Source: a virus | IMG/VR virus record: IMGVR_UViG_3300027782_006229 | Location: 20,842-84,841 of that record | DNA: 64,000 bases | Strand: one strand, 5' to 3' | Part shown: positions 1 to 64,000 of the stretch, piece by piece | Numbering within the stretch: position 1 is the first letter of the stretch | Layout of the letters: every line of letters begins with the position of its first letter | Program-made: the position numbers and the translations under genes | The notes under the pieces: model-generated | The model's database searches: none | Seen by the model: the letters and a program-made list of their open reading frames with translations, nothing else | Told to the model about the DNA's origin: nothing

Positions 1-773
1 GTAAGCTGTTGTTGTTGGGTCTCGGTAAATAGATGTTCTCCTTTCGAAATACCAGCAACAGCTAACCCATTTTTAGTAAACATTGCATTAATTGGACCTT
101 CAAACAGAAATATATAGTTAAGATCGTCTTTTACATTACTAATGCCATAAAGAGACTTATCGCTCCCCATCTTAGACGTATATTTTGACTTAATATCATT
201 ACCACTCTGTATGACCGTTCGAGACTGATAGAAAATAATATCTCCATGTTCATTATAAAATGGAATAACCAATCTATTTTTATGTACCTTATCTTTTAAT
301 GAAACATACAAAGCTTTGGGTTTGTTGATAGATTTATGAATTCGTCTTTCCTTGATAAGCTTGAGACATGCTCTAACAACCTCATTATCTTTATGAAAAT
401 TTACTTGAGTTTTATCAAATAGATTGATTGAATCAGTAGGCAATGTTGGTGCAACATATTCTTTCTTTATTACCGCATCTTTGAAATCGTATACCTTTGA
501 AGTATCGTACTTACTAGCTTCATCTAGAATTTGAGCATATGTAAGCCCTGATATTTTTTCAATCCACTTAAGTGGTAGTGAACTCCAACCACAATTATGA
601 CAGAATATATTATTATTCTTCGGAATGTAAAAACATCTGCGTTTTGAACCTAAAGATTTACCTTCACGACAAATAGGACACCCGCATTGATAAGTTTTAT
701 TGTATTTGTTGCGTTTAGGCTGATACCCGTACGTATAAAATTTTTCAATGATGTATTCTTCAGGTAATATCAT
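1..773 (-). CDS. gp61: DNA primase (T4 gp61-like), truncated at window edge
   Basis: Manual translation from ATG at 773: MILPEEYII...CPIC...CHNC zinc finger and EGPINAMF Toprim motif; absent from ORF track. Confidence 0.9.
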   Translation of the reverse strand, partial: MILPEEYIIEKFYTYGYQPKRNKYNKTYQCGCPICREGKSLGSKRRCFYIPKNNNIFCHNCGWSSLPLKWIEKISGLTYAQILDEASKYDTSKVYDFKDAVIKKEYVAPTLPTDSINLFDKTQVNFHKDNEVVRACLKLIKERRIHKSINKPKALYVSLKDKVHKNRLVIPFYNEHGDIIFYQSRTVIQSGNDIKSKYTSKMGSDKSLYGISNVKDDLNYIFLFEGPINAMFTKNGLAVAGISKGEHLFTETQQQQL

Positions 774-1636
774 TTTAATAGTTTCACAATATAACTTTCA
801 TAGTCGTTACCAAAGCAAAAAATATCGTACCATCTATCTTGCTTCTTCAAAATAGAATCTAATTTAAGTTCTTCACAATACAACTTAAATTGTTTGAAAT
901 CATGATTTTGTGCAATATCTAATTGCTCTTTATACCATTCATGTTCATCTGCATGCATAGTATACTTGTCTAATCTAAAAAGACTATAGTTTCTTTTAAA
1001 CTCTTCGCTTTGCTCAGCTGTAGTTGCATATTCACCATCAAAATATTTTTTAATTTTTTTCTTACCCATACCAGTTACACCAGGTACGTTATCAGACTTA
1101 TCACCTCTAAAACATTTTTCAACGAGATAATGCTCTTTTGTAACTTTCATTATATCTAAAAAGTTATCAGCGGTAATTTCACACTTTTTAATAGGATCAT
1201 ATACAGTAACGTTAGCATTAATGCATTGACATAGGTCTTTATCAACAGTAACTATAACTTTCTTACCAGGGAGCTCTTTGCAAAGGTAAGCCATGCAGTC
1301 ATCTGCTTCAAGACGTAACGGGAAGAAGTTTTTTACACCAAGACAGCTTAGTAAATGCTTAATATGCTCGTTTTTAGAGTGAACTTGAGCACTATATTCA
1401 CGATCTCGATTACCTTTATAGTCAGCGAACATATCTTTACGTTCGTTTACACCATAATCCTTCTTTTCATCCCAGCAGCAGTAAATTTTATCAGGTTTAA
1501 ACTTTTCTACATAGGTTTTAACTGAGTTAAGTACCATATATACATGGAGATAAGAGTCTTCACCTTTAACTTGGTTGTTAGCTACCCAGAAGCAACGATG
1601 CACAAGGTTATTTCCGTCTATAATAAGGGTCTTCAT
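770..1636 (-). CDS. rnh: 5'-3' exonuclease / T4 RNase H-like flap nuclease
   Basis: IIDGNN, EADD, DKDL and GDKSDNVPGV motifs. Confidence 0.9.
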   Translation of the reverse strand: MKTLIIDGNNLVHRCFWVANNQVKGEDSYLHVYMVLNSVKTYVEKFKPDKIYCCWDEKKDYGVNERKDMFADYKGNRDREYSAQVHSKNEHIKHLLSCLGVKNFFPLRLEADDCMAYLCKELPGKKVIVTVDKDLCQCINANVTVYDPIKKCEITADNFLDIMKVTKEHYLVEKCFRGDKSDNVPGVTGMGKKKIKKYFDGEYATTAEQSEEFKRNYSLFRLDKYTMHADEHEWYKEQLDIAQNHDFKQFKLYCEELKLDSILKKQDRWYDIFCFGNDYESYIVKLLK

Positions 1637-1642
1637 AACCTT

Positions 1643-1670
1643 ATTATAGACGTTTTCCTTATAAAATCAA
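1643..1670 (-). promoter_or_regulatory. sigma70-like early promoter
   Basis: TTGATT-TTATAAGGAAAACGTC-TATAAT, 6 nt before the ATG. Confidence 0.65.
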
Positions 1671-2902
1671 GCTAAAAGAGCTTGAACAGGTTTACCTTTA
1701 TCTGCAACCTTGAATGGTCTGCCTTCTGGTGAGATTACAATTTGATCTACTGGTAATCCTGCTGCAGCTGCAATAGTAGCATTGAAGTCAGATGGGCTAA
1801 CAATGTTTTCAACTGATTTCATACCTTTTTCATCAGATTTACCATATGCTTGACCACCTTTGATACCGGCACCAATGAGTACTCCAGAGAAAGCACCTGG
1901 ATGGTGGTCTCTACCGTTATTAATGTTAATATTTGGTGTTCTACCAAAGTCTGTTGCAATTACAATAAGGGTTTTATCATAAAGCCCAGATGCTTTAAGG
2001 TCTTCAATGAGAGCATTAACAGCTTGATCAAGAATCTTAAGTTTACCTTCAAGAGATTCAAAGTTATTAACGTGAGTATCCCAACCACCATCAGTAACTT
2101 CAATAAACTTACAATTACCTTGTTCAATTAAACGTTTTGCTAAGCAAACACCTTGACCAAAACGATTATTACCGTATTTGTCTCTGGTTACTTGATCTAC
2201 CTTAGAAAGATCGAAGACATCAAGCTCATTTGAATTAAGAAGACGAATTGTTTGGTCATAAAACTCAGCATATGACTTTTGAGCTGGGTTAACAATCTTA
2301 TTAGCATCTTTTTCAAGCTTATCTAAGATTTCAATTCTCTTAGAAAACTCTGCTGCATTTTTAAGCTTAGTATTATCAAGACCTCTCATTGGATCTGCTA
2401 TTGGAATAGGAGAATACTTTTTAGGCATCCAACCAGAACCAGGATGATCAGCACCACCGCCGATTAAAACGTTTTGAGGTACAACTTTTGGTTTATTATC
2501 CTCTGTATAATGACACATCCATGCTCCCATATTAGGGTGAACGATTGTACCAATCTTCTTGAATGATGTTTTTTGTAAATACTGTGCTGCAGCGTGATCA
2601 CCTGTTGTAACCATCATAGAACGAACAACAGCCATCTTATCACCATGTTTTGCCATGAGAGGAAGGTGTTCTGAAATCTGATAACCAGCATTAGTGTTAA
2701 TTGGATTGAATACACCCTTTACTTCTGCATGTGCTTTTGGATCAAATGTATCCAAATGGCTCATACCACCATTCATAAAGAGGTAAATGATATGTTCTGC
2801 TTTTTTACCTGCAGGAGCAGCTGCTACATGTGGTAGAACGGTTACACCTAAGCCTGCTGATGCAAGATTAAGCACGAAATTACGTCTTGTTAAGTTATTC
2901 AT
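1667..2902 (-). CDS. DUF1501 family protein with Tat signal
   Basis: TRRNF twin-arginine leader; GGMSHLDTFDPK, GGWDTH, DFGRTP and GRDHH motifs. Confidence 0.9.
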   Translation of the reverse strand: MNNLTRRNFVLNLASAGLGVTVLPHVAAAPAGKKAEHIIYLFMNGGMSHLDTFDPKAHAEVKGVFNPINTNAGYQISEHLPLMAKHGDKMAVVRSMMVTTGDHAAAQYLQKTSFKKIGTIVHPNMGAWMCHYTEDNKPKVVPQNVLIGGGADHPGSGWMPKKYSPIPIADPMRGLDNTKLKNAAEFSKRIEILDKLEKDANKIVNPAQKSYAEFYDQTIRLLNSNELDVFDLSKVDQVTRDKYGNNRFGQGVCLAKRLIEQGNCKFIEVTDGGWDTHVNNFESLEGKLKILDQAVNALIEDLKASGLYDKTLIVIATDFGRTPNININNGRDHHPGAFSGVLIGAGIKGGQAYGKSDEKGMKSVENIVSPSDFNATIAAAAGLPVDQIVISPEGRPFKVADKGKPVQALLA

Positions 2903-2910
2903 GGCTTTTA

Positions 2911-4698
2911 TTATTTATTGAATTTGAACTCCGAACTATTAACTAGTGCCCAGATGATGTCATCATCCTGAACACCAACAAACTTACTTTTTTCATCAAT
3001 TGTTGGTTTTCTAACCAATATAGACTTAAAAATAACATCAATTGTATCAGCTGGTGATTTGCCTGTAAGTGTTTTTGCAAGATTTGTGTCTTTATTGATT
3101 GCAACTTCAGCTAATTGACCATTCATAAAAGAAATAACTTGTGTAACTGAACCTTCCTTTGAAGATGTATCAATTAATTCTCTATCACTACGACCAAGTT
3201 GTTCAAGAATCGTATTAACTGGATTGTTATCATTAACTTCAGACGCTCTCACTAGAGGGTAGTTACGATATTTTGGAGCTGTTTCATATTTTGAACGAAT
3301 CACCTTTTGATATTCTTCATTTTTAGCTTTTAATTTATCAATTGCCAAATCTTCGATACTATATCTCATTATTTTAACATATTCATCTTGGAAAGTTAAC
3401 TTAAATGTTTCAGGCTTAGCAATAGCGATAGACATAACTGAATCCCACAATTGCTCTGCTGTTAAACGTTGTTTGACTGGTCCAATGAACACAAATTTAT
3501 CTGTATTAGTATACATGCCGTCATAGAGTTCTCTTTGAAACAATGTTGTATTGTAAAGAACATACAGGAATTGCTTAGTATCATAGTTAACGTCTACCAT
3601 AATCTTAGCAAGAGTGTTCATAAGCTCACCATTAAGCTCTTTTTCATCGTGAATATTATCATAGTTATCCATTATATGTTTACCAAACACCCATTTCCAG
3701 TAACGATTAGCAATGTTTTTAGTGAATGTTGGATGATTTGGGTTAACTAACCAGCTAATAACATCCTTTCTCATATCAACCTTATTGTTAATTTCAGTCT
3801 TACCAGAAAGGACTGCAGGTATAACAACATCGCCTGGTTTTGCATCTTTATAATTGTAATCATGAGGTAGTTTCAATACACGCTTTTCATCTACTTCAAT
3901 ATTAGATCTCATAGCATTAACAAAGTTGTTAATAGTATTGTTTAACCCACGGTTCTTTATAGGATCAGCTTTAATTATAGCATCAATTTCTTCTCTCAAA
4001 GCTTTCTGACGAGCTGCTACCGCTGGATCTTTATCTTTACCACGACCTCTAAGTTCTATCTGGGTAAACATAGCAGCCATCTTATAAAACTGCATTTGGG
4101 TGAAGTCTTGGAAAGGATCATCATGGCATTGTGCACAACCAATATCGGTTCCCATGAATACTTTACCTGTACCAATAAGGTTATCTAATGGCATTCCTAA
4201 ATCACGATAGAAGTATCCTGTTGCTGGGTTATCATAATATGAACCTGTTGATGTTAACAGATCTGTAACAAACTTTGAATAAGATTTGTTAGCTGTGATT
4301 GAGTCTTTAACATAATCAATGTAAGGACCACCAGAAAAATTGTTAGTGGTGTTAATTCTATCACGCAATCTTAATGATTCAGCCCAGAAGTTAAACATAT
4401 GTGATGTATAACCTGGATGGTTCATAAGAAACTGTATTAAACCTCGTCTCTTATTAGGGTCTGTTGCTTTATTAAACAAGTCATACTCTTCATAGGTTGG
4501 ATTTCTACCAATTATTGTAAGATACGCTCGTCGTAAAAATTTATCATCATCAATTTTACCAAGTGGTATAACATTAGCTGCTACGTATTGTTTTTGTAAC
4601 ACAGAATCAATATTACTACTGTATGTGTTAAGTTGATCTAAAGTTGCACCAAATGATAGAGCGCAAACACTTACTAATATAGCTATAAGTTTTTTCAT
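2911..4698 (-). CDS. DUF1549/DUF1553 (PSCyt2/PSD1) protein
   Basis: Sec-type leader; FLRRAYLTIIGRNPT, GCAQCHDDPF (CxxCH), RLTAEQLWDS and WALVNSSEF motifs. Confidence 0.9.
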   Translation of the reverse strand: MKKLIAILVSVCALSFGATLDQLNTYSSNIDSVLQKQYVAANVIPLGKIDDDKFLRRAYLTIIGRNPTYEEYDLFNKATDPNKRRGLIQFLMNHPGYTSHMFNFWAESLRLRDRINTTNNFSGGPYIDYVKDSITANKSYSKFVTDLLTSTGSYYDNPATGYFYRDLGMPLDNLIGTGKVFMGTDIGCAQCHDDPFQDFTQMQFYKMAAMFTQIELRGRGKDKDPAVAARQKALREEIDAIIKADPIKNRGLNNTINNFVNAMRSNIEVDEKRVLKLPHDYNYKDAKPGDVVIPAVLSGKTEINNKVDMRKDVISWLVNPNHPTFTKNIANRYWKWVFGKHIMDNYDNIHDEKELNGELMNTLAKIMVDVNYDTKQFLYVLYNTTLFQRELYDGMYTNTDKFVFIGPVKQRLTAEQLWDSVMSIAIAKPETFKLTFQDEYVKIMRYSIEDLAIDKLKAKNEEYQKVIRSKYETAPKYRNYPLVRASEVNDNNPVNTILEQLGRSDRELIDTSSKEGSVTQVISFMNGQLAEVAINKDTNLAKTLTGKSPADTIDVIFKSILVRKPTIDEKSKFVGVQDDDIIWALVNSSEFKFNK

Positions 4699-4710
4699 AG
4701 TAGTCTTTTA

Positions 4711-5004
4711 TTATTTAATAACTTTATTTTTATTATAAAGATATTGTGATTTTAAAAGACTATAAATGTTGTTAGGTAACTTTTCAACTTCTTCGAGTAT
4801 TTTATTTTCAACACCGAAGAAAAACCTATCTTTAGGTACTTCTCTGTTTATATTTTTAGGAATAGAGATGAAATAAAAATTTTTATCATCCTTTTCCATG
4901 TAAACGAACATTTCACCTACATAATGCCCATTCTGAACAGCATATGGTATGCTTTTTTTAGGTTCAGGCTCTCGTTTAAAAATCATCCCCACCATATTTG
5001 TCAT
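4711..5004 (-). CDS. hypothetical protein
   Basis: ORF in operon context. Confidence 0.6.
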   Translation of the reverse strand: MTNMVGMIFKREPEPKKSIPYAVQNGHYVGEMFVYMEKDDKNFYFISIPKNINREVPKDRFFFGVENKILEEVEKLPNNIYSLLKSQYLYNKNKVIK

Positions 5005-5347
5005 TAAATTTACCCATTTGAATTGCGAAAAACTTCATTAGTAATGAATGTAATGCATCTGCATGTATGGGTGTATTACATTTTGTTAAAGCTATAGGTA
5101 CACCTTCACTATTATACCCTAATAACATAAAACAATCAAGAAATTCACTTATTGTACAAACAAGAGCATTATTAATATCTTCAACCCCTTTGTTTTTCTT
5201 TACTTCTTTCAGTTTGTTAGAAAGAATTTCATTTATTAGATTTTTAATATCTATATTCGATTGCACCTTCTCAGTCTCATCTTGAGAAGGTGCTTTGGGA
5301 GTGATTTTTTTCCTTTTATATTTTTTAGGTTCATCACTCATAAACAT
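4976..5347 (-). CDS. hypothetical protein
   Basis: ORF in operon context. Confidence 0.65.
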   Translation of the reverse strand: MFMSDEPKKYKRKKITPKAPSQDETEKVQSNIDIKNLINEILSNKLKEVKKNKGVEDINNALVCTISEFLDCFMLLGYNSEGVPIALTKCNTPIHADALHSLLMKFFAIQMGKFNDKYGGDDF

Positions 5348-5349
5348 AT

Positions 5350-5703
5350 TTAATCCAGTTTATAAAACGGATTAGTTGTGTCATTTTGTGATATACCTTT
5401 TTCAAGCAAATATTCCACAATAACCTCAATAGAATGGGTTTTGATAAAGTAGTTACGAGGAAACCTCACCCCACCATCATCAATTTCAAACATAATTTCA
5501 TTAAGTTTTTCTTTATTTTGATAACATGTAATAAACACAGATGTAACACCTGGATCCACAAGAATAGTCCACTTACGTGGATCAGAAATCCCATATTTCT
5601 GGAATATTCTAAGAGTAATAAAACCACTATCTTTTAAACGCTTAATAAAATATCCTGATGTTTTAAGCTTATTTTTGTCTTGGTATGTTAGTATGTGGTC
5701 CAT
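5350..5703 (-). CDS. hypothetical protein
   Basis: ORF tightly coupled to gp45. Confidence 0.65.
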   Translation of the reverse strand: MDHILTYQDKNKLKTSGYFIKRLKDSGFITLRIFQKYGISDPRKWTILVDPGVTSVFITCYQNKEKLNEIMFEIDDGGVRFPRNYFIKTHSIEVIVEYLLEKGISQNDTTNPFYKLD

Positions 5704-5704
5704 G

Positions 5705-6415
5705 TTATTGTGTGAGTGATGATAAAATATATCTTAATTTAAGCGGCCCTTGATCAATATCAAATATAAGTACCCCATACTTATTATTGATCGATACACT
5801 TACATTATCTGAATTAATAAGTTTAAAGTTATCAAAGTTAATAGGTATATTTTTAAGTTCATTACCAACTATATTTTTACCTACTTGCAATTGAAATGAA
5901 TCTGTATTATGTCTAGCTTTATCTGTAAGCTCACACTTTACCATACCATCTTCAAGATAAAAATAAATTTTATTAGTTTCGGTAGTAAAAGTAGAAGCTT
6001 TATTAATTTTACTAAAATCCTCTTTTACCAACTCAAAAGTAAAGTCGGTATCAAAGGACATAATCTTTTCAGGTTTAACTGAAGGGGGTGCAATGAAATC
6101 ATCTTCAAAAAGGTGATATTTAAATTTAATTTCTGGGGATTTATACTCCAGGTTATTTTGATTAACCTGGAGTTCAATTTCATCACTATTAATACAGTCT
6201 AAAACTCGATTAAGTTTTTTTAAGTCCGGTATACATAAGGATCTTTCGGATTCATTCGAATGGTTTAGAATCGCGTAAAGGATCAACGTATTGTCCGTCG
6301 ACGTTACTATCGACGATATTTTCTCCTTCTCCACTTTCACTATACACTGATCGTTTATCTTCGCTAGAGACTCTAGAAACTTTTCGATTTGTTGCTTTTT
6401 TAACTTTAACTTCAT
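5705..6415 (-). CDS. gp45: sliding clamp (T4 gp45-like)
   Basis: Size 236 aa, clamp-like pattern (LCIPDLKKL, LRYILS C-terminus), replication synteny. Confidence 0.75.
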   Translation of the reverse strand: MKLKLKKQQIEKFLESLAKINDQCIVKVEKEKISSIVTSTDNTLILYAILNHSNESERSLCIPDLKKLNRVLDCINSDEIELQVNQNNLEYKSPEIKFKYHLFEDDFIAPPSVKPEKIMSFDTDFTFELVKEDFSKINKASTFTTETNKIYFYLEDGMVKCELTDKARHNTDSFQLQVGKNIVGNELKNIPINFDNFKLINSDNVSVSINNKYGVLIFDIDQGPLKLRYILSSLTQ

Positions 6416-6773
6416 ATTGTGTGAATAATTCTACTAACTTACCAAGATTGCTTTCAATACCTTTTAATATAGAAACAATATCTGAATTATCAACTAGTTG
6501 AATAGGTCTAGATTCTTGTGGGTGTTGAATAACATGTGGTAAATTAACAGTATTTGGTGGTAGTTGAGGTGGTGGAGCAAATTGAGGTTGTGGTGGTGGA
6601 GGTGGCTGAGCATTTCTCAACGTACTCTCAAACAACTGCTTAACCTGCTCACTTTGAGGTCTCAAATGAGCTGATTGACCAACTAAATTTTGATCAATTT
6701 TTCTAGCCTCACCATAAACGCTACCCATTAAATTGAGTAGCATTTTTTGTTGTTCAATTGCGTCTGGGTTCAT
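6252..6773 (-). CDS. hypothetical Pro/Gln-rich protein
   Basis: ORF coupled to the gp32 stop; 3' end overlaps gp45. Confidence 0.6.
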   Translation of the reverse strand: MNPDAIEQQKMLLNLMGSVYGEARKIDQNLVGQSAHLRPQSEQVKQLFESTLRNAQPPPPPQPQFAPPPQLPPNTVNLPHVIQHPQESRPIQLVDNSDIVSILKGIESNLGKLVELFTQYEVKVKKATNRKVSRVSSEDKRSVYSESGEGENIVDSNVDGQYVDPLRDSKPFE

Positions 6774-7621
6774 AGATCTTTAAGAAGTTCATCGATATCA
6801 GCATCTTCAATACTAGAAGAATTAACTGATGGTTGCTTAACCTTATTACTAAGCTCTGCAATCGCTTCATCTGCTTCAGGTAATGAAGTTGTAGTTTCAC
6901 GGTCTTCAGCGGTCTTACAATAAAAATGCTCATCAAGCATTTGCTTAAGCTCATCTTCAGTCTTAACCCGGAATACATTTTCAAGGTCATGTGTAGACTC
7001 AAGAACTTCATCTTGCTTGGATTCACTCAAACCAAGATCTTTACCCACAGAAGTAAATCGTGAAGAAGTATATACTGGATAGTCACCTTGCTTTTCAACC
7101 TTAATCTTGAAGTTAACACCTTCTTTAGATAGATCAAAAACTCGCATACCGAACTCTTCAGCTTCATCACCACTAATAGCGCTATTGATAATATTACCAA
7201 GCTGTTTACCATAACGAAGAATTTTTACTTTGCCGTTATTTTCTGGCTTAGACGGATCATCAATTACATAAACATTAGTAAGCCATTGTTCGGCACGACG
7301 AATAGTTTTCATTTTCTCTTTTTCTTCTTCAGTACCGGTACGAAGAACTTTATATCTTTCTTCAGCAATAGGATCACGTTCACCGAATGTAGTAGGTGAA
7401 ATAGCACTTACATACTTACCAGTAGCAAGAGAATTCCAACCATGCGTAAAATGATGAAAAAGAGACTGCTTTGGATTTTTTGTATTAGGTAGAAGCCTTA
7501 CTGTATAGGTATTACCAGGTTTAAGTTGCATAATATCTTGCAAACTTCCTTGCTTATTATCTTGCGAAGTTAAAGCTTCTTTAATGGAATCGAACATTGA
7601 CGTTAGGTTATATTTACTCAT
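6770..7621 (-). CDS. gp32: single-stranded DNA-binding protein (T4 gp32-like)
   Basis: VRLLP, NVYVIDDP-PENNGKVKILRYGK, Y-SSRF, acidic tail. Confidence 0.9.
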   Translation of the reverse strand: MSKYNLTSMFDSIKEALTSQDNKQGSLQDIMQLKPGNTYTVRLLPNTKNPKQSLFHHFTHGWNSLATGKYVSAISPTTFGERDPIAEERYKVLRTGTEEEKEKMKTIRRAEQWLTNVYVIDDPSKPENNGKVKILRYGKQLGNIINSAISGDEAEEFGMRVFDLSKEGVNFKIKVEKQGDYPVYTSSRFTSVGKDLGLSESKQDEVLESTHDLENVFRVKTEDELKQMLDEHFYCKTAEDRETTTSLPEADEAIAELSNKVKQPSVNSSSIEDADIDELLKDL

Positions 7622-7632
7622 AGTATATCTTA

Positions 7633-8322
7633 TTATAAATTAGGTTTTGATAAATTCAACAGTTTTTTTTCAATTATTTTTAATCCTTCTCTAATTACTA
7701 TTTTAAGTCTTTGAGATGCAATAAATCTATTTCGGGTTTTGTAAAATAGATCGTAAAAATCTTTACAATAAAAGTCTAATAACTCTGGTTCTACACTCTT
7801 AATTTGTTTTTCCACATCTAACCCATGTAATATATAGAAATTAATTAAATGGGATTTGAGGTTAATTAAAAATAACGGTACGGGTGGTTGTGATGTCTTG
7901 TACTGTGATAGAGTTATACTATTTTGCAAACACTGATTGTATATATTTTTAAGAGCATCTTTACAATCTTGAATAGTTAGCTCATTATCTGGGTCTTGAG
8001 TTTCTTTTTTTCTCATATATTGAGAATAAGCAATAATTGCCTTTCTCATATGATAAAAACTCAAATCAAAATATTCTTCTTTTGAATAAATTTCATATGG
8101 TGCCCAGAAAAAGTCATTACATGAAATTGTCTGGTTTGTATTAAAAAATACACCGAGTTTTTTTAGACTGATATAAATTTCATCTGATATATCAGTAAAA
8201 TTTTGTCTTAATCTGAATGGTTTGTTTTTAGCTTTTTTGGATGCAATTAAGAATGCATTATAAATTCTCTTTTCATCTTCTGTGATATCATTTTTTGAGA
8301 GAATTGATGTATTTTGTGACAT
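7633..8322 (-). CDS. hypothetical protein, possible gp59 helicase loader by position
   Basis: 229 aa directly upstream of gp32, as gp59 is in T4; no motif confirmation. Confidence 0.4.
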   Translation of the reverse strand: MSQNTSILSKNDITEDEKRIYNAFLIASKKAKNKPFRLRQNFTDISDEIYISLKKLGVFFNTNQTISCNDFFWAPYEIYSKEEYFDLSFYHMRKAIIAYSQYMRKKETQDPDNELTIQDCKDALKNIYNQCLQNSITLSQYKTSQPPVPLFLINLKSHLINFYILHGLDVEKQIKSVEPELLDFYCKDFYDLFYKTRNRFIASQRLKIVIREGLKIIEKKLLNLSKPNL

Positions 8323-8575
8323 ATTTTGACTTTGTAATTGTATTATCGTAATCTATAAACATTTTAACTATTTCAAAGTCAGAATCAACGTCTAAAATTC
8401 TCTTTAATATGTTTTTCAATTTTATATCTTTAAGAATCAATAGAAATACGTTTTGAAAAGAAAGTTTTTTACCAACTAGAAGTGTACAAAATGTACAAAA
8501 AGATAATAAAGAGTGCTCTGTTTCATCTTCAACCAAAAAGTGGGCTGGATTATAGTTTTTGTTTGTAATTAACAT
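8288..8575 (-). CDS. hypothetical protein
   Basis: ORF in operon context. Confidence 0.6.
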   Translation of the reverse strand: MLITNKNYNPAHFLVEDETEHSLLSFCTFCTLLVGKKLSFQNVFLLILKDIKLKNILKRILDVDSDFEIVKMFIDYDNTITKSKYVTKYINSLKK

Positions 8576-8895
8576 GGCTTGAAATGTTTGGTTAGACCTA
8601 AAAATTCTTTAGTGAATGAGAAAATATGGCCTGAGCCTTTATTAAACACCTTTTTGTTAAAATCATTGATGTTAACATCAGAAATTTCACTCTTATACAC
8701 AACAACCTCTTTGTTTTTAGTGTTAACAACTAGTAAAACATCGCAGTTAAACTTCTTTTGGCATAATTTAATAAATTCAGGTGTTACAACACCAGTATCA
8801 AAAAAACTTACAAACATTTTACCGTTGAGTTTTAGTTGAAAAAACTGTGTTGTTTTGAATTTTTCTTTAAGGTAATCTATAAAGCTTTGGTTCAC
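8569..8895 (-). CDS. hypothetical protein, DHHA1-domain-like
   Basis: C-terminal KGSGH resembles the DHHA1 GGGH motif. Confidence 0.4.
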   Translation of the reverse strand: MNQSFIDYLKEKFKTTQFFQLKLNGKMFVSFFDTGVVTPEFIKLCQKKFNCDVLLVVNTKNKEVVVYKSEISDVNINDFNKKVFNKGSGHIFSFTKEFLGLTKHFKPC

Positions 8896-8923
8896 CTCAT
8901 TATTTAGAGGTTACTCCAAATAA

Positions 8924-10243
8924 TCAACTCGCAAACATACTCAATGAACTTAACATTTCACTTTCCATACCACCTGTTTGGCCATCTGCTTCTGAAATAG
9001 TTAAAGTTGAATAATCTATTTTCATTGATGTAGTTGTTCCACGTGCTCCAAATCGGTTTTTCATCATACCCATTTTAATAATCTCTAGTTCTCTATCTTC
9101 ATCATTCTGGAAGATAGAAACAATAACATCTGCAGTAGCTGCAAGACCGATAGACTCACTAATAGTATTAAGATCAGGGTTAGAAACATCAAATCCTGAA
9201 CGATTAAGCTGGGTTGCACTAATAACAGGACAGCTAAAGATGTATGACATAGCACGAACCTGCTCAGTTACATGTTTAATACGTTCATAACTGTTATTAC
9301 CCATTGGAGAATGTAGTAGATTCAAGTAATCTAACACAATAGCATCAATTTTAATACCTTTATCTTCAATTTTTTTAATGAAAGCTTGAATCTGCCTTGG
9401 AGTCATTGTTGCAGGAGGAAATTCTTTGATAAGAATCTTACCACCTGGCTTATTTTTCTTAATATCTTCAATGGCTGCTTTAAGAGATCCAGTCTCTAAA
9501 TGAAGAGTCTTCATTGGAATCTTACTTACATTAGTACAAATACGTTTCGCATACAATATTTCAGGCATTTCTAACGTAATTAACAGTACAGTTTTATTCT
9601 GATCTGCTATATTAGCTGCAATATTGCCGAGAAAAATAGATTTACCAATATTAGTCTCACCTGCAAAGACATATAAAGCTCGACCATCTCTCATAAAGCC
9701 CCCACCAATATAATCATCCAACCAAGGCCATGTACTTGGAATAGTTTCCTGTACATCCTGGATTTGCTTGATTACATTATCAATATCTGCATACAAGTCT
9801 AATCCAACATCAGTCTGCAAAGATATATTACAGCTTTTTTCAAATTTATCAAGAATTGCAGAGGTATCAGCCTTATTACTTGAAATATCAGCAGCAACCT
9901 CAAGTAAAGTACTAAAAACAGCCTTCTCTTTTAAAAATTGCTCGGTATTTTCATACAATTCATCTTCGTTGAAGCTTTTATCAAGGCTTTGAAAGCTGGT
10001 AAGCACGTTTTTAAATGATGATCTACTTACTTCATCACCACAATACTGCTTTATTTCCGTTAAATTAGGTAATTCATTGCGAACATCATAAAATCCTTTG
10101 ATAATCTCAAATATTTTTTTATTATCTCTGTTTTTAAAATAATCTGATTTGGTGTAATCAATAGTAGTTGCAAGATATCGTTTATCTGTACAGCATTTAT
10201 ACAAAAAGATATTCTCAAAAAAGTCCAAGTCTAATTTTAACAT
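8924..10243 (-). CDS. gp41: replicative DnaB-type helicase (T4 gp41)
   Basis: GETNIGKS Walker A; ITLEM, VLDYL, ATQLNR and KNRFG motifs. Confidence 0.95.
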   Translation of the reverse strand: MLKLDLDFFENIFLYKCCTDKRYLATTIDYTKSDYFKNRDNKKIFEIIKGFYDVRNELPNLTEIKQYCGDEVSRSSFKNVLTSFQSLDKSFNEDELYENTEQFLKEKAVFSTLLEVAADISSNKADTSAILDKFEKSCNISLQTDVGLDLYADIDNVIKQIQDVQETIPSTWPWLDDYIGGGFMRDGRALYVFAGETNIGKSIFLGNIAANIADQNKTVLLITLEMPEILYAKRICTNVSKIPMKTLHLETGSLKAAIEDIKKNKPGGKILIKEFPPATMTPRQIQAFIKKIEDKGIKIDAIVLDYLNLLHSPMGNNSYERIKHVTEQVRAMSYIFSCPVISATQLNRSGFDVSNPDLNTISESIGLAATADVIVSIFQNDEDRELEIIKMGMMKNRFGARGTTTSMKIDYSTLTISEADGQTGGMESEMLSSLSMFAS

Positions 10244-10310
10244 TACATTATAATAGTAGCTAGATATAGTATATCAAGATGGTAATTGTGGTATATTTTT
10301 TAAACAGTAT

Positions 10311-10316
10311 TAAATA
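10311..10316 (+). promoter_or_regulatory. T4-type late promoter core TAAATA
   Basis: TATTAAATA 5 nt upstream of the DUF1501 ATG. Confidence 0.65.
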
Positions 10317-10321
10317 ACCAT

Positions 10322-11578
10322 ATGAATAGACGTGAATTTATACGAGTTGGTGCTGCTGGTTCGATGTTATTGCCTGATTTTTTAAGAGCTCAATCACAAA
10401 ACAAAGCAAAAGCAACATCAGTTGTACAGATTTATTTGCCAGGTGGTATGAGTCATCAAGATTCATGGGATTACAAGCCATTTGCACCATCTGAATATAG
10501 AGGACCATTTGATCCAATTAAAACAAAAATTGACGATGTGACTTTTGGGTCACTTCTTAAAGAAACTGCTAAGATTAGTGATAATTTAACTGTTATCCGT
10601 TCAATGACACATGGCGAAGCTGCTCATGAGCGTGGAACACATAATATGTTGACTGGTTATAAGCCATCACCAGCACTAAGCTACCCATCTTTTGGTAGTG
10701 TTATTAGTCATGAATTAGGAAATCGCAACAATTTACCAGCATACGTTCTTGTTCCAAACCAATTTGCACCAGAAAATGGTACAGGTTATCTATCAACAAA
10801 ATATGGAGCATTTTCTCTAGGTTCTAACCCAGAAGATCCAGGATTTGCTGTTAAAGATCTCAATTCACCTGCAGGTATTAATGATAAAGCATTTGATAGA
10901 CGTCGTAACCTACTTGGTGCTGTTGATGAACACTTTAAAACCCGTGAATCTAATGTAGATGCTGTTAAAGCAATGGATTCGTTTTATAATGATGCATATG
11001 CAATGATGTCGTCAACACAAGCACGTGAAGCGTTTGAGTTATCAAAAGAACCAGATGTGGTAAAAGATGCATATGGTCGTAATGCAGCTGGGCAACGGCT
11101 GTTATTATCTCGTAGATTGATTGAAGCTGGTGTAAGAATGGTTACAGTAACGTATGGTTCATGGGATCACCACTCAAATCTTAAAGGATCATATGAGCAA
11201 AACATGATTAACTTTGATAGAGCCTTTGCTGCATTCATTACAGACCTTAAACAACGTGGTTTACTTAGCTCTACACTGGTAATGGTAACATCTGAATTTG
11301 GTAGAACACCAAAAATTAACGCAACTAATGGTAGAGATCATTGGCCAAGAGTATTTTCAACAGTACTAGCAGGTGGTGGTGTCAAATCCGGATATGCTTA
11401 TGGTACATCCGATGCTTTAGCTTCAGAACCAGATAATAATCCAGTAACTCCTGGTCAACTAGCTGCTACAATGTATAGTTTAATAGGTGTTTCACCAAGA
11501 AAGAAGCTAATGACACCAGATTTAAGACCGATTGAAGTCGTTTATAACGATTCACCAATTGAAGATATCTTAGTTTGA
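10322..11578 (+). CDS. DUF1501 family protein with Tat signal (second copy)
   Basis: MNRREF leader; GGMSHQDSWDYKP, WDHH, EFGRTP and GRDHW motifs. Confidence 0.9.
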   Translation: MNRREFIRVGAAGSMLLPDFLRAQSQNKAKATSVVQIYLPGGMSHQDSWDYKPFAPSEYRGPFDPIKTKIDDVTFGSLLKETAKISDNLTVIRSMTHGEAAHERGTHNMLTGYKPSPALSYPSFGSVISHELGNRNNLPAYVLVPNQFAPENGTGYLSTKYGAFSLGSNPEDPGFAVKDLNSPAGINDKAFDRRRNLLGAVDEHFKTRESNVDAVKAMDSFYNDAYAMMSSTQAREAFELSKEPDVVKDAYGRNAAGQRLLLSRRLIEAGVRMVTVTYGSWDHHSNLKGSYEQNMINFDRAFAAFITDLKQRGLLSSTLVMVTSEFGRTPKINATNGRDHWPRVFSTVLAGGGVKSGYAYGTSDALASEPDNNPVTPGQLAATMYSLIGVSPRKKLMTPDLRPIEVVYNDSPIEDILV

Positions 11579-12214
11579 CCACTTATTCAAGAACCATTCT
11601 TGACCATTATTCCACTCATCTGTAAATTCTTTCAATCCAGGTGACGCATGAGTGATAGTTATATCACCTACACCGATTTTAAAGCCAGCTTTATGGCAAG
11701 CCATTGAAAAGTCTAGGTCATAAAAGTGAAACCCAGCAGGATTTGTTTCATCAAACCTTACTTTTTGTAATACTTCTGTTTTAACAGCCATAAACACACC
11801 ATCAATTAGTATAACACGATCAGGATAACTACCAAAACTGGTCATAAACTTGGTACCTGTAGGTTCACATAGATGAGCTACAGCTCCTCTATGATGTTTT
11901 CTATTACTCATTAGATGCCATAATGCTGGTTTCTGTAATTTTGCTTCTCTTGTTCCTGCTAGCCCTACAACATCAAAGTTTGTTCCAAGATTATAGAGTT
12001 GCCTTTCAATTGCTTCAGGTGCTTCTATAATAACATCATCATGTACGAATACAATCCAGTCTGATAATATAAAATCGTCAATAGCATCATTATAGACAAT
12101 AGGTAAAGGGTCTGTATTGTTTGCTGCCCAAGATACATCATATATATCTTTTGTGCTGCGATATAGTAAAGTTGATTTTGGATCACCTTTGGTTGCTGAT
12201 ACGAATTTTATCAT
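11570..12214 (-). CDS. GT-A fold glycosyltransferase-like protein
   Basis: FVHDDV DxD-type motif; IDGVFMA and FHFYDLDF motifs. Confidence 0.8.
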   Translation of the reverse strand: MIKFVSATKGDPKSTLLYRSTKDIYDVSWAANNTDPLPIVYNDAIDDFILSDWIVFVHDDVIIEAPEAIERQLYNLGTNFDVVGLAGTREAKLQKPALWHLMSNRKHHRGAVAHLCEPTGTKFMTSFGSYPDRVILIDGVFMAVKTEVLQKVRFDETNPAGFHFYDLDFSMACHKAGFKIGVGDITITHASPGLKEFTDEWNNGQEWFLNKWSN

Positions 12215-12912
12215 ATAATTAAGAATGGGGAGTTAGGTTTGAATTTACCAACTTCTTTAAATTTATACTCTTTTGTAAGTTTAACAACCTTTCCTTCAGG
12301 TAATTCAACCCAACCCTTTCCTTTAATAGACGAATAACTACCATTATCATTAATATAGAGGGTACTACCTTGTCTTACTAGGTAGACGTTAAGGGATGTA
12401 GTGTTAACAATACAGAGAGCAAACGTCCCATTAAGTCTCTCGCATATCGTTTCAATTATTTTAACTTCATCAGTAGAAGAAGATCGAGATTTATTACCTT
12501 TGAGCTCATTCCATTTTTCTTGAATCATACACACAATAACAGATGTATCTACAGGATTTTCATTCCAATTACAATATTGTTCATTCAAACTTTCATGATT
12601 TGTTAAAACACCATTATGAAACACAAGCCAATCTTCTTGCTCAAATGGATGTGATGTATCATAGTTATATTTTCTTACTGAAGATGTTGGAGCTTGTACA
12701 TGCCCCATATAGTAAGCATGGTTTTTAGGTTTGAGCTTTTGCTTTTCGAAGTTAATATAACCTTCCTGCTTTAAAATACTTACATCGTCAACATTACCAG
12801 CTGGTGCTTTCATCAGCGTTAGTAATGACGATGCAAAGTTTCCACGAGCTTTATTAGCTTCATATAAAACTTCAAACATTGATTGATCGGCTGAACCGAA
12901 TATAGAACACAT
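12211..12912 (-). CDS. class II (Ntn) glutamine amidotransferase domain protein
   Basis: N-terminal Cys (MCSIFG); RG, HPF, HNGVLTN and VDT motifs. Confidence 0.85.
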   Translation of the reverse strand: MCSIFGSADQSMFEVLYEANKARGNFASSLLTLMKAPAGNVDDVSILKQEGYINFEKQKLKPKNHAYYMGHVQAPTSSVRKYNYDTSHPFEQEDWLVFHNGVLTNHESLNEQYCNWNENPVDTSVIVCMIQEKWNELKGNKSRSSSTDEVKIIETICERLNGTFALCIVNTTSLNVYLVRQGSTLYINDNGSYSSIKGKGWVELPEGKVVKLTKEYKFKEVGKFKPNSPFLII

Positions 12913-12960
12913 AATATATTAAATATAGACGTTAATACACAAAAAACAATAAATAATTTT

Positions 12961-14013
12961 ATGAATTTTAATTCTCTCGTTACCAAACTAGAAATCCTTG
13001 AAGAAGCTAAAACTGGCCGCTTTGAAAAGCTCTTCCAAACAGGCTACCTTAAAAAAGCTATTGAAGATAAAAAACTTGGTACAGCAAGACCGTTAATGTT
13101 TGAATTTATTATTAACTTTTTGAAAGAGAAGGGTGTAGTACCAGATGAAACATATTTTAAAGGTTCACGCGCTGCTGCTGACGCAGGTGAATTTATTAAA
13201 AATCTTATTGATACAGGTTTACTTAAAGATGAAATTGCTGATGAATTCAACGAGTATATAAAAACTAATTTAGGTGACTGGATTGGACTTAAAGTGAGAT
13301 CTTTACGTGAACGCGGTAAAGGACAAAATCGTGGTAAAACATTCGGATCTGCTGAAGAATTTAACGCATTTAAAAATGTTAAAACCAAAGAAGAAATGGA
13401 TGCTGAAAAGCAAGCTGCAAAAGATAAAAAACAAGCTGCAGCTGACGATACATCACCGATAGCCCCTTATGAGTTTACCGATTATTTAGTTAATATAGTA
13501 TCTAAGGTACCTCTAGATATTAAACTAGTAGCTAGAATTTTAACAGCTGCAAGTAATGGTAAATCAGTTAATGTGGATGATACTAGCACACCTACTAATA
13601 TTGATATATCTTTAGATCCTGAATCAGCAATTGTAGATAAGGTTAAAAAGAACGGTGCAGATGCAACAGCTGACTCACTTTTAAAAGTATTGCCGAAATA
13701 TTTAAAAGTTGATGCTGAAGATATGGAAATTTTTATAAGCTCACCACATACAATGGATATTGAATCTGAGTTTGAATCTAAAAAACCAAAAACTAAAGCT
13801 CAACGAACTGGTGTTGATTTACAAGGTTATGGAATGGGTACTATTGCTCCAGATGACTCTGAGAGACGTCTTGCAAACCCATTTGAAGATGAGGAAGTCC
13901 TTGTTCAAAATGAAAACCACAAACCAAAAGTGACATTCATTTCAACCAAGGACCGTTTTAAGCCAGCAAATTCCTGGCAACAAGCTGCTAGAGCGGAGAT
14001 GTTTTACAAATAA
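12961..14013 (+). CDS. late hypothetical protein, probably virion-associated
   Basis: TAAATA at 12950; N-terminus MNFNSLVTKLEILEE. Confidence 0.6.
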   Translation: MNFNSLVTKLEILEEAKTGRFEKLFQTGYLKKAIEDKKLGTARPLMFEFIINFLKEKGVVPDETYFKGSRAAADAGEFIKNLIDTGLLKDEIADEFNEYIKTNLGDWIGLKVRSLRERGKGQNRGKTFGSAEEFNAFKNVKTKEEMDAEKQAAKDKKQAAADDTSPIAPYEFTDYLVNIVSKVPLDIKLVARILTAASNGKSVNVDDTSTPTNIDISLDPESAIVDKVKKNGADATADSLLKVLPKYLKVDAEDMEIFISSPHTMDIESEFESKKPKTKAQRTGVDLQGYGMGTIAPDDSERRLANPFEDEEVLVQNENHKPKVTFISTKDRFKPANSWQQAARAEMFYK

Positions 14014-14741
14014 GTCTCATAAGGGATTTTTTTGCAGTTATGCTTAACCCATACAGACGATAAGTCTTGTTTATATTCGATTGGATCAATATAACCTGCT
14101 GAAACAAATCCAGCTAACCTTAAACTACTAGAAGGTGAATAAGCATCTGCTTTATCTTCACCTGCATAGCAAGTCCAAGTATCGCTAAACTTCACACCAA
14201 GTCTAATACCCTCTTCAATAATCTCTTTTTTAGACATTGTAATTAGAGGAGCTTCAACTTTAATGCGATGCTCTCGATTTAAGTCAGCAACTGCATTGAT
14301 TGCATCTAGAAACTCAGGGCTTCCATCCCAATAACCTGCTAATGAATCAACTTGAGCTGCTCCATACCAAACTGTGCTCGCTCCAACTCCTTCTGCATAT
14401 GATAGAAGGTAAGTAATAAAAAGCATATTACGGAATGCAACGTAGCTTTTCGGTTGAGCCTCACCTCTCATCTCTCTAACGTCTGGTGTATCAATATCTA
14501 GATTAGTTAGAGAAGAAGTTGGTGCTAATACATCTAGTGGTGTATTAATAATTTTCATTTTGATAATTTTCTTATGACCTACACGGCGTATAAGTTGTTT
14601 ATGAGCGCAATCTAGTTCTTTTTTATGTCTTTGACCATAATCAAAAAATAAACAATAAATTTCATCAAACTGTTCAATCGCTTTTTGAAGTAGGACAGAA
14701 GAATCCATACCACCAGAGAATGCTAATACTATTTTCGACAT
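14004..14741 (-). CDS. queC: 7-cyano-7-deazaguanine synthase
   Basis: SGGMDS PP-loop; DYGQRH, YVAFRN, APL and TWTCY motifs; the later Zn-binding cysteines are replaced. Confidence 0.9.
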   Translation of the reverse strand: MSKIVLAFSGGMDSSVLLQKAIEQFDEIYCLFFDYGQRHKKELDCAHKQLIRRVGHKKIIKMKIINTPLDVLAPTSSLTNLDIDTPDVREMRGEAQPKSYVAFRNMLFITYLLSYAEGVGASTVWYGAAQVDSLAGYWDGSPEFLDAINAVADLNREHRIKVEAPLITMSKKEIIEEGIRLGVKFSDTWTCYAGEDKADAYSPSSSLRLAGFVSAGYIDPIEYKQDLSSVWVKHNCKKIPYETYL

Positions 14742-14743
14742 AT

Positions 14744-15013
14744 TTAAATTGTAGCTTCGTCTAAGAGATTTTCAAGATATACAATACCTTTCATCCCAGA
14801 AAAACGTGAAACTTCTTTTTCGTTTTTAACAAATACACAAGTCGGTACAGCATTAATGTTGTAATTTTTAACTAATTGTTCATGTTCTTCGATGTTGATG
14901 TGCTCAACATCGCAATTATGATGTTTTTGTTTAAACTGCTCAATGATTGGTTTAAACATTTTACAAGGTCCACAATAACTAGCAGTAAAGTATAACAATT
15001 TAATTTCATTCAT
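14744..15013 (-). CDS. thioredoxin
   Basis: YCGPCK active site, AVPT cis-proline motif. Confidence 0.9.
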   Translation of the reverse strand: MNEIKLLYFTASYCGPCKMFKPIIEQFKQKHHNCDVEHINIEEHEQLVKNYNINAVPTCVFVKNEKEVSRFSGMKGIVYLENLLDEATI

Positions 15014-15014
15014 A

Positions 15015-15704
15015 TTACAAATATAATATATTGTTGGTTGTTTTCAACTTATAAGGTGAAAGTGAAAAATACCGACATGCATCAGCTATACAATTAAAAA
15101 TTTTACCATCTATTGATATTTTTTTTGCATTTGAATTATTACTACCACTATTACTACCTCGTTCTTTAGCTGTAGCAGCAGCTTTAGCTGCACCTTGTTT
15201 ATATTCTTCTTTGGTCCTTGTCGCTTTTTTTCTTTTGTTTATTTCTTCTAAATAATTTTCACCGTAAATTTCTTTATAGGTTTTACCTTTCTTTGCATTT
15301 GGGTTATTACTATAGAATTCTAATAAACCATCAGAAATCTTTTTTCTATTTTCAGGACGCTTTGATGGGTTATTTTCACCTCTTTGTGATTCATATATAG
15401 CATCTAATAGCTTTTTATCTATTATAGAGTTTTTAGCTAAAAGCTTTGCGGATCTTAAATTTGATATAAACTCATATGAACCCTCATCAAAACATTTTGC
15501 CATTAATAAGTGTGCTTGTACGTGGTCTTCAACAGACAGCTCGACTGTAGCTTCGGATAAATTACAGTCGAGCTTAAGAAATCGTGGATAGATATGATGT
15601 GTATGTAATACTAAATTAGAGTTGTAAATTTTTGTTTTGCAATTTTTTATGAACTGTAAATATTTTTGATATTCTATAACCCACAATAAATTAGTTTTAT
15701 TCAT
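15015..15704 (-). mobile_element. free-standing HNH homing endonuclease with NUMOD-like C-terminus
   Basis: HTHHIYPR...L..EDHVQAHLL; GENNP and IDGKIFNCIADA motifs; TATAAATA just upstream of ATG 15704. Confidence 0.75.
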
Positions 15705-15766
15705 ACAACTATTTATAGCGTCGTGGTGTGTTTCACCACGGAGCACTAAAATATAGCATTTTGATA

Positions 15767-16894
15767 CTATTCATCTTTATCTCCTTCTAGTTCGTCAATT
15801 TCGTCGATTTCATCTGGTACATCAGCTTCGACTTCATTACCATTACTATACAACCAATTTTTAGTAATTTCTTCTTGTAATTTAGGTAAGATATCCTCTT
15901 CCCACAGCTTAGCATTTTTACGCCAATTTTTATAATACCCAAGCTTGGTACCACTTGGTAATGCATATGTTGCACCATTTTGAATAACGGCTCCCATACC
16001 AACAGCTAAGTCAAGAAGACCGTAATACTTGTCTAAACCTGATGAGAATGACAAATACATCTCACCCTCGAGATACTGCTTTACAAAACGATTCTTACGT
16101 GTGAGAGCACGAATAATAACACCAGAATAATTTTTCTGACCAGCAACCATATTACTATCAAATGTCTTACCTCCATCGTCTTTCATAGGTTTACGAGCTA
16201 GTTGAACAGATACAGACGGTAAATAAATTACAGACTTACCACCAGGCATATTCTTCTCGAGAGACGGAAACATTGCAGATGGATCATCATACACATGATT
16301 AGTACAAAGAATGGTTGTCTTAGTAAGAGCACCCATATTATTGCATGTCTTAAGAAGTGATTTCATAGCACGAGCAGCACTACCCATATCAGCGGAAGTA
16401 CTTTCTTTTTCCATTCGATTCATTTCCATCTGTGACTGTAGATTACCTAGAGAGTCAATCGCAATGATGAATTTACCTTCAAGCTTCTTTTCTTTTACAG
16501 TTGTAAGAAATTTAAAGATTGTGTTACGAGTTTCTTCAATTGTTGTTGAAGGGATGTATTTCACTTTTGAAATATCAAGACCAAGACGTTCAGCACCTAC
16601 AGGATCAATCGAATTTTCTGTATCAAATATAAGTACCGTCTTACCCATCTTTTGCGCATTCGCTAGAATTTTTTGCACAAATAAACTCTTACCTGTCATT
16701 GATTCACCTGCAAGTAATGTTACACGACCTACTGGTATACCACCATCAAACTTACCTGAAATTAACGCATTCAATACGTAGCTTCCGGTATCAATCCAAC
16801 CATCAACCAAACTAAGGGAATTTTTATCCAAATATGTAGCATAGGGATTGATTTCATCTATACTATCTAAAGCAGCTTTTAATTCTTTATCCAT
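15767..16894 (-). CDS. uvsX: RecA-like recombinase UvsX
   Basis: DTGSYVLN, GESMTGKS, IDSLGNL, NHVY and GGK motifs. Confidence 0.95.
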   Translation of the reverse strand: MDKELKAALDSIDEINPYATYLDKNSLSLVDGWIDTGSYVLNALISGKFDGGIPVGRVTLLAGESMTGKSLFVQKILANAQKMGKTVLIFDTENSIDPVGAERLGLDISKVKYIPSTTIEETRNTIFKFLTTVKEKKLEGKFIIAIDSLGNLQSQMEMNRMEKESTSADMGSAARAMKSLLKTCNNMGALTKTTILCTNHVYDDPSAMFPSLEKNMPGGKSVIYLPSVSVQLARKPMKDDGGKTFDSNMVAGQKNYSGVIIRALTRKNRFVKQYLEGEMYLSFSSGLDKYYGLLDLAVGMGAVIQNGATYALPSGTKLGYYKNWRKNAKLWEEDILPKLQEEITKNWLYSNGNEVEADVPDEIDEIDELEGDKDE

Positions 16895-16929
16895 AAGTCT
16901 ATTATAATCTATATTTTACATTTATCCAC

Positions 16930-16964
16930 AAAAAACCCCTCTGAGATAATTATCTCAGAGGGGT
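16930..16964 (-). terminator. rho-independent terminator (perfect 30-bp palindrome plus U tract)
   Basis: ACCCCTCTGAGATAATTATCTCAGAGGGGT followed by a T run on the minus strand. Confidence 0.85.
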
Positions 16965-16978
16965 GATATAATTTTTAA

Positions 16979-17320
16979 TTAATCGTCAAACAACTTGATA
17001 ACCTGTGGGTCCGCTGTCGGTTGAATGATTGGTGATGGATTAGCAATAGCCAAGTATTGGTTAAGCAACCTATCATCAAGTTCAACGTCGCTATACGAAA
17101 TTGTTGATTTGGTATAGTGCCATACATTTGTGTCTTTTTCCTTTACAAACTCACCAAAGAACAATGGAATAGTTTGAACTTGAAGCTGACCTGTCTGGCT
17201 TGGTTGTACATGAATAATTACAGGTGTCTTAAGAGACAAAACCGTATCAGTTTCTGATACAACTTTACCAATAATAAACCTACCAACGTTGTCGATAATA
17301 ACTTTAATGTTTTCGCTCAT
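16979..17320 (-). CDS. hypothetical protein (possibly Sm-like beta fold)
   Basis: ORF with its own -10 element and terminator. Confidence 0.6.
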   Translation of the reverse strand: MSENIKVIIDNVGRFIIGKVVSETDTVLSLKTPVIIHVQPSQTGQLQVQTIPLFFGEFVKEKDTNVWHYTKSTISYSDVELDDRLLNQYLAIANPSPIIQPTADPQVIKLFDD

Positions 17321-17350
17321 ATGTATATTATGAATTATAATTGTGATATA

Positions 17351-19927
17351 TCAACCAAATAAATCAAATAATTCTGTTTGTACGTTATCTTTAGGTTTAC
17401 GAATTCTCCAATTTACAGCTTCATAAAATCTTTCAATTGCTTGAAAGAGAATTTTCTCAAACATTTTATCATAGTCAATTTTGAAAAACTGATGAAACTC
17501 TTCAGGGAATTCATTCTTAAATGCAACAGATTCTAACATATATTTATTAGGAGTTTCAACATACAAATATCTCACTTTATCACCTGATGAAAGAGTCTCA
17601 TATTTGTTATCGAGGTTAAACTTTTCAAGAAGTAAATTATAGTAATAACTCGATTTCACATGTAATGGCATACCTTTTGCAGTTTGAAATTCATTACACT
17701 GCGCAGAATATTTTTCATATCCTTTTAGACCCATTACAAACGCAACATCTTGAATAGAAAGACTTTTGAAAATATCATACGTTTCATTCAATACTTTATT
17801 AGTTTCTATCTGCGATTTCGATAACATCATCGTTTCAATAATCTTTTTAGCATAGGGTTTAATCGCATTAGGCATAGTCGTACGTACTACTTCCACTCCA
17901 GTATACTTAAATTTATTACAAGGGATACCTTCATCATCTAACACATGTAATACATAACGTTTTTTCTGCAAAAATATTCCAACATCACCAATACTTTCAC
18001 GTTTAAATACAAACCGACAATCTTTTGAATTAAGGTTCTTTTTACCCCAAATCTTAATTTTTTCATTTAAGAAATTTTCAATATTTTGCACTTGCTCATG
18101 AGTTTCTTTAGTAATACTACCATCCTTATCAAGGAACTGGATTTTATTGTCTTTAAAGAGAGACTTAATGGATACATAAGAAGAATCTGTATCATTATAT
18201 ATGATAGCTTCTTCTAGTTCATTCTTAGTAATACCACTGACGGTATTTTCGAGATATTCTCTAATGAGGATATTAGACTCTTTAATTACTGCTTGACCAG
18301 TTAAGGTTACAGAAGATGCAATATCATCATCACCAATAGGAGCTTGCTTGTTACCAAAATAACCATAACAAGAGTTAATCAAAACCTTCACACACATCTG
18401 ATGTGCATTAAGTTTAGCAACCATATCAGATACTCGTCTATATTCAGTAGTACCTTTTTTAAGTTTACTCAATTCAACTTTATATATTTGAAGTTCTTTC
18501 TTAATTTCAACACGTTTATTATAAAAGTGATCTACAAATAAAGGAACAATACCTTTAAACTTCTGCGTAAACAAAAAGTTTGCTTTAGTAATTGCAAGAT
18601 CTTCTGCTTTAATTAATTCAGCAAATTTAGCTTTAGTTAAATTAAAAGTTTTACCACTTACATGCCTAATTATGTAATTATCATCGTCAACTTTTTCAAA
18701 CTTACCTACTTTAGTTTCAGGTGATAAGTTAAGTGAAATCATAACGTTCGGATATAGTGAATTTGCGTCAAAAGAGATTATGTTTTCTTGAAAACCACCT
18801 TTAGGTTCTGCAACATATGCACCAGGATTTACACTATCAGGATCATTACGAATAAACGTTGATATAACCTTACCTAGCTCACGTGCTTTGATACACAATG
18901 CACCATTGATAACTGAAAGGGTACCCATTGCTTGCTCAAAGGTACAAAGACCAGCATATGATAACATTCTTAATAAATTAACATATTGCAACTTCTCTTC
19001 TAGACGAACAACAATATTAACGTCCTGAATATTATAATCAATAAATGTATCCCAATCAGTATCAGTTAATTGAGCAATGGACATACCATTTAAGTTTACC
19101 TTTTTCTCACCAAGTTCAATTTCACCAATATTATCTAGTTTATAACTATCACGTTCTTTAAAACAAAAACGTTTGTAAATATCCAAATAATCAAGAATAG
19201 CCATACCATCGATATAATATCGGCGTTGCTGCCTACCAAACTTACCAATAATATCCCGATAATGAACTCTACCAAGAGGTGAAAGTTCTTTAGTATATTC
19301 TTCACCTAAAATACGAGTACATCTATTAATGATATATGGAATATCAAAAAACTCGGAGTTCCACCCAGACATAATATCAGGGTAATCTTTCTTTAGGTAC
19401 TCAATAAAATTAATAAACAACTCTCTCTCATTTTTACAATGAGTGTATTTTACAGTCTTGTTACTACCATTATATGGCTTGATACCAAACGTATGGAATT
19501 CTTTACTTAAACTATCATAACAAGTGATTACAGTTACTTCATGAGTAGGGTCTTCTGGATTCGGAAAAGAATCAACAGAATAAGTTTCAATATCTAAAAA
19601 GCAGATCTTAATCGGATGCTGAGTAAATTCTGGCTTTTCATTTTCACGCCAAAATGTATCAAGTAAGTATTGCTGAGCGGGTGGTATATTTTCAAACACC
19701 CTTCTAATACCACTATCTCTTAAAAATTTACTACGCTCATATGAGTTACGAAAATATTTCTTCTTGAGTTTAGTATTATAAATTGATACACTTTCACCTT
19801 TAGGGTCTTCTAAGTACAAATAAGGATCATGCGATACAGTATACTGCACACGATTACCATCTTTATCCCACGCAAATAGCTCTACGGATCGATTATTATT
19901 ATTGTAAAAACAGTTTCTATAAGACAT
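17351..19927 (-). CDS. gp43: family B DNA polymerase (T4 gp43)
   Basis: DIET exonuclease I motif; DANSLYP, KVLINSCYG and YNDTDS motifs. Confidence 0.97.
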   Translation of the reverse strand: MSYRNCFYNNNNRSVELFAWDKDGNRVQYTVSHDPYLYLEDPKGESVSIYNTKLKKKYFRNSYERSKFLRDSGIRRVFENIPPAQQYLLDTFWRENEKPEFTQHPIKICFLDIETYSVDSFPNPEDPTHEVTVITCYDSLSKEFHTFGIKPYNGSNKTVKYTHCKNERELFINFIEYLKKDYPDIMSGWNSEFFDIPYIINRCTRILGEEYTKELSPLGRVHYRDIIGKFGRQQRRYYIDGMAILDYLDIYKRFCFKERDSYKLDNIGEIELGEKKVNLNGMSIAQLTDTDWDTFIDYNIQDVNIVVRLEEKLQYVNLLRMLSYAGLCTFEQAMGTLSVINGALCIKARELGKVISTFIRNDPDSVNPGAYVAEPKGGFQENIISFDANSLYPNVMISLNLSPETKVGKFEKVDDDNYIIRHVSGKTFNLTKAKFAELIKAEDLAITKANFLFTQKFKGIVPLFVDHFYNKRVEIKKELQIYKVELSKLKKGTTEYRRVSDMVAKLNAHQMCVKVLINSCYGYFGNKQAPIGDDDIASSVTLTGQAVIKESNILIREYLENTVSGITKNELEEAIIYNDTDSSYVSIKSLFKDNKIQFLDKDGSITKETHEQVQNIENFLNEKIKIWGKKNLNSKDCRFVFKRESIGDVGIFLQKKRYVLHVLDDEGIPCNKFKYTGVEVVRTTMPNAIKPYAKKIIETMMLSKSQIETNKVLNETYDIFKSLSIQDVAFVMGLKGYEKYSAQCNEFQTAKGMPLHVKSSYYYNLLLEKFNLDNKYETLSSGDKVRYLYVETPNKYMLESVAFKNEFPEEFHQFFKIDYDKMFEKILFQAIERFYEAVNWRIRKPKDNVQTELFDLFG

Positions 19928-19945
19928 TTCGTCTTATTATATGAA

Positions 19946-21145
19946 CTAATTCCATTTCTTCAAGTATTTTCTTTCAGGTGAATTATATGGTGTAGTATAT
20001 GCTTCATAAATACACCCAATATTTTCTTGCTTTTCAAGAATGCGTTGTTCACCAACCTGTCTCATCTCCATAGACATCTTACGATATTTTGGTTTATTTT
20101 TAAGAGTGGCTGCAATAAGTTCTTTAAGTTGCTCACCTGTTTTAAATTTGAGTGGTGCATCCTTATATGTGACCATATCTTGACAGATAACTGGTATACC
20201 AAATAGACATGCTTCAATAAATTTAATATCTGATTTGGATCTGTTGAAATGGTTATCTTGCAACGGAGCAATCATCAAATTAATATCTAGTTCAAAAATT
20301 TTCTTTGGATATTGATAAAGGGTCTGCCATGGGTGGAATTCAATCTCACCAGATTCAATATATGGCTTCAAAGGTGGTGGGAATGAACCCATAAACACCC
20401 ATTGATATTTTGTTCTTGTATCAATAACTGCTTTGATTACATGTTCAAAGTCATCTTTACCACCTACTTTATTATCTACATCATAATGTGCACCTGATCC
20501 TGTATATAGAATGCGTGGTTTTTTGTGGTTTTTATCTAGTGAATTACAAACCTTTGAATGGTTGAAGAAATAACCCATCCAGAAAAATGGAGGGAAGTTA
20601 GGAATGACTGTAATTTCTTGTTTACCTGTCTTCTCCCTATACAAATCTCTCATGTAATCACATGTTACAGTAACTTCATCAGCCATGTTAATAATATCAA
20701 TGCAGTTTTGTCTTACTTCATCATTATCAAAAGCAAATTTAAACTTATTATAATCTGGAATATCTTCTCTGAAAACTACATCATCAACTTCGTAAATAAT
20801 TTTAAAACCACACTGCTTTTGAATTGATTTTAGGTATTCAATAAATCGTTTTTGATCTGTTGTAGCTTGTCTTTGAATTTTAATTGCTGTAACACCTTCA
20901 TACCACTTTGGTTCAAATACCATACAAGTATTAGATTGTGAAATCATCGCACCATTACCGTTTAAAATTTGTTCTGGCCAAATAACCCTCCAGTGACCAC
21001 AACCACTATAATCAGCAAGATAATTGATAACACGTGGTAAAGAAAGTTCACGTGGTGCTATATTTTCCCTCGGTGGTGTGGGTGGTTGAGCTAATTTAGC
21101 ACCTTGAACTGGAATAAATGGTGATACAAACGGTGATGGAAACAT
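19946..21145 (-). CDS. GT-B fold glycosyltransferase
   Basis: GCGHWR, YEVDD and APLQDNHFNRSKSDIKFIE motifs. Confidence 0.8.
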   Translation of the reverse strand: MFPSPFVSPFIPVQGAKLAQPPTPPRENIAPRELSLPRVINYLADYSGCGHWRVIWPEQILNGNGAMISQSNTCMVFEPKWYEGVTAIKIQRQATTDQKRFIEYLKSIQKQCGFKIIYEVDDVVFREDIPDYNKFKFAFDNDEVRQNCIDIINMADEVTVTCDYMRDLYREKTGKQEITVIPNFPPFFWMGYFFNHSKVCNSLDKNHKKPRILYTGSGAHYDVDNKVGGKDDFEHVIKAVIDTRTKYQWVFMGSFPPPLKPYIESGEIEFHPWQTLYQYPKKIFELDINLMIAPLQDNHFNRSKSDIKFIEACLFGIPVICQDMVTYKDAPLKFKTGEQLKELIAATLKNKPKYRKMSMEMRQVGEQRILEKQENIGCIYEAYTTPYNSPERKYLKKWN

Positions 21146-21159
21146 ATCATAAATTTATG

Positions 21160-22965
21160 TCAGATATCTTTAAACTCAACCCTATTAGTAATACCATTTT
21201 CTTTTTCTAAGAAAATGACTTCACCTGTTACAGATTTAAGTGATTCAAGTCTATGTGATATGATATAGATACATTCATCAAATTGATCTGAACGTTCTTT
21301 AAGTAAATCACTTATAAGTTCAATACCCTTTTCATCGAATGACGAATCAAATAGTTCATCATAAAATGCAATATTGTATTGTACCCCACCTTGCATTCTT
21401 CTTAAATCTGAAAACGTAAATAAGCATGCTAAGTCTACACTCTTGCGTTCAGCACCTGAAAAATTAAAGTATGAACAGATTTTATTCTTATCATTAACTA
21501 ACTCCTCTTCGAAAAATTCATTAAAATAACAAATTGCATTACTATCTAATTTCTTGAGATAATAAAGCAATCGGCTATTAAGAAGTTCAAGCAATTTATT
21601 TACAATATAAGATTTAACACCTTCTTCACTGATGACATATTTTACAACATCAAGCATTTGAATTTGCTGCTTCTTTTGAATAATAGTTTGATCTAATTCA
21701 CTTAAACGTTTTTCAGTATCTTCAATAATACCATCAAACTCAGTTGATGTACCAGTAACCTGATTTATATCATCAATTAGTGATTCTTGCCATTTTTTGA
21801 TCTGTTGAATCTTTTCTAAAATATTTTTTTCTTCTTGATTGAGAAGTTTATTTTTTGCAATTTTACCTTCTTCATCTTTCAATTTTTTATTAACAGCATC
21901 TTTCTTTTGCTGTATTGAAATAATTTCATCCTTTGTTGCTTTGAGTAATTTAGTTAGATTATCGATTTCGATCTCAATCTTAACCTTTTCTTCTTTAATA
22001 TATTTTGCGTCGTGATCTTTAATTGATCTTAAACATACAGGACACTCTTCTTGATCCGTACCGATCTTTTCATACGTGCTTTTTAAAGTTTTAATTCTAG
22101 TTGTATATTCACCAACTAATAAATTTTTATCGGTAATTACACTTTCACATTTTTTAATACCAGTTTGTAGTTTACTAATATTTTCTTGTATTATACTACT
22201 ATCCCAAAAAACCATTCCAGCAAGTTTAGCGTCAAGTTTACCCCATGTATCATCATTTTCTTGTTGACGTTGTAAATAAACTTGATGTTTTTGGGTACGG
22301 TGATCTAAAATTTTCTGTCTTTGTTTTTTATAATCAAAAGTAGATCTGTTAACTTCAGAAAATTTTGCTTGTTCAAGATCATACTCCTTTGATATGTTGT
22401 TATATTCACCACGTAACTCAGAGATCATCTGACTAAACACTTCCAAGCCAAAAATATCTTCAATAAACTTGCGCTTTTCTACTTTATTTTTAGCCATGAA
22501 AGGTATTGCATTATTAACTGTCATAATAACACAATTCTGAAATAAAGAAGGGGTAGCACTTAGAGTATCACAAATATACTTGTTTGTATTTGATATAGTA
22601 TCTCTAGTTGCATCTTCACCATCTTTATAGATATATACCTTTGATGGGTTAAGTTTACGTATAAGCTTATACGTATTAGTCTCTTTAGGGGTAACTACAT
22701 CGCATTCAATTTCAATTGTAGTTGTACCACCTGTAATATTGTTAACAATAAGATCCTTTTTAATTTCACGCAAAGGATCTCCAAAAATACCAAAGTACAA
22801 AGCATCAGCAACAGTAGATTTACCGATAGCATTTCTACGATCAGGTTTATCTTTATTGATACCGGTAACTAGATTGATACCCTTTTTAAAATCGATACAT
22901 ACAGGATTATTACCAACTGAGAGATAGTTTTGAATTTTAAGACTTTTAAATATTACTTTTTTCAT
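21160..22965 (-). CDS. gp46: SbcC/Rad50-like ATPase (T4 gp46)
   Basis: NAIGKS, CPVC hook, FSGAE, DELFD and ISH motifs. Confidence 0.95.
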   Translation of the reverse strand: MKKVIFKSLKIQNYLSVGNNPVCIDFKKGINLVTGINKDKPDRRNAIGKSTVADALYFGIFGDPLREIKKDLIVNNITGGTTTIEIECDVVTPKETNTYKLIRKLNPSKVYIYKDGEDATRDTISNTNKYICDTLSATPSLFQNCVIMTVNNAIPFMAKNKVEKRKFIEDIFGLEVFSQMISELRGEYNNISKEYDLEQAKFSEVNRSTFDYKKQRQKILDHRTQKHQVYLQRQQENDDTWGKLDAKLAGMVFWDSSIIQENISKLQTGIKKCESVITDKNLLVGEYTTRIKTLKSTYEKIGTDQEECPVCLRSIKDHDAKYIKEEKVKIEIEIDNLTKLLKATKDEIISIQQKKDAVNKKLKDEEGKIAKNKLLNQEEKNILEKIQQIKKWQESLIDDINQVTGTSTEFDGIIEDTEKRLSELDQTIIQKKQQIQMLDVVKYVISEEGVKSYIVNKLLELLNSRLLYYLKKLDSNAICYFNEFFEEELVNDKNKICSYFNFSGAERKSVDLACLFTFSDLRRMQGGVQYNIAFYDELFDSSFDEKGIELISDLLKERSDQFDECIYIISHRLESLKSVTGEVIFLEKENGITNRVEFKDI

Positions 22966-24017
22966 ACTGTAGTGCACTTACCATAAAGGTTAAGAGTATA
23001 ATCTAATATAAATTTTTTATCTTCAATATCCAGTAAATTAATAAATTCTTCAATTGCATTAGGTATATTAATACTATCAGATAAAGCATCCGATAAGAAC
23101 GTATCTTTTGTGATTAGTTTGTTGTAATCAAAATCATACTCCACAGTAAAACTTGCTGGTTTAAGTTGTAGTAGTTTACTATGCAAAAAATCCATATCTT
23201 CAGAACTAATATTTTTATCAACCTTTAGTTTTACAAAATTACTATTGAAGGTAGTTCTAATATAGTTATCAATAGTACCAGCATTAACCATTTCACTCAA
23301 AGATAGTTTTTTATATTTTGGTGAAATGTTATTATGAATAAACTGTAACTCGGTAGTTTCAATATTAAGGATGTAATAACCTTTATCGTTACCACAATCA
23401 CCGAAATCCATCTCAAAAGGATTACCTGTATAAAGGATATTACCTGCTCCAAAATTGCGTTCATGTCTTGTATGAAAGTGACCTGAAATAATAAGATTAA
23501 ACTTACGTAATAAATCACTAGCTTTCATACCTTCATCGCAATCTTTCATTGAATTCATTTTAAAAGATTCAATTTCGAGATGTCCGAATAATATATCACC
23601 GTTAGGTACATCATTTACAGAAAACCCCCAAGGTAAAAATGCTAATGTTTTATCAAAACGTTCTAAGACGAATGGTTTGTCAATAACATTTACATTTTCT
23701 TTACCTTTCACAATATTAAGTGAATGTACATCAGTTCGATGCTTAAAATACATATCATGGTTACCAGTTATTACAGTGAGATTAAACTCACTCAATAATT
23801 TAAACACTTCAGCTGATACTGTTAATGTATCAACAGAAATTTCACTTCTATTATGATACCAATCACCACAAAATATAATATCTTTGATATTATTACGTTT
23901 TAAATCTTCAACGAACCAACGACACCAATTTAATGCAATATCATGCCATTGGTTAGAATTACCATGAACACCTAAATGAAGATCTGAAAAGATTGCTACT
24001 CTTGGCTTATTGATCAT
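22962..24017 (-). CDS. gp47: SbcD/Mre11-like nuclease (T4 gp47)
   Basis: SDLHLG, GD, GNHD, GH and SGHFH motifs. Confidence 0.95.
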   Translation of the reverse strand: MINKPRVAIFSDLHLGVHGNSNQWHDIALNWCRWFVEDLKRNNIKDIIFCGDWYHNRSEISVDTLTVSAEVFKLLSEFNLTVITGNHDMYFKHRTDVHSLNIVKGKENVNVIDKPFVLERFDKTLAFLPWGFSVNDVPNGDILFGHLEIESFKMNSMKDCDEGMKASDLLRKFNLIISGHFHTRHERNFGAGNILYTGNPFEMDFGDCGNDKGYYILNIETTELQFIHNNISPKYKKLSLSEMVNAGTIDNYIRTTFNSNFVKLKVDKNISSEDMDFLHSKLLQLKPASFTVEYDFDYNKLITKDTFLSDALSDSINIPNAIEEFINLLDIEDKKFILDYTLNLYGKCTTV

Positions 24018-24465
24018 TTTCGTTATAATAAGAATCCATATCGTCGTTATCATTTTCAGGTTTTACATATATGTAACTCGACATTTCTGGATCAGTCATC
24101 ATAGATTCATACACTTGAGACTTGTAATTAGTGATAGTTTGATGATGTTTCTGCTCTTTCTTAATCCTATTAATGAAAGCATGAAATGCAATAGTGGTAA
24201 AATACGAGAAAGGGTTAGAACCAGACGCAAAATTATACTTTTTATTCTTTACAGCACTGTACATCTTGATGAGAGCATCACCTATCATGTCATCCTTATA
24301 GGTATAATTGATAAAATTGGGTAAATAGCTAAGGCCTGTTGCAATTTTCTTGATATACACACCTAATATCTCTGTCATTACATCAGAGTCGTAATACTTT
24401 TGAAGTTCTCTTTTGAAATCATCAGAGTTTACGTAGTGTTCTTTCTTTTCTTTTTTGGAACTCAT
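24007..24465 (-). CDS. gp55: late-transcription sigma factor (T4 gp55)
   Basis: HYVN, NFINYTYKDDMIGD and NPFSYFTTIAFHAFINRIKKE motifs. Confidence 0.95.
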   Translation of the reverse strand: MSSKKEKKEHYVNSDDFKRELQKYYDSDVMTEILGVYIKKIATGLSYLPNFINYTYKDDMIGDALIKMYSAVKNKKYNFASGSNPFSYFTTIAFHAFINRIKKEQKHHQTITNYKSQVYESMMTDPEMSSYIYVKPENDNDDMDSYYNENDQ

Positions 24466-24494
24466 AGCTTAATATACGATAGGTTTATAATAAA

Positions 24495-25910
24495 TCAAGG
24501 TTCTCTAATATTTTTTTCAACAAACTGTATTTTTTCTCGTTGATAAATGTCTTTTCTTGCATCTCCATGGTCAGAACCATAACGAAGGTTGTCAATTAAA
24601 TCAAAAATATACAATTTATTCTTGGAAGGGTGTAGTCGCAAGCCACGACCAATGGACTGAACTGTACGAATGAAGGCTTTACCACCGGCCGCAAACATGA
24701 TCATGTGTAAATTCTTGATATTTACACCTGTTGAAAAGATAGAACTGAGGGCTATACACACAACATCATCATGTTTTTCAATGATTTCCTTAATTCTTTC
24801 CCGTTCCCCCACCTCAACTTTCCCTTGAATAAAGAAAACCTTTTTGGAAATACCTTGGAATTTTTCCATTAGAATTTCCCCATGCCGAATATGGTTGATG
24901 AGAATGAGGATATTTTTAGGAAATTTGGTTGCAATTTCCTTAATTGTGTTGTTCCTAAATTCTGATTCGTAAAGGAAATCTAGTTCCGCACGATAATTCA
25001 TTTTAGGAACAGGCTTGTAATGTAAGTTTACACACTTAACATCCACGTTTGTAAGGAAATTTTCCTGTCTTAAATCATAAGAATTCTTTTCAAATATGAC
25101 TGGACCAAGTTTTCCAAGTACAGACCACCTATCTCCACTCTTATCAGGTAATGTTCCTGTAAAACCATACTTGTGTGGTGTTTTGATCTTGGAAATAATC
25201 TTTCCTGTAACTTCTGCCTTTCCTTTATGACACTCATCAACGATCAACAGATCTACATGTTCCAGCCACTTGTTTTCCTCAAATTTACTTTGTAAAATAC
25301 CAAGATTGACTACAAACACGTTAGATGTTAAATCAGGTAAATGTTTTCCTGTCCATTTAGTTGTTTTGAAAGAAATACCATATGATAGGAAATCATTGTA
25401 TGTTTGAGTAACTAAACCAAGATCAGGTACAACTACAAGACATTTAAACGTGTTTTTATTAGGGGAATTTAAGTAATAATTTTCTACTAAAGTTGCAGTC
25501 GTTATGGTTTTACCTGCACCTGTTCCCATTAAGCATATACCACGACCATACTTTAAAGCTAGTTTAACTGCATCTTCCTGATACTCTCTTAGGGTGTTAC
25601 CATCAGCTTTTAAATTGTTATAGAACTTTGAATCGTACTGTTTACCTAGATAATCTGATAATTCTTTCGTGATGCAAGATTCAGGTGCAATAATATTACA
25701 CTCATGAAGATATTTGTTTATCTCCCAAAATAACCCCATCTCACATTGACCGGTGGGTGTAATATAATACTTACGACTAGGCATGAATCTATTCTTTCTT
25801 TTCATAAAAGAATGACCTTCATACGGACAACTAAAATGTTCTCTTACCTGATTGAATAAACTAGTTTCACATTGAAAAATAAGCTTATGACCTTTAATAT
25901 CAAATTTCAT
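24495..25910 (-). CDS. uvsW: SF2 helicase UvsW
   Basis: LREYQ, TGAGKT, DECH, GFTGT and QSIGRGLR motifs. Confidence 0.95.
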   Translation of the reverse strand: MKFDIKGHKLIFQCETSLFNQVREHFSCPYEGHSFMKRKNRFMPSRKYYITPTGQCEMGLFWEINKYLHECNIIAPESCITKELSDYLGKQYDSKFYNNLKADGNTLREYQEDAVKLALKYGRGICLMGTGAGKTITTATLVENYYLNSPNKNTFKCLVVVPDLGLVTQTYNDFLSYGISFKTTKWTGKHLPDLTSNVFVVNLGILQSKFEENKWLEHVDLLIVDECHKGKAEVTGKIISKIKTPHKYGFTGTLPDKSGDRWSVLGKLGPVIFEKNSYDLRQENFLTNVDVKCVNLHYKPVPKMNYRAELDFLYESEFRNNTIKEIATKFPKNILILINHIRHGEILMEKFQGISKKVFFIQGKVEVGERERIKEIIEKHDDVVCIALSSIFSTGVNIKNLHMIMFAAGGKAFIRTVQSIGRGLRLHPSKNKLYIFDLIDNLRYGSDHGDARKDIYQREKIQFVEKNIREP

Positions 25911-26302
25911 AATGTTTCGAGTTTATTGAGGTCAATAATATTTTTTACTTCCCAGTGCATACTTGCAAGTATTTTTTCAACCTTTTCGAGGTATTCAATG
26001 ACGTTGGAAAGATCACGCTTTTGTTCTTTAATTGATGCCATTTCTTCTTGCTCATCAATAAGTGCATTAACAGCTTTATCAGTAAGATGTACTGGTGCTT
26101 GCTCCTTTACTTTAACGGAAAGTTTTTTAGTTAACTTTTTTTCCTTTTCAATTAGATTTTGGAGATCACGTTTTGCTTCAATAAGTCTTGCTACCCAAAA
26201 GTGTTTACGAGCTGGTAGTCTTAGTTGAGTTTCTTTAATATTAAAATCATTTAACGCGAGGTCTTGCTCAACCTCTTTTATATATTTACTTAATAGACTC
26301 AT
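25907..26302 (-). CDS. uvsY: recombination mediator UvsY
   Basis: 131 aa helical protein next to uvsW, ending in W-VKNIID. Confidence 0.75.
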   Translation of the reverse strand: MSLLSKYIKEVEQDLALNDFNIKETQLRLPARKHFWVARLIEAKRDLQNLIEKEKKLTKKLSVKVKEQAPVHLTDKAVNALIDEQEEMASIKEQKRDLSNVIEYLEKVEKILASMHWEVKNIIDLNKLETL

Positions 26303-26328
26303 ATCTAATTATAAATACTAATATCGAA

Positions 26329-26574
26329 ATGTCAACTTTCAAAAATATTTTTTTATCCCTTATAGAAGAAGATAATGTAGCTGGAGGAGCTAGCTCTGTC
26401 TTCGGTGGTGCAGTTGATAAAGACGGTGGTATCTATAATCCTAATGAAGGTAGATATACATCAAATGATTCTATCTATGCACCAGGTGATGCTAGAGTGC
26501 CTAAAGCTTTGAGTGGAGTACAACGCAGAAGTGGTATAAGTAAGAAGAGACGCAAAAAGCGTAAAACTAAATGA
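26329..26574 (+). CDS. late hypothetical protein with basic C-terminus
   Basis: TATAAATA at about 26309; MSTFKNIFLSLIEE N-terminus. Confidence 0.7.
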   Translation: MSTFKNIFLSLIEEDNVAGGASSVFGGAVDKDGGIYNPNEGRYTSNDSIYAPGDARVPKALSGVQRRSGISKKRRKKRKTK

Positions 26575-26987
26575 CAGACTTAGGACATTGGACATGCGAT
26601 ATACATATACCTGAAACTCCATATGGGTTTGTGTATAAAATAACGAATCTAGTTGATGGTAAATGTTATATAGGTAAAAAGCAAATGATATCTGTAAAAA
26701 AGATGCCACCTCTTAAAGGTAAGAAAAATAAGCGTCATAAAGAGGTAGAAACAGATTGGCGTGCATATACAGGCTCTTCAAATGATTTAAATGCTGATAT
26801 TAGTAAACATAGTAAAGATAATTTTAAATTTCAAATAGTACGTTTTTGTACCAGCAAGTGGGAGTTATCATATTATGAAACTAAAGCTCAGTTTGAGGCT
26901 GATGTTCTTGTATCAGAAAAATTTTATAATGGAATTATAAATTGTCGTATTGGAAAAGCGCCGAAGAGTCATATAATAGATAAATGA
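26571..26987 (+). CDS. GIY-YIG domain endonuclease
   Basis: GFVYKITN...YIGKK, YTGSS, E and YN motifs. Confidence 0.8.
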   Translation: MTDLGHWTCDIHIPETPYGFVYKITNLVDGKCYIGKKQMISVKKMPPLKGKKNKRHKEVETDWRAYTGSSNDLNADISKHSKDNFKFQIVRFCTSKWELSYYETKAQFEADVLVSEKFYNGIINCRIGKAPKSHIIDK

Positions 26988-27517
26988 TTCAGGTATATAA
27001 TAGGTGTGGTGTACATATTATCGATTTTTTATCTTTTATCGATAAACATTGCTGTAAAAAATATCTTAATACATTGAATATATATGATTTGCAAAATGAC
27101 ATAACTAACAAAGATGTGCAAAAGCTTTTCTACCATTCAATAATAGAGAGTGTAATAGATTATTATCTAAAAATAAAAATATTAGATACAAAAGTTTTTT
27201 ACGTGGATAAACTTAAGCTTGCAAGTTGCTGCCTTATCGGTGATAATGACGTTAAAATATTTTTGAAGTTTTTTATTAAGTTTATAAAGGATATCAAAAA
27301 TAAACTCAATATTAATATTGTTAGCGATATACATTCATTTAAAACATATTATGAAATATTGGATACTGACGCATATCTTGTTGAAAATCTTAATAGTGCA
27401 ATAAAGAGTAAAAATATTAAATCAGAAAAAGTATATATATTTTTAGAAAAGTGTGGATTAAAAAAGCTTTCAGAAATATATAAAGAGGATGTGAAGGTTA
27501 AATTCTGGTTGAAATAA
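26984..27517 (+). CDS. hypothetical protein
   Basis: Coupled ORF. Confidence 0.6.
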   Translation: MIQVYNRCGVHIIDFLSFIDKHCCKKYLNTLNIYDLQNDITNKDVQKLFYHSIIESVIDYYLKIKILDTKVFYVDKLKLASCCLIGDNDVKIFLKFFIKFIKDIKNKLNINIVSDIHSFKTYYEILDTDAYLVENLNSAIKSKNIKSEKVYIFLEKCGLKKLSEIYKEDVKVKFWLK

Positions 27518-27528
27518 TAAATAATTTC

Positions 27529-27897
27529 ATGTCGAAGTTTTTAAAGCTGCTAGAAATGAATAACCCAACTGATGGATTTAAAGATCCTAACGATACAGTT
27601 GTTAATTCTATTAAAAAATTATGTGATGCACTAAAAATACCATATGAGGTTGCAGCAGATGGTTTATTAATTTTAAATAAACGTGATCGTAAAGCTAATG
27701 AAGAAGAAGCAGAAGATTTTACTGCAGATGGTGCAGCAAGAACAACTAGTGCATTAGGAGCCCTTCTTAGTATACCAGATCAAAAAACTGGAATTTTTGG
27801 TCAGAATAAATCAGCTAAAAAAATAAACGATGCAAAGCAGAAAATTGCTGATGGTATTTCAACATGGGCAGATAAATGGATCTCTAGTTTAAGATAA
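27529..27897 (+). CDS. late hypothetical protein
   Basis: TAAATA upstream; MSKFLKLLE N-terminus. Confidence 0.65.
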   Translation: MSKFLKLLEMNNPTDGFKDPNDTVVNSIKKLCDALKIPYEVAADGLLILNKRDRKANEEEAEDFTADGAARTTSALGALLSIPDQKTGIFGQNKSAKKINDAKQKIADGISTWADKWISSLR

Positions 27898-27904
27898 AAA
27901 TATT

Positions 27905-28288
27905 ATGAAAAAGACCCTTAAAATTTTTGAACAAGCATATTCTCTTTTAGAAGCTGCACCATTCCCAGAAGCTGAAGCAGCTGCTCCTACAGATCTAACA
28001 CAAGCTGATCCAACAATGGCAACGGAACCACAAGCTCCTGAACAACAAGAAGTTTTAAAACTTACTTCTCAGGGTGAAGTGAATATGATTAAAAAACTTA
28101 TAACATTATTACAAACTGTTGTAACATCTGAACCAGATGAGTCTACAAGATCAATGATTGTAAATTTTGATATTGACTCCATTGATGAAGGTAATGCAAG
28201 AGATATGCTTAAAAAGTTTGAAACTACGTTAGTGTCAAATAAATCTGATTACGAAACAGCAGAAATTGATAATAAATATGGAATATAA
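27905..28288 (+). CDS. hypothetical acidic protein
   Basis: ORF in late operon. Confidence 0.65.
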   Translation: MKKTLKIFEQAYSLLEAAPFPEAEAAAPTDLTQADPTMATEPQAPEQQEVLKLTSQGEVNMIKKLITLLQTVVTSEPDESTRSMIVNFDIDSIDEGNARDMLKKFETTLVSNKSDYETAEIDNKYGI

Positions 28289-29321
28289 TTTAACAAAACT
28301 TTACGAACAGGTGTACAATGGTAAACATACACCTATTGTAAGATTAGATGAAATTTATAATAAATCGATTATAAATTCTAAGTTAAAACCACCTGCATCG
28401 AAAGCGCAAATAGCTGCTAAAATATCAGCTATAGATAAAACTGTTACAGTTAAAGCAGGTAAGGATATTCGTTTACAACCGGTTGTTGGTGAATATAGTA
28501 CCGAGAAGTTATATGATATATTAAAATTAGCTAACTTACAGGTAGTGGATGTTAAAAAACCAGGTACACCTGGGAGTACATCTAGTCAATTAGTAACATA
28601 CATAGTAAAAGATGAAAATGGTAATGAATATCCAATAGTAATAGGTAAAGGTAAAGGATTTGGTACTAGAGCTGAAGATTCTGTAATTGCTAGTTTAGCC
28701 GAACAAATTGATAGTTTAATAGCTAGAAGCGATAAAGATAATATAATAGTCAACATTAATGGATATAAACAGAAAGTAGATGGTGTTGCGAGTACACCAG
28801 GTACACCAAAGAGTGACTTTTCACTAACATATAAAGGTAAACCTGTGTTATATATATCCCATAAAGACGGTAAGTCTGCAAAAGATTATCAACAGTACGG
28901 TGGTACATCATGCCAATCTGGAGAAAACATATGCAATGATGATGAGGTTAAAAAGTTTGTATCTAAGCTTAAAGAGCTATATCCAAATGGTATGACACCT
29001 AAGAGTTCAGTATATATGAAAATAAAAAATCCTGATCTCAAAAAATTTGCTATTTTTGGTACAAATGCTAATGAAGCATTTGGTATTAATAATGTTAATG
29101 CTGTATATCAAGGTGATTTAAAGTTAGTGGAAATTGGTAAAAATGAATTCGAAATACAGTCTAAACACCATATATATCCTGATGAATTACCTAGTGGTGA
29201 TTATGAACCAGTATTGTATGCAAGATACAGTGGTAGTCGTGGTGGTAATCATGGTATAAAAGACTTACGATCTATGATTGCACCAATTGCAAAAATATCA
29301 CCAGCTACGAAAAAAATATAA
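28278..29321 (+). CDS. putative PD-(D/E)xK-like nuclease
   Basis: E...PKSDF...ISHK motif pattern; probable start MEYNLTKLYE. Confidence 0.5.
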   Translation: MEYNLTKLYEQVYNGKHTPIVRLDEIYNKSIINSKLKPPASKAQIAAKISAIDKTVTVKAGKDIRLQPVVGEYSTEKLYDILKLANLQVVDVKKPGTPGSTSSQLVTYIVKDENGNEYPIVIGKGKGFGTRAEDSVIASLAEQIDSLIARSDKDNIIVNINGYKQKVDGVASTPGTPKSDFSLTYKGKPVLYISHKDGKSAKDYQQYGGTSCQSGENICNDDEVKKFVSKLKELYPNGMTPKSSVYMKIKNPDLKKFAIFGTNANEAFGINNVNAVYQGDLKLVEIGKNEFEIQSKHHIYPDELPSGDYEPVLYARYSGSRGGNHGIKDLRSMIAPIAKISPATKKI

Positions 29322-29323
29322 TC

Positions 29324-30607
29324 ATGATTACATTTAAACAACATCACAATTTATTGTTAGAGTTCTTCGAAGAGGTCGAAGGCGCTGTAAAACATATCGA
29401 CCACCTAGAAGAAAACATTATCAATAAGGGTGAAGACGGTGTTATGGAAGCTCTTGAATATATCGATAAAGCTATTGAATATTTTGTTAGTGAAACAGAC
29501 TATAAAATAAGTACCAAGTTCGATGGTTCACCAGCTATTGTAGCAGGTAAAGATCCAAAAGGTAAATTTTTCGTTGCTAGTAAATCTGCATTTGCAAAAA
29601 ATCCAAAGATTAATTATACAGTTGAAGATATTGATGTTAATCATAGTTCAAGTCCAGGTTTAGCTGAAAAACTTAAACTAGCTTTACAGTACTTACCATC
29701 TCTCAACCTTAAAGGTATATATCAAATGGATTATATGTTTGATGATCAAATCAAGCAGATGGAAAAACCAAATACAATTGATGGTGTTACTAACTACAAT
29801 AATTTTATAGCTTTCAAGCCTAATACTATCAAATATGCTGTTTCTCCAGATAGTCCGTATGGTAGAGATATTCAAAACGCTAAGATTGGTGTTGCAATCC
29901 ATATTGAATATGAAGTTGTTGGTGGTATTTTAAAGGTTAAAAAATATACCACTTCACCATCTGAATTTTCTCGTTCGAATAGTGTATTTGTATTCAATGT
30001 TTTAATTGACAAACAAGCTAATCCAAATCAACGGATCATGGGTATGCTTTTAAAAGATGTTGATAATAAGAAAGCTCAAATTCAAAAAGTTCTTAATCAG
30101 ATTGATTTTCAAGGCATTCAAAAGTATGCAATGGAATTAAAAGCATACATTAACTCTGAAATTCGTACAGGTAAGTTTTTAGATAATACAAATATTTCTT
30201 CGCAGCAGTTTGTTAATTATATTGCTAGTAGATATCAAAAAGAAATTAATGCATTGAAAAGTGAAGCAGGTAAAACTAGAAAACAAGCACAACTACAGGC
30301 TACAACAAATGAACTTAAAGGTTTACGCAAGTCTATTAAGTTGGTTTTTGATGTTACTAAAACAATCGCGATGCTTAAAAATAATCTTGTTAAAATCTTT
30401 AATGAGATGACTAAAAATTCATCACTTGGTACATATTTAGATGCAGGTCCTAATGCATGGAAAACAACACAACCAGAAGGATTTGCTGTTTCCAGAACAA
30501 AGGGTGGTCCAGATATTACAAAATTTGTAGATCGAAAAGAATTTTCAGCAGCTAACTTCCAATCTGGTAGACCTGGAGCTCAGGTTATACCACCAACCCA
30601 ACAATGA
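29324..30607 (+). CDS. conserved T4-like phage protein with ligase/nucleotidyltransferase-type KxDG motif (DUF6267-like)
   Basis: KHIDHLEE, TKFDGSPA, EGF and KFVDRKEFS motifs. Confidence 0.65.
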   Translation: MITFKQHHNLLLEFFEEVEGAVKHIDHLEENIINKGEDGVMEALEYIDKAIEYFVSETDYKISTKFDGSPAIVAGKDPKGKFFVASKSAFAKNPKINYTVEDIDVNHSSSPGLAEKLKLALQYLPSLNLKGIYQMDYMFDDQIKQMEKPNTIDGVTNYNNFIAFKPNTIKYAVSPDSPYGRDIQNAKIGVAIHIEYEVVGGILKVKKYTTSPSEFSRSNSVFVFNVLIDKQANPNQRIMGMLLKDVDNKKAQIQKVLNQIDFQGIQKYAMELKAYINSEIRTGKFLDNTNISSQQFVNYIASRYQKEINALKSEAGKTRKQAQLQATTNELKGLRKSIKLVFDVTKTIAMLKNNLVKIFNEMTKNSSLGTYLDAGPNAWKTTQPEGFAVSRTKGGPDITKFVDRKEFSAANFQSGRPGAQVIPPTQQ

Positions 30608-31206
30608 ATACATTTAAACAATTCTTTTTAGAGCAAACAGATAAAACCGCTGTTATAGCATATGGTCGCTATAACCCACCTACTGTTGGTCACGAGAAGC
30701 TTATTAATAAACTAGCTGATGTAACAAAGAGTGTTAACGGTGATGGATTTCTGGTACCGTCACATACACAAAACAACAAAAAGGACCCACTATCTTTTAA
30801 AGAGAAAGAAGAAATCCTAAAGTATATGACACCACCAAATATTCAAATTTTGGAATCTGGTGCTAATTTAATTTCTGTGCTAAAAGATTTGCAAGATAAA
30901 GGGTATACGAACGTGGTACATATTGCTGGTAGTGATCGAATTCCAGAGTTTGAAGGTTTGGTTGCTAAATATAACGGTAAACCTGATTCAAAAGGTAATA
31001 TTCCTTTTCAATTTAAAGATTATAAGTTTGAATCAGCAGGTGAAAGAGACCCAGATTCTGAGGGAGTTGAAGGTATGAGTGCTTCAAAGCTCAGAAAAGC
31101 TGCTCTCGATAATGATATAGATCTTTTCAAGCAGGGTATGTCTCGTATGATACCGAGTATTTTAGTAAATAAAACTTATAATGCAATAAGAGAACGTATT
31201 AAATAA
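30604..31206 (+). CDS. cytidylyltransferase-like (HxGH) nucleotidyltransferase
   Basis: GRYNPPTVGH, GSDR and MSASKLR motifs. Confidence 0.85.
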   Translation: MNTFKQFFLEQTDKTAVIAYGRYNPPTVGHEKLINKLADVTKSVNGDGFLVPSHTQNNKKDPLSFKEKEEILKYMTPPNIQILESGANLISVLKDLQDKGYTNVVHIAGSDRIPEFEGLVAKYNGKPDSKGNIPFQFKDYKFESAGERDPDSEGVEGMSASKLRKAALDNDIDLFKQGMSRMIPSILVNKTYNAIRERIK

Positions 31207-31210
31207 CTAT

Positions 31211-31549
31211 ATGGATAAAAAGGATAAAATTTCTATTGCTGCTTTATATGAAAATGCTATTTTTATAACAAGGGCATCTAATCTATCACCAGAAACCCAT
31301 ATGCCTGGTATGGCTAGTGATTCAGAAGGTCACAACGTGGATGAAAGTGATCCTAGTGAGATTCATATGGCAAAAGCTGATCTTAAAAAGCTTGCAGAGT
31401 ATTCTCAAAAGCTTTACGATATGGTAGACCAAACAGATGGGCTTGAAGGTTGGGTAGCTTCTAAAATTACTAAAGCATCTGATTATATCTCTTCTGTGTA
31501 TCATTGGTTAGATTATGAACACCAAAATAAAGGATGCGGCTGCGAATAA
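31211..31549 (+). CDS. late hypothetical protein
   Basis: TAAATA upstream; LEGWVASKITKASDYI motif typical of T4-like late proteins. Confidence 0.7.
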   Translation: MDKKDKISIAALYENAIFITRASNLSPETHMPGMASDSEGHNVDESDPSEIHMAKADLKKLAEYSQKLYDMVDQTDGLEGWVASKITKASDYISSVYHWLDYEHQNKGCGCE

Positions 31550-31550
31550 T

Positions 31551-31991
31551 ATGATTAATTTCAAAAAATATTTTAACGAAAAAACGGTAATTGGTTTAAT
31601 TGAAACCATTTACATTAATGATATCGGTGAAGTACAAGCTAAAGTTGATAGTGGTAACGGTGCTTTTAACGTATTGCATGGTGATAATGTATCTGTTAAA
31701 GATGACACAGTTACGTTTAATACAATTAATGGTAGAACCATCACCAAACCAATTGCAAATCATATTAAGATTAACGTCGGTGCAGGTAACTTCGAAGAAA
31801 GACCAGTTGTTGAGTTTGATATAAAAATTGGAGATAGAGAATTTGATAATGTAAAATTCTCTATTGGTAATAGAGCTAGTAATGAATACCCTGTACTCAT
31901 TGGTAAAGACTTTATTAGAGATGAATTAGATGCTCTAATAGATGTAGACGCTAAAAATATTTTTGATAACAATATCGAAGTAGACTATTGA
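31551..31991 (+). CDS. retropepsin-like aspartic protease (RimK-associated Zn_protease family)
   Basis: AKVDSG, ERPVV and YPVLIGK motifs; probable start MINFKKYFNE. Confidence 0.8.
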   Translation: MINFKKYFNEKTVIGLIETIYINDIGEVQAKVDSGNGAFNVLHGDNVSVKDDTVTFNTINGRTITKPIANHIKINVGAGNFEERPVVEFDIKIGDREFDNVKFSIGNRASNEYPVLIGKDFIRDELDALIDVDAKNIFDNNIEVDY

Positions 31992-31994
31992 GTT

Positions 31995-32438
31995 TTGAAA
32001 ATTTTAATTTGTGGTCGTAGTGGAAGTGGTAAAAGTTTTTTTACCAAATATTTGAGAGAGCATATTGAGTTCTCTCACTTTAACGGTGATTTCATTAGAG
32101 AATTAACTCGTAACACTGATTTTACTATTACCGGTCGAACCCGTCAAGCTTTTTGTATGAAGCTTTTAGCTGATAATTGTGGTGATAAAGTTGTTGTTTG
32201 TGACTTTATTTGTCCTACAAAAGAATTACGAAAAATATTTACACCAGATATTATAGTGTATTGCGTTCATCCTGGGTCAGGAAAATATGCAGATACAGAT
32301 TTATTATTCCAGGAAGTTGCTTCATCTGAAGCAACAAATGTTTTCCGTTTTGAAAGGGGTTATGAAGAAAATTTAGTAAAAGAGATACTTAAACTTTGCA
32401 TTAACAATGATAGTTTAAGTATCTCTGAGCAGCTTTAG
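31995..32438 (+). CDS. adenylylsulfate kinase-like P-loop kinase
   Basis: GRSGSGKS, NGDFIR, DF...GR and DFICP motifs. Confidence 0.7.
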   Translation: MKILICGRSGSGKSFFTKYLREHIEFSHFNGDFIRELTRNTDFTITGRTRQAFCMKLLADNCGDKVVVCDFICPTKELRKIFTPDIIVYCVHPGSGKYADTDLLFQEVASSEATNVFRFERGYEENLVKEILKLCINNDSLSISEQL

Positions 32439-32594
32439 CTGTATTGTTACCTTTGTTCTTCTGTTTAGATTTTAACGCTCTCGCTTTAGAACAAGTCATC
32501 TTACCTTTTGTCTGTCTCTTTAGTATACCTGGTCTAACAGGATCGTGAACGCTCTTCTTTTCGGTAATATTGAAGTATTCAGCAAAGGTAATCA
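32401..32594 (-). CDS. small basic late protein
   Basis: Likely start MITFAEYFNITE behind TAAATA; the longer ORF call overlaps a tRNA. Confidence 0.65.
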
Positions 32595-32613
32595 TACCTT
32601 TATTTAATCTAAA

Positions 32614-32709
32614 TGGTACTCCAGGCCGGGATCGAACCGACAACCGCGGCCTAATCTGGGCCATACGAAAGGTATAAGCTTTCCGCTCTGCCAATTGAGC
32701 TACTGGAGT
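32614..32709 (-). tRNA. tRNA-Ile(UAU) with long variable arm
   Basis: ACTCCAG acceptor, GAAAG-CTTATAC-CTTTC anticodon arm, about 25-nt variable region, TTCGATC T-loop, ACCA. Confidence 0.85.
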
Positions 32710-32747
32710 GTTATTAAATTTAATGTCTTTATTTTACAGATCAACTA

Positions 32748-33341
32748 TTAGTTTTTTAAATCTTCAAAATCGTTGTAAATATGCTGGTATGTTTGTCCAG
32801 CTTCCTCAGTTTGAGGTGTAAAATATTCTGATGTTATAGCTGTATTTTTAGCTTTTTCTCCAGCAGCATTAATCTGATCATTAAAATCGTCAATTTGATC
32901 ACGATTAGGATTTCTTAAACTAGATAGTTCATGATCTAGTTGATCGAGCAATGATGTATCACCATTACGTCTTGCTTCCATTTTCTGTCTCATTAATGAA
33001 TGACGTTTTTTATTAAACTCAGGTTCCGCATGCAACTCATTCATTTTAGCTCTTAACGGTTGTGTTACTGGCCACATGATGTTTTGATGGAAAAACAAAC
33101 TTAATGTTTGTAGTAGCTTTGATAATTTTTTATCACGATGTTCACCAGATGGTCCTATTCCATGTTTATTCATCGTATATAAAGATAGATAAGACACTTT
33201 ATCAGCGAATTCTTTTAAAGTCATCGGTTTACCAGTTCTAGTGTCGGTGGTAATCGATTGCAAAAACTCTTCAATTGTATTGAAGTTTGGTTCTGCAAGT
33301 TCGTAACTCTCGTTAAAATAAAATTGACTAAATGTTATCAT
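32748..33341 (-). CDS. late hypothetical protein (internal-protein-like N-terminus)
   Basis: TAAATA; MITFSQFYFNE. Confidence 0.65.
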   Translation of the reverse strand: MITFSQFYFNESYELAEPNFNTIEEFLQSITTDTRTGKPMTLKEFADKVSYLSLYTMNKHGIGPSGEHRDKKLSKLLQTLSLFFHQNIMWPVTQPLRAKMNELHAEPEFNKKRHSLMRQKMEARRNGDTSLLDQLDHELSSLRNPNRDQIDDFNDQINAAGEKAKNTAITSEYFTPQTEEAGQTYQHIYNDFEDLKN

Positions 33342-33398
33342 CTATGTTATTTATTTAATGCAGGGGTTTTACGTGATTAACCTGCAACCACTTTTAAC

Positions 33399-34415
33399 TT
33401 ACTTATTGTAAATATCAAGTAAGTTAAACTTGAGATTTGGTCCATTAGTAAAGATTTCACCAGCAGATTTATTCAAGCGCATTGCAGTATCATTACCAAT
33501 AACACTACGTTCATGACTTGCAAGATTGGTAGCAAGGTTGAATACATCATATAGATTTTCATCTGTATAAATAAACTTCTGACGTTTTGCGCTAAAGTTA
33601 TCAACTGAATGACCAGCGTTATGGAAGTCAGCAACAATACTTGAATATTGAGGCATAAAACGTTCACGAGATTCTTTATTAAGTTGACTTGCAACACAAT
33701 TGACTTCATATAGAGAGGCTCGAGCATTTCGTAGAGCATCAACGCGAGGTTTAACACTGCTAATTATACTATCGTTATTAGCGAATTTCAAAAATTGCTT
33801 ACCGATATTCTTACTAACAGCTGCCACACGATATGCAAGTTGCTCACGAGTAGTCATACCATTTGTGCACATAAGACGCAAAAAGTAATTTGCAAATTGC
33901 TGACTTGCGTGACCAATAATAGAGGTTGCTCCGAACTTCCAAAGATCACCGAGGCCGCAATTAATATCATCACCACCAACAGTATGCACTTCTACATTAC
34001 ACGTTTCGCTATTCCATTCGATACGTTGCAGGTTGTGATTAATATTTTCGTCAATAGTATTGAAGAGCTCATCAAGACGTTCATCAAAATTGAGTTGAGT
34101 ATTTTCTTTTACGTTAGAATTAACTAGCGTATTAACGTTATTATTGTGATCAACAATACAGGTAAACTGCTTATTTTTATCAATAGTATTCAATGCGGTA
34201 CGAATTGAATCCCAATTTTCTGCTGGCTTTGCAAAAATCTCTTTTGAAAGATTTGTACGAATACCGATTGCATCCATAATTCGCCTGGTATTGGTCGTTG
34301 AGTACTTATCAGCGATAATAAGTCGATTATGCTCACATGTAATATGCTGAGTATTAAAAGGTACGATTGTGTGTTGCTTTACTTTGTCTTTTACTTGTTC
34401 TAATGTATTTGTCAT
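33399..34415 (-). CDS. DUF932-like protein
   Basis: RLMCTNGM and LYDVFNLAT motifs; early promoter upstream. Confidence 0.55.
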   Translation of the reverse strand: MTNTLEQVKDKVKQHTIVPFNTQHITCEHNRLIIADKYSTTNTRRIMDAIGIRTNLSKEIFAKPAENWDSIRTALNTIDKNKQFTCIVDHNNNVNTLVNSNVKENTQLNFDERLDELFNTIDENINHNLQRIEWNSETCNVEVHTVGGDDINCGLGDLWKFGATSIIGHASQQFANYFLRLMCTNGMTTREQLAYRVAAVSKNIGKQFLKFANNDSIISSVKPRVDALRNARASLYEVNCVASQLNKESRERFMPQYSSIVADFHNAGHSVDNFSAKRQKFIYTDENLYDVFNLATNLASHERSVIGNDTAMRLNKSAGEIFTNGPNLKFNLLDIYNK

Positions 34416-34449
34416 ATATTTTGTAGTAATTGTTTTGTTACTTACTACT

Positions 34450-34479
34450 ATTATAATGTATTTCCTTTAGAGTTCCACT
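34450..34479 (-). promoter_or_regulatory. early promoter with AGGAAA spacer motif
   Basis: GTGGAACTCTAAAGGAAATACATTATAAT. Confidence 0.6.
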
Positions 34480-34521
34480 ATTGTTTTAAATTTTGATCTA
34501 ACACCAAACATAAATAATGAT

Positions 34522-34608
34522 ATGAATGTCCTTGAAATATTAGAAATGTTTTTAGGACTTTTTTGCATTACTGCAATCTTCATCGCTATAGCAAAAGTTT
34601 TGCCTTAG
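34522..34608 (+). CDS. 28-aa hydrophobic peptide
   Basis: MNVLEILEMFLGLFCITAIFIAIAKVLP; TAAATA at 34511. Confidence 0.5.
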   Translation: MNVLEILEMFLGLFCITAIFIAIAKVLP

Positions 34609-34625
34609 CTTGAACTGCAGTCCTT

Positions 34626-34706
34626 ATGGACTATTTATTTATAATTTTAGGAATTTTTGGCATTGCGTTGGGCTTGTACCTCATTGCAACAGCCAACCAT
34701 CAATGA
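34626..34706 (+). CDS. 26-aa hydrophobic peptide
   Basis: MDYLFIILGIFGIALGLYLIATANHQ. Confidence 0.5.
   Translation: MDYLFIILGIFGIALGLYLIATANHQ
34677..34695 (+). repeat. 19-bp direct repeat, copy 1
   Basis: TACCTCATTGCAACAGCCA. Confidence 0.8.
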
Positions 34707-35482
34707 TGTTGTTGCACCTGTTCATACAGTGCAATTAAATTTTTCATGTCAGTGGTGTGATGATCAACTGCAAGTTTGTATCCGTGCTGTTCAGAACCAC
34801 CCTGCGGCGCACCTCCAAGATAATCTGCTGGAGAGTATTCAATGCTGTTAGCATATGCTTTTTCTTTTTTCTTTTCACCCATTTCACTCTTGACAACCTT
34901 GATTGCATCGTTGATAACTGAATCAATAGTGCTTATTATTTCTCGATCACCGTGAAATAACCCTTTATCTATCATTTTTTCAGCAGGGTACAATACTCTT
35001 GGTTCACCCATTGCGTTTTTAAAATAAATGTCACCGGCTGAATGATATTTAGGATCTTTTAAAAACTCCATGGCTTTGTCTAGAGGGTGCTGCACAAATT
35101 GTTCGACATCTTCTGGTGTAAAATTTTTATTACTTGGAAATTTATCTAATAGTGTTTCTTGTACATAATCTGCAAATGTATCCCCATCTTTTGCAACATA
35201 ATTCACAATTGCTTTTGCTAATTCATCATTTATTTTGATTGAACTCAATTGTTGATTTGCTTTTTGTGCAAATATTTTTGCGTTATCACTAGTGGTAATA
35301 GTCGAAAAAATATTATACCAATCGCCTTTTTTAAATCTACCAATGTTGATTGTAGCACCTTTTAATCCGCTGCCAACAGATGAAAGTCTTTTTGCTGCAG
35401 GTAAAGCTTGTATTGGTTTAGCAAAAGAAGCTATCAATGTACCAATCATTTTTTTGAGAATATTTCTGCGTGAATCCATCAT
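34700..35482 (-). CDS. late hypothetical protein with twin-arginine-like leader
   Basis: MMDSRRNILKKMIGTLIASFAKPIQA; TATAAATA upstream. Confidence 0.7.
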   Translation of the reverse strand: MMDSRRNILKKMIGTLIASFAKPIQALPAAKRLSSVGSGLKGATINIGRFKKGDWYNIFSTITTSDNAKIFAQKANQQLSSIKINDELAKAIVNYVAKDGDTFADYVQETLLDKFPSNKNFTPEDVEQFVQHPLDKAMEFLKDPKYHSAGDIYFKNAMGEPRVLYPAEKMIDKGLFHGDREIISTIDSVINDAIKVVKSEMGEKKKEKAYANSIEYSPADYLGGAPQGGSEQHGYKLAVDHHTTDMKNLIALYEQVQQHH

Positions 35483-35525
35483 GCATATATTTATATAAAA
35501 ATTTGTTAGATTTTAAATTTATAAA

Positions 35526-35544
35526 TACCTCATTGCAACTGCCA
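35526..35544 (+). repeat. 19-bp direct repeat, copy 2
   Basis: TACCTCATTGCAACTGCCA (one mismatch to copy 1). Confidence 0.8.
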
Positions 35545-35549
35545 GATGA

Positions 35550-35792
35550 TCATATATCGAAGAACCCTTCAGCTTTAAGATATTTTTCAACTTTCATAAA
35601 GAAATTAATGTCTTGCAATGAGGGGTAATCCACATACTCTTTAGAAATATCACTGCCCTCAAAATCTAAGGATGCAATGTATTGTAATGTTAGATTTAAA
35701 TTTGCTCTACATTTTCGTCCATGAAAATCAAATACTATGTTTCTTCGTAAACACTTGTTGAGCATTTGTTGTAATGTTTCTTCTTCTTTCAT
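35550..35792 (-). CDS. hypothetical protein
   Basis: Likely start MKEEETL immediately after tRNA-Leu. Confidence 0.55.
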   Translation of the reverse strand: MKEEETLQQMLNKCLRRNIVFDFHGRKCRANLNLTLQYIASLDFEGSDISKEYVDYPSLQDINFFMKVEKYLKAEGFFDI

Positions 35793-35801
35793 GTAGTAAA
35801 T

Positions 35802-35878
35802 TGGTACCCTGAGTCGGATTCGAACCGACAACACACGGATCTTAAATCCGATGCATCTACCAATTGTGCTACCAGGGC
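35802..35878 (-). tRNA. tRNA-Leu(UAA), short variable loop
   Basis: Cloverleaf, anticodon loop TTTAAGA, ACCA. Confidence 0.85.
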
Positions 35879-35886
35879 ATTGAAAG

Positions 35887-35961
35887 TGGTTCTCTTGGAT
35901 GGTAATGCTCCATCTTAGATCGCTTCACAGGCGATGACATTACTTTTATGATACGAAGAGA
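35887..35961 (-). tRNA. tRNA-His(GUG), non-canonical
   Basis: ATCGC-CTGTGAA-GCGAT; T-loop AGCATTA; irregular acceptor; CCA. Confidence 0.7.
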
Positions 35962-35970
35962 TTTTGAAAG

Positions 35971-36045
35971 TGGTACCTGGTGCGGGAATCGAACCCACAT
36001 AAAGGCTTTAGAAGAGCCTTGTCCTATCCGTTGAACGAACCAGGC
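35971..36045 (-). tRNA. tRNA-Arg(UCU)
   Basis: AGGCT-CTTCTAA-AGCCT, CCA. Confidence 0.92.
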
Positions 36046-36053
36046 ATTTAAAT

Positions 36054-36128
36054 TGGAGCGCAATCAGGGAATCAAACCCTGCTAAGCGATTTTGCAGACC
36101 GCCACCTACATCAGCTGGCTCATTGCGC
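36054..36128 (-). tRNA. tRNA-Cys(GCA)
   Basis: Anticodon loop CTGCAAA, U73, CCA. Confidence 0.85.
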
Positions 36129-36142
36129 ATTTGAAAATTGTT

Positions 36143-36285
36143 GACACTCTATTGAGTAGCTAATTCAACGAGTGCCTCAGAAACCATTCAATGAGCTTGT
36201 GCAAGCGCACCCAGTCAGACGTGAATCTGAACAGCCAAAGTGCCAGGAACAGCAACGAAACTGACAGTTAGTTGAATATTTCTGA
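36143..36285 (-). ncRNA. unassigned structured RNA candidate B
   Basis: 14-bp helix TCAGAAATATTCAA/TTGAATG-G-TTTCTGA plus internal and 3' hairpins; no ORF. Confidence 0.6.
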
Positions 36286-36290
36286 ATATC

Positions 36291-36484
36291 GATAGCCGGT
36301 GAGGTATCCAAGAGTATCTGGTCTATCTACAGATCCCTCTCTGCCCATTCTCCGTTTGTAATATACACTTCATAATGCTTCCGTCCAGTATTATCATACT
36401 TTGCATTGCAATGCATTTCAGGTCTTACCCGGCCCCTCACATTATTTTCTCATTACACGCAACCTGCGTCTTTCCTTACTATCA
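36291..36484 (-). ncRNA. unassigned multi-hairpin RNA candidate A
   Basis: Closing GATAGT/GCTATC, GTGAGG/CCTCAC and at least five hairpins; no convincing ORF. Confidence 0.65.
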
Positions 36485-36488
36485 AAAT

Positions 36489-36563
36489 TGGTGGAGCGTA
36501 AGGGATTCGAACCCTTTCTTCAACCGTGCAAGGATCATGTGCTACCATTATCACTAACGCCCC
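36489..36563 (-). tRNA. tRNA-Ala(UGC)
   Basis: G3:U70, anticodon loop CTTGCAC, CCA. Confidence 0.92.
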
Positions 36564-36569
36564 ATAAAA

Positions 36570-36644
36570 TGGTACCCGAAGTAGGATTCAAACCTACAAC
36601 AATCCGCGTGTAAGGCGGGCGCTCTATCGTTGAGCTATTCGGGC
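36570..36644 (-). tRNA. tRNA-Val(UAC)
   Basis: Anticodon loop CTTACAC, CCA. Confidence 0.9.
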
Positions 36645-36651
36645 AATTTAC

Positions 36652-36849
36652 CTACTCTGAAACTTTTGTCTCTTTACGAGCATTTTTCTCTGCTGTAATT
36701 TCATTACGACGAGCTTTAGCTAGTACGATAATCTCTTGTAGACGCTTTCGTGCGTTTGTACTTGCAGATGATTTACCGTTGATGAATTTTTCATCATCAA
36801 TTGCAAAAGCTTCAGTTAGTTCTTTAAGTTGGTCATATGTTTTTGTCAT
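36652..36849 (-). CDS. histone H1-like (Hc1 family) small protein
   Basis: KF..G.SSASTNARKRLQEI..LAKARR.EI pattern; own early promoter at 36855-36882. Confidence 0.7.
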   Translation of the reverse strand: MTKTYDQLKELTEAFAIDDEKFINGKSSASTNARKRLQEIIVLAKARRNEITAEKNARKETKVSE

Positions 36850-36891
36850 ACTTTATTATAATATCTTTCCTATCTGAATCAACTATTAAAT

Positions 36892-36966
36892 TGGCTCCCC
36901 AGGTACGGTTCGAACGTACGACATGACGGTTAACAGCCGTCCGCTCTACCACTGAGCTACTGGGGA
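36892..36966 (-). tRNA. tRNA-Asn(GUU)
   Basis: Anticodon loop CTGTTAA, G73, CCA. Confidence 0.93.
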
Positions 36967-37304
36967 TTTTTATCTGCAACAATATATATTCTGTCTAATT
37001 GTTGTTCAACTAAAATTTTGTTTAAATCTTCTCTGTATATTTTACACAATGCAAAAACTCTATCGAGCATTCTATTTGCATTGGTAATCATCTTATGTGA
37101 CTCAAAGCTGTAGATGCAATCATGAACTCGATGCATTCTAATACACCCAAATTCAGTTGCCTCGTTATCGAGTTTTTCAAAAAGTTCTTCAATTGATTTA
37201 ATATGACCCCAATCTAGAGAATAAGGAATTCCTGTAAACTTACACTGATGCTCAACTATCTCTTTGATTTTACTTTTATTGATAACGAAGATTGGTTGTT
37301 TCAT
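36957..37304 (-). CDS. hypothetical protein within tRNA array
   Basis: 115-aa ORF between tRNAs; stop lies inside tRNA-Asn. Confidence 0.55.
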   Translation of the reverse strand: MKQPIFVINKSKIKEIVEHQCKFTGIPYSLDWGHIKSIEELFEKLDNEATEFGCIRMHRVHDCIYSFESHKMITNANRMLDRVFALCKIYREDLNKILVEQQLDRIYIVADKNPQ

Positions 37305-37309
37305 AAAAT

Positions 37310-37383
37310 TGGATGCAGGTCGGGAATCGCACCGCGCTCTATGGGTTATGAGCCCAGAATGGTCACTAGACCACTTACCTGCA
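37310..37383 (-). tRNA. tRNA-Met(CAU), initiator-like and non-canonical
   Basis: GGG-CTCATAA-CCC anticodon stem; T-loop TGCGATT; CCA. Confidence 0.75.
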
Positions 37384-37392
37384 ATTTGAAAT

Positions 37393-37470
37393 TGGCAGAG
37401 CTGATGGGTGCTGCCCCCACTCTATATCTCGCTCGACAGGCGAGTGTCAATGCTGTTTGACTTCAGCTCT
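37393..37470 (-). tRNA. tRNA-Asp(GUC), non-canonical elbow
   Basis: Anticodon loop CTGTCGA, G73; T-loop GGCAGCA. Confidence 0.8.
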
Positions 37471-37479
37471 ATTTGAAAT

Positions 37480-37556
37480 TGGTAACGGCGACGGGGATCG
37501 AACCCGCGGTCTTCACGTTGAAAGCGTGACGATTTAACCAACTAATCTACACCGTC
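37480..37556 (-). tRNA. tRNA-Glu(UUC)
   Basis: Anticodon loop CTTTCAA, CCA. Confidence 0.92.
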
Positions 37557-37602
37557 ATTTAAATTAATTACTCTTTTATTATAACTTATTTCCTTTTGAA
37601 AT

Positions 37603-37679
37603 TGGTCATCCCAGAGGTAGTTGCAACCTCACCATACCGGATTAAAAGTCCGGTGCCGGTCTACTGTGGCTTTAGGATG
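37603..37679 (-). tRNA. tRNA-Lys(UUU), non-canonical elbow
   Basis: Anticodon loop CTTTTAA; T-loop TGCAACT. Confidence 0.8.
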
Positions 37680-37688
37680 TTTTGAAAT

Positions 37689-37762
37689 TGGTGCCTCTAG
37701 CTGGAATCGAACCAGCGTTTATCGCGTATGAAACGATCATTCTACCATTGAATTATAGAGGC
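37689..37762 (-). tRNA. tRNA-Met or tRNA-Ile2 (CAU)
   Basis: Anticodon loop TTCATAC, CCA. Confidence 0.85.
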
Positions 37763-37771
37763 TTTTGAAAT

Positions 37772-37846
37772 TGGCAGCTCCCCCAAGACTCGAACTTGGA
37801 CTAAAAGATTCAAAATCTTCTGTGCTAACCATTACACTAAGGAGCC
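37772..37846 (-). tRNA. tRNA-Gln(UUG)
   Basis: Anticodon loop TTTTGAA, CCA. Confidence 0.85.
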
Positions 37847-37855
37847 ATTTGAAAT

Positions 37856-37932
37856 TGGTACCCGTAGAGGGATTCGAACCCCCAACATTATGATCCTAAA
37901 TCATATGCATCTACCAGTTGTGCTATACGGGC
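37856..37932 (-). tRNA. tRNA-Leu(UAG), short variable loop
   Basis: TATGA-TTTAGGA-TCATA, CCA. Confidence 0.88.
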
Positions 37933-37941
37933 ATTTGAAAT

Positions 37942-38018
37942 TGGTACTCTCGGAGGTAGTTGCAACCTCATCATATCCGGTTAAGAGCCGGGTGCCGATC
38001 TACTGTAGCATCGAGAGT
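37942..38018 (-). tRNA. tRNA-Lys(CUU), non-canonical elbow
   Basis: Anticodon loop CTCTTAA; T-loop TGCAACT. Confidence 0.8.
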
Positions 38019-38026
38019 ATTTGAAA

Positions 38027-38101
38027 TGGTGGCGCATCAGGCTTTTCACCCTTCCTCTGGCACCAGTGTGGCCAGCGTGCTTTACCTTACACTATTGCGC
38101 G
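38027..38101 (-). tRNA. tRNA-like RNA of undetermined identity (9-nt anticodon loop)
   Basis: D arm GTGT/GCAC, CTGGC-CACACTGGT-GCCAG, aberrant T arm, ACCA end. Confidence 0.6.
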
Positions 38102-38105
38102 GAAA

Positions 38106-38180
38106 TGGTACCTCATAGAAGATTCGAACTCCTACTTTTTCGTTCGTAGCGAAACGTGCTTTCCATTACACTAACGAGGC
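38106..38180 (-). tRNA. tRNA-Arg(ACG)
   Basis: Anticodon loop CTACGAA, CCA. Confidence 0.9.
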
Positions 38181-38188
38181 ATTTAAAA

Positions 38189-38264
38189 TGGCACCCGGTG
38201 TGGGAATCGAACCCACCCACTCAGATTTGGAGTCTAAGTCGCCAGCCTTGGAACATTACCGGAT
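38189..38264 (-). tRNA. tRNA-Trp(CCA)
   Basis: Anticodon loop CTCCAAA, G73, CCA. Confidence 0.88.
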
Positions 38265-38270
38265 ATAAAT

Positions 38271-38344
38271 TGGTCCTTCTGGCAGGAATTGAACCTGCGT
38301 CGCTGCCTTATCAAGACAGAGCTAAACCACTCAGCTACAGAAGG
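38271..38344 (-). tRNA. tRNA-Ile(GAU)
   Basis: Anticodon loop TTGATAA, CCA. Confidence 0.85.
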
Positions 38345-38352
38345 TTTGAAAT

Positions 38353-38427
38353 TTGCACCCCTAGTTGGATTTGCACCAACGTCTATGGTTTATCGGTCCA
38401 TTGCTAAAGCTGCTCAGCTACAGGGGC
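38353..38427 (-). tRNA. tRNA-Ile(GAU)-like, non-canonical, no encoded CCA
   Basis: Anticodon loop CCGATAA; T-loop TGCAAAT; ends in GCAA. Confidence 0.6.
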
Positions 38428-38435
38428 ATTTGAAA

Positions 38436-38515
38436 TTGTAGGATGGTTGCGAGGTTTTACCCGAAACGCCTCACCATCAGTCTTTCGGCCACACACTAGC
38501 ATTGCTGCTCTACAA
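38436..38515 (-). ncRNA. unassigned junction RNA candidate C
   Basis: TTGTAG/CTACAA closing helix, AGCA-GCAA-TGCT hairpin, GAAA-capped stem, GATGG..GAGG/CCTC..CCATC. Confidence 0.55.
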
Positions 38516-38518
38516 AAA

Positions 38519-38612
38519 TGGAGGAGAGCTGCGGTCCTGCCCCGCACACCTCTTTTTAGGAAGTGCGTGATGTTTAGCAAACATCCCTAGCGCCTTGTCT
38601 AGTTAACTCTCC
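38519..38612 (-). tRNA. tRNA-Ser(GCU), non-canonical T loop
   Basis: Anticodon loop TTGCTAA, long variable arm, T-loop GGCAGGA. Confidence 0.8.
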
Positions 38613-38703
38613 ATATGGGCCGGTCTTTGGTAAGTTTTCGCTATGCGAAGGTTTCTTTCTAAGTGCCTTTTTATCGGGTATGCTCCGGGCCGATCTTATA
38701 AAC

Positions 38704-38780
38704 TGGTCAGGATAGCGAGATTTGAACTCGCGCTTCTAGATCCCAAATCTAGTGTGCTACCAGGCTACAACTATATCCTG
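38704..38780 (-). tRNA. tRNA-Pro(UGG)
   Basis: Anticodon loop TTTGGGA, C1:G72, CCA. Confidence 0.9.
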
Positions 38781-38791
38781 TTGAAAATTAA

Positions 38792-38883
38792 TTAGGCTGA
38801 TGTGCTTATTCCGCTATCTATGCATCAATAATCAATATCTGGCTCCCACACACATCATAAATGGCCATTGACCTGCCGCCTAA
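38792..38883 (-). ncRNA. unassigned structured RNA candidate E
   Basis: TTAGGC/GCCTAA and TGATGTG/CACATCA helices. Confidence 0.45.
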
Positions 38884-38885
38884 AT

Positions 38886-38962
38886 TGGTCAGGATAGTTG
38901 GATTCGAACCAACGACCACTCACTTCCAAGGCGAGTGCGCTACCAGACTGCGCTATATCCTG
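38886..38962 (-). tRNA. tRNA-Pro(UGG), second copy
   Basis: Anticodon loop CTTGGAA, CCA. Confidence 0.92.
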
Positions 38963-38969
38963 TTGAAAT

Positions 38970-39044
38970 TGGTGCGGTGTGAGGGAATCGAACCCTCTCC
39001 TTCTGATTGGAAGTCAGGTGTGCAGCCATTAACATTTACACCGC
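38970..39044 (-). tRNA. tRNA-Gly(UCC)
   Basis: Anticodon loop CTTCCAA, CCA. Confidence 0.9.
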
Positions 39045-39053
39045 TTTTGAAAT

Positions 39054-39137
39054 TGGAGCTGGATGTGAGATTCGAACTCACGAAGCTATCGCAATGGTTT
39101 ACAAAACCATCCCCTTTGGCCACTTGGGTAATCCAGC
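39054..39137 (-). tRNA. tRNA-Thr(UGU) with extended variable arm
   Basis: ATGGT-TTTGTAA-ACCAT; 12-nt variable region; Tyr-like D arm. Confidence 0.82.
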
Positions 39138-39145
39138 ATAAAAAT

Positions 39146-39219
39146 TGGAGCGTTATATGGGATTCGAGCCCATTCAATAACCTTGGCAAGGTCATATGCA
39201 GCCATCACATCCATAACGC
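39146..39219 (-). tRNA. tRNA-Gly(GCC)
   Basis: Anticodon loop TTGCCAA, U73, CCA. Confidence 0.88.
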
Positions 39220-39220
39220 A

Positions 39221-39312
39221 TGGAGGAAGAAGTGAGATTCGAACTCACGGAGGTTTTTAGGCCTCAACGCATTTCAAGTGCGCCGCCTTAAACCAGGCTC
39301 AGCCATTCTTCC
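39221..39312 (-). tRNA. tRNA-Ser(UGA)
   Basis: Anticodon loop CTTGAAA, long variable arm, CCA. Confidence 0.9.
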
Positions 39313-39318
39313 ATAAAT

Positions 39319-39385
39319 TGGACGGTGTTTTCTTTTACTTCAGATCACCGAAAGTCTGAACTTCAGAGGTCGGGTAGAAGCCGAC
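39319..39385 (-). ncRNA. pseudoknotted RNA candidate F ending in CCA
   Basis: GTCGG/CCGAC hairpin; TTCAGA/TCTGAA stem whose loop CGGTG pairs with 3' CACCG-TCCA. Confidence 0.55.
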
Positions 39386-39390
39386 ATAAA

Positions 39391-39478
39391 TGGTGGGGTA
39401 GGTTGGATTCGAACCAACTCAGCCGCAGAGGCTACAGATTTACAGTCTGTCCTGACTCTCCAACTTCAGCGCTACCCC
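39391..39478 (-). tRNA. tRNA-Tyr(GUA)
   Basis: Anticodon loop CTGTAAA, variable arm, CCA. Confidence 0.92.
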
Positions 39479-39483
39479 ATAAA

Positions 39484-39559
39484 TGGTCCCTGTGTAAGGA
39501 ATCGAACCTTACCGTCTCACTCTTCAGGCGAGCGCAATCTCCAGATTTGCTTCACAGGG
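39484..39559 (-). tRNA. tRNA-Phe(GAA)
   Basis: Anticodon loop CTGAAGA, CCA. Confidence 0.88.
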
Positions 39560-39576
39560 TTAAAATAGATAGTTTT

Positions 39577-39713
39577 TGGTGGCTACACCAGGCAACTTCA
39601 CGATATCGTTACAAACCCATATGCTATTTTTCTTTATTATTAATCACTGTAGACTTTCATCTCCGTCGCATTCTGCGAGCTCTTGGGCTATTTTGGTTAT
39701 CCCTCGTCGTGAA
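39577..39713 (-). ncRNA. unassigned structured RNA candidate G at head of array
   Basis: TTCACGA/TCGTGAA closing helix, TCGCA-GAA-TGCGA hairpin, 3' TGGTG-TAGC-CACCA. Confidence 0.45.
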
Positions 39714-39732
39714 CCTTATTTATTATTCTAAT

Positions 39733-39760
39733 ATTATAATCTATTTCCTTTATCTCAACT
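39733..39760 (-). promoter_or_regulatory. early promoter driving tRNA array
   Basis: AGTTGAGATAAAGGAAATAGATTATAAT. Confidence 0.65.
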
Positions 39761-40003
39761 ATCTTTTTTAATTATTATCTTAAAATCGATTGAGGCATCG
39801 GAATAGACCAATCATATCCCTCGCAACCTTTACTAAAGGCGCGCTGTTTGAGATATGTTAGATTTTGGTTCATCTGAAATTATTTATATCAGACGGCCTA
39901 ATTATCCACATCAAAAATGCACTTTTTAGTAAATTTGTGAAGTTGTATTAAATTAATTGTATTACTACTTTCATTCTTTACACCTTTATTATAACGACTT
40001 TCC

Positions 40004-40546
40004 TTATGATATTTTCTGATACCAACAAGGTTGTTTTCTCTTTGTCCAAGTTGCAAAATCTTTATCGTGTATAATATATTGCTTATATTGATCAATAACA
40101 GATAGCTTATCAAAACCTTTAGTTTGACGGCATTTACTATCCTTACTAATTGCAACCGTAAATGGTGTTAAACCACGTTGCTCAACAATAGTATGATTTC
40201 GATTTTGATCACACCATTTTAAAAATATTGAACTAAAATGTTCTGGGCTACCAACCCATCTAAAATTACGTTCATCAACCATCGCAAGAGCATGGTCAAG
40301 TAACCACTCAAAATTTGCTTGAGATTCAATCGTCCAAAGAGTACATTGATGCTTTGCATAACCTTTACCTCTACGACGTACTGACCCAGCTTTAGTTCTA
40401 GGACATGTCTCATGAGACAACGAGTCCTGCGAAAATGCGTTTTGAAGCATAATGCAGGACTCAATAATCATTTTAGATCTTGCATGTTGATCGCAAAGAT
40501 TGATTGCAGATACAACAGGATCTTTATCAGTTACAAAAATATTCAT
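40004..40546 (-). CDS. pyrimidine-dimer DNA glycosylase (DenV-like)
   Basis: MNIFVTD.DP..SA..LCDQH..KMI.ES..ML, H.CT.W and WTKR..P.W motifs. Confidence 0.75.
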   Translation of the reverse strand: MNIFVTDKDPVVSAINLCDQHARSKMIIESCIMLQNAFSQDSLSHETCPRTKAGSVRRRGKGYAKHQCTLWTIESQANFEWLLDHALAMVDERNFRWVGSPEHFSSIFLKWCDQNRNHTIVEQRGLTPFTVAISKDSKCRQTKGFDKLSVIDQYKQYIIHDKDFATWTKRKQPCWYQKIS

Positions 40547-40567
40547 AACTGAATTATATTTTATTTC

Positions 40568-41179
40568 CTAAACCAAAGATCTACTACCTTGAGCAAATTC
40601 AATAAATTTATAAAATTCATTTCTACTATTATCACCCGTCTCATGGAATGAACCAGACATACGAGCTGTACGCATAGTTGAATTTTGTTTAATACCTCTC
40701 AAAGAACAACAAGTATGATTTGCTTCAACCATAATTGCAACACCTTTATTATTAATACATAAATCACTAATATATTTGTGAATACTCATCGTTAAATTTT
40801 CTTGTACAGAAGGTCTGCGTGAAAAATAATCAACAATACGATTTAGTTTAGATAAACCAATTACTTTACCATCTGGATCTGGTAGATAAGCTACGTGAGC
40901 ATATCCAAAGAAAGGTAAGTTATGATGTGCACACATACTCACAACAGGTATATTAGTTTGACATACCATACCATCATATTGACCATCATTAGTAAATGCA
41001 GTAATTTTAGGTTCATCCATAAAGCAACCTGCTGCTAGATCGTTAACCCATGCTTTAGTAACTCGACGAGGTGTATCTTCCATATGCGGATGATTTTGCC
41101 AATCGAAGCCAAGTGCACTTAGAAATTGACCGTAAGCTTGCTCTGCTTGTTTAATATCATATTTTTGACTCATATTCAC
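40568..41179 (-). CDS. folE: GTP cyclohydrolase I
   Basis: DTPRRV, SMCAHHNLPF, GLSKLNR, QE and HTCCSLRG motifs. Confidence 0.95.
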   Translation of the reverse strand: MNMSQKYDIKQAEQAYGQFLSALGFDWQNHPHMEDTPRRVTKAWVNDLAAGCFMDEPKITAFTNDGQYDGMVCQTNIPVVSMCAHHNLPFFGYAHVAYLPDPDGKVIGLSKLNRIVDYFSRRPSVQENLTMSIHKYISDLCINNKGVAIMVEANHTCCSLRGIKQNSTMRTARMSGSFHETGDNSRNEFYKFIEFAQGSRSLV

Positions 41180-41327
41180 TATATTATGGCTTATTAATTA
41201 CAATATTCAAGATAAAAATAATAAAAAAATAGTCAGTTGATTTTTGATCTCATACCATATTAAATAAAGTCATAACATCTAATAAAAAAAAAGTTGAAAA
41301 GATAAAAATACCAGCTATAATAAATGT

Positions 41328-42002
41328 ATGAGTAGCAGTATATATTCTTCAACAAAATTAATTAGTCTTGGTTCTTGTGCATTCCGTCAGTGGAGAGCAA
41401 CACATAGTCATTGTTCAAAAATTCATGGTTATGAATTAAAAGCAAAGTTTAATTTCGCAGGTCCATTTTTAGATGGTCGTAATTGGATTATTGACTTTGG
41501 TGAACTTGATGAGATTAAAAATACATTAAATGGTATCTTTGATCATACTCTTTGTGTAGCAGCAGATGATCCTCATCTAGAAGATTTTAAAGCCCTTAAT
41601 GAAAAAGGTATTGTTGATCTTCGTATTTTCGAAAGAGGTGTTGGTGCTGAAAGAGTTGCTGAAATTTGCTTCGAAGTTGCAACTAATTATTTAAAATCAA
41701 AATATGGTGAACTACGTTGGGTTGAAAAAGTTGAAGTATTTGAACATGATAGAAACTCAGCAATTTATTCTAATCCTCGTTATGTAGATAATTCAATTTT
41801 TACACCAACTACAGAAGATGCTGAAGCTATTGTAAAAACATATCTTGAAAATGAAGCTAAAAAAGCACAGCAACATGTAGAACAACAGGTAGCTGAAGTA
41901 GAAAAAGAACAGGTAGCTACAGAAAGTAATGCAGCTCCAGTAGGTAAGCGAGCAACTAGTGGTAATTACTCAGGATTATTTGCTGGAACGAGGTGGGGAT
42001 GA
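41328..42002 (+). CDS. queD: 6-carboxy-tetrahydropterin synthase
   Basis: HC..IHGY, WIIDFG, FDH and GAE motifs. Confidence 0.88.
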   Translation: MSSSIYSSTKLISLGSCAFRQWRATHSHCSKIHGYELKAKFNFAGPFLDGRNWIIDFGELDEIKNTLNGIFDHTLCVAADDPHLEDFKALNEKGIVDLRIFERGVGAERVAEICFEVATNYLKSKYGELRWVEKVEVFEHDRNSAIYSNPRYVDNSIFTPTTEDAEAIVKTYLENEAKKAQQHVEQQVAEVEKEQVATESNAAPVGKRATSGNYSGLFAGTRWG

Positions 42003-42742
42003 TATTTAGGTATACCTTCTAATACTTTAACAATATGTTTTAGTATTTCAGAACGTACAATTTCGTTTATACCAAACTTTAAGCAATAGATCTCATTATC
42101 TTTACTAAATGGTGTATTGAATGCGTTGAGCACATCTCTAAATCCAGAATTTCTAATATCTGTTTGAAATGTGTCACCAACGATTACGTACTTGGATTTA
42201 TGTCCAAATCTAGTAAGAATGGTAGTTAGTTCTTCTTTACTTAAATTTTGTGATTCATCAACGATTACAAGAGATCGATTAAAGGTAAGACCACGACAAT
42301 AGTTAACAGGTATACCTTTAATCATCTCACTTTTATAGAGGTTATCAGCTGTAGATTTGCTGCTAATTTCTGTAATTTTTTCAATTAGTGGCATTGACCA
42401 CGGTAAAAATTTATCATTTACTTCACCAGGAAGTGATCCCATCTGCTTTGATGCAGATTCTACAATTGATCTGATATAAAAAATTTGATCAATATAATGT
42501 TCTTTTAAAAGATGTAAACCAGCTAAGACAGCAATATATGTCTTAGCTGTACCTGCAGGTCCGTCTACAAATACCATTTTCGTTTTATTTGTCTGTAATA
42601 ACTGCAAAAACTCTTTATGTTTATCATTAAACTGGAACGGTGTTTTTATCTCATAATTTAGTACAGCATTTTTATTAATGTTTTCATAAATTTCTGCAAC
42701 TAACTCAGGATTTTCATCCCGACGTCGAGGTTTTTTGGTCAT
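41966..42742 (-). CDS. phoH: PhoH-like ATPase
   Basis: GPAGTAKT, LPG, RGLTF, DESQN and GD..Q.D motifs; TAAATA upstream. Confidence 0.92.
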   Translation of the reverse strand: MTKKPRRRDENPELVAEIYENINKNAVLNYEIKTPFQFNDKHKEFLQLLQTNKTKMVFVDGPAGTAKTYIAVLAGLHLLKEHYIDQIFYIRSIVESASKQMGSLPGEVNDKFLPWSMPLIEKITEISSKSTADNLYKSEMIKGIPVNYCRGLTFNRSLVIVDESQNLSKEELTTILTRFGHKSKYVIVGDTFQTDIRNSGFRDVLNAFNTPFSKDNEIYCLKFGINEIVRSEILKHIVKVLEGIPKYHPHLVPANNPE

Positions 42743-42808
42743 ACAAATATTTAGAGTATTTTACAGTAAAAATGTTGAGTTTTTGAAAGTGTCAATTATA
42801 ATATAAAT

Positions 42809-43567
42809 ATGGATTTAGAAAACGAAACTATATTTTTATCTGACGATAAATTGTTTTATACTTTAGAGGGAGAAGGTGAATACATTGGGCAGCCTTCTGT
42901 GTTTATGAGAATGTCGATGTGTAACTTAACTTGCAAAGGTTTTGCATCAGAAAGCTCACCTCATGGTTGTGATTCATATGTCTCATGGTCAGTAAAAAAT
43001 AAAATGTCATTCAAAGATATTTGGGAAGAATTTTTTGTTAATCAAAATTTTGCAGATAGACTTAGGAATGGTGCAATTTTAAAATTAACTGGAGGTGAAC
43101 CTCTTATTCAAGAAAAACAATTAATTAAATTTGTTGAGTACTTAGTAGAAAAACTCGGTATGTGTCCACTTATTGATTTTGAAACTAATGCAACATTAAT
43201 TCCAGATCCAATATGGAAAGATATATTTGATGCTACATTCACCACATCACCTAAACTTAGACATAATGGTGATCCTGAAGATAAAACTTATAAGCCAGAA
43301 GTATTGAGATGGCATGCAGTTCATGGATCTGGATTTAAATTTGTTGTTTCTTCTGATAAAGATATTGAAGAAATTTGGAGTAAATATGTTAAAGATGATA
43401 AAGGTATTAATGTGTTAACATCACGAATTTGGTTTATGCCTTGTTGTGGTTCTCGGCAAGAACATATTGAGAAAGCCCCAGCAGTTGCAGAATATGCAAA
43501 AGCAATGAACGTTAATTTTAGTCCACGACTTCATTTGTTGGTTTGGGATCGTGCACTAAAAGTTTAA
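42809..43567 (+). CDS. queE: 7-carboxy-7-deazaguanine synthase (radical SAM)
   Basis: EGEG, CNLTC...CDS, TGGEP, ETN, SPK and RLH motifs. Confidence 0.92.
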   Translation: MDLENETIFLSDDKLFYTLEGEGEYIGQPSVFMRMSMCNLTCKGFASESSPHGCDSYVSWSVKNKMSFKDIWEEFFVNQNFADRLRNGAILKLTGGEPLIQEKQLIKFVEYLVEKLGMCPLIDFETNATLIPDPIWKDIFDATFTTSPKLRHNGDPEDKTYKPEVLRWHAVHGSGFKFVVSSDKDIEEIWSKYVKDDKGINVLTSRIWFMPCCGSRQEHIEKAPAVAEYAKAMNVNFSPRLHLLVWDRALKV

Positions 43568-43570
43568 TAT

Positions 43571-44191
43571 ATGTATCTAAATCATAATATACCAACCATA
43601 ACATGCTATATTCGTAATGAATATATGTTTAATCATTTAACAGGTCATAATGATTTTACATTATGTGATGTGCATAGCGTTGCTTCAATTGAAAAACGAG
43701 TACCACTTTTTGAAGCATTTTTAGAAAATGGTGTTAATTGGACTCGTAGACCTATCACTGCATTTTGCTGGAAAAAAGATGCTCCAGTTCGACCACTTAA
43801 CGAACATATGTATTGGGATTGTTTTTCTCCATATGTTGATGTGCAAGTAAGACATAGACTTGCTGGTCTCAGAGCTGAATTGATAACCTATAAGCAAAAA
43901 AAGTTAGAAGGTACATATATGTTTACTTTGGATTGGTCTTGGGAAAATAAAGCTAATACAGACTTTAATTTTTCTGAAACACCAGAGCATAAATGTGCTC
44001 ATGTTTTTAAAATGGATGAAGGTAATTTTTTTGCATACCCAAACAATAGGATAATTTGGTATGATGATGCTTGGATTAAAAATCGCATTGAAAAAAATCC
44101 TGGATATATTATTGATACGAATATATATTCTGTAGAGAATAATCGCAAAATACAAACGTCTGATCACTACATTTACAATATAACTAAATAA
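43571..44191 (+). CDS. conserved hypothetical phage protein
   Basis: WDCFS, EHKCAH and YPNNRI motifs. Confidence 0.7.
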   Translation: MYLNHNIPTITCYIRNEYMFNHLTGHNDFTLCDVHSVASIEKRVPLFEAFLENGVNWTRRPITAFCWKKDAPVRPLNEHMYWDCFSPYVDVQVRHRLAGLRAELITYKQKKLEGTYMFTLDWSWENKANTDFNFSETPEHKCAHVFKMDEGNFFAYPNNRIIWYDDAWIKNRIEKNPGYIIDTNIYSVENNRKIQTSDHYIYNITK

Positions 44192-44194
44192 CAA

Positions 44195-44551
44195 ATGAAA
44201 ATAACCCCATTTTTAGTAATCTTAAATCAGATTAAAATCTTTCACTGGCAGACTCGTAGTTATGCTGAACATAAAGCTTTAGGTGAAGCTTATGAATCCT
44301 TAGATGGTTTATTTGATAAACTAATTGAAACATATTACGGCAAATACGGTAGACCTACAGATCAGATAGAGTATAAATTTAAAGCTTTCACATACAAGCC
44401 TGAGCTTGCAACTACAATTAAAGACTATAGAGACCAACTAATGTCTGAACTTTCTGATGCTCTTACTGAACAAGATAACGATTTGCTCAATTTAAAGGAT
44501 GAAATTGAGGGTGAATTTAATCATTTACTTTATTTGTTAACACTCAAATAA
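44195..44551 (+). CDS. ferritin/Dps-like four-helix protein (DUF5856-like)
   Basis: HWQT.SYAEHKAL...Y, D.LIE and YLLTLK motifs. Confidence 0.75.
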   Translation: MKITPFLVILNQIKIFHWQTRSYAEHKALGEAYESLDGLFDKLIETYYGKYGRPTDQIEYKFKAFTYKPELATTIKDYRDQLMSELSDALTEQDNDLLNLKDEIEGEFNHLLYLLTLK

Positions 44552-44590
44552 ACGGTATTGAATTTTTAACTGACACTATTATATAAGATT

Positions 44591-45328
44591 ATGCGTATCG
44601 CGTTTTCCGGAGCTCAAAACACAGGTAAGTCAACTTTAGTAAAAGACTTTTTAACATGTTGGCCACAATATAAAACTTTAGATAAAGGTTATAGAGATGT
44701 AATTAAAGAGAATAAACTTACCCATTCTTCAAACACAACTCAAGAAACCCAACGTATAATCCGTGATTGGATGTATGGTGAGATCAAGAAAAATAAACAA
44801 GGTGATAAAATTGTTTATGATCGCTGTCTCTTAGATAATCTTGTATATACTCTTTGGGCATATAGACATCACCCTGGTTCTATTGAAGGTAAGTTTGTCG
44901 ATGAAACTATTGATATGGTAAAAGAGTCGATGAGAAATATCGATATTATCTTTTATATACCTGCTGATAAATGTGATTTTGGTATCGTTGATGATGAATT
45001 TAGAGATGTAAGTATCATCTATAGGGATCAAATTGATCAAATATTTAAAGGTATTATTGATCAATTTAAAACTAATTTTGATGCTGATGTATTTTGGCCT
45101 AAAAATGATTCACCTTGTGTTATTGATGTTTATGGTTCAAGAGAAAACAGACTTTTAACTATTGGAGATTACGTTAGTGAAAGCGGTGATCCTTACGGTG
45201 AAGAGCATAGTATCTTTAGTAGTGAACAGTTAGAGATTATGGAGCAATTACTCAAAGATCAAAAAGAGCAAAAAACTCACGATGATGAAATTATTAAGCT
45301 AACTGACGAGATTAAAAAAACAAAGTAA
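44591..45328 (+). CDS. P-loop nucleotide kinase (AAA_28/dNMP-kinase-like)
   Basis: SGAQNTGKST, DRCLLD and DD.FRD motifs. Confidence 0.75.
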   Translation: MRIAFSGAQNTGKSTLVKDFLTCWPQYKTLDKGYRDVIKENKLTHSSNTTQETQRIIRDWMYGEIKKNKQGDKIVYDRCLLDNLVYTLWAYRHHPGSIEGKFVDETIDMVKESMRNIDIIFYIPADKCDFGIVDDEFRDVSIIYRDQIDQIFKGIIDQFKTNFDADVFWPKNDSPCVIDVYGSRENRLLTIGDYVSESGDPYGEEHSIFSSEQLEIMEQLLKDQKEQKTHDDEIIKLTDEIKKTK

Positions 45329-45330
45329 TA

Positions 45331-45990
45331 TTAGAATGCTATTACAGTTAATAGCAGAGCATCTGCTGGTTCTCTAAGTAAAGTTGTATCGATTGCAGTA
45401 ATAGGTGAAAATGCACTAGATCCACCTGATACATCAAATACATACGAAAGGTTGTAGGTTTCAATTGTCGCTATGTTTTCAGCTACACTAGTAACAATTG
45501 TAACATCTCGGTCTGATGAAGCATTACACGCAGCAATAGTATCATTAAAAAATATAGTATAATTGCCTACATCATTTCTCTGATAAGAGCATCTTACACC
45601 TTGTTGTGATGCAAGGGAATCTGCACTAGCGCGCCATGTACCACCTCCTTGTACAAATAGAAAGTTTTGATAATATACAGTGGATAAGTTTTCAACTTGA
45701 GTGGTGAGTTCCGCAGATACAGTGTCAATTTTAGTATCTAAAATGCCTGATACAGTAGCGATTAATGCATTTTGCAAAACATAAAGAGTTGATAAAGCAT
45801 TTACATCAGTTTGAAGTTGTTCAATTTCACCGTAAAAAGTGGTGTTTTCAGGTGGTATAATAATATTAGAAAAATCTACAATATTAGTCCCAGCTGTTGT
45901 TTCAACAATAAAAAAATCACCAGCTTGTACTTGATTGATAAGAGGTAGCTCTTTGATGTTCACGTAAATATCTTTACCATTTGTCTGCAT
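45331..45990 (-). CDS. late hypothetical protein, probably structural
   Basis: TAAATA upstream; coiled coil followed by beta-rich C-terminus. Confidence 0.55.
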   Translation of the reverse strand: MQTNGKDIYVNIKELPLINQVQAGDFFIVETTAGTNIVDFSNIIIPPENTTFYGEIEQLQTDVNALSTLYVLQNALIATVSGILDTKIDTVSAELTTQVENLSTVYYQNFLFVQGGGTWRASADSLASQQGVRCSYQRNDVGNYTIFFNDTIAACNASSDRDVTIVTSVAENIATIETYNLSYVFDVSGGSSAFSPITAIDTTLLREPADALLLTVIAF

Positions 45991-46038
45991 ACAAATATAT
46001 TTATGTTGAATTCAATCGATTGTATATTAAATTAAAAT

Positions 46039-46818
46039 ATGAAAATTGGGGTAGGTATTATAACCTATAATAGACCAGAGCTTTTACGCAAGTGTATTAA
46101 TTCATTGATACCTGCGCAGATAGATGAGGTTGTAGTAGTAAATGATGGTAATCCGTTACCATTTGATATCGGTAACGGTAAATTGATTGAAAATAAAACT
46201 AACCTAGGTGTTGGTAAGTCAAAAAATAAAGCATTATCATATCTCATGGAAAAAGGATGTGATTATTTATTTTTGATTGAAGATGATATATTTATCAAAG
46301 ATATGTCTGTTTTTGAGCGATATATTGAAGCTTCAAAAATCACAGGTATACAACATTTCAATTTCTCGCAACATGGTATGATGAATAAATCGTGGCCAGG
46401 TGGTAAACCTAATCCAAGAGTAATAATTGATTATGGTAAAATTAAGCTACCGTTATACCCTCACTGCGTAGGAGCATTTTCCTTTTATACTCGAACATGT
46501 ATAAAGCAGGTAGGGTTAATTGATGAAGCATATTATAATGCATTTGAACATGTAGATCATACTTATAGGATTATAAAAGCTGATATGCATCCACCTTTTT
46601 GGTATTTTGCTGATATTGAAAATTCCTGGGAATATTTAGGCGATGAAGAGTGGTGTATAGAAAAATCCACAATTTCGTCAAAACCAGATCACAGTCAGAA
46701 AGTACAAGAAGCTATGAATATATTCGCAAACAAACACCAGTTTATACCCACACATATACCTCTTGCTACAACTGAATGTATAACAAACAAATTAAAGCTA
46801 ATAAAACAAATTTTTTGA
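46039..46818 (+). CDS. GT2 glycosyltransferase
   Basis: TYNR, VVNDG, NLGV, IEDD and EH.D motifs. Confidence 0.88.
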   Translation: MKIGVGIITYNRPELLRKCINSLIPAQIDEVVVVNDGNPLPFDIGNGKLIENKTNLGVGKSKNKALSYLMEKGCDYLFLIEDDIFIKDMSVFERYIEASKITGIQHFNFSQHGMMNKSWPGGKPNPRVIIDYGKIKLPLYPHCVGAFSFYTRTCIKQVGLIDEAYYNAFEHVDHTYRIIKADMHPPFWYFADIENSWEYLGDEEWCIEKSTISSKPDHSQKVQEAMNIFANKHQFIPTHIPLATTECITNKLKLIKQIF

Positions 46819-46820
46819 AT

Positions 46821-47540
46821 ATGCATAATCTCACTATTTTAACTTGTAATTATAATACACCAGATTTGATTGTAAATTTAAAAAAATCTATTGATAAATA
46901 TAGTTGTTTGGATGTTGAATTTGTAGTTATTAATACATCATCTGATGATAATTCTGAAAAAATATTAATTGAAAATGGTATTAAATTTTTAAACTTTAAG
47001 GGTGAAGTTCACGGTCGTGGTGTAAATTTTGGACTACAACAAATAACAACCAAATATGTTTTATTATTAGATTCAGATGTTATTATAACATCCGATATAT
47101 CAGGTATTTTTAATAAATTTGTAGATAATAATTTAACTCTAGCTGGTCGTGTGGTATATAATGAAGGTGGTAAGCAATTATATCCTAGAGTTGACCCTAG
47201 TTTTTGTTTTATTGATAGTGAAAATTTAAACAAATTTGGAATAAAATTTTTTGATGAAGAGCGAACTAAATTAAGTAGACTGACCAACGATAAAGTTTAT
47301 AACATAGGTTCAACGATGTTTGAAGATGTAATCAATAATGAGTTATTAATTGGAGATTTTGATTTAAGATATAAAAAATTTATACATTATGAAGGTATGT
47401 CATGGCGGGTTCAATCATATGATGCAACAAAAGGTGACACAGATGTCGATTTTGGTGGTACACACCCAAATAAAATGTTAAAGACAATAGGTGAACAAGT
47501 AAGAATACAATACTATAAAGATGTAAAGGAGTTATTATAA
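46821..47540 (+). CDS. GT2 glycosyltransferase
   Basis: NYNT, HGRG and LDSDV motifs. Confidence 0.8.
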   Translation: MHNLTILTCNYNTPDLIVNLKKSIDKYSCLDVEFVVINTSSDDNSEKILIENGIKFLNFKGEVHGRGVNFGLQQITTKYVLLLDSDVIITSDISGIFNKFVDNNLTLAGRVVYNEGGKQLYPRVDPSFCFIDSENLNKFGIKFFDEERTKLSRLTNDKVYNIGSTMFEDVINNELLIGDFDLRYKKFIHYEGMSWRVQSYDATKGDTDVDFGGTHPNKMLKTIGEQVRIQYYKDVKELL

Positions 47541-47542
47541 TT

Positions 47543-48235
47543 ATGAGTAAAACAATAGATATAATTATATTATCTAATACAACAGATTTTAAACATTACG
47601 GTCTAACAACGAGAGCATTAAACACACTAAGAGCTAGTGAAACTTCTTATAAATTTAATGAGATAATTGTTGAAACAAATACAAACTATTTAGACAAGGG
47701 ATTTTTATATCATAATTCAACTGTTATAACACCTAATGAAGAATTTAATTATAATAGATTTTTAAATTTTGGTTTAACTAAAACAGAATCTGACTGGATA
47801 GTAATATCAAATAATGATGTCATTTTTACAAAAAATTGGTTTACAAAATTAATGATATTTCAAAAAGATAATCCAGATGTTTTATCTTTATCTCCGTATG
47901 AACCTAACTGGCACCCAATTCATGGGTTAGCGGGTAATAATAACAGTTATTTCGGCTATAGAGCTGCACATGAAATAGCTGGTTGGTGTATAGTTTTACA
48001 TAGAAGTATACTAGATAAATGCAAATTATTTGATGAAGCATTTGCATTTTGGTATCAGGATAATGACTATGGTAAGACGCTAGAAGCTAATAATGTAAAG
48101 CATGCTTTAGTTGTATCATCACGAGTTTATCATGATAATAGTAGTTCACATGATACAGTTACAAATAAAGAAAAATTAAATTCAATGACACATAAACAAG
48201 CTGGTGTATTTTATAGCAAATGGGGTAATTTATGA
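47543..48235 (+). CDS. GT2 glycosyltransferase
   Basis: FNYNRFLN, NNDV and FDE.F.FWYQDND motifs. Confidence 0.85.
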   Translation: MSKTIDIIILSNTTDFKHYGLTTRALNTLRASETSYKFNEIIVETNTNYLDKGFLYHNSTVITPNEEFNYNRFLNFGLTKTESDWIVISNNDVIFTKNWFTKLMIFQKDNPDVLSLSPYEPNWHPIHGLAGNNNSYFGYRAAHEIAGWCIVLHRSILDKCKLFDEAFAFWYQDNDYGKTLEANNVKHALVVSSRVYHDNSSSHDTVTNKEKLNSMTHKQAGVFYSKWGNL

Positions 48236-49053
48236 AAAAAAAATTTTTAGTAAGTATTGAATGTTTTATGCCATCAAGTGGTGGTATAGTTGCTATGCAT
48301 AAACTCTGTAACGATATAATAAAATTAGGTCGTGAAGCTTATGTTACATCAAGAGAATCTCATCATAAATTAAATGCTCCATTTATAGGTGGGAGGGAAA
48401 TGAATGCAGATGAATGGGTTGTTGTGTATCCAGAAATTGTACATGGTAACCCCTTTAAATTTAAACACGTAGCTAGATGGATATTAAATACACCTGGTAA
48501 ATGTGCAGGAGTGGGTAAGGGATATTATGATAAAAAACTTGATACTGATTTAGTGTTTAAATATTCACCATTTTTTGAATACGAAGATAGAGTGGATGGT
48601 CATATGAGGTGTACGTTTATTGACTATGATTTATTTAAAAATACAAATCAGACAAGAGATATTGAGTCAATGTTTTTTATAAAGAAAGGGGGAATTACCA
48701 CCAAACAACACCCAGATAACTCTGTTGACTTTAGTAAGTTTGATAACAATTGGATTGAAGCAGCTCAGATGTTAAATAGGTGTAAATATTTTTATTGTTA
48801 TGATAATGAGTGTTTTTGGGTAACTCTTGCTGCTTTATGTGGTTGTATTACAATAGTAATACCTAATACAAAAACACCATCAGATTTATGGAAAGAATAT
48901 TTTCCATTTAATAAATATGGAATTGCTTTTGGGTTAGATGAAAAGCAATGGGCTATAGATACAATAGATAAAGTAACAGATCATTGTCTAGATGTACAGG
49001 AACTAGATTTAAAGATGGTAGCTAATTTTATTGAAATGTGTGATAAATTATGA
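48232..49053 (+). CDS. glycosyltransferase-like protein
   Basis: SGG...MH.LC, VYPEIV.GNP, RW.L and AALCGC motifs. Confidence 0.65.
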   Translation: MKKKFLVSIECFMPSSGGIVAMHKLCNDIIKLGREAYVTSRESHHKLNAPFIGGREMNADEWVVVYPEIVHGNPFKFKHVARWILNTPGKCAGVGKGYYDKKLDTDLVFKYSPFFEYEDRVDGHMRCTFIDYDLFKNTNQTRDIESMFFIKKGGITTKQHPDNSVDFSKFDNNWIEAAQMLNRCKYFYCYDNECFWVTLAALCGCITIVIPNTKTPSDLWKEYFPFNKYGIAFGLDEKQWAIDTIDKVTDHCLDVQELDLKMVANFIEMCDKL

Positions 49054-49862
49054 AAATATACATTACAGGATCGACTGGATTTTTAGGTAAAAGCATTGTT
49101 GAGTTATTACCTCAACATAATTATTACAAATATAAAAGAGGTGAGAGTGTTATTGATACTCTTAATAATTTAAAACCAGATATAATTATTCATAGTGCAG
49201 GCGAGATTTATAATGAATCACAGATGTATGTCAGTAATATTAAACTAACAGAGAGCATACTTGATTGGGTTAAAGTTAATGATGTTAAAATGATTTATTT
49301 TGGATCGTCATCAGAATACGGTATTGTTAATAAACCAATGAATGAGAGTATGGAATGTATACCTGTTACATATTATGCTGCTTCAAAATTATGGGGTACC
49401 CAAAAGTGTATACAGACATCAATTGATTATAATAAAGATATATGTGTTGTTAGACCGTTTAGTGTTTATGGTAAAAATGAACCTGAAAGACGACTAATAC
49501 CAACACTACGTAAAAAGTTGATAGATAAAACTGATATCAGTTTAATTAAAGGTGATCATGATTTCATTTATATTAAAGATTTTGTTAGATGTATTGAGTT
49601 AATTATCGACTCCACAAAAACAAAAGGTGAAATTTTTAATGTGGGGTCTGGTATATCTTATTCTAATGCTGATATTTTAAACATAATGCTAAAAATAATT
49701 AACCCTAGCGTTGCATCAGTTAAATTTTTAAATGATATTAAACAGTGTGATTCTCAAACGTGGATATGTGATACAACTAAGTCTTATAACATTTTAAATT
49801 TTAAATGTGAATATACAGTTGAAAGCGGGTTAAAAGAGTTTATATATGATTATGAAAATTGA
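49050..49862 (+). CDS. NAD-dependent nucleotide-sugar epimerase/dehydratase
   Basis: TGSTGFLG, SSSEYG, YAASK and RPFSVYG motifs. Confidence 0.92.
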   Translation: MKIYITGSTGFLGKSIVELLPQHNYYKYKRGESVIDTLNNLKPDIIIHSAGEIYNESQMYVSNIKLTESILDWVKVNDVKMIYFGSSSEYGIVNKPMNESMECIPVTYYAASKLWGTQKCIQTSIDYNKDICVVRPFSVYGKNEPERRLIPTLRKKLIDKTDISLIKGDHDFIYIKDFVRCIELIIDSTKTKGEIFNVGSGISYSNADILNIMLKIINPSVASVKFLNDIKQCDSQTWICDTTKSYNILNFKCEYTVESGLKEFIYDYEN

Positions 49863-50556
49863 GCTCAATGTATTAAATTCCACACCAATTGATTTATCAT
49901 TATGTGATGAATTTATCAGCTACTATACTAATGGTAGTTCATATACAAAACATATTATTGAAAAAGAAATTAATAGTGGTCATTATAATGATCCTGACTT
50001 TTTGAAAATTTTTGAAAATAACGACGCTATTGTAATTGATGGTGGTACTAATATTGGATTGTTTTCACTATTTTTACATAAAGCGTGCAAAAAAATTTAT
50101 GCTGTTGAACCAACTACCAACCACCTTGATGTTTTGAGGAAGTTAAGCGGGTTGTTAGATATTAAAAATATTCGATTTAGTGAAGTTGCATTTAACAATT
50201 ACAATGGTCAATGTACCTTTATGGTTGATTCATCTAATACCACAACCAATAGAATTGCATCACACGGTACTAGTGTAAATTGTGTTAAGATTATTGATTA
50301 TATTAAAGCTACTGGTGAATCACAAATCGACTTACTTAAACTTGATATTGAAGGTGGTGAACAGTTTGCAGTTTTAGGTGATCCATCATTTGTTGAAGTT
50401 GCTGAAATGTGTAAAAATATTTATATTGAGTTACACCCATCACCAGGAGTTAACCCAATAGATGTAATTTCCAAGTTTACAGGAATGGGGTATAAAATTA
50501 AATTTATGAATAGTGAATTTCTTAATAATAACCTCAATGTATTAGCATATAAATGA
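49846..50556 (+). CDS. FkbM family methyltransferase
   Basis: IDGGTNIG, AVEP and LKLDIEGGE motifs. Confidence 0.9.
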   Translation: MIMKIELNVLNSTPIDLSLCDEFISYYTNGSSYTKHIIEKEINSGHYNDPDFLKIFENNDAIVIDGGTNIGLFSLFLHKACKKIYAVEPTTNHLDVLRKLSGLLDIKNIRFSEVAFNNYNGQCTFMVDSSNTTTNRIASHGTSVNCVKIIDYIKATGESQIDLLKLDIEGGEQFAVLGDPSFVEVAEMCKNIYIELHPSPGVNPIDVISKFTGMGYKIKFMNSEFLNNNLNVLAYK

Positions 50557-51308
50557 AAACTTGTTTTTTTACAATTTTACAGGACAGCTATAAAAATTAC
50601 AGCGGTATTGAATATAATTTATTTGAAAAAAGCTTTAAACATTTCCACCCAGATATACCACTATTTGTAGTTGGTGATAAAGAAATTGCTGAGCTACGTA
50701 AATCGATTCCTAGTTTGGATTTGTTTAAGATGAAAGCATCTGCAGCTAAATTATTTTATAACGATTATGATTTGGTGGTCAATATTGATGCAGACCATTT
50801 TTTCTTCGATAGGTTAGATGAAATTTTAGCAGGTGATTTTGATGTTGCTGCTCCATCAAACTTCAACTATTATGAAAATGTTAGCTTAAAAATTGAATCC
50901 TATAATAGTAAATTTTACAATATAGTACCAGATCAAAAATATATTCAAGCTGGATTAGTTGCATCTACAAGTAAAAACTTTTGGGATACATACGAAAAGG
51001 CATCTGTTAAACATGCAGATCATATGACATGTAAGGATAATGATGTATTAAACTTAGTCGTAGAATTCGGAAATTTTAACTTTAAAGTTCTTGATGGTGG
51101 TTGGACCCCAAATGACGTAAATAGACACAGCTATTATGGTTGTTCATCTCTTAACCTTGAAAAGGAATGCACGATTGTAGATGGTAAACCATTTATTAGA
51201 GGTAAACCGCTTAAATGTTATCATGTTGCACGTGGTGGTGCTAAACCTAAGTTTGATCAATTGTTTAATACTGATGTAGTAAATTGGCTCAATGAAAAAA
51301 TTAAATAA
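50553..51308 (+). CDS. GT8-like nucleotide-diphospho-sugar transferase
   Basis: IDAD, QAGL, DNDVLN and YH motifs. Confidence 0.7.
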   Translation: MKTCFFTILQDSYKNYSGIEYNLFEKSFKHFHPDIPLFVVGDKEIAELRKSIPSLDLFKMKASAAKLFYNDYDLVVNIDADHFFFDRLDEILAGDFDVAAPSNFNYYENVSLKIESYNSKFYNIVPDQKYIQAGLVASTSKNFWDTYEKASVKHADHMTCKDNDVLNLVVEFGNFNFKVLDGGWTPNDVNRHSYYGCSSLNLEKECTIVDGKPFIRGKPLKCYHVARGGAKPKFDQLFNTDVVNWLNEKIK

Positions 51309-51948
51309 AAAATTCAAAACCCTATATAACAAAGTATTAGACATTACGTTTAAACATGAGTTATCACATCTTAGTAGTTGTTTGACCACACTACCTATAT
51401 TATTTCACATTTATGAAACGAAGTCTGAAAACGATGTTGTAATTTTATCTAACGGACATGCTGGGTTAGCCCAGTATGTTTGTCAAGAGGCATACGAGGG
51501 AAAAGACGCAGAATATCTTTTAACAAAACATGGTATCCACCCAACGAAAGACTCCGAAAATAACATCTTCTGTTCAACAGGTAGTCTTGGTTTAGGATTA
51601 CCTATTGCTATTGGTGCAGCGTTAGCTGATAATACAAGACATGTACATTGTATTATATCTGATGGTGAATGTTGTGAGGGTAGTATCTGGGAGAGTTTAT
51701 ATTTTTTGACAAAGGTGAATGTACCAAATCTCAATGTATATGTTAATGCTAATGGTATTAGTGCATATGATAATGTTAACATACAAACATTAAAACGAAT
51801 TATTACTAGCTATAAACTAAAAAATGTAACGTTTGTGGATACATCAAAACATTTAACATCGGTACCTTACTTAAATGAAAAGGGTATCGAAGCACATTAC
51901 GTGAAAATTACTAGTGAAGAAACACTCAACAATCTTAAGTTATATTAA
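51292..51948 (+). CDS. transketolase N-terminal (TPP-binding) subunit
   Basis: SHLSS, LSNGHA, TGSLGLG and SDGECCEGS.WE motifs. Confidence 0.9.
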   Translation: MKKLNKKFKTLYNKVLDITFKHELSHLSSCLTTLPILFHIYETKSENDVVILSNGHAGLAQYVCQEAYEGKDAEYLLTKHGIHPTKDSENNIFCSTGSLGLGLPIAIGAALADNTRHVHCIISDGECCEGSIWESLYFLTKVNVPNLNVYVNANGISAYDNVNIQTLKRIITSYKLKNVTFVDTSKHLTSVPYLNEKGIEAHYVKITSEETLNNLKLY

Positions 51949-51953
51949 ACATA

Positions 51954-52430
51954 ATGAGATATAAATTCGCCGAAGCTATAGAAACCCAGATGGATAATAA
52001 TAAAGATGTATTTTTTATTACAGCTGATCTTGGATATAAAATATTTGATAACATAATTAAGAAATACCCTGATAGAGCAATGACTATTGGAGCATCAGAA
52101 CAGCTTATGCTAGGAATGGCTGTTGGTCTTGCTGACTCTGGTAAAATTCCAATTGTATATAGTATTACACCTTTTTTGCTGTGTAGACCATACGAGTTGA
52201 TTCGTAACCACCTCAATCATGAAAAATGTAACGTTAAACTAGTAGGTACTGGTAGAGATAATGATTATGCTCATGATGGGTTCACACACTATGCTGGTGA
52301 TGATAAATCTGTATTAGAAACATTCGATAAAATTATTAAGTACTGGCCTGATAAAAAAGAAGATATCAGCACCATCGTATCTGAAATGATAAATCATAAC
52401 GGCCCAACATATTTAAATTTAAAAAGATAA
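51954..52430 (+). CDS. transketolase pyrimidine-binding subunit
   Basis: TADLG, GASEQ, R.YE, G.TH and P.YL motifs. Confidence 0.9.
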   Translation: MRYKFAEAIETQMDNNKDVFFITADLGYKIFDNIIKKYPDRAMTIGASEQLMLGMAVGLADSGKIPIVYSITPFLLCRPYELIRNHLNHEKCNVKLVGTGRDNDYAHDGFTHYAGDDKSVLETFDKIIKYWPDKKEDISTIVSEMINHNGPTYLNLKR

Positions 52431-52463
52431 TTGAACTTCGATAGTCTTATATTATAATAAGGT

Positions 52464-53045
52464 ATGTATATTGAAGAAAAAAATTATGACGGCTCTCTAA
52501 TTCATGAAAGATTTGCATATAGATATTTGAAGAAAAATATTAGAGCTACAGGTGATATTGTTTCATTTGTAGGTCCTATGATGGTATCAACAAATCTTAT
52601 TGACTTAGAAGACTCTATGTCTAACGATTATATTGTGAGTCAAGGTGCTATGAATTTTTGTTGGGAGATACCTAACCTAGATGCTTTTGGTGCAGTCTGC
52701 TTTCAGAGATTGTTTAATACTAAAATCGCTAGCATACTTTATAAGTACATCTCAAAGAGTATATCTGTAAGAGGTGATGATATTATGGTGTATGATAAGT
52801 TTATTGGTAGTGATGGTACTGAGCAAGAAAAAGGTAAAGCGAGTGTGAGTATTACATATAGTAAAGATAATGTTGCTATTGGTCATACTGGAATAAATAT
52901 CGTTGCAGGTCCACTAGCTCCTAATTTTGCATACTCAACGAATTTACCAATTGAGCAGTGTTTAGAATTTATGGCTGAAGTTGAGACAGAGTTTTATAAC
53001 ATGACACAGGATATTTTTATCGCAACCGCTAAAGTAATAGTTTAA
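52464..53045 (+). CDS. DUF366 family (lipoate-ligase-like) protein
   Basis: YDGS, F.GPM, DLED, FQRL, GDDI, GK.SVSI and H.GINI motifs. Confidence 0.8.
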   Translation: MYIEEKNYDGSLIHERFAYRYLKKNIRATGDIVSFVGPMMVSTNLIDLEDSMSNDYIVSQGAMNFCWEIPNLDAFGAVCFQRLFNTKIASILYKYISKSISVRGDDIMVYDKFIGSDGTEQEKGKASVSITYSKDNVAIGHTGINIVAGPLAPNFAYSTNLPIEQCLEFMAEVETEFYNMTQDIFIATAKVIV

Positions 53046-53046
53046 T

Positions 53047-53256
53047 ATGAAAAACAACCCAGAACAAAACGTAGTAACAATCACCACAACCGTAACCCTT
53101 AATGATAAAAGTGTCGAGTATACGATTAAGCTTAATCGTAACGATGTAATCACAATGGATCCAGCTGCTGGTAATAAAGCACTTAACGATATTATGAAAC
53201 AGTTTTACGTAAAGGTAAACGATAATATCAAGCTAGCATTGAATGACAATATTTGA
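53047..53256 (+). CDS. hypothetical protein
   Basis: Coupled small ORF. Confidence 0.5.
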   Translation: MKNNPEQNVVTITTTVTLNDKSVEYTIKLNRNDVITMDPAAGNKALNDIMKQFYVKVNDNIKLALNDNI

Positions 53257-53587
53257 CATTCTTAATAGTATTCTTTATTCAAAGAAAAAAATTGATTTGA
53301 ATTTAGAAGACGAAAATACATTCGGGGGTCCATTTATGATTAATAGATGGACCTCTATGTATAACAAAGAACTTGCTGTATATGTTAATAATTTTTTAAA
53401 TCGTAGTTTACCATTTGATGATAAAACTGCTTTATTTGATTTTTATTTTTACTTTTTACCTAAGTTAAAATTTAAAAAGATATCATATATCAAAAAGACG
53501 AAAAAAGAAGCTGATGATGTTCAACCTATAAAGAGAGAATTTCTTTCAAAAAGAGAATTAGATTTATACGTTGATATGTTGAAATAA
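53243..53587 (+). CDS. gp62: clamp loader small subunit (T4 gp62-like)
   Basis: FD.LNSI...K and PFMINR..S motifs. Confidence 0.65.
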   Translation: MTIFDILNSILYSKKKIDLNLEDENTFGGPFMINRWTSMYNKELAVYVNNFLNRSLPFDDKTALFDFYFYFLPKLKFKKISYIKKTKKEADDVQPIKREFLSKRELDLYVDMLK

Positions 53588-53603
53588 TTGATTAACTATC
53601 TGT

Positions 53604-54017
53604 ATGCCTGCAGATATTGATATTTTACCAACACAAAAAAGTGTAATTGATTTAAGTTCACATAGTGAAGGTGACTTCGGTTTACAAGAACATAAGCTCA
53701 CCTTCATTTTTGATGATATCATTCTTGTCAAATATATTGACATGGAGGCAGATGATGGTGATCTTATTAAACGAGGTTCAATATTCATCAAAGCTAATGC
53801 AGTTAGAGCTGCATGGAGAAAAGCTGAAGTTATCCTTGTGGGTCCCAATGTTAAGTTCACCAAAAAAGGTGATATTGTAATTTTTCCAAACGATAAAGGA
53901 ATTACAGTTGCTAATATTGAAGTTGAAGGTTATGGGTTACTCAAAAAGGGTATGTTTTTAAATGAACAGCGTATTTTTGGTATTTGTAAACCTTTAGAAA
54001 CAGATGACAACATCTGA
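53604..54017 (+). CDS. GroES-like co-chaperonin
   Basis: DDIILV, VILVGP.V...K.GD.V.F and FLNEQRIFG motifs. Confidence 0.8.
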   Translation: MPADIDILPTQKSVIDLSSHSEGDFGLQEHKLTFIFDDIILVKYIDMEADDGDLIKRGSIFIKANAVRAAWRKAEVILVGPNVKFTKKGDIVIFPNDKGITVANIEVEGYGLLKKGMFLNEQRIFGICKPLETDDNI

Positions 54018-54375
54018 GTTAGATTCTTTATTAGCTGATAATGTGCTAGATCTAAGATTTGTTAGAAGGTTACCAGTAAAGGGTAAACCAATAACACGTA
54101 GAATGGTATGCACAAAAAGCAATAATATTCTGAACTCCAATAACGGCTTAATTTCTTTAGGTTATAGAGCCCCAGTACAAGCTCCAAAATTCAATCCTGA
54201 GTCAGAAGGTTTAGTTATTGTTTGGGATATTATAATGCAAGATTTTAGAAACATACCAGCAGAAACTGTTATTGTTTTAAATAAAATTCCTGGTGATGAT
54301 AAATTCTGGGAGTATTTTAATAATAATTTACGGTTAATGACTGCACAGCAAAAAATTAATTTTATGATGTCATGA
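54004..54375 (+). CDS. hypothetical protein (WYL/SH3-like)
   Basis: F.R....R.M.CT and VWD...DFR pattern. Confidence 0.5.
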   Translation: MTTSELDSLLADNVLDLRFVRRLPVKGKPITRRMVCTKSNNILNSNNGLISLGYRAPVQAPKFNPESEGLVIVWDIIMQDFRNIPAETVIVLNKIPGDDKFWEYFNNNLRLMTAQQKINFMMS

Positions 54376-54713
54376 GAAATAAAGATGCTATCGAGAAAAA
54401 AATAAACAACTTCTTACTTAAACCAATTACCTTTAAACTTAATAACAAGGTAATTAAAAGGGGTAAGCTGAAAATTTTTACAATAAAACAGTTCTTTATT
54501 AAATTTAATTTACTAATTGATAACGAAATCAAAGTATTTGAAGTACCATATCCTTATAAAATTCATGAAACAACTAATTCATTAGCATTTGAATATACAT
54601 TGAGTAGTTTCTGTAATAGTAATAATTCTGAGTTATATTATAAACTCAAAACAACAGATAAAAAAACTTCTAATAAAATGTATGATAGTTTTTTATATAT
54701 GTTGACTGAATGA
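54372..54713 (+). CDS. hypothetical protein
   Basis: Coupled ORF. Confidence 0.55.
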   Translation: MRNKDAIEKKINNFLLKPITFKLNNKVIKRGKLKIFTIKQFFIKFNLLIDNEIKVFEVPYPYKIHETTNSLAFEYTLSSFCNSNNSELYYKLKTTDKKTSNKMYDSFLYMLTE

Positions 54714-54735
54714 ATGTATAAGCTATAATAAAGGT

Positions 54736-56370
54736 GTGAAATTAATTAATTGTTTTCCATCTGGATATAAACCTAACGAAGCTCAACAAACTGTACTCAA
54801 TAATATTGAGCAAGCATTTTTAGAGGGTCATAAATTTGTTGTGGTAAGAGCACCTACCGGTACTGGTAAGTCCTTTATATCAAAAACTGTAGCTAACGCT
54901 TCCAATCAATGCTCTAAAGAATTTAGAGATCTTATTACATCTTATCTTGCATATAAGCAGGATGGTGAGTATGAATATGATTGCGTTAATGAAACTGAAA
55001 AGCAACCATTCGGTTGTTTCGCATTAACTGTAACGAAAGGTCTTCAGGATCAATACAAGCAATTTTTTGATGATGTAAAAGTTTTAAAAGGTAAAAGTAA
55101 CTACCTTTGTGAGGTAGATAAAAATTACTCCGTTGAAACAGCACCTTGTGTTCATATTAAAAACTTAAGAGATGAATGTTGGAGAAAAGATTTCTGTACC
55201 TATTATAGAGATAGAAACGAGGCAGTTATAAGTCCGTTTGCAACTCTAAACTATAAAATGTTTTTCTCTTTACCTAACCATGTAAAGCATCGAGATTATA
55301 TTATTTGTGATGAAGCATCAGAACTAGAAGATGAATTTGTAAAACAATTCACTTGTAATATTGATACAGATTTTCTTGATGAATGTGATGTGAATTTTTA
55401 TTCTAGTAGTATTCCAGCAGGTGATTATGCAAAAGCATATCGTGGTGTTGAATCACTTGCATTATCCCTTCAAGAGAAGGTAAAGGCAATCGAGTTGACT
55501 ATTAAAGGTAATAACAAGTTAACTAACTATCTCGAAAACGAAAAGAAGAAGATGCTCGGGTTAAAAAATCTAAATAGCAAACTTCAATTGCTTATTGAGT
55601 CTTGGAATGATTGTGAGTATTTAATTGAAAAGAAAAACGGCAATATTGTTACATTTACACCACTTAAAGTAGACAGGCTTACAAAATATCTTTTTGATTA
55701 TGGTAAAAAAATTGTATTGATGTCTGCTACTATTATTGATGAAAAGCTTTTTGCAAAAACTTTGGGTATTGAAAACTTTAAATTTATTGATGTAACATCA
55801 CCATTTGATAGTAAAAAAGCTCCGATTTATGTTAATGCAAAACATAAATTAAACGCATATTCAATGAAGTCAACTTTACCAATAGTGGTTGATATGATAC
55901 AAAGCATTTGTGATATGCATAAAAATGATAAAGGTATTATTCATACCCATACATTAGCTATTACAAATGCTATTAAAGCTAAATGTGGTCAAAAAAGGTT
56001 TTTGTATCGTGAACAAGGTGTAATGAATGATGAAATTCTTAAACTTCATTATGAAACTGAAGATCCAACTATCTTGGTATCACCATCTCTTACTCATGGT
56101 GTAGATTTAAAAGATGATTTAGCTCGTTTTCAGATTATTGTAAAAGCTCCATACCTACCATTAACAGATCAGAGAATTAAAATGTTATTTGATGCAGATA
56201 AAAAATGGTATGAAAATAAAATGTTATGTTCACTTATTCAAGCATGCGGAAGAGGTATCAGATCAAAAGATGATCATTGTGTAACTTATATTTTAGATGC
56301 AACTGTACTCAATGTATTAAAAAATAACACTAATATTTTACCTAAATATTTTATCGACCGATTTGTCTGA
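54736..56370 (+). CDS. DinG/Rad3-family helicase
   Basis: APTGTGKS, KGK.NY.C, DEA, MSAT, GVDL and QACGRGIR motifs. Confidence 0.9.
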   Translation: MKLINCFPSGYKPNEAQQTVLNNIEQAFLEGHKFVVVRAPTGTGKSFISKTVANASNQCSKEFRDLITSYLAYKQDGEYEYDCVNETEKQPFGCFALTVTKGLQDQYKQFFDDVKVLKGKSNYLCEVDKNYSVETAPCVHIKNLRDECWRKDFCTYYRDRNEAVISPFATLNYKMFFSLPNHVKHRDYIICDEASELEDEFVKQFTCNIDTDFLDECDVNFYSSSIPAGDYAKAYRGVESLALSLQEKVKAIELTIKGNNKLTNYLENEKKKMLGLKNLNSKLQLLIESWNDCEYLIEKKNGNIVTFTPLKVDRLTKYLFDYGKKIVLMSATIIDEKLFAKTLGIENFKFIDVTSPFDSKKAPIYVNAKHKLNAYSMKSTLPIVVDMIQSICDMHKNDKGIIHTHTLAITNAIKAKCGQKRFLYREQGVMNDEILKLHYETEDPTILVSPSLTHGVDLKDDLARFQIIVKAPYLPLTDQRIKMLFDADKKWYENKMLCSLIQACGRGIRSKDDHCVTYILDATVLNVLKNNTNILPKYFIDRFV

Positions 56371-56381
56371 TAAATATTTAG

Positions 56382-57515
56382 GTGAAGAATTACACATATC
56401 ATTTTGAAATCAAGGACTTACTTACGCAGTTTCTAGCTGCGTTTAATGATTGTATTATTAAAAGGTATGATAATGATAGAGTACCTAGAACAAATATTGA
56501 AGTAAGATATGTACTAGCTCCAAAACAGCGTGTTCTGTATGACATCATAAATGAACAGCATAATATTACACTCCCTGTAGTAGCTGTTAACATGACGAAT
56601 ATATCGCGTGATAATGACCGCGTGTTTAATAAATTGGATGGGTTCTATATGCAAAAGATATATAACCGAAATAGCGCAACATTTAGTAAGATACCTACAC
56701 CAACACCTGTTAATATAACAGTTTCACTTTCTATAATTGCAAAATTCCAATCTGATATTGATCAGATTTTATCTAATTTTGTTCCATATAATAACCCGTA
56801 TATTATAATTTCATGGAAGGTACCAGAATCAGCTGGGTTAAGCTATTATGGTGAGATAAGATCCGAGGTATTATGGGATGGTAATATCAATCTTAACCCA
56901 CCTATAGAGCTTACATCATCTGACAAATATAATATTGTTGCTGACACAACCTTTACAATAAAAGGTTGGTTATTTAAAAAGTTCGAAGAAGCATCAAATA
57001 TTTTTGTTATCGATACAAATTTTTATAACCTAACAGCTAAATCAGGTCCTGCTCTAACACAAAATTCTTATTTTACACTTTCTGGTATGAATTTAACAGG
57101 TGTAACAGAATCATTTTCTATATCTGGTATACCTTCTGTTAGAAGTATTAATGCTAGAACATCCTTTAGCTCTAAAGCTCAAGTTGAAATTACTCAAAAT
57201 ACAACAGTACGTAATCAGTTATCAAATCTAACATTTTCGGTGGGTGGTGAATGGTATAAAGATAGTGATGTTTTATATTTGATGTTATCGTCAAATAATA
57301 CTAGCTTATACCCAGGATTCACATCTATATCTACAATCGAACAAGGCACAGTAAGTGGGTTTCTTATTGATGATTATACAATAGTTAGCGATAAATTATT
57401 ATTTTTCACCTTACCATATACCCAACAAACAGGTGATTTTACAATAGTTGTTGCAAATGAAGTTGGTTGGGATTCATCATATCAATCAAGAAACATTGTT
57501 TTTACACTTATTTGA
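56382..57515 (+). CDS. gp15: tail terminator / sheath stabiliser (T4 gp15-like)
   Basis: F...FN, PKQR, LP, P.P.N, QIL..F.P and F..KGWLF motifs. Confidence 0.7.
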   Translation: MKNYTYHFEIKDLLTQFLAAFNDCIIKRYDNDRVPRTNIEVRYVLAPKQRVLYDIINEQHNITLPVVAVNMTNISRDNDRVFNKLDGFYMQKIYNRNSATFSKIPTPTPVNITVSLSIIAKFQSDIDQILSNFVPYNNPYIIISWKVPESAGLSYYGEIRSEVLWDGNINLNPPIELTSSDKYNIVADTTFTIKGWLFKKFEEASNIFVIDTNFYNLTAKSGPALTQNSYFTLSGMNLTGVTESFSISGIPSVRSINARTSFSSKAQVEITQNTTVRNQLSNLTFSVGGEWYKDSDVLYLMLSSNNTSLYPGFTSISTIEQGTVSGFLIDDYTIVSDKLLFFTLPYTQQTGDFTIVVANEVGWDSSYQSRNIVFTLI

Positions 57516-57532
57516 GTTAAATATATAATAAT

Positions 57533-59308
57533 ATGGCAATGCAAGAAAACAATACAGGTAAATCATCAACATTTGGTAGGGGTCTAATGACCTATATTGC
57601 ACAAAGGTTGCCTTACTCATACAAAGAAGTAGATAACATCCAAGAAAAAAATCCCAAGTATGAGGTTTTTGCAAAAAATGGACCAAAGCGCTCTGAGGCA
57701 TTAGCAAATAATTCGATAGCTATTGGAAATCAAGGTGAGCCTGGCGGTGGTCTATTTGCTGCTGATAAAAGTCTTCAATCTGTTCTTTATTCCAACGTTA
57801 ATTCAGACAAAGCTGGTAGATTACGTGATTATCGAATTATGGCAGCATATTCTGATGTCGCTGATGCATTAGATGAAATTTGTGATGAATTTGTTAACAA
57901 AGATGAAAATGGTAATATTGTAAATTTGGAGTTTAGGGACATAAAACTTACAGATGATCAACAACAAACTATAACAAAAGAGTTTAATAAAATTGTAGAA
58001 TATTTTGATTTTGAAAGTAAAGGTTGGTCGTATATCAGACAATTTCTTACTGAAGGTGAAGTATTTTTTGAAAATATTATTCATAAAGATTATTCAGATC
58101 AAGGTATTTTAGGGTTCGTTAATATACCATCTGAACTTTGCGACCCTGTATATAACAACTTACAAAACCTTATGATCAAAGGTTATATTTATAAAAAACC
58201 TATTCTTGATCCTAAGCAACCTCAAAAGGTGGAAAAATATGATTATATCCCAATGGATGAAAATCAGATTACATATATCAACTCTGGTATATATGATGAA
58301 AATAGAACATTTGTTTTACCAATTTTAGAAAATGCAAGAAGAGCTTATAGACAGCTTTCTCTAATTGAAGATGCTATTGTTATTTACCGAATGGTAAGAG
58401 CACCAGAACGTCTTGTATTCAACGTTGATGTTGGTAATATGCCACCACCAAAAGCAGAAGCATATCTTCGTAAGCTTATTCAGAATTATTGGTCAACAAA
58501 GACGTTTGATGTTGATCAAGGTGATGCAGTACAAAAATTTACACCACAATCAATGCTAGATGCATTCTGGTTTGCAAAGCGTCAAGGATCAGAAGGTACA
58601 GATGTAAAACAACTTCCTGGTGGTGCTAATCTTGGTGAATTATCTGATTTGATGTACTTTATCAAAAAGCTATATAGATCACTTAAAGTACCAACATCAA
58701 GACTTGACCCCCAAGATGCATTTAGAGATGGTAGTGAAATTTTAAGAGAAGAACTTAAATTTGCACGTTTTGTTATTAGAATGCAGCAAAGATTTTCCTC
58801 AGCAATCAAAAAGACATTCATTACCCATCTCAAACTTAAAAATATTTGGGATGAATATGAATTAAAAGAAACTAATTTAAGTGTAGATTTTAATGCTCCA
58901 ACTAACTTCTACGATTTGAGAGAAAATCAAAAGATGGAACTTAAAACAACAACTTACAATAATATCACACAAAGTGAATTTATTTCTAAGACATACGCTC
59001 AAAAAAGATATCTTAATTGGACAGACCTCCAGGTTCTTGCTAATAGAGAGTATCTTAGAAAAGATGCAGAGTTCCAATGGGAATTACAACAAATTGGTAA
59101 TTCTGGTCCTAACTGGAAGGAAGCTATCGAAGCAGGAGCTCCTCCAGCAGAAGGAGGCGCTGATCTCGGTGGTGGAGGAGGAGGTGGTGGAGGAGGCTTA
59201 CCTCCGTCATTTGGAGGTGGTCCAGCAGAAGTAGGTGGTGAAGCACCACCAGAGGGTGAAGCACCACCACCAGAAGCTCCTCCAGCTAGTGAAGCTCCAA
59301 CAGCTTAA
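57533..59308 (+). CDS. gp20: portal protein (T4 gp20)
   Basis: IEDAIVIYRMVRAPERLVFNVDVGNMP, LPGGANLG and REELKF motifs. Confidence 0.97.
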   Translation: MAMQENNTGKSSTFGRGLMTYIAQRLPYSYKEVDNIQEKNPKYEVFAKNGPKRSEALANNSIAIGNQGEPGGGLFAADKSLQSVLYSNVNSDKAGRLRDYRIMAAYSDVADALDEICDEFVNKDENGNIVNLEFRDIKLTDDQQQTITKEFNKIVEYFDFESKGWSYIRQFLTEGEVFFENIIHKDYSDQGILGFVNIPSELCDPVYNNLQNLMIKGYIYKKPILDPKQPQKVEKYDYIPMDENQITYINSGIYDENRTFVLPILENARRAYRQLSLIEDAIVIYRMVRAPERLVFNVDVGNMPPPKAEAYLRKLIQNYWSTKTFDVDQGDAVQKFTPQSMLDAFWFAKRQGSEGTDVKQLPGGANLGELSDLMYFIKKLYRSLKVPTSRLDPQDAFRDGSEILREELKFARFVIRMQQRFSSAIKKTFITHLKLKNIWDEYELKETNLSVDFNAPTNFYDLRENQKMELKTTTYNNITQSEFISKTYAQKRYLNWTDLQVLANREYLRKDAEFQWELQQIGNSGPNWKEAIEAGAPPAEGGADLGGGGGGGGGGLPPSFGGGPAEVGGEAPPEGEAPPPEAPPASEAPTA

Positions 59309-59317
59309 ATAACATAA

Positions 59318-60463
59318 ATGAGCTTACCTTGTACAATAACCCCTATTTCAGCGTTTCAGTCTACTAATCTTAATTCAAAGATTACAACATTTGATAGGTT
59401 AGGTGATAGAATTTTACGTTCAATGGGTTACCCGTTAGTAACGGTTGAAATTCATAAAGATCAACTCTATGAGAACATTTCGATAGCTATTGAAATGTTT
59501 ACAAAATATGCTGGGTACACTAAAGAGTATTTGATTTTCGATTCAAGATTATATGAACATGACGTAGGCCTACCTATAGATAAGCTTTATACGCTAGCTA
59601 GAACCGGGTTAACTCAAGCAGAACAAAATAGTCATTTAATTACACAACCAAGTTCATCGTTTTATTATACTGTTTCCAATACAGCTTATGTATGTACATC
59701 TGCAATATCAAGCTCTGTATTTACCTCATCATCTTCGTTAAGTGTATTCACTAATGGTATTTCTACATATGAACTTATAAGTGTACCAACATATAATGAA
59801 ATTATAGCATTAAGCGGACCGTTATCTAGCTCATTCAAATCATCATTTGTACCAACACCAACTGTACAGCAACAGGCTGTTCCAGGTTTAAGAATTAACT
59901 CTATATATGATTATGATGTTCTAGATTATAGAAAGGTTATTAGTATAACTAGTTTAGAAGAAGGTAGCAATCAGGGTATTAATACCTTGTTTACATTAGA
60001 GCAAACATTAGCACAACAGACATATTTTTCATATGCATTAGGTAATTATGGGTTTGACCTTGTATCATGGTATACAATGAAAGAGTGGATTGATATGAGA
60101 GAGAAAGTTTTAGCTACAAAACGCTCATATGAATTTAACGACAGAACACAGATTCTTAAAATCTTCCCACAACCATCAGGTACATCTCAGTTCTATGCTG
60201 TTCTTACATGTTATGTTGAAAAAGCCATACGTGATATGATTATGGAGCCTTGGATATATCAATATGCTCTTGCATTGAGTAAAATTTCTGTTGGTAGAGT
60301 TAGAGGTAAATTTGGTCAGGTAGCACTACTTGGTGGTGGATCACTTAACTACGATTTATTAGAAGAAGGTAAGAGTGAAAAAGCTGAACTTGAGAAAAAA
60401 CTCTACGAAGGCGCATCTCCAGGTTTCGGTGATAATGATCCTATAATGTTCTTTGTCGGTTAA
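59318..60463 (+). CDS. gp13: neck protein (T4 gp13-like)
   Basis: MGYP...VE..Q, W...YA.A..K...G..RGKF and FFVG C-terminus. Confidence 0.85.
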   Translation: MSLPCTITPISAFQSTNLNSKITTFDRLGDRILRSMGYPLVTVEIHKDQLYENISIAIEMFTKYAGYTKEYLIFDSRLYEHDVGLPIDKLYTLARTGLTQAEQNSHLITQPSSSFYYTVSNTAYVCTSAISSSVFTSSSSLSVFTNGISTYELISVPTYNEIIALSGPLSSSFKSSFVPTPTVQQQAVPGLRINSIYDYDVLDYRKVISITSLEEGSNQGINTLFTLEQTLAQQTYFSYALGNYGFDLVSWYTMKEWIDMREKVLATKRSYEFNDRTQILKIFPQPSGTSQFYAVLTCYVEKAIRDMIMEPWIYQYALALSKISVGRVRGKFGQVALLGGGSLNYDLLEEGKSEKAELEKKLYEGASPGFGDNDPIMFFVG

Positions 60464-60915
60464 TGATGAAGAAAAATTCAAAATATACTCAAGGTGTTTT
60501 CATACCAAAAAATATAAACAAGTTTATTGGTACTAAGGCATTTTATAGATCGTCTTTAGAATTACGATTTATGAAGTTCTGCGATTTTAATGAAAATGTA
60601 TTAAAGTGGGGATCTGAAAATATTATCATTCCATATTTGAATCCATTAGATGGTAAAATGCATCGATACTTTGTAGATAATTTTGTGCAAATAAAAGAGG
60701 GTAGTGGTAAGATAAAAAGGTATCTTGTGGAGATAAAACCATCTGGTCAACTACTACCACCTAAAACCAATTATCGTAAGAAATCTAATCTGATTTACGA
60801 ACAAACGATGTATATAACTAACCAAGCTAAATGGCAAGCAGCTCGTGAATGGTGCAATAAAAAGGACCTAGAGTTTATTATTATCACAGAAAAACACTTA
60901 ACAGTAAATAAATAA
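60463..60915 (+). CDS. gp4: head completion nuclease (T4 gp4-like)
   Basis: YRSS.E, WGSE, HRYFVD, EIKP, NQAKW and ITE motifs. Confidence 0.92.
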   Translation: MMKKNSKYTQGVFIPKNINKFIGTKAFYRSSLELRFMKFCDFNENVLKWGSENIIIPYLNPLDGKMHRYFVDNFVQIKEGSGKIKRYLVEIKPSGQLLPPKTNYRKKSNLIYEQTMYITNQAKWQAAREWCNKKDLEFIIITEKHLTVNK

Positions 60916-60919
60916 GTAT

Positions 60920-61582
60920 ATGGCAATGCGTCTAAACCTACTAGTAGAAAAACCAATTAAAGAAGAATTCGAATATATCTACGAAGAACAAAATAGAAAC
61001 GCTCCGTCGTCTTTATATATCAAAGGCCCTTATATGATGGCAGAAGATGTTAATAAGAATAATCGTAGGTACCCAAAAGATGAACTTGAACGCGAAGTAA
61101 GACGTTATAATGAAGAAATGATTAAGACACAACGTGCAATGGGTGAACTTAATCATCCTACATCTGCAGACGTTGATCTTGAAAGAGCTTGTCACCTTGT
61201 TACAGAAATGTATTGTGAAGGGAATATTTACGTTGGTAAGTCGAAAGTATTATCCACACCTTGTGGGTTAATCGTTAAGTCACTTATTAATGATGGTGTG
61301 AAGGTTGGTATGTCTTCACGTGCTTTAGGAACTTTAGAAGAAAGTTCAAAGTATAATACAGTTCGTAACATGAGACTTATTGCAGTTGATTGTGTTGCTG
61401 ATCCATCATGCCCAAAAGCTTTTGTTAATGGTATTTTAGAATCAAAACAATTTGTTCTTGCATTAGATGGTAAGTTTGAAGAAGCTTATGACACACTTCA
61501 AAAAAGTATTGGTTCATTACCTAGAAATAATGTAGATAAATTTCTCACTGAACAGATCTTAAAATTCATCTCTAGACTATAA
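60920..61582 (+). CDS. gp21: prohead protease (T4 gp21)
   Basis: NKN.R.Y, GELNHP, SSRALG and D.VADPS motifs. Confidence 0.95.
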   Translation: MAMRLNLLVEKPIKEEFEYIYEEQNRNAPSSLYIKGPYMMAEDVNKNNRRYPKDELEREVRRYNEEMIKTQRAMGELNHPTSADVDLERACHLVTEMYCEGNIYVGKSKVLSTPCGLIVKSLINDGVKVGMSSRALGTLEESSKYNTVRNMRLIAVDCVADPSCPKAFVNGILESKQFVLALDGKFEEAYDTLQKSIGSLPRNNVDKFLTEQILKFISRL

Positions 61583-61590
61583 ATAACTAT

Positions 61591-61866
61591 ATGGCAAAGG
61601 CTAAAAAGACTTCTAAAAAGGGTAGTAAACCTGACTATATCGATCTTGACAAAGATGGTAACAAAAAAGAATCGATGAAAAAAGCAGCTAAGGATGCTAA
61701 AAAACCAAAGAAAAAGAAAGTTATTAAAGAAAATGTTTTAATTGCAAACTTTATTAAGTGTATAAGCGAAGAAAAGTATGCTGAAGCTAATAAATATTTG
61801 AAGCAAGTAATTGAGAATAAGCTCATGAAGAGAATTTCTCAAGCTATGAAGCCAACACTTTTTTAA
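61591..61866 (+). CDS. small basic late protein (prohead-core region)
   Basis: TATAAATA upstream; DLDKDG motif. Confidence 0.65.
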   Translation: MAKAKKTSKKGSKPDYIDLDKDGNKKESMKKAAKDAKKPKKKKVIKENVLIANFIKCISEEKYAEANKYLKQVIENKLMKRISQAMKPTLF

Positions 61867-61871
61867 AATTT

Positions 61872-62717
61872 ATGCTTAAGGACCTAATCCCACAGAACAT
61901 CTTATCAGAAGAGTCAGTTAATGCAATTGAAAAAGCATTTACACAAAAGCTTAATCTTCACGTTGAATCAGCTCTTACTAAACAAGACGAACTTTACGCT
62001 TCAAAATTAAAGTCACTTCTAGAGGCTATCAACAAAGATCATTCCGATAAGCTTACAAAAGTTGTTGAAGCTATTGACAAAAATAACGCTGTAAAGCTTA
62101 TTAAAATTGTCAAAAAATATGAAGGTGAGCTTAATGAAAACGCTTCTACTTTCAAATCACAAATCGTAGATAATATTTCCACATACCTTGAAGCTTATAT
62201 CAGTGAAGCTATTCCAGTAGCTGCAATTGAAGAAGCTACTAAGAATAAGCAAGCACTTGCTATTCTTGAAGGTTTGAGAAAAACACTAGCAGTTGATTCA
62301 GCTCTTATGAAAGAGTCAATCAAAGATGCGGTTGTTGAAGGTAAGCAACAAATTGATGAAGCTACCCAACAATCACAAAAGCTTGTGAAAGAAAACAATC
62401 AACTTAAGAGAAAAATTGACGACATGAATAAGAATTTATTCATCGAATCAAAAGTCGCTAAAATGACTGCATCAAAGAATGAATATATTAAAAAGATTCT
62501 CTCTGATAAAGATCTTAAGTTTGTACAAGAAAATTTTGATTATGTATCAAAACTCTATGACAAGAGAGATGCTGAACAGCTTGAAACCATTAAGGAACAA
62601 GCATTCAACAATCGCACTGTTAAGAGCGATGCTCCTAAAGTTGTTACAGAAAACAACAGAGGGATTAAGCATAATCCGCTAATTTCTTCTTATCTAGGTC
62701 AACTTGATAGGAAGTAA
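61872..62717 (+). CDS. gp22: prohead scaffold (T4 gp22-like)
   Basis: Coiled-coil protein directly upstream of the major capsid gene. Confidence 0.8.
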   Translation: MLKDLIPQNILSEESVNAIEKAFTQKLNLHVESALTKQDELYASKLKSLLEAINKDHSDKLTKVVEAIDKNNAVKLIKIVKKYEGELNENASTFKSQIVDNISTYLEAYISEAIPVAAIEEATKNKQALAILEGLRKTLAVDSALMKESIKDAVVEGKQQIDEATQQSQKLVKENNQLKRKIDDMNKNLFIESKVAKMTASKNEYIKKILSDKDLKFVQENFDYVSKLYDKRDAEQLETIKEQAFNNRTVKSDAPKVVTENNRGIKHNPLISSYLGQLDRK

Positions 62718-62790
62718 GATTTAATGAAGTCAGTCATATGACTTGAGTTGCTTGGGTATCCAATCCCATGAGTCCAAAATGATAAAACGT

Positions 62791-64000
62791 ATGAAAATCA
62801 ACGCTCCACAGTCCTTCATCGATCAATCAAGAGCTGACGCTCTTCTTGAAAAATGGGCTCCTGTATTAGACTATACGTCTAGCACAGTTGCTCCAATCGA
62901 GGATTCTTATAAGCGCTACACGACAGCAGTACTTCTTGAAAACCAAGAACAGTTCTGTTTTCGTGAGTCCAACCAAGCCGGTGGCACCGGTTCAGCATTC
63001 AGTAACGGTTCAGTAAATGTGAACCAATACGGTGGTGCTGTACCAAATGGTGACAACTATGCTACAGGTGACGCGCGCTTACCTAAGATCCTTATTCCGA
63101 TGATCAGACGTACATTCCCAGAGCTTATTTCGAACGAAATCGTTGGTGTACAGCCTATGACAGGTCCAGTAGGACTTGCATTCGCTCTTCGCTACAAGTA
63201 TGGAACACAAACCCTTGGTGGTGCTAATCTCACAGATGGCTACTTTACCAATGGTACACCTCCTACTGCAGCGTCGTCCACAGGTGCAGCTCATAACCAG
63301 CAAGGTGTATCCTACACTGGTCAGAACACACCATATGGTGACAACGAATTAGGATTCCAGTTCTTAGAAACTCGCTTCACAGGCACTTCTTCTCAATACC
63401 TTAGTGGTCTTGGAAGTGGTTCTGCGTTCTCGTTCCTAGGTCCTGATCAAGGTGTTGCCGAAATTCTTAAGAATTTCGAAATCAACTCCAACATTCCTAC
63501 AGTAGAAGTAAGCTTTGAAAAGACATCAGTTGAAGCAGGTACCCGTAGATTGGGTGCTCGCTGGTCCATCGAATTAGAGCAGGATCTCAAGAACATGAAT
63601 GGTATCGATATCGATGCTGAATTAACTAACGCTATGTCGTATGAAATTCAAGCAGAAATCGACCGTGAAATGGTCATGAGAATGATCCAATCAGCTCTTA
63701 ACGGTGGTGCAACAGCAGGCTACTCCTTCTGGAGTCCAGCCTCAGCTGACGGTCGCTGGTTAGCAGAACGCAATCGTGATTTCTATCAGAAACTTATTAT
63801 CGAAGCAAACCGAATCGCCGTCCGTAACAGAAGAGGGGCAGCAAACTTCATTGTAGCAACACCACGTGTGTGCGCTATTCTTGAAATGCTACCTGAATTC
63901 CAATGGATGTCTGTTGATGGTAACGTCAACACACAAGGTGTAGGTATTGCTAAGGTAGGTACAGTTGGTGGTAGATTCACAGTATACCGTGATACACGTA
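62791..64000 (+). CDS. gp23: major capsid protein (T4 gp23), truncated at window edge
   Basis: Manual translation: LLEKWAPVL, LLENQ, VGVQPMTGPVGLAFALR and EIDRE motifs; absent from ORF track. Confidence 0.97.
   Translation, partial: MKINAPQSFIDQSRADALLEKWAPVLDYTSSTVAPIEDSYKRYTTAVLLENQEQFCFRESNQAGGTGSAFSNGSVNVNQYGGAVPNGDNYATGDARLPKILIPMIRRTFPELISNEIVGVQPMTGPVGLAFALRYKYGTQTLGGANLTDGYFTNGTPPTAASSTGAAHNQQGVSYTGQNTPYGDNELGFQFLETRFTGTSSQYLSGLGSGSAFSFLGPDQGVAEILKNFEINSNIPTVEVSFEKTSVEAGTRRLGARWSIELEQDLKNMNGIDIDAELTNAMSYEIQAEIDREMVMRMIQSALNGGATAGYSFWSPASADGRWLAERNRDFYQKLIIEANRIAVRNRRGAANFIVATPRVCAILEMLPEFQWMSVDGNVNTQGVGIAKVGTVGGRFTVYRDTR

Follow-up and report, generated by a model that had tools for sequence, protein, structure and literature searches.

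DUF1501, PSCyt2 (DUF1549) and PSD1 (DUF1553) rank with the protein families that have expanded most in Planctomycetes and Verrucomicrobia. No activity is known for any member in the literature searched, which agrees with an earlier note on this DNA that had described their function as unknown. In phages, the cyanophage genes phoA, pstS and psbA are auxiliary metabolic genes that serve exported or membrane functions of the host; the phage copy of psbA tops up or replaces a limiting host subunit. T4-type late promoters have the form TATAAATA and are recognized by gp55 together with gp33 and the gp45 clamp; in T4 the clamp is a co-activator of late transcription. According to sections of Kamneva et al. 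2012 (PMC3542564), the names of the PSCyt and PSD domains go back to Studholme et al. 2004. Those sections deal with modules of Planctomycetes, Verrucomicrobia and Lentisphaerae (PVC) in which PSCyt2/PSD1 and DUF1501 genes are adjacent, describe a four-gene PVC cluster with DUF1501, and report that a twin-arginine leader is frequent in the DUF1501 family.

We analyzed a 64,000-nucleotide stretch (the window) of IMG/VR record IMGVR_UViG_3300027782_006229; the carrier is an uncultured freshwater T4-like myophage. The window shares with the PVC modules, as the available sections of PMC3542564 present them, the Pfam families, the PSCyt2/PSD1-DUF1501 adjacency, Tat- and Sec-type leaders and the CxxCH motif. 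In contrast to them, this version is phage-encoded and has the base composition of a phage.

The PSCyt2/PSD1 gene and its DUF1501 partner

The PSCyt2(DUF1549)+PSD1(DUF1553) gene occupies 2911..4698 (-) and encodes a protein of 595 aa that is predicted to be exported. Both domains exceeded their Pfam cut-offs and stood in the expected order, PSCyt2 (PF07583; E 1.1e-34, 120.7 bits against a cut-off of 29.8, profile 1-208 of 209) being followed by PSD1 (PF07587; E 7.6e-25, 88.2 bits against 28.5), confirming the intact DUF1549/DUF1553 protein of the earlier note. The CAQCH motif that it had reported was found at residues 188-192 (4123..4137, -). When 42 homologous sequences were aligned (mean column identity 60%), C188, C191 and H192 were invariant in all 42, with one CxxCH per row. 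Apart from C12 in the leader, the CAQCH pair were the only cysteines of the protein, leaving them as the sole cysteines of the mature form. The N-terminus, MKKLIAILVSVCALSFGA, was Sec-like, with a putative signal peptide of about 23 codons (4630..4698, -), and 36 of the 42 homologues passed a crude test of charge and hydrophobic run, consistent with the Sec signal that had been proposed.

The domains thus matched a PVC-type module, but that description had overlooked the missing PSCyt1 cytochrome domain (PF07635). It was absent from the 595-aa protein in the Pfam search and from all four phage records searched; the same search gave 72 matches in the Verrucomicrobiales genome G007, used as a positive control. 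Big_2, WD40 and carbohydrate-binding domains were also absent from the phage protein, a further difference from the PVC modules. Its best 80 cellular genome loci comprised 46 from Verrucomicrobiota, 32 from Planctomycetota, one from Bacteroidota and one unnamed, and a DUF1501 gene lay within 3 kb in 75 of the 80 nearest.

The 'a' type DUF1501 gene (1667..2902, -) follows the PSCyt2/PSD1 gene after 8 nt and encodes 411 aa. Its product matched Pfam DUF1501 (PF07394) at E 3.1e-97; this and the second phage DUF1501 protein, described below, scored 326.7 and 364.3 bits, each over profile positions 1-390 of 390 (cut-off 27). The N-terminus of DUF1501a, MNNLTRRNFV, contains a predicted twin-arginine leader (TRRNFV..., 2813..2902, -). 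R6, R7 and F9 were kept in at least 90% of the rows of alignment A1, and RRx[FL] was present in the first 25 aa of 40 of 45 aligned DUF1501 rows, so that the Tat-signaled DUF1501 protein of the earlier note agrees with both the full-length Pfam match and the leader motif. Thirty-four columns of the DUF1501 alignment were invariant, among them those of D275, H277, D332 and H333. The clades of the a-type pair were phage-associated and held no named cellular sequence, in contrast to the PVC modules; that of the a type also held unnamed metagenome proteins (P0054, P0069, P0081 and others), which may be from phage or cell.

A second DUF1501 gene and the probable host

Both ORFs of the two-gene module claimed earlier were found where it had placed them; however, a second DUF1501 gene, of 'b' type, had been left out. 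It was identified by Pfam and gene tree at 10322..11578 (+) and encodes 418 aa with the Tat motif NRREFI. DUF1501b was 33% identical to DUF1501a and 56-64% identical to Verrucomicrobiales orthologues, which occurred in 53 of 81 Verrucomicrobiales genomes. In the phylogeny with host relatives that the earlier note had suggested, DUF1501b and these orthologues formed one clade (support 100/99). The orthologue in G007 sits in a PSCyt1-WD40 / DUF1501 / PPC / PSCyt1-Big_2-PSCyt2-PSD1 cluster, and the same cluster was partly seen in two more genomes, where a PPC homologue adjoins the DUF1501 orthologue (L129, L124). DUF1501b is thus the orthologue of the DUF1501 of the four-gene PVC cluster, as described in sections of PMC3542564, but is without its three partners. 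When the G007 partners were searched against the window by tblastn, PPC and WD40 partners were not found, and the PSCyt2-PSD1 part gave a 26%-identity match to the phage's own 595-aa gene only. The DUF1501 orthologue was the sole member of the four-gene cluster present in the phage.

Judged by homology, all three phage genes come from PVC bacteria. The nesting of DUF1501b within Verrucomicrobiales orthologues points to a Verrucomicrobiales host. PVC bacteria, the host group proposed earlier, are our best inference, and DUF1501b probably narrows the host to Verrucomicrobiales, an assignment made from gene trees only. Such trees give a testable Verrucomicrobiales host assignment for abundant uncultured freshwater T4-like phages. 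For that group, the only phage-host link met in the literature searched was a single-cell genome of Verrucomicrobia that contained a T4-like phage (PMC4611503, figure legend).

Phage origin and purifying selection

The earlier note had taken the pair for a host module domesticated by the phage, and had named a chimeric assembly, or absence and decay in related phages, as possible objections. An assembly chimera or host contamination might be suspected, given that these protein families otherwise belong to cells and that the contig containing the window is fragmentary (CheckV about 40%). However, the same gene order recurred in eight IMG/VR contigs from seven metagenome ids. Two DUF1501 genes and a PSCyt2/PSD1 gene were also present in each of two complete genomes with terminal repeats (G005 and G001; sizes 184.5 and 224.7 kb). 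A contig from an independent DNA run bridged positions 4501-5132. The GC3 of the three genes was 0.17-0.23, close to the 0.19-0.27 of seven phage core genes, as the earlier remark on phage-like AT-rich codons had implied, whereas the three cellular loci fetched around the DUF1501b orthologue had a GC of 0.54-0.60. The best cellular identities, just 38% for PSCyt2/PSD1, about 50% for DUF1501a and 64% for DUF1501b, also argued against contamination.

The evidence also spoke against a decaying passenger gene. The dN/dS was 0.04-0.19 in 16 orthologous pairs (0.05-0.13 for PSCyt2/PSD1 and 0.04-0.11 for DUF1501a), compared with 0.03-0.19 for core genes; two rows (L005, L017) that set DUF1501b against a-type paralogues were dropped, and dS was saturated in four rows, namely three PSCyt2/PSD1 pairs and the dropped L017 row. 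The gene was full length in 15 of 19 related loci and was cut by contig ends in the other four. An IMG/VR scan based on the exonuclease yielded three close relatives, each of which had the genes, plus 11 loci at 28-36%. These ratios place the three genes under purifying selection, and chimera, contamination or decay is almost certainly not the explanation. By synteny, terminal-repeat genomes and dN/dS, the pair is phage-encoded, intact, host-derived and kept by selection, in support of domestication. Since phages keep only what pays, the conserved three-gene version argues that the system matters within a short infection.

Distribution among aquatic phages

The Pfam search of IMG/VR that had been recommended yielded 330 stretches with DUF1501, and all 79 newly fetched loci had a GC of 0.29-0.44. 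By contrast, no DUF1501, PSCyt2 or PSD1 gene was present in 50,697 GenBank phage records, showing that the phages of easily grown hosts miss much accessory content. PHROGs gave no DUF1501, PSCyt2 or PSD1 match and the literature searched described no phage version, in keeping with the statement that none had been characterized. The DUF1501 mentioned for a Pseudomonas phage in the literature is a weak CDD match annotated on an ORF of 61 aa and is irrelevant here.

In a distant T4-like phage the genes lay beside the portal gene, and its replication block had empty sites. The products of these genes were 79-88% identical to those of the window, while the core proteins were 33-59% identical. In class-B phages the cluster was directly upstream of the gp15, portal, protease and capsid genes on the same strand, and in the phage of L190 the pair was within the replication block. 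These comparisons demonstrate exchange of the genes among distantly related aquatic phages; the gene set is widespread in phages, moves between them and was captured on several occasions. The view of the module as phage-borne held, but it had missed the wide spread, the mobility and the several captures. Like cyanophage phoA, pstS and psbA, the set derives from a host, is intact and under purifying selection, and is patchily distributed and mobile in the T4-like phages of one habitat. It differs in pairing a Tat-exported putative enzyme with a Sec-exported partner, and in that no isolate among the GenBank records carries the pair.

Late-type promoter motifs

The window encodes a gp55-like late sigma factor (24007..24465, -; phrog_234, E 1.7e-27), which adjoins gp47/gp46 homologues, and a gp45-like sliding clamp (5705..6415, -; phrog_223, E 3.2e-15). 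A candidate T4-type late promoter core, TAAATAATAAAAG, was located at 4705..4717 (-), 6 nt before the PSCyt2/PSD1 ATG, and the same 13-mer at 2905..2917 (-), 2 nt before the DUF1501a ATG, confirming the TAAATA positions reported at 4712-4717 and 2912-2917. DUF1501b has TAAATA at 10311..10316 (+), 11 nt before its ATG. The hexamer was under-represented in the window (96 found, 149 expected from shuffles), and the full TATAAATA was not enriched there (11 found, 14 expected). The placement of TAAATA, however, went beyond chance, being strand-specific and before structural genes but not before replication genes; the PhoH gene had the same upstream motif. A regular expression, TTGA-N-TAnnnT, matched before five ORFs, with more seen by eye, and was too strict for counting.

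A TAAATA-type motif preceded the PSCyt2/PSD1 gene in 16 of 19 related loci, in differing contexts, and in L020 and L023 it was the full TATAAATA. The motif at 2905..2917 overlaps the stop and last codons of the upstream gene, so its conservation is confounded by coding, and the motif before DUF1501a was lost in L015-L017. The phage thus shares with T4-type late promoters a gp55-like sigma, a gp45-like clamp and a TAAATA core upstream of both structural genes and the three genes; it differs in that the core is mostly TAAATAA and just 5-19 nt before the ATG. Late expression from TAAATA-type promoters is plausible. The promoters claimed earlier are made plausible by placement, conservation and the sigma factor, whereas the hexamer by itself is no evidence.

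Fold and family comparisons

DUF1501 presumably belongs to the clan of the alkaline-phosphatase superfamily. In an hhalign comparison of its profile with 11 sulfatases, the C-terminal half of the core matched at a probability of 95.6% (E 1.1e-8); the alignment of the N-terminal half changed between runs with 14 and 11 sulfatases. Of the 14 sulfatase ORFs, three had no CxPxR, probably through faulty extraction, and the 11-row run leaves them out. Searches of the PDB gave weak sulfatase matches for the profile (E 0.004) and only E 0.05 or worse for the single sequence, and sub-threshold Pfam matches were to Sulfatase (20.4 bits against a cut-off of 25) and Phosphodiest. The likeness to S1 formylglycine sulfatases and the alkaline-phosphatase superfamily thus lies in the C-terminal half of the catalytic core. 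Unlike the S1 sulfatases, DUF1501 has no conserved formylglycine motif C/S-x-P-x-R (2 of 45 rows, at unrelated positions) and has conserved motifs of its own (GGMSHxD, GGWDTH and GRDHH).

For PSCyt2/PSD1, nothing was found in the PDB with the single sequence, and the profile gave a chance-level citrate synthase match (E 0.5). The ESM Atlas lists both the DUF1501 and the PSCyt2/PSD1 sequence but has no models of them, and feature matches of 0.76-0.82 were under the meaningful level. Searches of PHROGs, PADLOC (no family up to E 0.01) and NCBIfam with the three proteins were empty except for one 16.7-bit LtaS match.

Possible functions

It is possible, if somewhat short of probable, that the genes form an auxiliary host-type periplasmic module, late-expressed and acting on an organic substrate. 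In an infected Verrucomicrobiales-like host, the gp55-like sigma would drive the three genes from late-type promoters, and the host Sec and Tat systems would carry the products to the periplasm. DUF1501, folded and loaded with a cofactor, would be an enzyme of the alkaline-phosphatase/sulfatase superfamily without the formylglycine motif; with PSCyt2/PSD1, the partner bearing CxxCH, it would act on an organic substrate that carries an ester or some other modification. Being orthologous to the catalytic subunit of the four-gene cluster, DUF1501b would plug into host-encoded partners, topping up or replacing a limiting host subunit, and periplasmic substrate scavenging or processing would go on for phage production after host expression fails. 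The label 'auxiliary metabolic' is applied by analogy because no activity was reported for the three families in the literature searched. A narrower version, in which many large uncultured aquatic phages combine a minimal self-contained form of the largest orphan protein system of PVC bacteria with a spare catalytic subunit that docks into the host four-gene complex and, in the manner of psbA, replaces a limiting subunit of a periplasmic pathway, is conceivable but on the unlikely side. If true, the phage copies would define the minimal working unit (PSCyt2/PSD1 and DUF1501, no PSCyt1), and a whole clade of freshwater T4-like phages would be marked as Verrucomicrobiales viruses. The phage version is also a small portable unit for expression, haem/metal analysis and substrate screening of an orphan family.

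An envelope or lysis role would account for a late-type promoter, and for head- or tail-gene neighbors in other phages, just as well as a metabolic role. In that case the exported pair and the second DUF1501 would alter or break down a polymer of the host periplasm or envelope, promoting lysis and release or blocking superinfection through a changed receptor, which we consider unlikely. The late-type motif of all three genes is common to structural genes, but PhoH, which is no envelope gene, bears it too; the class-B cluster precedes the head genes, but the pair of the L190 phage is inside a replication block. The alkaline-phosphatase superfamily includes envelope-modifying enzymes, and the weak matches include lipoteichoic acid synthase; however, the proteins showed no likeness to known lysis or exclusion proteins and no PADLOC match, and DUF1501b is orthologous to a subunit of a conserved, housekeeping-like host cluster.

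A redox module, in which the PSCyt2 CxxCH would bind haem c after Sec export and pass electrons to or from DUF1501 as a periplasmic oxidoreductase for host energy or redox balance, is improbable. Sec export suits cytochrome c maturation, Tat export fits a cofactor-bearing partner, and the invariant C188, C191 and H192 favor haem attachment in this scheme. Electron transport has been proposed for PVC DUF1501/PSCyt modules in sections of PMC3542564. Against this, PSCyt1 is absent from the protein and the phage records, no report of haem binding by PSCyt2 was found in the literature searched, and the likeness of DUF1501 is to hydrolases, not oxidoreductases. The phage copies might also act as decoys or in counter-defence, imitating plentiful periplasmic proteins of the host and so titrating out one of its factors or sensors. 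The genes are host-derived and host paralogues are many (37 to 160 DUF1501 candidates per Verrucomicrobiales genome at first look), but this is very improbable: whole-length conservation with the invariant DUF1501 columns fits catalysis rather than mimicry, PADLOC gave no defence-related match, and we know of no periplasmic sensor of such kind.

RNA contigs from lakes

In two lake metatranscriptome runs, contigs at least 99% identical to the window were found inside the genes and neighboring genes were covered too; this RNA cover, which consists of contigs only, may reflect DNA carry-over. Bins without RNA-contig cover (e.g., 2137-2670) were uninformative. In run X1, three 'skips' were single low-depth contigs with short sides.

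Gene content of the phage

The window came from a T4-like myophage with a GC content of 33%; the IMG/VR contig, of which the window covers bases 20842-84841, was 84,841 bp long and approximately 40% complete according to CheckV. The gene pair described in the earlier note was confirmed, including its ORFs and both domain families. A PSCyt2+PSD1 (DUF1549 plus DUF1553) protein of 595 aa was encoded at 2911-4698 on the minus strand and a DUF1501 protein of 411 aa (DUF1501a) at 1667-2902 on the same strand, with its first codon 8 nt past the PSCyt2/PSD1 stop. A second DUF1501 protein of 418 aa (DUF1501b; 10322-11578, plus strand; 33% identity to DUF1501a) was flanked by a DnaB-like helicase (8924-10243) and a glycosyltransferase. 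The window also encoded a 5'-3' exonuclease (770-1636), a gp45-like clamp (5705-6415), a gp32-like ssDNA-binding protein (6770-7621), a gp55-like late sigma factor (24007-24465), a gp15/portal/protease/scaffold/capsid block (56382-63999), a UvsX-like recombinase, a gp43-like DNA polymerase and gp46/gp47 homologues.

Phage origin and integrity of the three genes

The three genes are phage DNA. When the PSCyt2/PSD1 protein was scanned against IMG/VR, 28 stretches matched and 23 encoded a relative; these relatives came from 19 distinct loci (62-98% identity), with the gene at full length in 15 and truncated at contig ends in the remaining 4. The gene order of the window (helicase, o229, gp32, gp45, three small ORFs, PSCyt2/PSD1, DUF1501, exonuclease, primase) was repeated in 8 loci from 7 metagenome ids. 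Two complete genomes with direct terminal repeats, G005 (184,542 bp) and G001 (224,703 bp), carried the PSCyt2/PSD1 gene and exactly two DUF1501 matches each, and an identical contig from a DNA run of another sample spanned 4501-5132, where the PSCyt2/PSD1 gene joins the upstream phage ORF. The recurring synteny, the complete genomes and the bridging contig argue against a chimera with host DNA, and an artefact of assembly or contamination is extremely improbable.

PSCyt2/PSD1 had dN/dS values of 0.05-0.13 (4 pairs), DUF1501a of 0.04-0.11 (7 pairs) and DUF1501b of 0.06-0.19 (5 orthologous pairs), compared with 0.03-0.19 in replication genes (12 pairs); together with the full-length copies, these values showed that the genes were not degraded in related phages. 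The GC3 of the three genes (0.17-0.23) was near that of phage core genes (0.19-0.27), in agreement with the AT-rich, phage-like codons noted earlier; the GC content around the b-type orthologue in three fetched Verrucomicrobiales loci was 0.54-0.60. DNA runs with matching sequence were almost all freshwater metagenomes (18 studies, many small shares). Two 299-nt contig variants of 3091-3389, within the PSCyt2/PSD1 gene, coexisted in the probable source run, one identical to the window and the other with 20 differences, indicating co-occurring strains.

Cellular relatives and likely host

PSCyt2/PSD1 relatives were sought in 185,579 species genomes. The best 80 comprised 46 from Verrucomicrobiota, 32 from Planctomycetota, 1 from Bacteroidota and 1 unnamed, with only 29-38% identity, and a DUF1501 gene was located within 3 kb of 75 of them. 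This distribution points to a PVC host, as the earlier note had proposed, and DUF1501b would narrow it to Verrucomicrobiales. The closest named proteins to DUF1501a were planctomycetal (46-49% identity). DUF1501b was much nearer to cellular sequences than DUF1501a or PSCyt2/PSD1: one orthologue per genome was present in 5 of 5 Verrucomicrobiales (58-61%; other paralogues at most 46%), and orthologues with 56-64% identity were found in 53 of 81 Verrucomicrobiales genomes. Among genomes sampled across the phylum, 2 of 121 had an orthologue; 15 of 121 Planctomycetota had one at 50-57%.

The careful tree recovered a main phage b clade of 14 rows (support 100/99), whose union with seven Verrucomicrobiales sequences was likewise supported at 100/99. 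A second lineage of phage b sequences (L185, L204) grouped with other Verrucomicrobiales (99/96), and Planctomycetota fell outside both groupings. The DUF1501a clade contained no named cellular sequence in the trees. In the Verrucomicrobiales genome G007, the b-type orthologue sat in a cluster of PSCyt1-WD40, DUF1501, PPC protein and PSCyt1-Big_2-PSCyt2-PSD1 genes, exactly the "most complex four-gene cluster" in the available text of PMC3542564, and the DUF1501-PPC adjacency was seen in two more genomes. Unlike that cluster as described there, the phage had the DUF1501 orthologue only; the three partners were absent, as was any PSCyt1 domain in a search backed by a positive control. The orthologue distribution, the trees and the cluster context make Verrucomicrobiales the most likely donor and, by extension from the donor, the most likely host. 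The 23 tRNA genes of this 33% GC phage would fit a GC-richer host.

Exchange and spread among phages

In G001, the replication block from QueC to primase had twelve of twelve homologues in window order (33-56% identity) and both insertion sites were empty: the glycosyltransferase gene stopped 26 nt ahead of the helicase gene, and o97 abutted the exonuclease gene. The genes instead stood together (DUF1501b, a 272-aa ORF, PSCyt2/PSD1, DUF1501a), directly upstream of the gp15, portal, protease and capsid genes. The three genes of G001 shared 79%, 81% and 88% identity with those of the window, versus 59% for the portal protein. Other genomic contexts occurred, e.g., in loci L015-L017 and L150/L151. 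Between the window and locus L005, dS was 0.21-0.34 for the pair and 1.0-2.4 for flanking core genes, a discordance indicating that the genes were exchanged among co-occurring phages. The 272-aa ORF of phages with the G001-type arrangement (L006:7177-7995) scored 23 bits against FMN_red, below the cut-off of 24, and had no homologue in the window.

A scan of the DUF1501 alignment against IMG/VR matched 351 stretches, 330 of which encoded a relative. In the 79 newly fetched loci, GC content was 0.29-0.44 throughout, and most of these loci also carried the PSCyt2/PSD1 gene. Identity to DUF1501a fell into three groups (70-100%, 46-50% and 39-44%); a T4-type portal was present in two large carriers of the second group and absent from three 205-222 kb carriers of the third. 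In L190 (204,906 bp), one of these three carriers, a 680-aa PSCyt2/PSD1 protein and DUF1501 were encoded inside the replication block; the genes for DnaB, primase and a PD-(D/E)XK nuclease flanked the pair at one end, and those for RNase T and a DnaE-type polymerase at the opposite end. In a quick tree, the phage DUF1501 sequences were scattered among cellular sequences in three or more distinct clades.

The earlier note knew of no characterized phage version, and the literature searched held none. Neither protein of the pair was found in 50,697 GenBank phage records by tblastn, a search that near-identical records may have escaped, and no PHROG family matched either. The protein families and host-derived accessory genes in phages are already known. 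In the sources searched, there appears to be no account of the phage-borne form, of its spread or mobility, or of the Verrucomicrobiales link.

Promoter motifs and transcripts

The hexamer TAAATA, a candidate T4-type late promoter core, occurred 96 times in the window against 149 expected, and its presence alone was dropped as promoter evidence. Its placement was more informative: 17 of 83 ORFs had it in the sense orientation no more than 30 nt upstream (reverse complement, 2 of 83), and it preceded 4 of 6 annotated structural genes versus none of 10 replication genes (p 0.008, one-sided Fisher test). All three genes had it upstream, and the PSCyt2/PSD1 and DUF1501a genes were preceded by an identical 13-mer with no other copy in the window. 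A TAAATA-type motif preceded the PSCyt2/PSD1 gene in 16 of 19 related loci, in non-coding DNA of differing contexts; the full TATAAATA was present in two of the 19, and L015-L017 had TAAAATA only. The motif before DUF1501a shared bases with the final codons and stop codon of the gene upstream, and it was lost in L015-L017; DUF1501a may simply be co-transcribed with PSCyt2/PSD1. Motif placement, its conservation in relatives and the encoded gp55-like sigma factor make late expression of the three genes plausible. The two TAAATA motifs named in the earlier note were located as described. A PhoH-like gene (41966-42742) also had the motif of the structural genes, 11 nt ahead of its ATG.

TTGA-N17-TATAAT-like promoters were seen at early and replication genes on both strands (e.g., 1637-1676, 16895-16934, 24466-24505 and 26303-26342). 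The -10 box of these promoters, judged by eye, ended close to the ATG, about 6 nt upstream of it, implying leaderless or near-leaderless early/replication mRNAs with no Shine-Dalgarno sequence.

Contigs of 200-540 nt (at least 99% identity) inside the PSCyt2/PSD1 gene were present in two lake metatranscriptome runs, each belonging to a different study, and binned depth in both runs covered parts of both DUF1501 genes and neighboring replication genes. Such contigs give no ends, strand or level, and DNA carry-over is possible.

Possible functions

No function was given for DUF1501/PSCyt2/PSD1 proteins in the literature searched; the available text of PMC3542564 and PMC5615132 calls it unknown and suggests electron transport or carbohydrate-related roles. 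Profile comparison relates DUF1501 to the sulfatase catalytic core over the C-terminal half of that core (probability 95.6% and E 1.1e-8 by hhalign; DUF1501 profile against PDB, E 0.004), but, unlike sulfatases, DUF1501 lacks the formylglycine motif. In an alignment of 45 DUF1501 sequences, 34 columns were invariant, including H49, D54, D275, H277, D332 and H333. The PSCyt2/PSD1 protein had no structural relative detectable by sequence search.

The earlier reading of the pair was partly supported and extended. We tentatively favor an auxiliary periplasmic module of enzyme plus partner, in which b-type DUF1501 would act as a spare subunit within a host complex, although this falls short of an even chance. 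A role in the envelope, lysis or exclusion, favored by the late-type signals and by a location next to structural genes, is rather unlikely. The PSCyt2/PSD1 protein has a single CxxCH, invariant in aligned homologues; a haem-based redox role is improbable, and a decoy function more doubtful still.

Other features of the phage genome

Genes for 7-deazaguanine (queuosine-type) synthesis at 11570-14741 and 40568-42002 (glycosyltransferase, class-II amidotransferase, QueC, GTP cyclohydrolase and QueD-like) suggest modified DNA bases. A 350-aa acidic ORF (12961-14013) bore a late-type motif and had no match in Pfam, PHROGs, PADLOC or NCBIfam. A protein with an I-TevI-type DNA-binding domain (15015-15746), adjoining the UvsX-like gene and preceded by the full TATAAATA, is likely a homing endonuclease. 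In a relative (L010:1718-3691), a stretch of roughly 730 nt split the DnaB-like helicase gene between residues 365 and 364-420, suggesting an intein or homing-endonuclease insertion.

Follow-up and report, generated by a model that had tools for sequence, protein, structure and literature searches.

The interval between tRNA-Ala(UGC) and tRNA-Cys(GCA) in the tRNA array of an uncultured freshwater T4-like phage carries a 201-nt non-coding insert, and this interval is a hot spot of which the insert is one optional occupant. The insert is a new, orphan addition to the loosely defined group of non-tRNA RNAs found in phage tRNA clusters, and a few modest signs point to a function. Our tentative reading, which falls a little short of an even chance, is that it represents an accessory non-coding RNA cassette in the phage tRNA operon or a 5' add-on domain of the neighboring RNA. 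That neighbor, a conserved element of ~155 nt placed directly downstream, is on comparative sequence grounds the better-supported structured RNA, and an elaborate RNA fold predicted for the flagged insert itself is unproven.

Genomic Setting of the Insert

The source is an 84.8-kb IMG/VR virus record (IMGVR_UViG_3300027782_006229), ~40% complete by CheckV, and the window denotes the 64,000-nt stretch of this record that was analyzed. The large genes of the window match T4-type replication and head proteins, namely DNA polymerase (E = 1e-197), an SbcC-like gp46, helicases and the portal protein. The tRNA array and the features surrounding the insert are arranged as follows.

35802-39559, minus strand: dense array of 22 tRNAs (ARAGORN)
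32614, minus strand: 23rd tRNA, on the same strand as the other 22 (ARAGORN)
36652-36849, minus strand: 65-amino acid Hc1 (histone H1-like) gene, upstream of tRNA-Val and tRNA-Ala (Pfam PF07432, E = 2.3e-10)
36489-36563, minus strand: tRNA-Ala(UGC) with encoded CCA, directly upstream of the insert (ARAGORN; Rfam tRNA, 49.5 bits)
36284-36484, minus strand: 201-nt non-coding insert (alignment with relatives; second copy in contig L002 at 4366-4566)
36129-36285, minus strand: conserved ~155-nt structured RNA element, directly downstream of the insert and present in all five aligned genomes (alignment)
36054-36128, minus strand: tRNA-Cys(GCA), the downstream end of the variable slot (ARAGORN; Rfam tRNA, 37.3 bits)

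The gap between tRNA-Ala(UGC) and tRNA-Cys measures 360 nt in the window and contains the insert. A promoter-like TTGATT-16-TATAAT match at 36882-36855 lies upstream of the Hc1 gene, and no terminator-like sites were found on the minus strand from the Hc1 gene to tRNA-Cys. The Hc1 gene was used both as the anchor for gathering relatives and as the yardstick of the neutral rate.

Borders, Composition, and Coding Capacity

The insert is bordered upstream by tRNA-Ala with its ATTT spacer and downstream by the conserved ~155-nt element that precedes tRNA-Cys. The stretch that the first-pass annotation had flagged as an RNA candidate from the letters alone (36291-36484) nearly coincides with the 201-nt insertion that emerges from the alignment of relatives (36284-36484), and its proposed start right after the CCA of tRNA-Ala (36489-36563) is borne out, as the flagged stretch begins 4 nt past the encoded CCA. 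Its description as non-coding likewise holds, the longest minus-strand frame having only 41 codons from stop to stop; when the haplotype differences described below are worked through this frame by hand, five of six substitutions alter a residue and one abolishes the GTG start. A decayed protein gene was rejected, because six-frame tblastn against 94 loci and the masked window gave a best E of 0.077 besides the L002 copies.

The insert is also richer in GC than the coding background, as had been claimed, with 42.8% compared with 32.4% for coding DNA. Other gene-free stretches outside the array have 18-35% GC, the tRNAs 44-59% and the ~155-nt element 41.9%. As its GC content stands 10 points above that of the coding and gene-free DNA of the genome, the insert has not drifted to the local composition. 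It is purine-rich (A 69, G 57, T 46, C 29). No tRNA was detected in it by ARAGORN or by the Rfam model RF00005 at E <= 10 in scans of 4 kb and of 381 nt, and neither a CCA end nor a T-arm-like hairpin was seen in its sequence.

A miniature inverted-repeat mobile element was considered and rejected: its own 84.8-kb record has a single copy of the insert, and among 49 related records just one has it, never outside this slot. Of the hallmarks of such elements, the inverted ends of the insert extend over only 5-7 bp and no target-site duplication is found at its borders.

The Variable Slot between tRNA-Ala and tRNA-Cys

Relatives of the Hc1 gene number 312 in IMG/VR, from which 80 loci were kept and the closest ones aligned. 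The ~155-nt element occurs in six other IMG/VR contigs, with the insert present in one, absent from four and cut off in one; the last, contig L099, starts inside the element, and the presence of the insert there cannot be judged. The insert is thus found in two of the six genomes that can be judged, the window and L002, and as it is missing from four of five assessable relatives, it is not needed by this phage group. In L003 and L004 tRNA-Ala-CCA-ATTT is followed directly by CAGAA, the start of the conserved element, and L005 shows the same coordinates. L002 carries the insert with 5 differences and has, between the conserved element and tRNA-Cys, an ORF of the PGDYG family. At the same junction as the insert, L082 has a different insertion of ~1.2 kb comprising a Cys-rich ORF, the C-terminal part of which matches PHROG endonuclease families (E = 1.8e-8), and a second small ORF. 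The spacer between tRNA-Ala and tRNA-Cys measures 360, 837, 157, 159, 159 and 1305 nt in six contigs, that of the window included. Yet other, unlike sequences follow tRNA-Ala directly in contigs assembled from two public runs, X2 and X4, where they form loose contig ends.

The Conserved Neighboring RNA

For the ~155-nt element RNAalifold gives 46 pairs over five sequences, 8 of them with compensatory double changes. Examples include AGAGGU/ACCUCU, AAAGGU/ACCUUU and AGAGGC/GCCUCU as well as a U-A to C-G exchange in the 3' hairpin. The element and the insert share strand and slot and are close in GC content (41.9 and 42.8%), whereas they differ in that the element is present in all five aligned genomes with 8 of 46 pairs compensated and the insert occurs in two of six genomes with none compensated. 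The closing helix of the element begins at the base where the insert ends, with zero spacer. The two are directly contiguous and therefore may be one transcript.

Predicted Fold of the Insert

The first-pass annotation had proposed a defined multi-hairpin fold for the minus strand, with two closing helices and six hairpins. The complementary words that it listed, checked one by one, are all present on the minus strand at the positions given, but the model assembled from them is no better than shuffled sequence. The proposed fold has an energy of -36.4 kcal/mol compared with a minimum free energy of -46.5 kcal/mol and a shuffle mean of -38.6 kcal/mol. The flagged 194 nt have a minimum free energy z of -1.28, with 22 of 200 shuffles folding as well, the L002 copy has z = -0.66 (48 of 200 shuffles as good) and the whole 360-nt spacer between tRNA-Ala and tRNA-Cys has z = -0.52.

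Several components of the model fail individually. Adding the suggested long-range ATAATG/CATTAT pair worsens it from -36.4 to -20.8 kcal/mol. The GUGAGG/CCUCAC closing helix has a pair probability of 0.13, the UGUA/UACA hairpin has a pair probability of 0.07 and does not fold alone, and the GGGU/ACCU hairpin does not fold alone either; GUGAGG/CCUCAC and GGGU/ACCU are intact only in the window, being mismatched in the three other haplotypes. The outcome for the GATAGT/GCTATC closure is divided, as it is predicted with a probability of ~1.00 in both copies folded alone but an equal helix arises in 10% of 3000 shuffles. The predicted elements that can be placed are listed below.

36478-36484, minus strand: 5' strand UGAUAGU of the terminal helix, paired with GCUAUCG at 36290-36296 (pair probability ~1.00 in both copies folded alone)
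36290-36296, minus strand: 3' strand GCUAUCG of the terminal helix, paired with 36478-36484
36457-36469, minus strand: hairpin ACGCA-GGU-UGCGU, the most robust local one (-3.7 kcal/mol, z = -3.3; pair probability 0.65-0.99 in both copies)
36402-36415, minus strand: perfect 14-nt palindrome UGCAUUGCAAUGCA, a 5-bp hairpin with a 4-nt loop (-2.8 kcal/mol)
36387-36400, minus strand: hairpin AGUAU-GAUA-AUACU (-2.1 kcal/mol; pair probability 0.84-0.89 in the window copy and 0.58-0.62 in L002)

The single variable site of the ACGCA-GGU-UGCGU hairpin, 36463, lies in its loop. The palindrome UGCAUUGCAAUGCA is the only copy in the window, allowing up to two mismatches. Perfect hairpins of at least 5 bp number four in the insert compared with 0.95 expected, a count reached by 3.9% of 2000 shuffles, and those with loops of 3-4 nt number three compared with 0.28 expected, reached by 0.25% of 2000 shuffles; this enrichment test is post hoc, having been picked after the data were seen. 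The predicted structures of the window and L002 copies differ from one another at 97.6% sequence identity; hairpins with probabilities of 0.9 and 0.7 in the window copy have only 0.2 and 0.0, respectively, in that of L002.

Sequence Variation and Constraint

Four haplotypes of the insert are available, those of the window and L002 and two from DNA of public runs (X4 and X6), all at least 97% identical; X6 has at least 4 differences inside the insert. Public runs that contain the slot between tRNA-Ala and tRNA-Cys (X1-X17) come from 14 studies, and runs with small shares (X18-X23) do not enter the analysis. Among the listed differences of these four haplotypes there are 8 variable sites in 201 nt.

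36463, minus strand: G to A in all three others, in a hairpin loop
36445, minus strand: A to G in X4 and X6, turning A-U into G-U in AUAAUG/CAUUAU
36439, minus strand: U to A in all three others, breaking a U-A pair of GUGAGG/CCUCAC
36429, minus strand: G to A in all three others, breaking a G-C pair of GGGU/ACCU
36373, minus strand: A to G in X4, turning U-A into U-G in AUAAUG/CAUUAU
36343, minus strand: C to U in X4, outside the helices of the first-pass annotation
36334, minus strand: A to G in L002, turning A-U into G-U in AUCUG/CAGAU
36309, minus strand: G to C in L002, outside the helices of the first-pass annotation

The U in GUGAGG and the G in GGGU are therefore private to the window. 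None of the 55 predicted pairs of the insert shows a compensatory double change among the four haplotypes, which are all at least 97% identical and have 8 variable sites, and the transitions that keep a wobble pair carry no weight. In the RNAalifold consensus all 8 variable sites are unpaired or pair-keeping, a weak fit, since two of these haplotypes went into the consensus itself.

Over a collinear block at 36284-36899, the divergence of the insert between the window and L002 can be set beside that of its neighbors. The insert differs at 5 of 201 sites. In the Hc1 gene 6 of 43.7 synonymous sites differ and all 151 non-synonymous ones agree, and the two tRNAs with their spacers (163 nt) have one difference, in the Val-Ala spacer. 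The insert thus changes ~5-fold more slowly than the adjacent synonymous sites of the Hc1 gene (Fisher p = 0.0055), which suggests, from sequence divergence, that it is under purifying selection. The low divergence could instead stem from recent cassette exchange rather than selection, since cassettes in the slot clearly recombine. Immediately to the right of the insert the identity of the window and L002 falls to 53% over 62 nt, corresponding to a swapped hairpin of the neighboring element, and X4, which pairs an L002-like insert with a window-like neighbor, shows recombination at the border of the insert.

Searches for Homologues and Known RNA Families

A blastn search with the 360-nt spacer gave no match in 50,697 phage records. 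Two exact 19-mers of the insert recovered only one true copy from IMG/VR, the L002/L083 contig, and three other IMG/VR contigs that match one 19-mer were set aside as having only 19-21 nt in common and being without tRNAs. One exact 19-mer searched against JGI metagenome contigs gave only two matches of 19-22 nt, and two exact patterns from the insert gave none in 185,579 species genomes. In the whole records of 49 related viruses there is one true copy, and seven records show short matches of 14-18 nt (E = 0.009-0.2). Neither nhmmer with the insert against 102 loci and the window nor a covariance model of the insert against 84 sources (654 kb) found any copy other than those of the window and the L002 contig. 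Scans for the conserved ~155-nt neighbor and for the 3' end of tRNA-Ala revealed no further carriers of the insert. No homologue below 97% identity was found in the phage records, IMG/VR, JGI metagenomes and species genomes searched.

The earlier statement that the candidate could not be matched to GOLLD or ROOL agrees with the Rfam scan, in which no family, these two included, matches the insert. At gathering thresholds Rfam finds only tRNAs in the whole window. At E <= 10 over 4 kb the only overlap is a match to permuted tmRNA with E = 8.8 that rests on tRNA-Ala, and a scan of the 381-nt slot with Rfam 15 at E <= 10 gives no match to any family, including Polynucleobacter-1, group I introns, small ribozymes, tmRNA and Y-RNA-like RNAs.

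Presence in RNA Libraries

Lake-water metatranscriptomes from two runs of two studies contain contigs that are 100% identical to the window and cover most of the insert. The contigs at 36055-36428 (X2) and 36244-36470 (X3) both span the border between the insert and the ~155-nt element. Assembled contigs of RNA libraries are a measure of presence, not of ends or abundance, and RNA libraries can contain DNA; the insert is probably transcribed, and the contigs fit co-transcription with its neighbors short of proof on that account. No RNA contig crosses the border between tRNA-Ala and the insert, X2 ending at 36428 and X3 at 36470 with separate contigs starting at 36485 and 36466. The interruption may be an assembly break from co-occurring variants and is not taken as an RNA end. 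Contig depths are ~9.5-9.9 over the insert and ~4.7 over tRNA-Val and tRNA-Ala, values that are not comparable with each other. Spliced joints were absent from the assembled contigs of four runs (two RNA and two DNA), which can miss rare forms, and the RNA contigs carry the insert unspliced.

Discussion

From this arrangement we infer a path for the co-transcription, processing, fold and any function of the insert. It would share a minus-strand transcript with the Hc1 gene, tRNA-Val, tRNA-Ala, the ~155-nt RNA and tRNA-Cys, and its 5' end would be made as tRNA-Ala is cut free within the AUUU spacer. Since its own ends can pair (UGAUAGU with GCUAUCG), the insert may form a closed-off domain of its own, loosely folded and rich in purines, with a few short hairpins, which would leave its neighbors undisturbed. 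As there is no spacer before the closing helix of the ~155-nt RNA, the insert would most likely persist either as the 5' domain of a combined RNA of ~356 nt or independently, at a length of ~200 nt. It would be dispensable and swapped between phages by recombination at the conserved flanks. A bolder version, which we consider rather unlikely, sees the insert as a plug-in RNA domain, a self-closing cassette exchanged by recombination at the conserved tRNA flanks that gives rise to a fused two-domain RNA of ~356 nt. Its added domain would act in trans and could, for instance, serve as a sponge or decoy against either a host RNA or a defense protein that binds RNA.

Functional spacers are known from bacterial tRNA operons, an example being the E. 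coli 3'ETS-leuZ RNA sponge. Purely as an analogy for a possible mechanism, the insert would share with 3'ETS-leuZ that it is a piece of a polycistronic tRNA precursor which tRNA processing would free and which could then act in trans.

Within T4-type phages the insert can be compared with T4 RNAs C and D (rnaC, 139 nt; rnaD, 119 nt), two RNAs other than tRNAs that the tRNA cluster of a T4-type phage encodes on the strand of its tRNAs. The T4 RNAs lie a few nt from a tRNA, right after tRNA-Arg, as the insert lies 4 nt after tRNA-Ala among 23 tRNAs, and, as with the insert, they are accessories that the cluster can do without. What they do is still not known after decades (Uzan & Miller 2010, PMC3014915). 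They differ from the insert in their 3' portions: rnaC carries the T-arm-like hairpin GGTTCGAATCC close to the 3' end, the terminal bases of rnaD are ACCA, and the insert shows neither feature. Because it has no tRNA-like 3' part its processing lacks a T4-like explanation. The covariance model of the insert has no match in the T4 region (L097). RNAs C and D are moreover proven stable transcripts, whereas the insert is known from sequence and assembled RNA-library contigs.

A second comparison is provided by the Polynucleobacter-1 RNA of freshwater phages (RF01718), which is found ~450 nt downstream of homologues of the Hc1-like gene in two of 18 related loci scanned (L030, 111 bits; L020, 80.5 bits). 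Since this RNA follows such homologues in two of the 18 loci, a non-coding RNA behind the Hc1-like gene is a recurring theme. The Polynucleobacter-1 model nevertheless has no match in either the window or the 381-nt slot (E <= 10), and at the loci that have it a small nuclease-like ORF, not tRNAs, separates the Hc1-like gene from the RNA. GOLLD and ROOL are several-fold larger than the 201-nt insert. They are described as large RNAs in or beside phage tRNA arrays (Nature 2025, PMC12286853), a location like that of the insert, from which they differ in that no family match is found and the insert has no sign of an ornate, well-determined fold.

The accounts that compete with an accessory RNA cassette differ in how much of the evidence they accommodate. 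It is unlikely, though the case deserves real weight, that the insert is a neutral passenger, a recently acquired foreign or rearranged sequence in a recombination hot spot that is transcribed only by way of the operon, trimmed and degraded as an overlong spacer and functionless. Such a sequence would be at home in a hypervariable slot (157-1305 nt in six contigs) that holds an endonuclease-like ORF in L082, a PGDYG ORF in L002 and unlike sequences after tRNA-Ala in the X2 and X4 contigs, and it could well be missing from four of five relatives that can be judged. The lack of a global fold signal and of covariation (in four haplotypes at least 97% identical) and the two window-private changes that create pairs seen by the first-pass annotation point the same way. 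A functionless passenger fits less well with a GC content 10 points above coding and gene-free DNA, with a divergence 5-fold below that of nearby synonymous sites and with the post hoc enrichment of short hairpins, and exact-word scans of phage records, IMG/VR, JGI metagenomes and 185,579 species genomes did not find a source sequence. Decay of a former cassette, either the erosion of one or two tRNA genes or survival of the non-coding part of a free-standing endonuclease cassette as in L082, appears improbable. The GC content of the insert lies between that of tRNAs and background, its length is about that of two tRNAs with spacers and an endonuclease-like gene occupies the same junction in L082, but the tRNA model at E <= 10 (381 nt) and ARAGORN find nothing, a CCA end and a T-arm-like hairpin are lacking, there is no DNA or six-frame similarity to the L082 insertion or any of 94 loci, and the slow divergence is unlike that of a decaying relic.

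The remaining accounts place the function in the DNA or in catalysis. A DNA-level element such as a protein-binding site, a promoter or an endonuclease target, rather than an RNA, is very improbable: the perfect 14-bp palindrome at 36402-36415 and two weak sigma-70-like matches inside the insert on the minus strand (9/12) would be its substance, but the count of promoter-like sites in the region does not stand out from that of shuffles (14 compared with 9.4 +/- 2.6), the palindrome is not repeated in the window while 37 of 100 window shuffles give at least one such match, and 200 nt is far beyond the need of such a site. Introns and ribozymes are known to reside in phage tRNA regions, and the precise insertion with a bounding helix that joins both ends would suit a catalytic or self-splicing RNA, for instance a small group I-like intron or a self-cleaving ribozyme, removing itself from the tRNA precursor. 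We give this almost no credence, as no Rfam 15 ribozyme or intron family matches at E <= 10 (381 nt) and the insert interrupts no gene; an intron in particular is disfavored because the RNA-library contigs carry the insert unspliced and no spliced joint appears in four runs.

As it stands, the finding mainly documents a hot spot between tRNA-Ala and tRNA-Cys that holds an orphan insert, an endonuclease-like gene or a PGDYG gene depending on the genome. Were the insert a working RNA, it would add a case to the 50-year-old puzzle of the non-tRNA RNAs in T4-type tRNA clusters, and would show such RNAs to be cassettes that are exchanged next to a partner RNA which is itself conserved and covarying. 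Should it prove to be a plug-in domain, phage tRNA arrays would be modular platforms for accessory regulatory RNAs, beyond tRNAs.

Structured RNA and other units of the tRNA array

The insert, the 201-nt non-coding segment under study, is adjoined by an element that is conserved among related genomes:

36129-36285, minus strand: conserved RNA element of about 155 nt

This element is a well-supported structured RNA, with compensatory changes at 8 of the 46 predicted pairs in a comparison of five genomes, and a search of Rfam returned zero matches for it. The window copy carries unrelated sequence in place of the central hairpin (53% identity over 62 nt).

In the tRNA-Arg/tRNA-Leu gap (92 nt, window 35879-35970, minus strand) an anticodon loop CUGUGAA and a CCA end are present together with an unusual T-loop. 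The gap sequence reads like a tRNA-His and is a candidate for this tRNA; neither ARAGORN nor the Rfam tRNA model calls a tRNA-His-like unit there. A small gene also lies within the array:

36652-36849, minus strand: Hc1 (chlamydial histone H1-like) gene, 65 aa

The gene has 312 relatives in IMG/VR, and its protein is 100% identical to that of L002, the only other IMG/VR contig with the insert, with 6 synonymous changes in the gene. In two further IMG/VR loci an Hc1-like homologue is followed about 450 nt downstream by Polynucleobacter-1 RNA (RF01718), whereas in the window the gene lies inside the tRNA array:

L030 4648-4782: Polynucleobacter-1 RNA, 111 bits
L020 4640-4773: Polynucleobacter-1 RNA, 80.5 bits

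In L030 a 142-aa ORF lies between the two.

Sequence exchange at the tRNA-Ala/tRNA-Cys slot

Haplotype X4, from a public sequencing run, joins an L002-like insert to the window version of the central hairpin of the adjoining conserved element (window 36214-36266), a mixture indicating recombination within about 20 nt of the insert 3' border. The same slot is occupied differently in two relatives:

L082 2423-3557: endonuclease-like Cys-rich ORF and 98-aa ORF
L002 4726-5190: PGDYG-family ORF

This differing content indicates that the slot is an insertion hot spot.

What the first reader, a model, noticed from the sequence alone, without database searches (positions are those of the whole stretch)
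39319..39385. Pseudoknot RNA with a tRNA-style CCA end occupying a tRNA slot
Minus strand: hairpin GUCGG-CUUCUAC-CCGAC, then stem UUCAGA/UCUGAA whose loop (CUUUCGGUGA) pairs via CGGUG with CACCG after an A-rich linker (GUAAAAGAAAA), ending in UCCA. This is an H-type pseudoknot immediately before NCCA, as in plant-virus tRNA-like structures, and it is spaced like the neighbouring tRNAs. It could be an aminoacylatable mimic, a decoy for anticodon nucleases, or a ligand-binding fold.
Basis: partly seen in the sequence, partly recalled or inferred. Interest (0 to 1): 0.7.

Follow-up and report, generated by a model that had tools for sequence, protein, structure and literature searches.

The report
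Anticodon-arm plus pseudoknot RNA among phage tRNAs
Between two tRNA genes of an uncultured lake phage lies a small conserved non-tRNA gene that joins an exact copy of an arginine-tRNA anticodon arm to a compact knotted fold, probably a tRNA-part look-alike cut out together with the tRNAs, whose job is still unknown.

Summary
It fills a tRNA-sized slot, with 5- and 6-nt AU spacers, in a 23-tRNA operon of an uncultured freshwater phage.

- **Pseudoknot core:** the two helices, loop 1 and most of the A-rich linker are identical in 5 of 5 distinct copies, while the flanks are mosaic. There is therefore no covariation in this type. Similar A-rich-linker pseudoknots fill other tRNA slots in three relatives. 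One of them shows one compensatory change in each helix.
- **CCA end:** not conserved. It reads UCCA in 3 of 5 copies and UACA in 2 of 5.
- **New result:** the 5' hairpin is 17/17 identical to the anticodon arm of tRNA(UCU) genes in 13 of 19 other viral contigs.
- **Transcription:** a lake metatranscriptome contig covers 39204-39385 and ends exactly at the element's first base.
- **Negative searches:** no Rfam family and no bacterial homologue.

Best reading: a small chimeric RNA (Arg-UCU anticodon arm plus pseudoknot 3' domain), excised with the tRNAs and acting as a tRNA-part mimic rather than an amino-acid acceptor. The function is unproven. This scan has noted similar knotted or CCA-ended RNAs in other phage tRNA operons.

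The parts
39391..39478 (-). upstream tRNA-Tyr (GUA), ends in CCA
   Evidence: ARAGORN; Rfam tRNA 46.7 bits
39386..39390 (-). 5' spacer TTTAT, the same as between tRNA-Phe and tRNA-Tyr
39369..39385 (-). hairpin 1: 5-bp stem and 7-nt loop CUUCUAC. It is 17/17 identical to the anticodon arm of tRNA(UCU) genes in other viral contigs
   Evidence: Present in 3 of 5 copies of the element (window, L003, L050)
39361..39368 (-). linker CUCUGAAG. 39363-39367 (UCUGA) can pair with 39355-39359 (UCAGA) as a competing 5-bp triloop hairpin
   Evidence: MFE; -3.3 kcal/mol. A competitor strand is present in 4 of 5 copies (read)
39355..39360 (-). pseudoknot stem 1, 5' strand UUCAGA
   Evidence: invariant in 5 of 5; 7 bp in 4 of 5 copies
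39351..39354 (-). loop 1 CUUU
   Evidence: invariant
39346..39350 (-). pseudoknot stem 2, 5' strand CGGUG (inside the loop of stem 1)
39345..39345 (-). single junction A between the two stems
   Evidence: invariant
39339..39344 (-). pseudoknot stem 1, 3' strand UCUGAA
39328..39338 (-). A-rich loop 3. The first nucleotides after the G vary (TA, C, AG); the last eight, AAAGAAAA, are invariant
39323..39327 (-). pseudoknot stem 2, 3' strand CACCG
39319..39322 (-). tail UCCA (UACA in 2 of 5 copies)
39313..39318 (-). 3' spacer ATTTAT, the AU-rich junction shared with the tRNAs
39221..39312 (-). downstream tRNA-Ser (UGA). It lies on the same metatranscriptome contig as the element

Best explanation
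The element is a real, selected small-RNA gene of the phage's tRNA operon. It is a chimera of two modules:
1. A copy of a tRNA-Arg(UCU) anticodon stem-loop.
2. A compact 3' domain that most likely folds as an H-type pseudoknot (6-7 bp plus 5 bp, stacked to about 12 bp, with an A-rich third loop). It ends in the same N-C/A-CA plus AUUU junction as the neighbouring tRNAs.

Inferred mechanism:
- It is transcribed within the polycistronic tRNA precursor.
- It is released by the host enzymes that release the tRNAs, through cuts in the AU-rich spacers and possibly RNase P.
- It persists because the knotted 3' domain is a stable, tRNA-end-like handle.
- In the cell it presents tRNA parts (an Arg-UCU anticodon arm and an acceptor-arm-like helix) without being a tRNA. 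It would then act as a competitor or decoy for a factor that recognises those parts, such as an anticodon-loop nuclease, a modification enzyme or RNase P. It would not act as an amino-acid acceptor.

Shown: the sequence anatomy, conservation, mosaic context, identity of hairpin 1 with tRNA anticodon arms, and presence in RNA libraries.

Inferred: the pseudoknot fold, excision as a discrete RNA, and the decoy role.
For: (1) The core is invariant in 5 of 5 distinct copies, whereas the 5' module, the start of loop 3, one tail base and the spacers vary.

(2) The neighbours are much more diverged. The adjacent protein is 85% identical and tRNA-Phe aligns poorly between the window and G001.

(3) The slot is a cassette. 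G003 is 98% identical downstream of the slot but carries another RNA in it. In G001 the element sits between Phe and Tyr instead of between Tyr and Ser. L009/L010 lack it.

(4) Analogous A-rich-linker pseudoknots occupy tRNA slots in relatives. There are 11 on the tRNA strand of four clusters (35.8 kb) against 2 on the opposite strand, and 3.7 +/- 1.8 in 40 shuffles, none of which reached 11. Type B has one both-sides compensatory change in each helix. Type C in G002 also ends in CCA plus ATTTCAAAT.

(5) Hairpin 1 is 17/17 identical to the anticodon arm of tRNA(UCU) genes:
- ARAGORN calls tRNA-Arg(tct) at the site in 4 of the 7 loci I scanned.
- L082 has the same flanks as L066.
- Eight loci carry it in a D-armless tRNA-like gene. 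One of these was scanned and scores 33.3 bits against Rfam tRNA.

(6) A lake metatranscriptome contig (182 nt, depth 3.4, 0 differences) spans 39204-39385 and ends exactly at base 1 of the element. The ORF region 39980-40600 has depth 0 in that run.

(7) H-type pseudoknots with a 3' RCCA tail are cleaved in loop 1 by bacterial RNase P in vitro (PMC12710915, abstract and introduction read).

(8) It is not coding. The 15-codon ATG frame of the window has no start and an in-frame stop in G001 (sequence). The opposite-strand ORFs have no Pfam match.
Against: - There is no covariation in this pseudoknot (0 of 12 pairs vary on both sides). The fold therefore rests on invariance and on analogy.
- With only five copies spread by cassette exchange, invariance may partly reflect recent common origin.
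- A nested three-hairpin fold of -17.3 kcal/mol competes in the window's version. Nested-only folding of the core is unexceptional (z -0.4 to -1.2).
- CCA is replaced by ACA in 2 of 5 copies.
- Hairpin 1 is absent in 2 of 5 copies.
- Contigs cannot show RNA ends, strand or level. The depth is low, and DNA carry-over cannot be excluded.
- No target nuclease or enzyme is identified, and the host is unknown. The closest cultured phages share only about 31-35% identity in the neighbouring protein.
Confidence: 0.42

Rival explanations
1. Cis-acting processing or stability element only. The knot plus the CCA-like tail is a structural 'handle' that guides RNase E, RNase P or 3' exonucleases on the polycistronic precursor, or insulates neighbouring tRNAs. 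The released RNA has no job of its own.
For: - It shares the junction signals of the tRNAs.
- E. coli tRNA operons are cut by RNase E 1-3 nt after CCA and by RNase P at 5' ends (PMC2190699, abstract in the listing).
- Pseudoknot+RCCA substrates are cleaved by RNase P (PMC12710915).
- Pseudoknots recur at several tRNA junctions in relatives.
Against: - A purely structural spacer should drift by compensatory change. Here loops and linker are invariant too.
- Relatives manage without it at the same junction (L009).
- It does not explain a letter-perfect anticodon arm.
Confidence: 0.2
2. Recombination relic. A fragment of a tRNA-Arg(UCU) gene was fused to spacer sequence by the frequent slot-shuffling of this operon and is carried along without function.
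For: - Slots are visibly shuffled.
- Hairpin 1 is only the anticodon arm of a tRNA, with no other tRNA part.
- There is no covariation.
Against: - The 39-nt core is unchanged in five different contexts, while adjacent positions changed.
- It was kept when its 5' partner was exchanged (L052, G001).
- It is present in RNA libraries.
- Pseudoknots of the same build are enriched on the transcribed strand.
Confidence: 0.13
3. Aminoacylatable tRNA-like structure, as in plant-virus TLS. The knot builds an acceptor arm, CCA is charged, and hairpin 1 supplies the anticodon identity.
For: - In the window's copy, the anticodon arm, a roughly 11-12-bp stacked knot and UCCA stand in the tRNA order.
- TLS acceptor arms are H-type pseudoknots ending in CCA (PMC12710915 introduction).
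Against: - UACA replaces UCCA in 2 of 5 copies, one of them with the anticodon arm (L050).
- There is no elbow mimic and no tRNA-model score.
- The anticodon arm is dispensable in 2 of 5 copies.
- The analogous type-B, -D and -E knots have no CCA.
Confidence: 0.05
4. RNA antitoxin mimic. A pseudoknot that neutralises a host type III toxin-antitoxin or a similar abortive-infection nuclease.
For: - Its size and pseudoknot build resemble those antitoxins (recalled, not tested).
- Cassette-like diversity fits an arms race.
Against: - It is a single copy with no tandem repeats.
- There is no toxin gene nearby.
- No Rfam match of any kind.
- Two pattern scans of 185,579 species' genomes gave no bacterial look-alike.
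Confidence: 0.05
5. Ligand-binding pseudoknot (preQ0/preQ1, SAM or another ligand) acting as a switch. The upstream UCUGA strand would serve as the alternative partner of stem 1.
For: - The phage carries folE and queD-like genes 1.2-2 kb upstream.
- The topology with an A-rich linker recalls small pseudoknot aptamers (recalled).
- A competitor strand for stem 1 exists in 4 of 5 copies.
Against: - No match to any riboswitch family even at E <= 10 on a 101-nt search.
- There is no terminator or ribosome-binding site to control.
- It lies between tRNAs, downstream of the que genes rather than in their leader.
Confidence: 0.03

Closest known systems
Phage T4 stable RNAs RNAC (species 1) and RNAD (species 2) of the T4 tRNA cluster
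   Same: - Small non-tRNA RNAs encoded on the tRNA strand inside a phage tRNA cluster.
- RNAD ends in an encoded ...ACCA followed by an AU-rich spacer.
- Their roles are still unknown (PMC3014915 and PMC9697503, passages read).
   Different: - T4's RNAs are 119 and 139 nt, against 67 nt here.
- There is no sequence similarity (best 7-nt word).
- My scan found no A-rich-linker pseudoknot in them.
- They contain no complete anticodon-arm copy.
Plant-virus tRNA-like structures (TYMV-type TLS)
   Same: - An H-type pseudoknot directly before the 3' NCCA.
- An anticodon-arm analogue 5' of it.
- Such structures are RNase P substrates (PMC12710915 introduction).
   Different: - Those sit at the 3' end of an RNA virus genome, have an elbow mimic and are charged.
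- This one is a gene inside a dsDNA phage tRNA operon.
- It has no elbow, and its CCA is not conserved.
Model pseudoknot substrates of bacterial RNase P (biotin-aptamer pseudoknot with a 3' GCCAC tail; Kosek et al. 2025, PMC12710915)
   Same: - A minimal H-type pseudoknot followed by CCA.
- The predicted cut would fall in loop 1, whose last base here is U. A section heading of that paper says U is preferred at that position.
   Different: - Those are artificial substrates that are cleaved inefficiently.
- Here the base before CCA is U, not a purine, and CCA is ACA in 2 of 5 copies.
- Cleavage was not tested.
Phage tRNAs that counter tRNA-targeting defences (PARIS, retron effectors, anticodon nucleases)
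   Same: Phage tRNA-operon products whose anticodon loops matter for escaping host nucleases (PMC10264068, PMC11464382, PMC11555353; only the abstract starts in the listing were seen).
   Different: Those are complete, functional tRNAs. This RNA carries only the anticodon arm and could at most be a decoy. No such decoy is described in the papers listed by my searches.

Membership tests
tRNA (Rfam RF00005) | Cloverleaf with acceptor stem, D arm, anticodon arm and T arm | tested here: not met
   No ARAGORN call. No Rfam tRNA hit at gathering score or at E <= 10 on 39300-39400. Only the anticodon arm is present.
Viral tRNA-like structure (TYMV-type TLS) | 3'-terminal NCCA | tested here: inconclusive
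   UCCA in the window, L003 and L052; UACA in L050 and G001. That it is an RNA 3' end is not shown.
Viral tRNA-like structure (TYMV-type TLS) | Acceptor arm built by an H-type pseudoknot next to the CCA | tested here: inconclusive
   Both helices are possible and invariant in 5 of 5 copies, with no covariation. A competing nested fold exists.
Viral tRNA-like structure (TYMV-type TLS) | T-loop/D-loop elbow mimic | tested here: not met
   No tRNA-model signal. No T-loop motif in the sequence.
Viral tRNA-like structure (TYMV-type TLS) | Anticodon-arm analogue | tested here: met
   17/17 identity with tRNA(UCU) anticodon arms. Present in only 3 of 5 copies.
Viral tRNA-like structure (TYMV-type TLS) | Aminoacylation by a host synthetase | not testable with these tools
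   Needs charging assays or periodate tRNA-seq.
Stable RNAs of phage tRNA clusters (T4 RNAC/RNAD kind) | Non-tRNA gene on the tRNA strand inside the cluster, with tRNA-like junctions | tested here: met
   T4 layout.
Stable RNAs of phage tRNA clusters (T4 RNAC/RNAD kind) | Accumulates as a discrete processed RNA | tested here: inconclusive
   The metatranscriptome contig 39204-39385 ends at base 1 of the element, but contigs cannot show ends or levels.
Stable RNAs of phage tRNA clusters (T4 RNAC/RNAD kind) | Sequence or structure homology to T4 RNAC/RNAD | tested here: not met
   blastn-short found only 6-7-nt words. No comparable pseudoknot in T4's RNAs.
Pseudoknot riboswitches (preQ1-I/II/III, SAM-II/V and others in Rfam) | Match to the family model, and an expression platform | tested here: not met
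   No such hit at E <= 10. No terminator or start site follows.
Type III antitoxin RNAs | Tandem repeats next to a toxin endoribonuclease gene, or phage copies of such repeats | tested here: not met
   Single copy per genome. No tandem repeat. Neighbours are tRNAs, a DNA-binding protein family (phrog_624) and folE. No bacterial look-alike.
RNase P pseudoknot substrates | H-type pseudoknot with a 3' RCCA, and cleavage in loop 1 | tested here: inconclusive
   The topology fits. The tail is UCCA or UACA rather than RCCA. Cleavage is not testable here.

The most novel reading that the evidence does not exclude
Phages of this lineage build modular 'bait plus handle' RNAs inside their tRNA operons. 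A pseudoknot with a tRNA-like end hijacks the host's tRNA-processing machinery so that it is cut out and stabilised. It carries exchangeable baits, here a perfect tRNA-Arg(UCU) anticodon arm, that soak up host anticodon nucleases or other tRNA-directed defence or modification enzymes. The slot-by-slot cassette exchange would be the footprint of an arms race fought with RNA decoys.
Probability: 0.15. Interest if true: 0.85.

Novelty: new variant of a known kind. Interest (0 to 1): 0.6.

Why it matters
Small non-tRNA RNAs in phage tRNA clusters have been known since T4's RNAC and RNAD, and their roles are still unexplained. This element is small and sharply delimited, and it has two recognisable halves: an exact tRNA-Arg(UCU) anticodon arm and a minimal pseudoknot with a tRNA-like end. 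That makes the question testable.

- If it is a decoy, it would be an RNA-only counter-defence, complementary to the complete phage tRNAs now known to defeat tRNA-cleaving immunity.
- If RNase P cuts it, it would be a natural in vivo pseudoknot substrate. PMC12710915 calls that an open question.
- The recurrence of A-rich-linker pseudoknots at tRNA junctions in four related genomes suggests an undescribed family of phage RNA modules.

Tried and rejected
**Homologue searches**
- Near-identity and distant DNA searches of cultured phages gave no homologue of the element. Distant hits were to tRNAs only.
- Patterns that let stem 2 or stem 1 vary gave only chance hits or the same two contigs in viral contigs.
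- The transition-tolerant pattern added two real copies and one chance hit from metagenome contigs.
- Two genome-contig scans gave nothing, and then one chance hit inside a GC-rich ATPase-like gene.
- Type C was found only once.
- blastn-short over 42 loci found the core only in close relatives.

**RNA family and fold checks**
- Rfam gave no hit for the element, for the related spacers or for the leader.
- Nested folding of cores and analogues is not exceptional except for type C.
- The window has no copy of the relatives' spacer RNA.
- T4 RNAC/RNAD showed no similarity.
- I considered a short peptide gene and a DNA-level inverted-repeat protein site. Both were rejected. The frame is not conserved, and stem 2 and the type-B covariation are unexplained by a DNA site.

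**RNA runs**
- X1, X3 and X12 do not cover the element. Holes in contig cover prove nothing.

**Not done**
- No pseudoknot-aware energy program was available. My stacking sums omit the knot penalty.
- Supplementary files of papers were not consulted.

Full report
**What is there.** The window is part of an 84.8-kb IMG/VR virus record, about 40% complete. Its minus strand carries an operon of 23 tRNA genes at 32614-39559 (20 of them reach the Rfam tRNA threshold). Upstream lie a DNA-binding protein family (phrog_624), a GTP cyclohydrolase, a QueD-like gene and PhoH. No cultured phage is close: the neighbouring protein reaches only about 31-35% identity.

They lie between tRNA-Tyr and tRNA-Ser behind a TTTAT spacer and before an ATTTAT spacer. 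In one search, 22 of 23 tRNAs end in CCA and 13 of 23 are followed by ATTT, so the element carries the same junctions. It is not a tRNA. It matches no Rfam family even at E <= 10 and is not followed by a terminator. It does not encode a conserved peptide, because the window's 15-codon frame has no start and an in-frame stop in G001. The opposite-strand ORFs have no Pfam match. There are no tandem repeats, and there is one copy per genome.

**Is the pseudoknot more than chance?** On its own, only moderately.
- The nested MFE (-17.3 kcal/mol, z -1.63) uses another arrangement: hairpin 1, a UCUGA/UCAGA triloop hairpin, and CGGUG/CACCG as an ordinary long-range helix.
- Loose H-type patterns are common in this AT-rich DNA.
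- Knots of this stacking strength with a linker of at least 70% A are rare: 2 observed against 0.2 expected per window.
- In the versions with a 7-bp stem 1, that hairpin is fully formed in the nascent chain before the 3' strand of stem 2 is made (P about 0.97-1.0 up to 34 nt). This favours the knot kinetically.
- In the window's version the sub-helices are worth -5.8 (hairpin 1), -3.3 (competitor), -3.8 (stem 1) and -4.7 (stem 2) kcal/mol.
- I had no pseudoknot-aware energy model.

**Homologues.** Pattern scans found four further distinct copies:
- L003 (same contig as L053), 94.7% identical to the window over 1.7 kb.
- L050.
- G001, a complete 184.5-kb genome with terminal repeats (L004/L008).
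- L052.

In the alignment both helices, loop 1, the junction A, the last eight linker bases and the U after stem 2 are identical in all five. Stem 1 has a seventh C-G pair in four of them. Variation is confined to the 5' flank, the first linker bases (TA, C, AG), one tail base and the spacer. Hence 98.3% of cells pair, but no pair varies on both sides. The fold is compatible with the data, not proven by them.

The tail is UCCA in three copies and UACA in two (L050, G001), although every neighbouring tRNA in G001 keeps CCA.

No look-alike exists in one genome each of 185,579 prokaryote species by two patterns.

**Mosaic context.**
- The element sits Tyr-X-Ser in the window, L003 and L050, and Phe-X-Tyr in G001.
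- In L052 it stands behind a different 43-nt 5' module.
- L009/L010, whose neighbouring protein is 86% identical, lack it.
- G003 is 98% identical to the window from the spacer after the element onward. In the slot it carries a roughly 170-nt RNA instead.
- Even tRNA-Tyr differs between the window and L003.

The operon therefore evolves by exchange of whole slots, and the knot core travels as a unit.

**A family of similar knots.** At the position taken by the core in L052, four relatives have another H-type pseudoknot with an A-rich linker (type B). Among four sequences it shows one both-sides compensatory change in each helix (U-A to C-G in stem 1, A-U to G-C in stem 2). 97.2% of cells pair, and 29 of 500 shuffles do as well.

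G002 (224.7 kb, complete) has two more:
- Type C lies between tRNA-Ile and tRNA-Lys. It is 47 nt (8 bp plus 5 bp), shares the run AGAAAACACC with the element, and ends in CCA plus ATTTCAAAT.
- Type D lies between tRNA-Gly and tRNA-Pro and has no CCA.
- Type E precedes the distal tRNA-Ile in G001 and G002.

Over the four clusters there are 11 such knots on the tRNA strand, 2 on the other strand, and 3.7 +/- 1.8 in 40 shuffles, none reaching 11. Orthologues are counted more than once in that figure.

**The 5' hairpin is an anticodon arm.** Its loop differs by one base from that of the phage's own tRNA-Arg(UCU), whose stem is different. A scan for the 17-mer found 20 viral contigs, one of which is L003. 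Of the other 19:
- Five carry it as positions 27-43 of a canonical tRNA-Arg(tct). ARAGORN confirmed four of the seven loci I scanned. L082 shares L066's flanks and was not scanned.
- Eight carry it in a D-armless, long-variable-arm tRNA-like gene. L065, the only one scanned, scores 33.3 bits against Rfam tRNA with the 17-mer aligned to the anticodon arm.
- Six are GC-richer contigs (0.46-0.69 G+C) whose printed flanks show no tRNA features. These were not examined further.

The window's element is thus a tRNA-Arg(UCU) anticodon arm fused to the knot. Nothing else of a tRNA is present.

**Transcription.** Of four lake metatranscriptomes laid, X2 holds a 182-nt contig (depth 3.4, no differences) covering 39204-39385. 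It runs from the first base of the element through tRNA-Ser into tRNA-Gly. The ORF region 39980-40600 has no cover in that run, while the leader 39624-39963 has depth 18.4. This shows that the element is in RNA libraries and is contiguous with tRNA-Ser. The end at 39385 is only a weak hint of a processed 5' end.

**Mechanism.** Two points from the literature bear on release.
- In E. coli, tRNA operons are cut by RNase E 1-3 nt after CCA and by RNase P at 5' ends, followed by exonucleolytic trimming (PMC2190699, abstract start in the listing).
- H-type pseudoknots with a 3' RCCA, and the TYMV tRNA-like structure, are RNase P substrates in vitro. Whether pseudoknots are targeted in vivo is called open (PMC12710915, abstract and introduction).

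I therefore read the knot plus tail as a tRNA-end-like handle that gets the RNA excised and keeps it stable, and the anticodon arm as the functional bait. This is inference. The alternatives are weighed in the Rival explanations section: a purely cis-acting processing element, a recombination relic, a charged TLS, an antitoxin mimic, and a ligand switch.

**Comparison and novelty.** The closest known things are T4's RNAC and RNAD. They have the same placement, RNAD has an encoded CCA end, and their roles are unknown. They show no similarity to this element. Plant-virus TLS is the next closest, with the same knot-before-CCA logic, but here the elbow is missing and CCA is not conserved.

My literature searches listed no paper describing a pseudoknot or anticodon-arm decoy RNA in a phage tRNA operon. 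Only titles and abstract starts of those listings were seen, apart from the passages cited.

Earlier notes of this scan describe comparable knotted or CCA-ended RNAs in other phage tRNA operons, so the theme recurs on other DNA. I rate this a new variant of a known kind.

Noticed in passing
window 39560-39970 (minus strand): The roughly 400-nt non-coding leader upstream of tRNA-Phe is about 80-90% conserved with G001. It is the best-covered part in three lake metatranscriptomes (contigs 39617-39970, 39624-39963 and 39539-39861, depth 6-18). It has no Rfam match. It may be an abundant structured RNA of its own.
   Followed up: partly
window about 39563-39625 (minus strand): Directly before tRNA-Phe is a roughly 50-nt element ending in GTAGCCACCA. 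In six relatives its central hairpin has different but always self-complementary stems (read by eye), and the end varies between CCACCA, CCCCA and CCGCCG. It looks like another CCA-ended non-tRNA candidate.
   Followed up: partly
L008 7131-7216; L009 3101-3250; L054 4395-4545; L055 4750-4900; L052 2590-2640: The slot after tRNA-Tyr in relatives holds a modular RNA. A 43-nt module is closed by GTTGG/CCAAC with its own possible knot. The type-B pseudoknot follows, and in three of them a further 3' domain with a CCGTGA/TCACGG hairpin. No Rfam match.
   Followed up: partly
L061 (G002) 1081-1115 and 2983-3029; L060 (G001) 8756-8785: Further A-rich-linker pseudoknots at tRNA junctions (types D, C and E). 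Type C's stem 2 is GGAGG/CCUCC, a Shine-Dalgarno/anti-Shine-Dalgarno-like pair.
   Followed up: partly
L065 6491-6570 (and L069, L070, L072, L073, L075, L076, L080): An unrelated group of viral contigs carries a tRNA(UCU)-like gene without a D arm and with a 24-nt variable region. ARAGORN misses it; Rfam tRNA scores it at 33.3 bits.
   Followed up: partly
L008 6892-6966 and 7036-7123; L009 2928-3090: tRNA-Phe and tRNA-Tyr of G001 and L009 have unusual T arms (GCGTTAC in place of GGTTCGA). ARAGORN misses both in L008. This fits the earlier notes on rewired elbows in this genome.
   Followed up: no
window 35879-35970, 37557-37688, 37933-38105, 38428-38703, 38781-38885, 36129-36488: Other gaps of the operon hold tRNA-like genes missed by ARAGORN and further non-tRNA stretches, including a 360-nt one (printed).
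   Followed up: no
window 40568-41179 and 41328-42002: GTP cyclohydrolase and a QueD-like gene lie next to the tRNA operon. They suggest a 7-deazaguanine pathway in this phage.
   Followed up: no
L054 853-1296; L081 5912-6297: ARAGORN calls tmRNA-like genes in two viral contigs. These were not checked.
   Followed up: no
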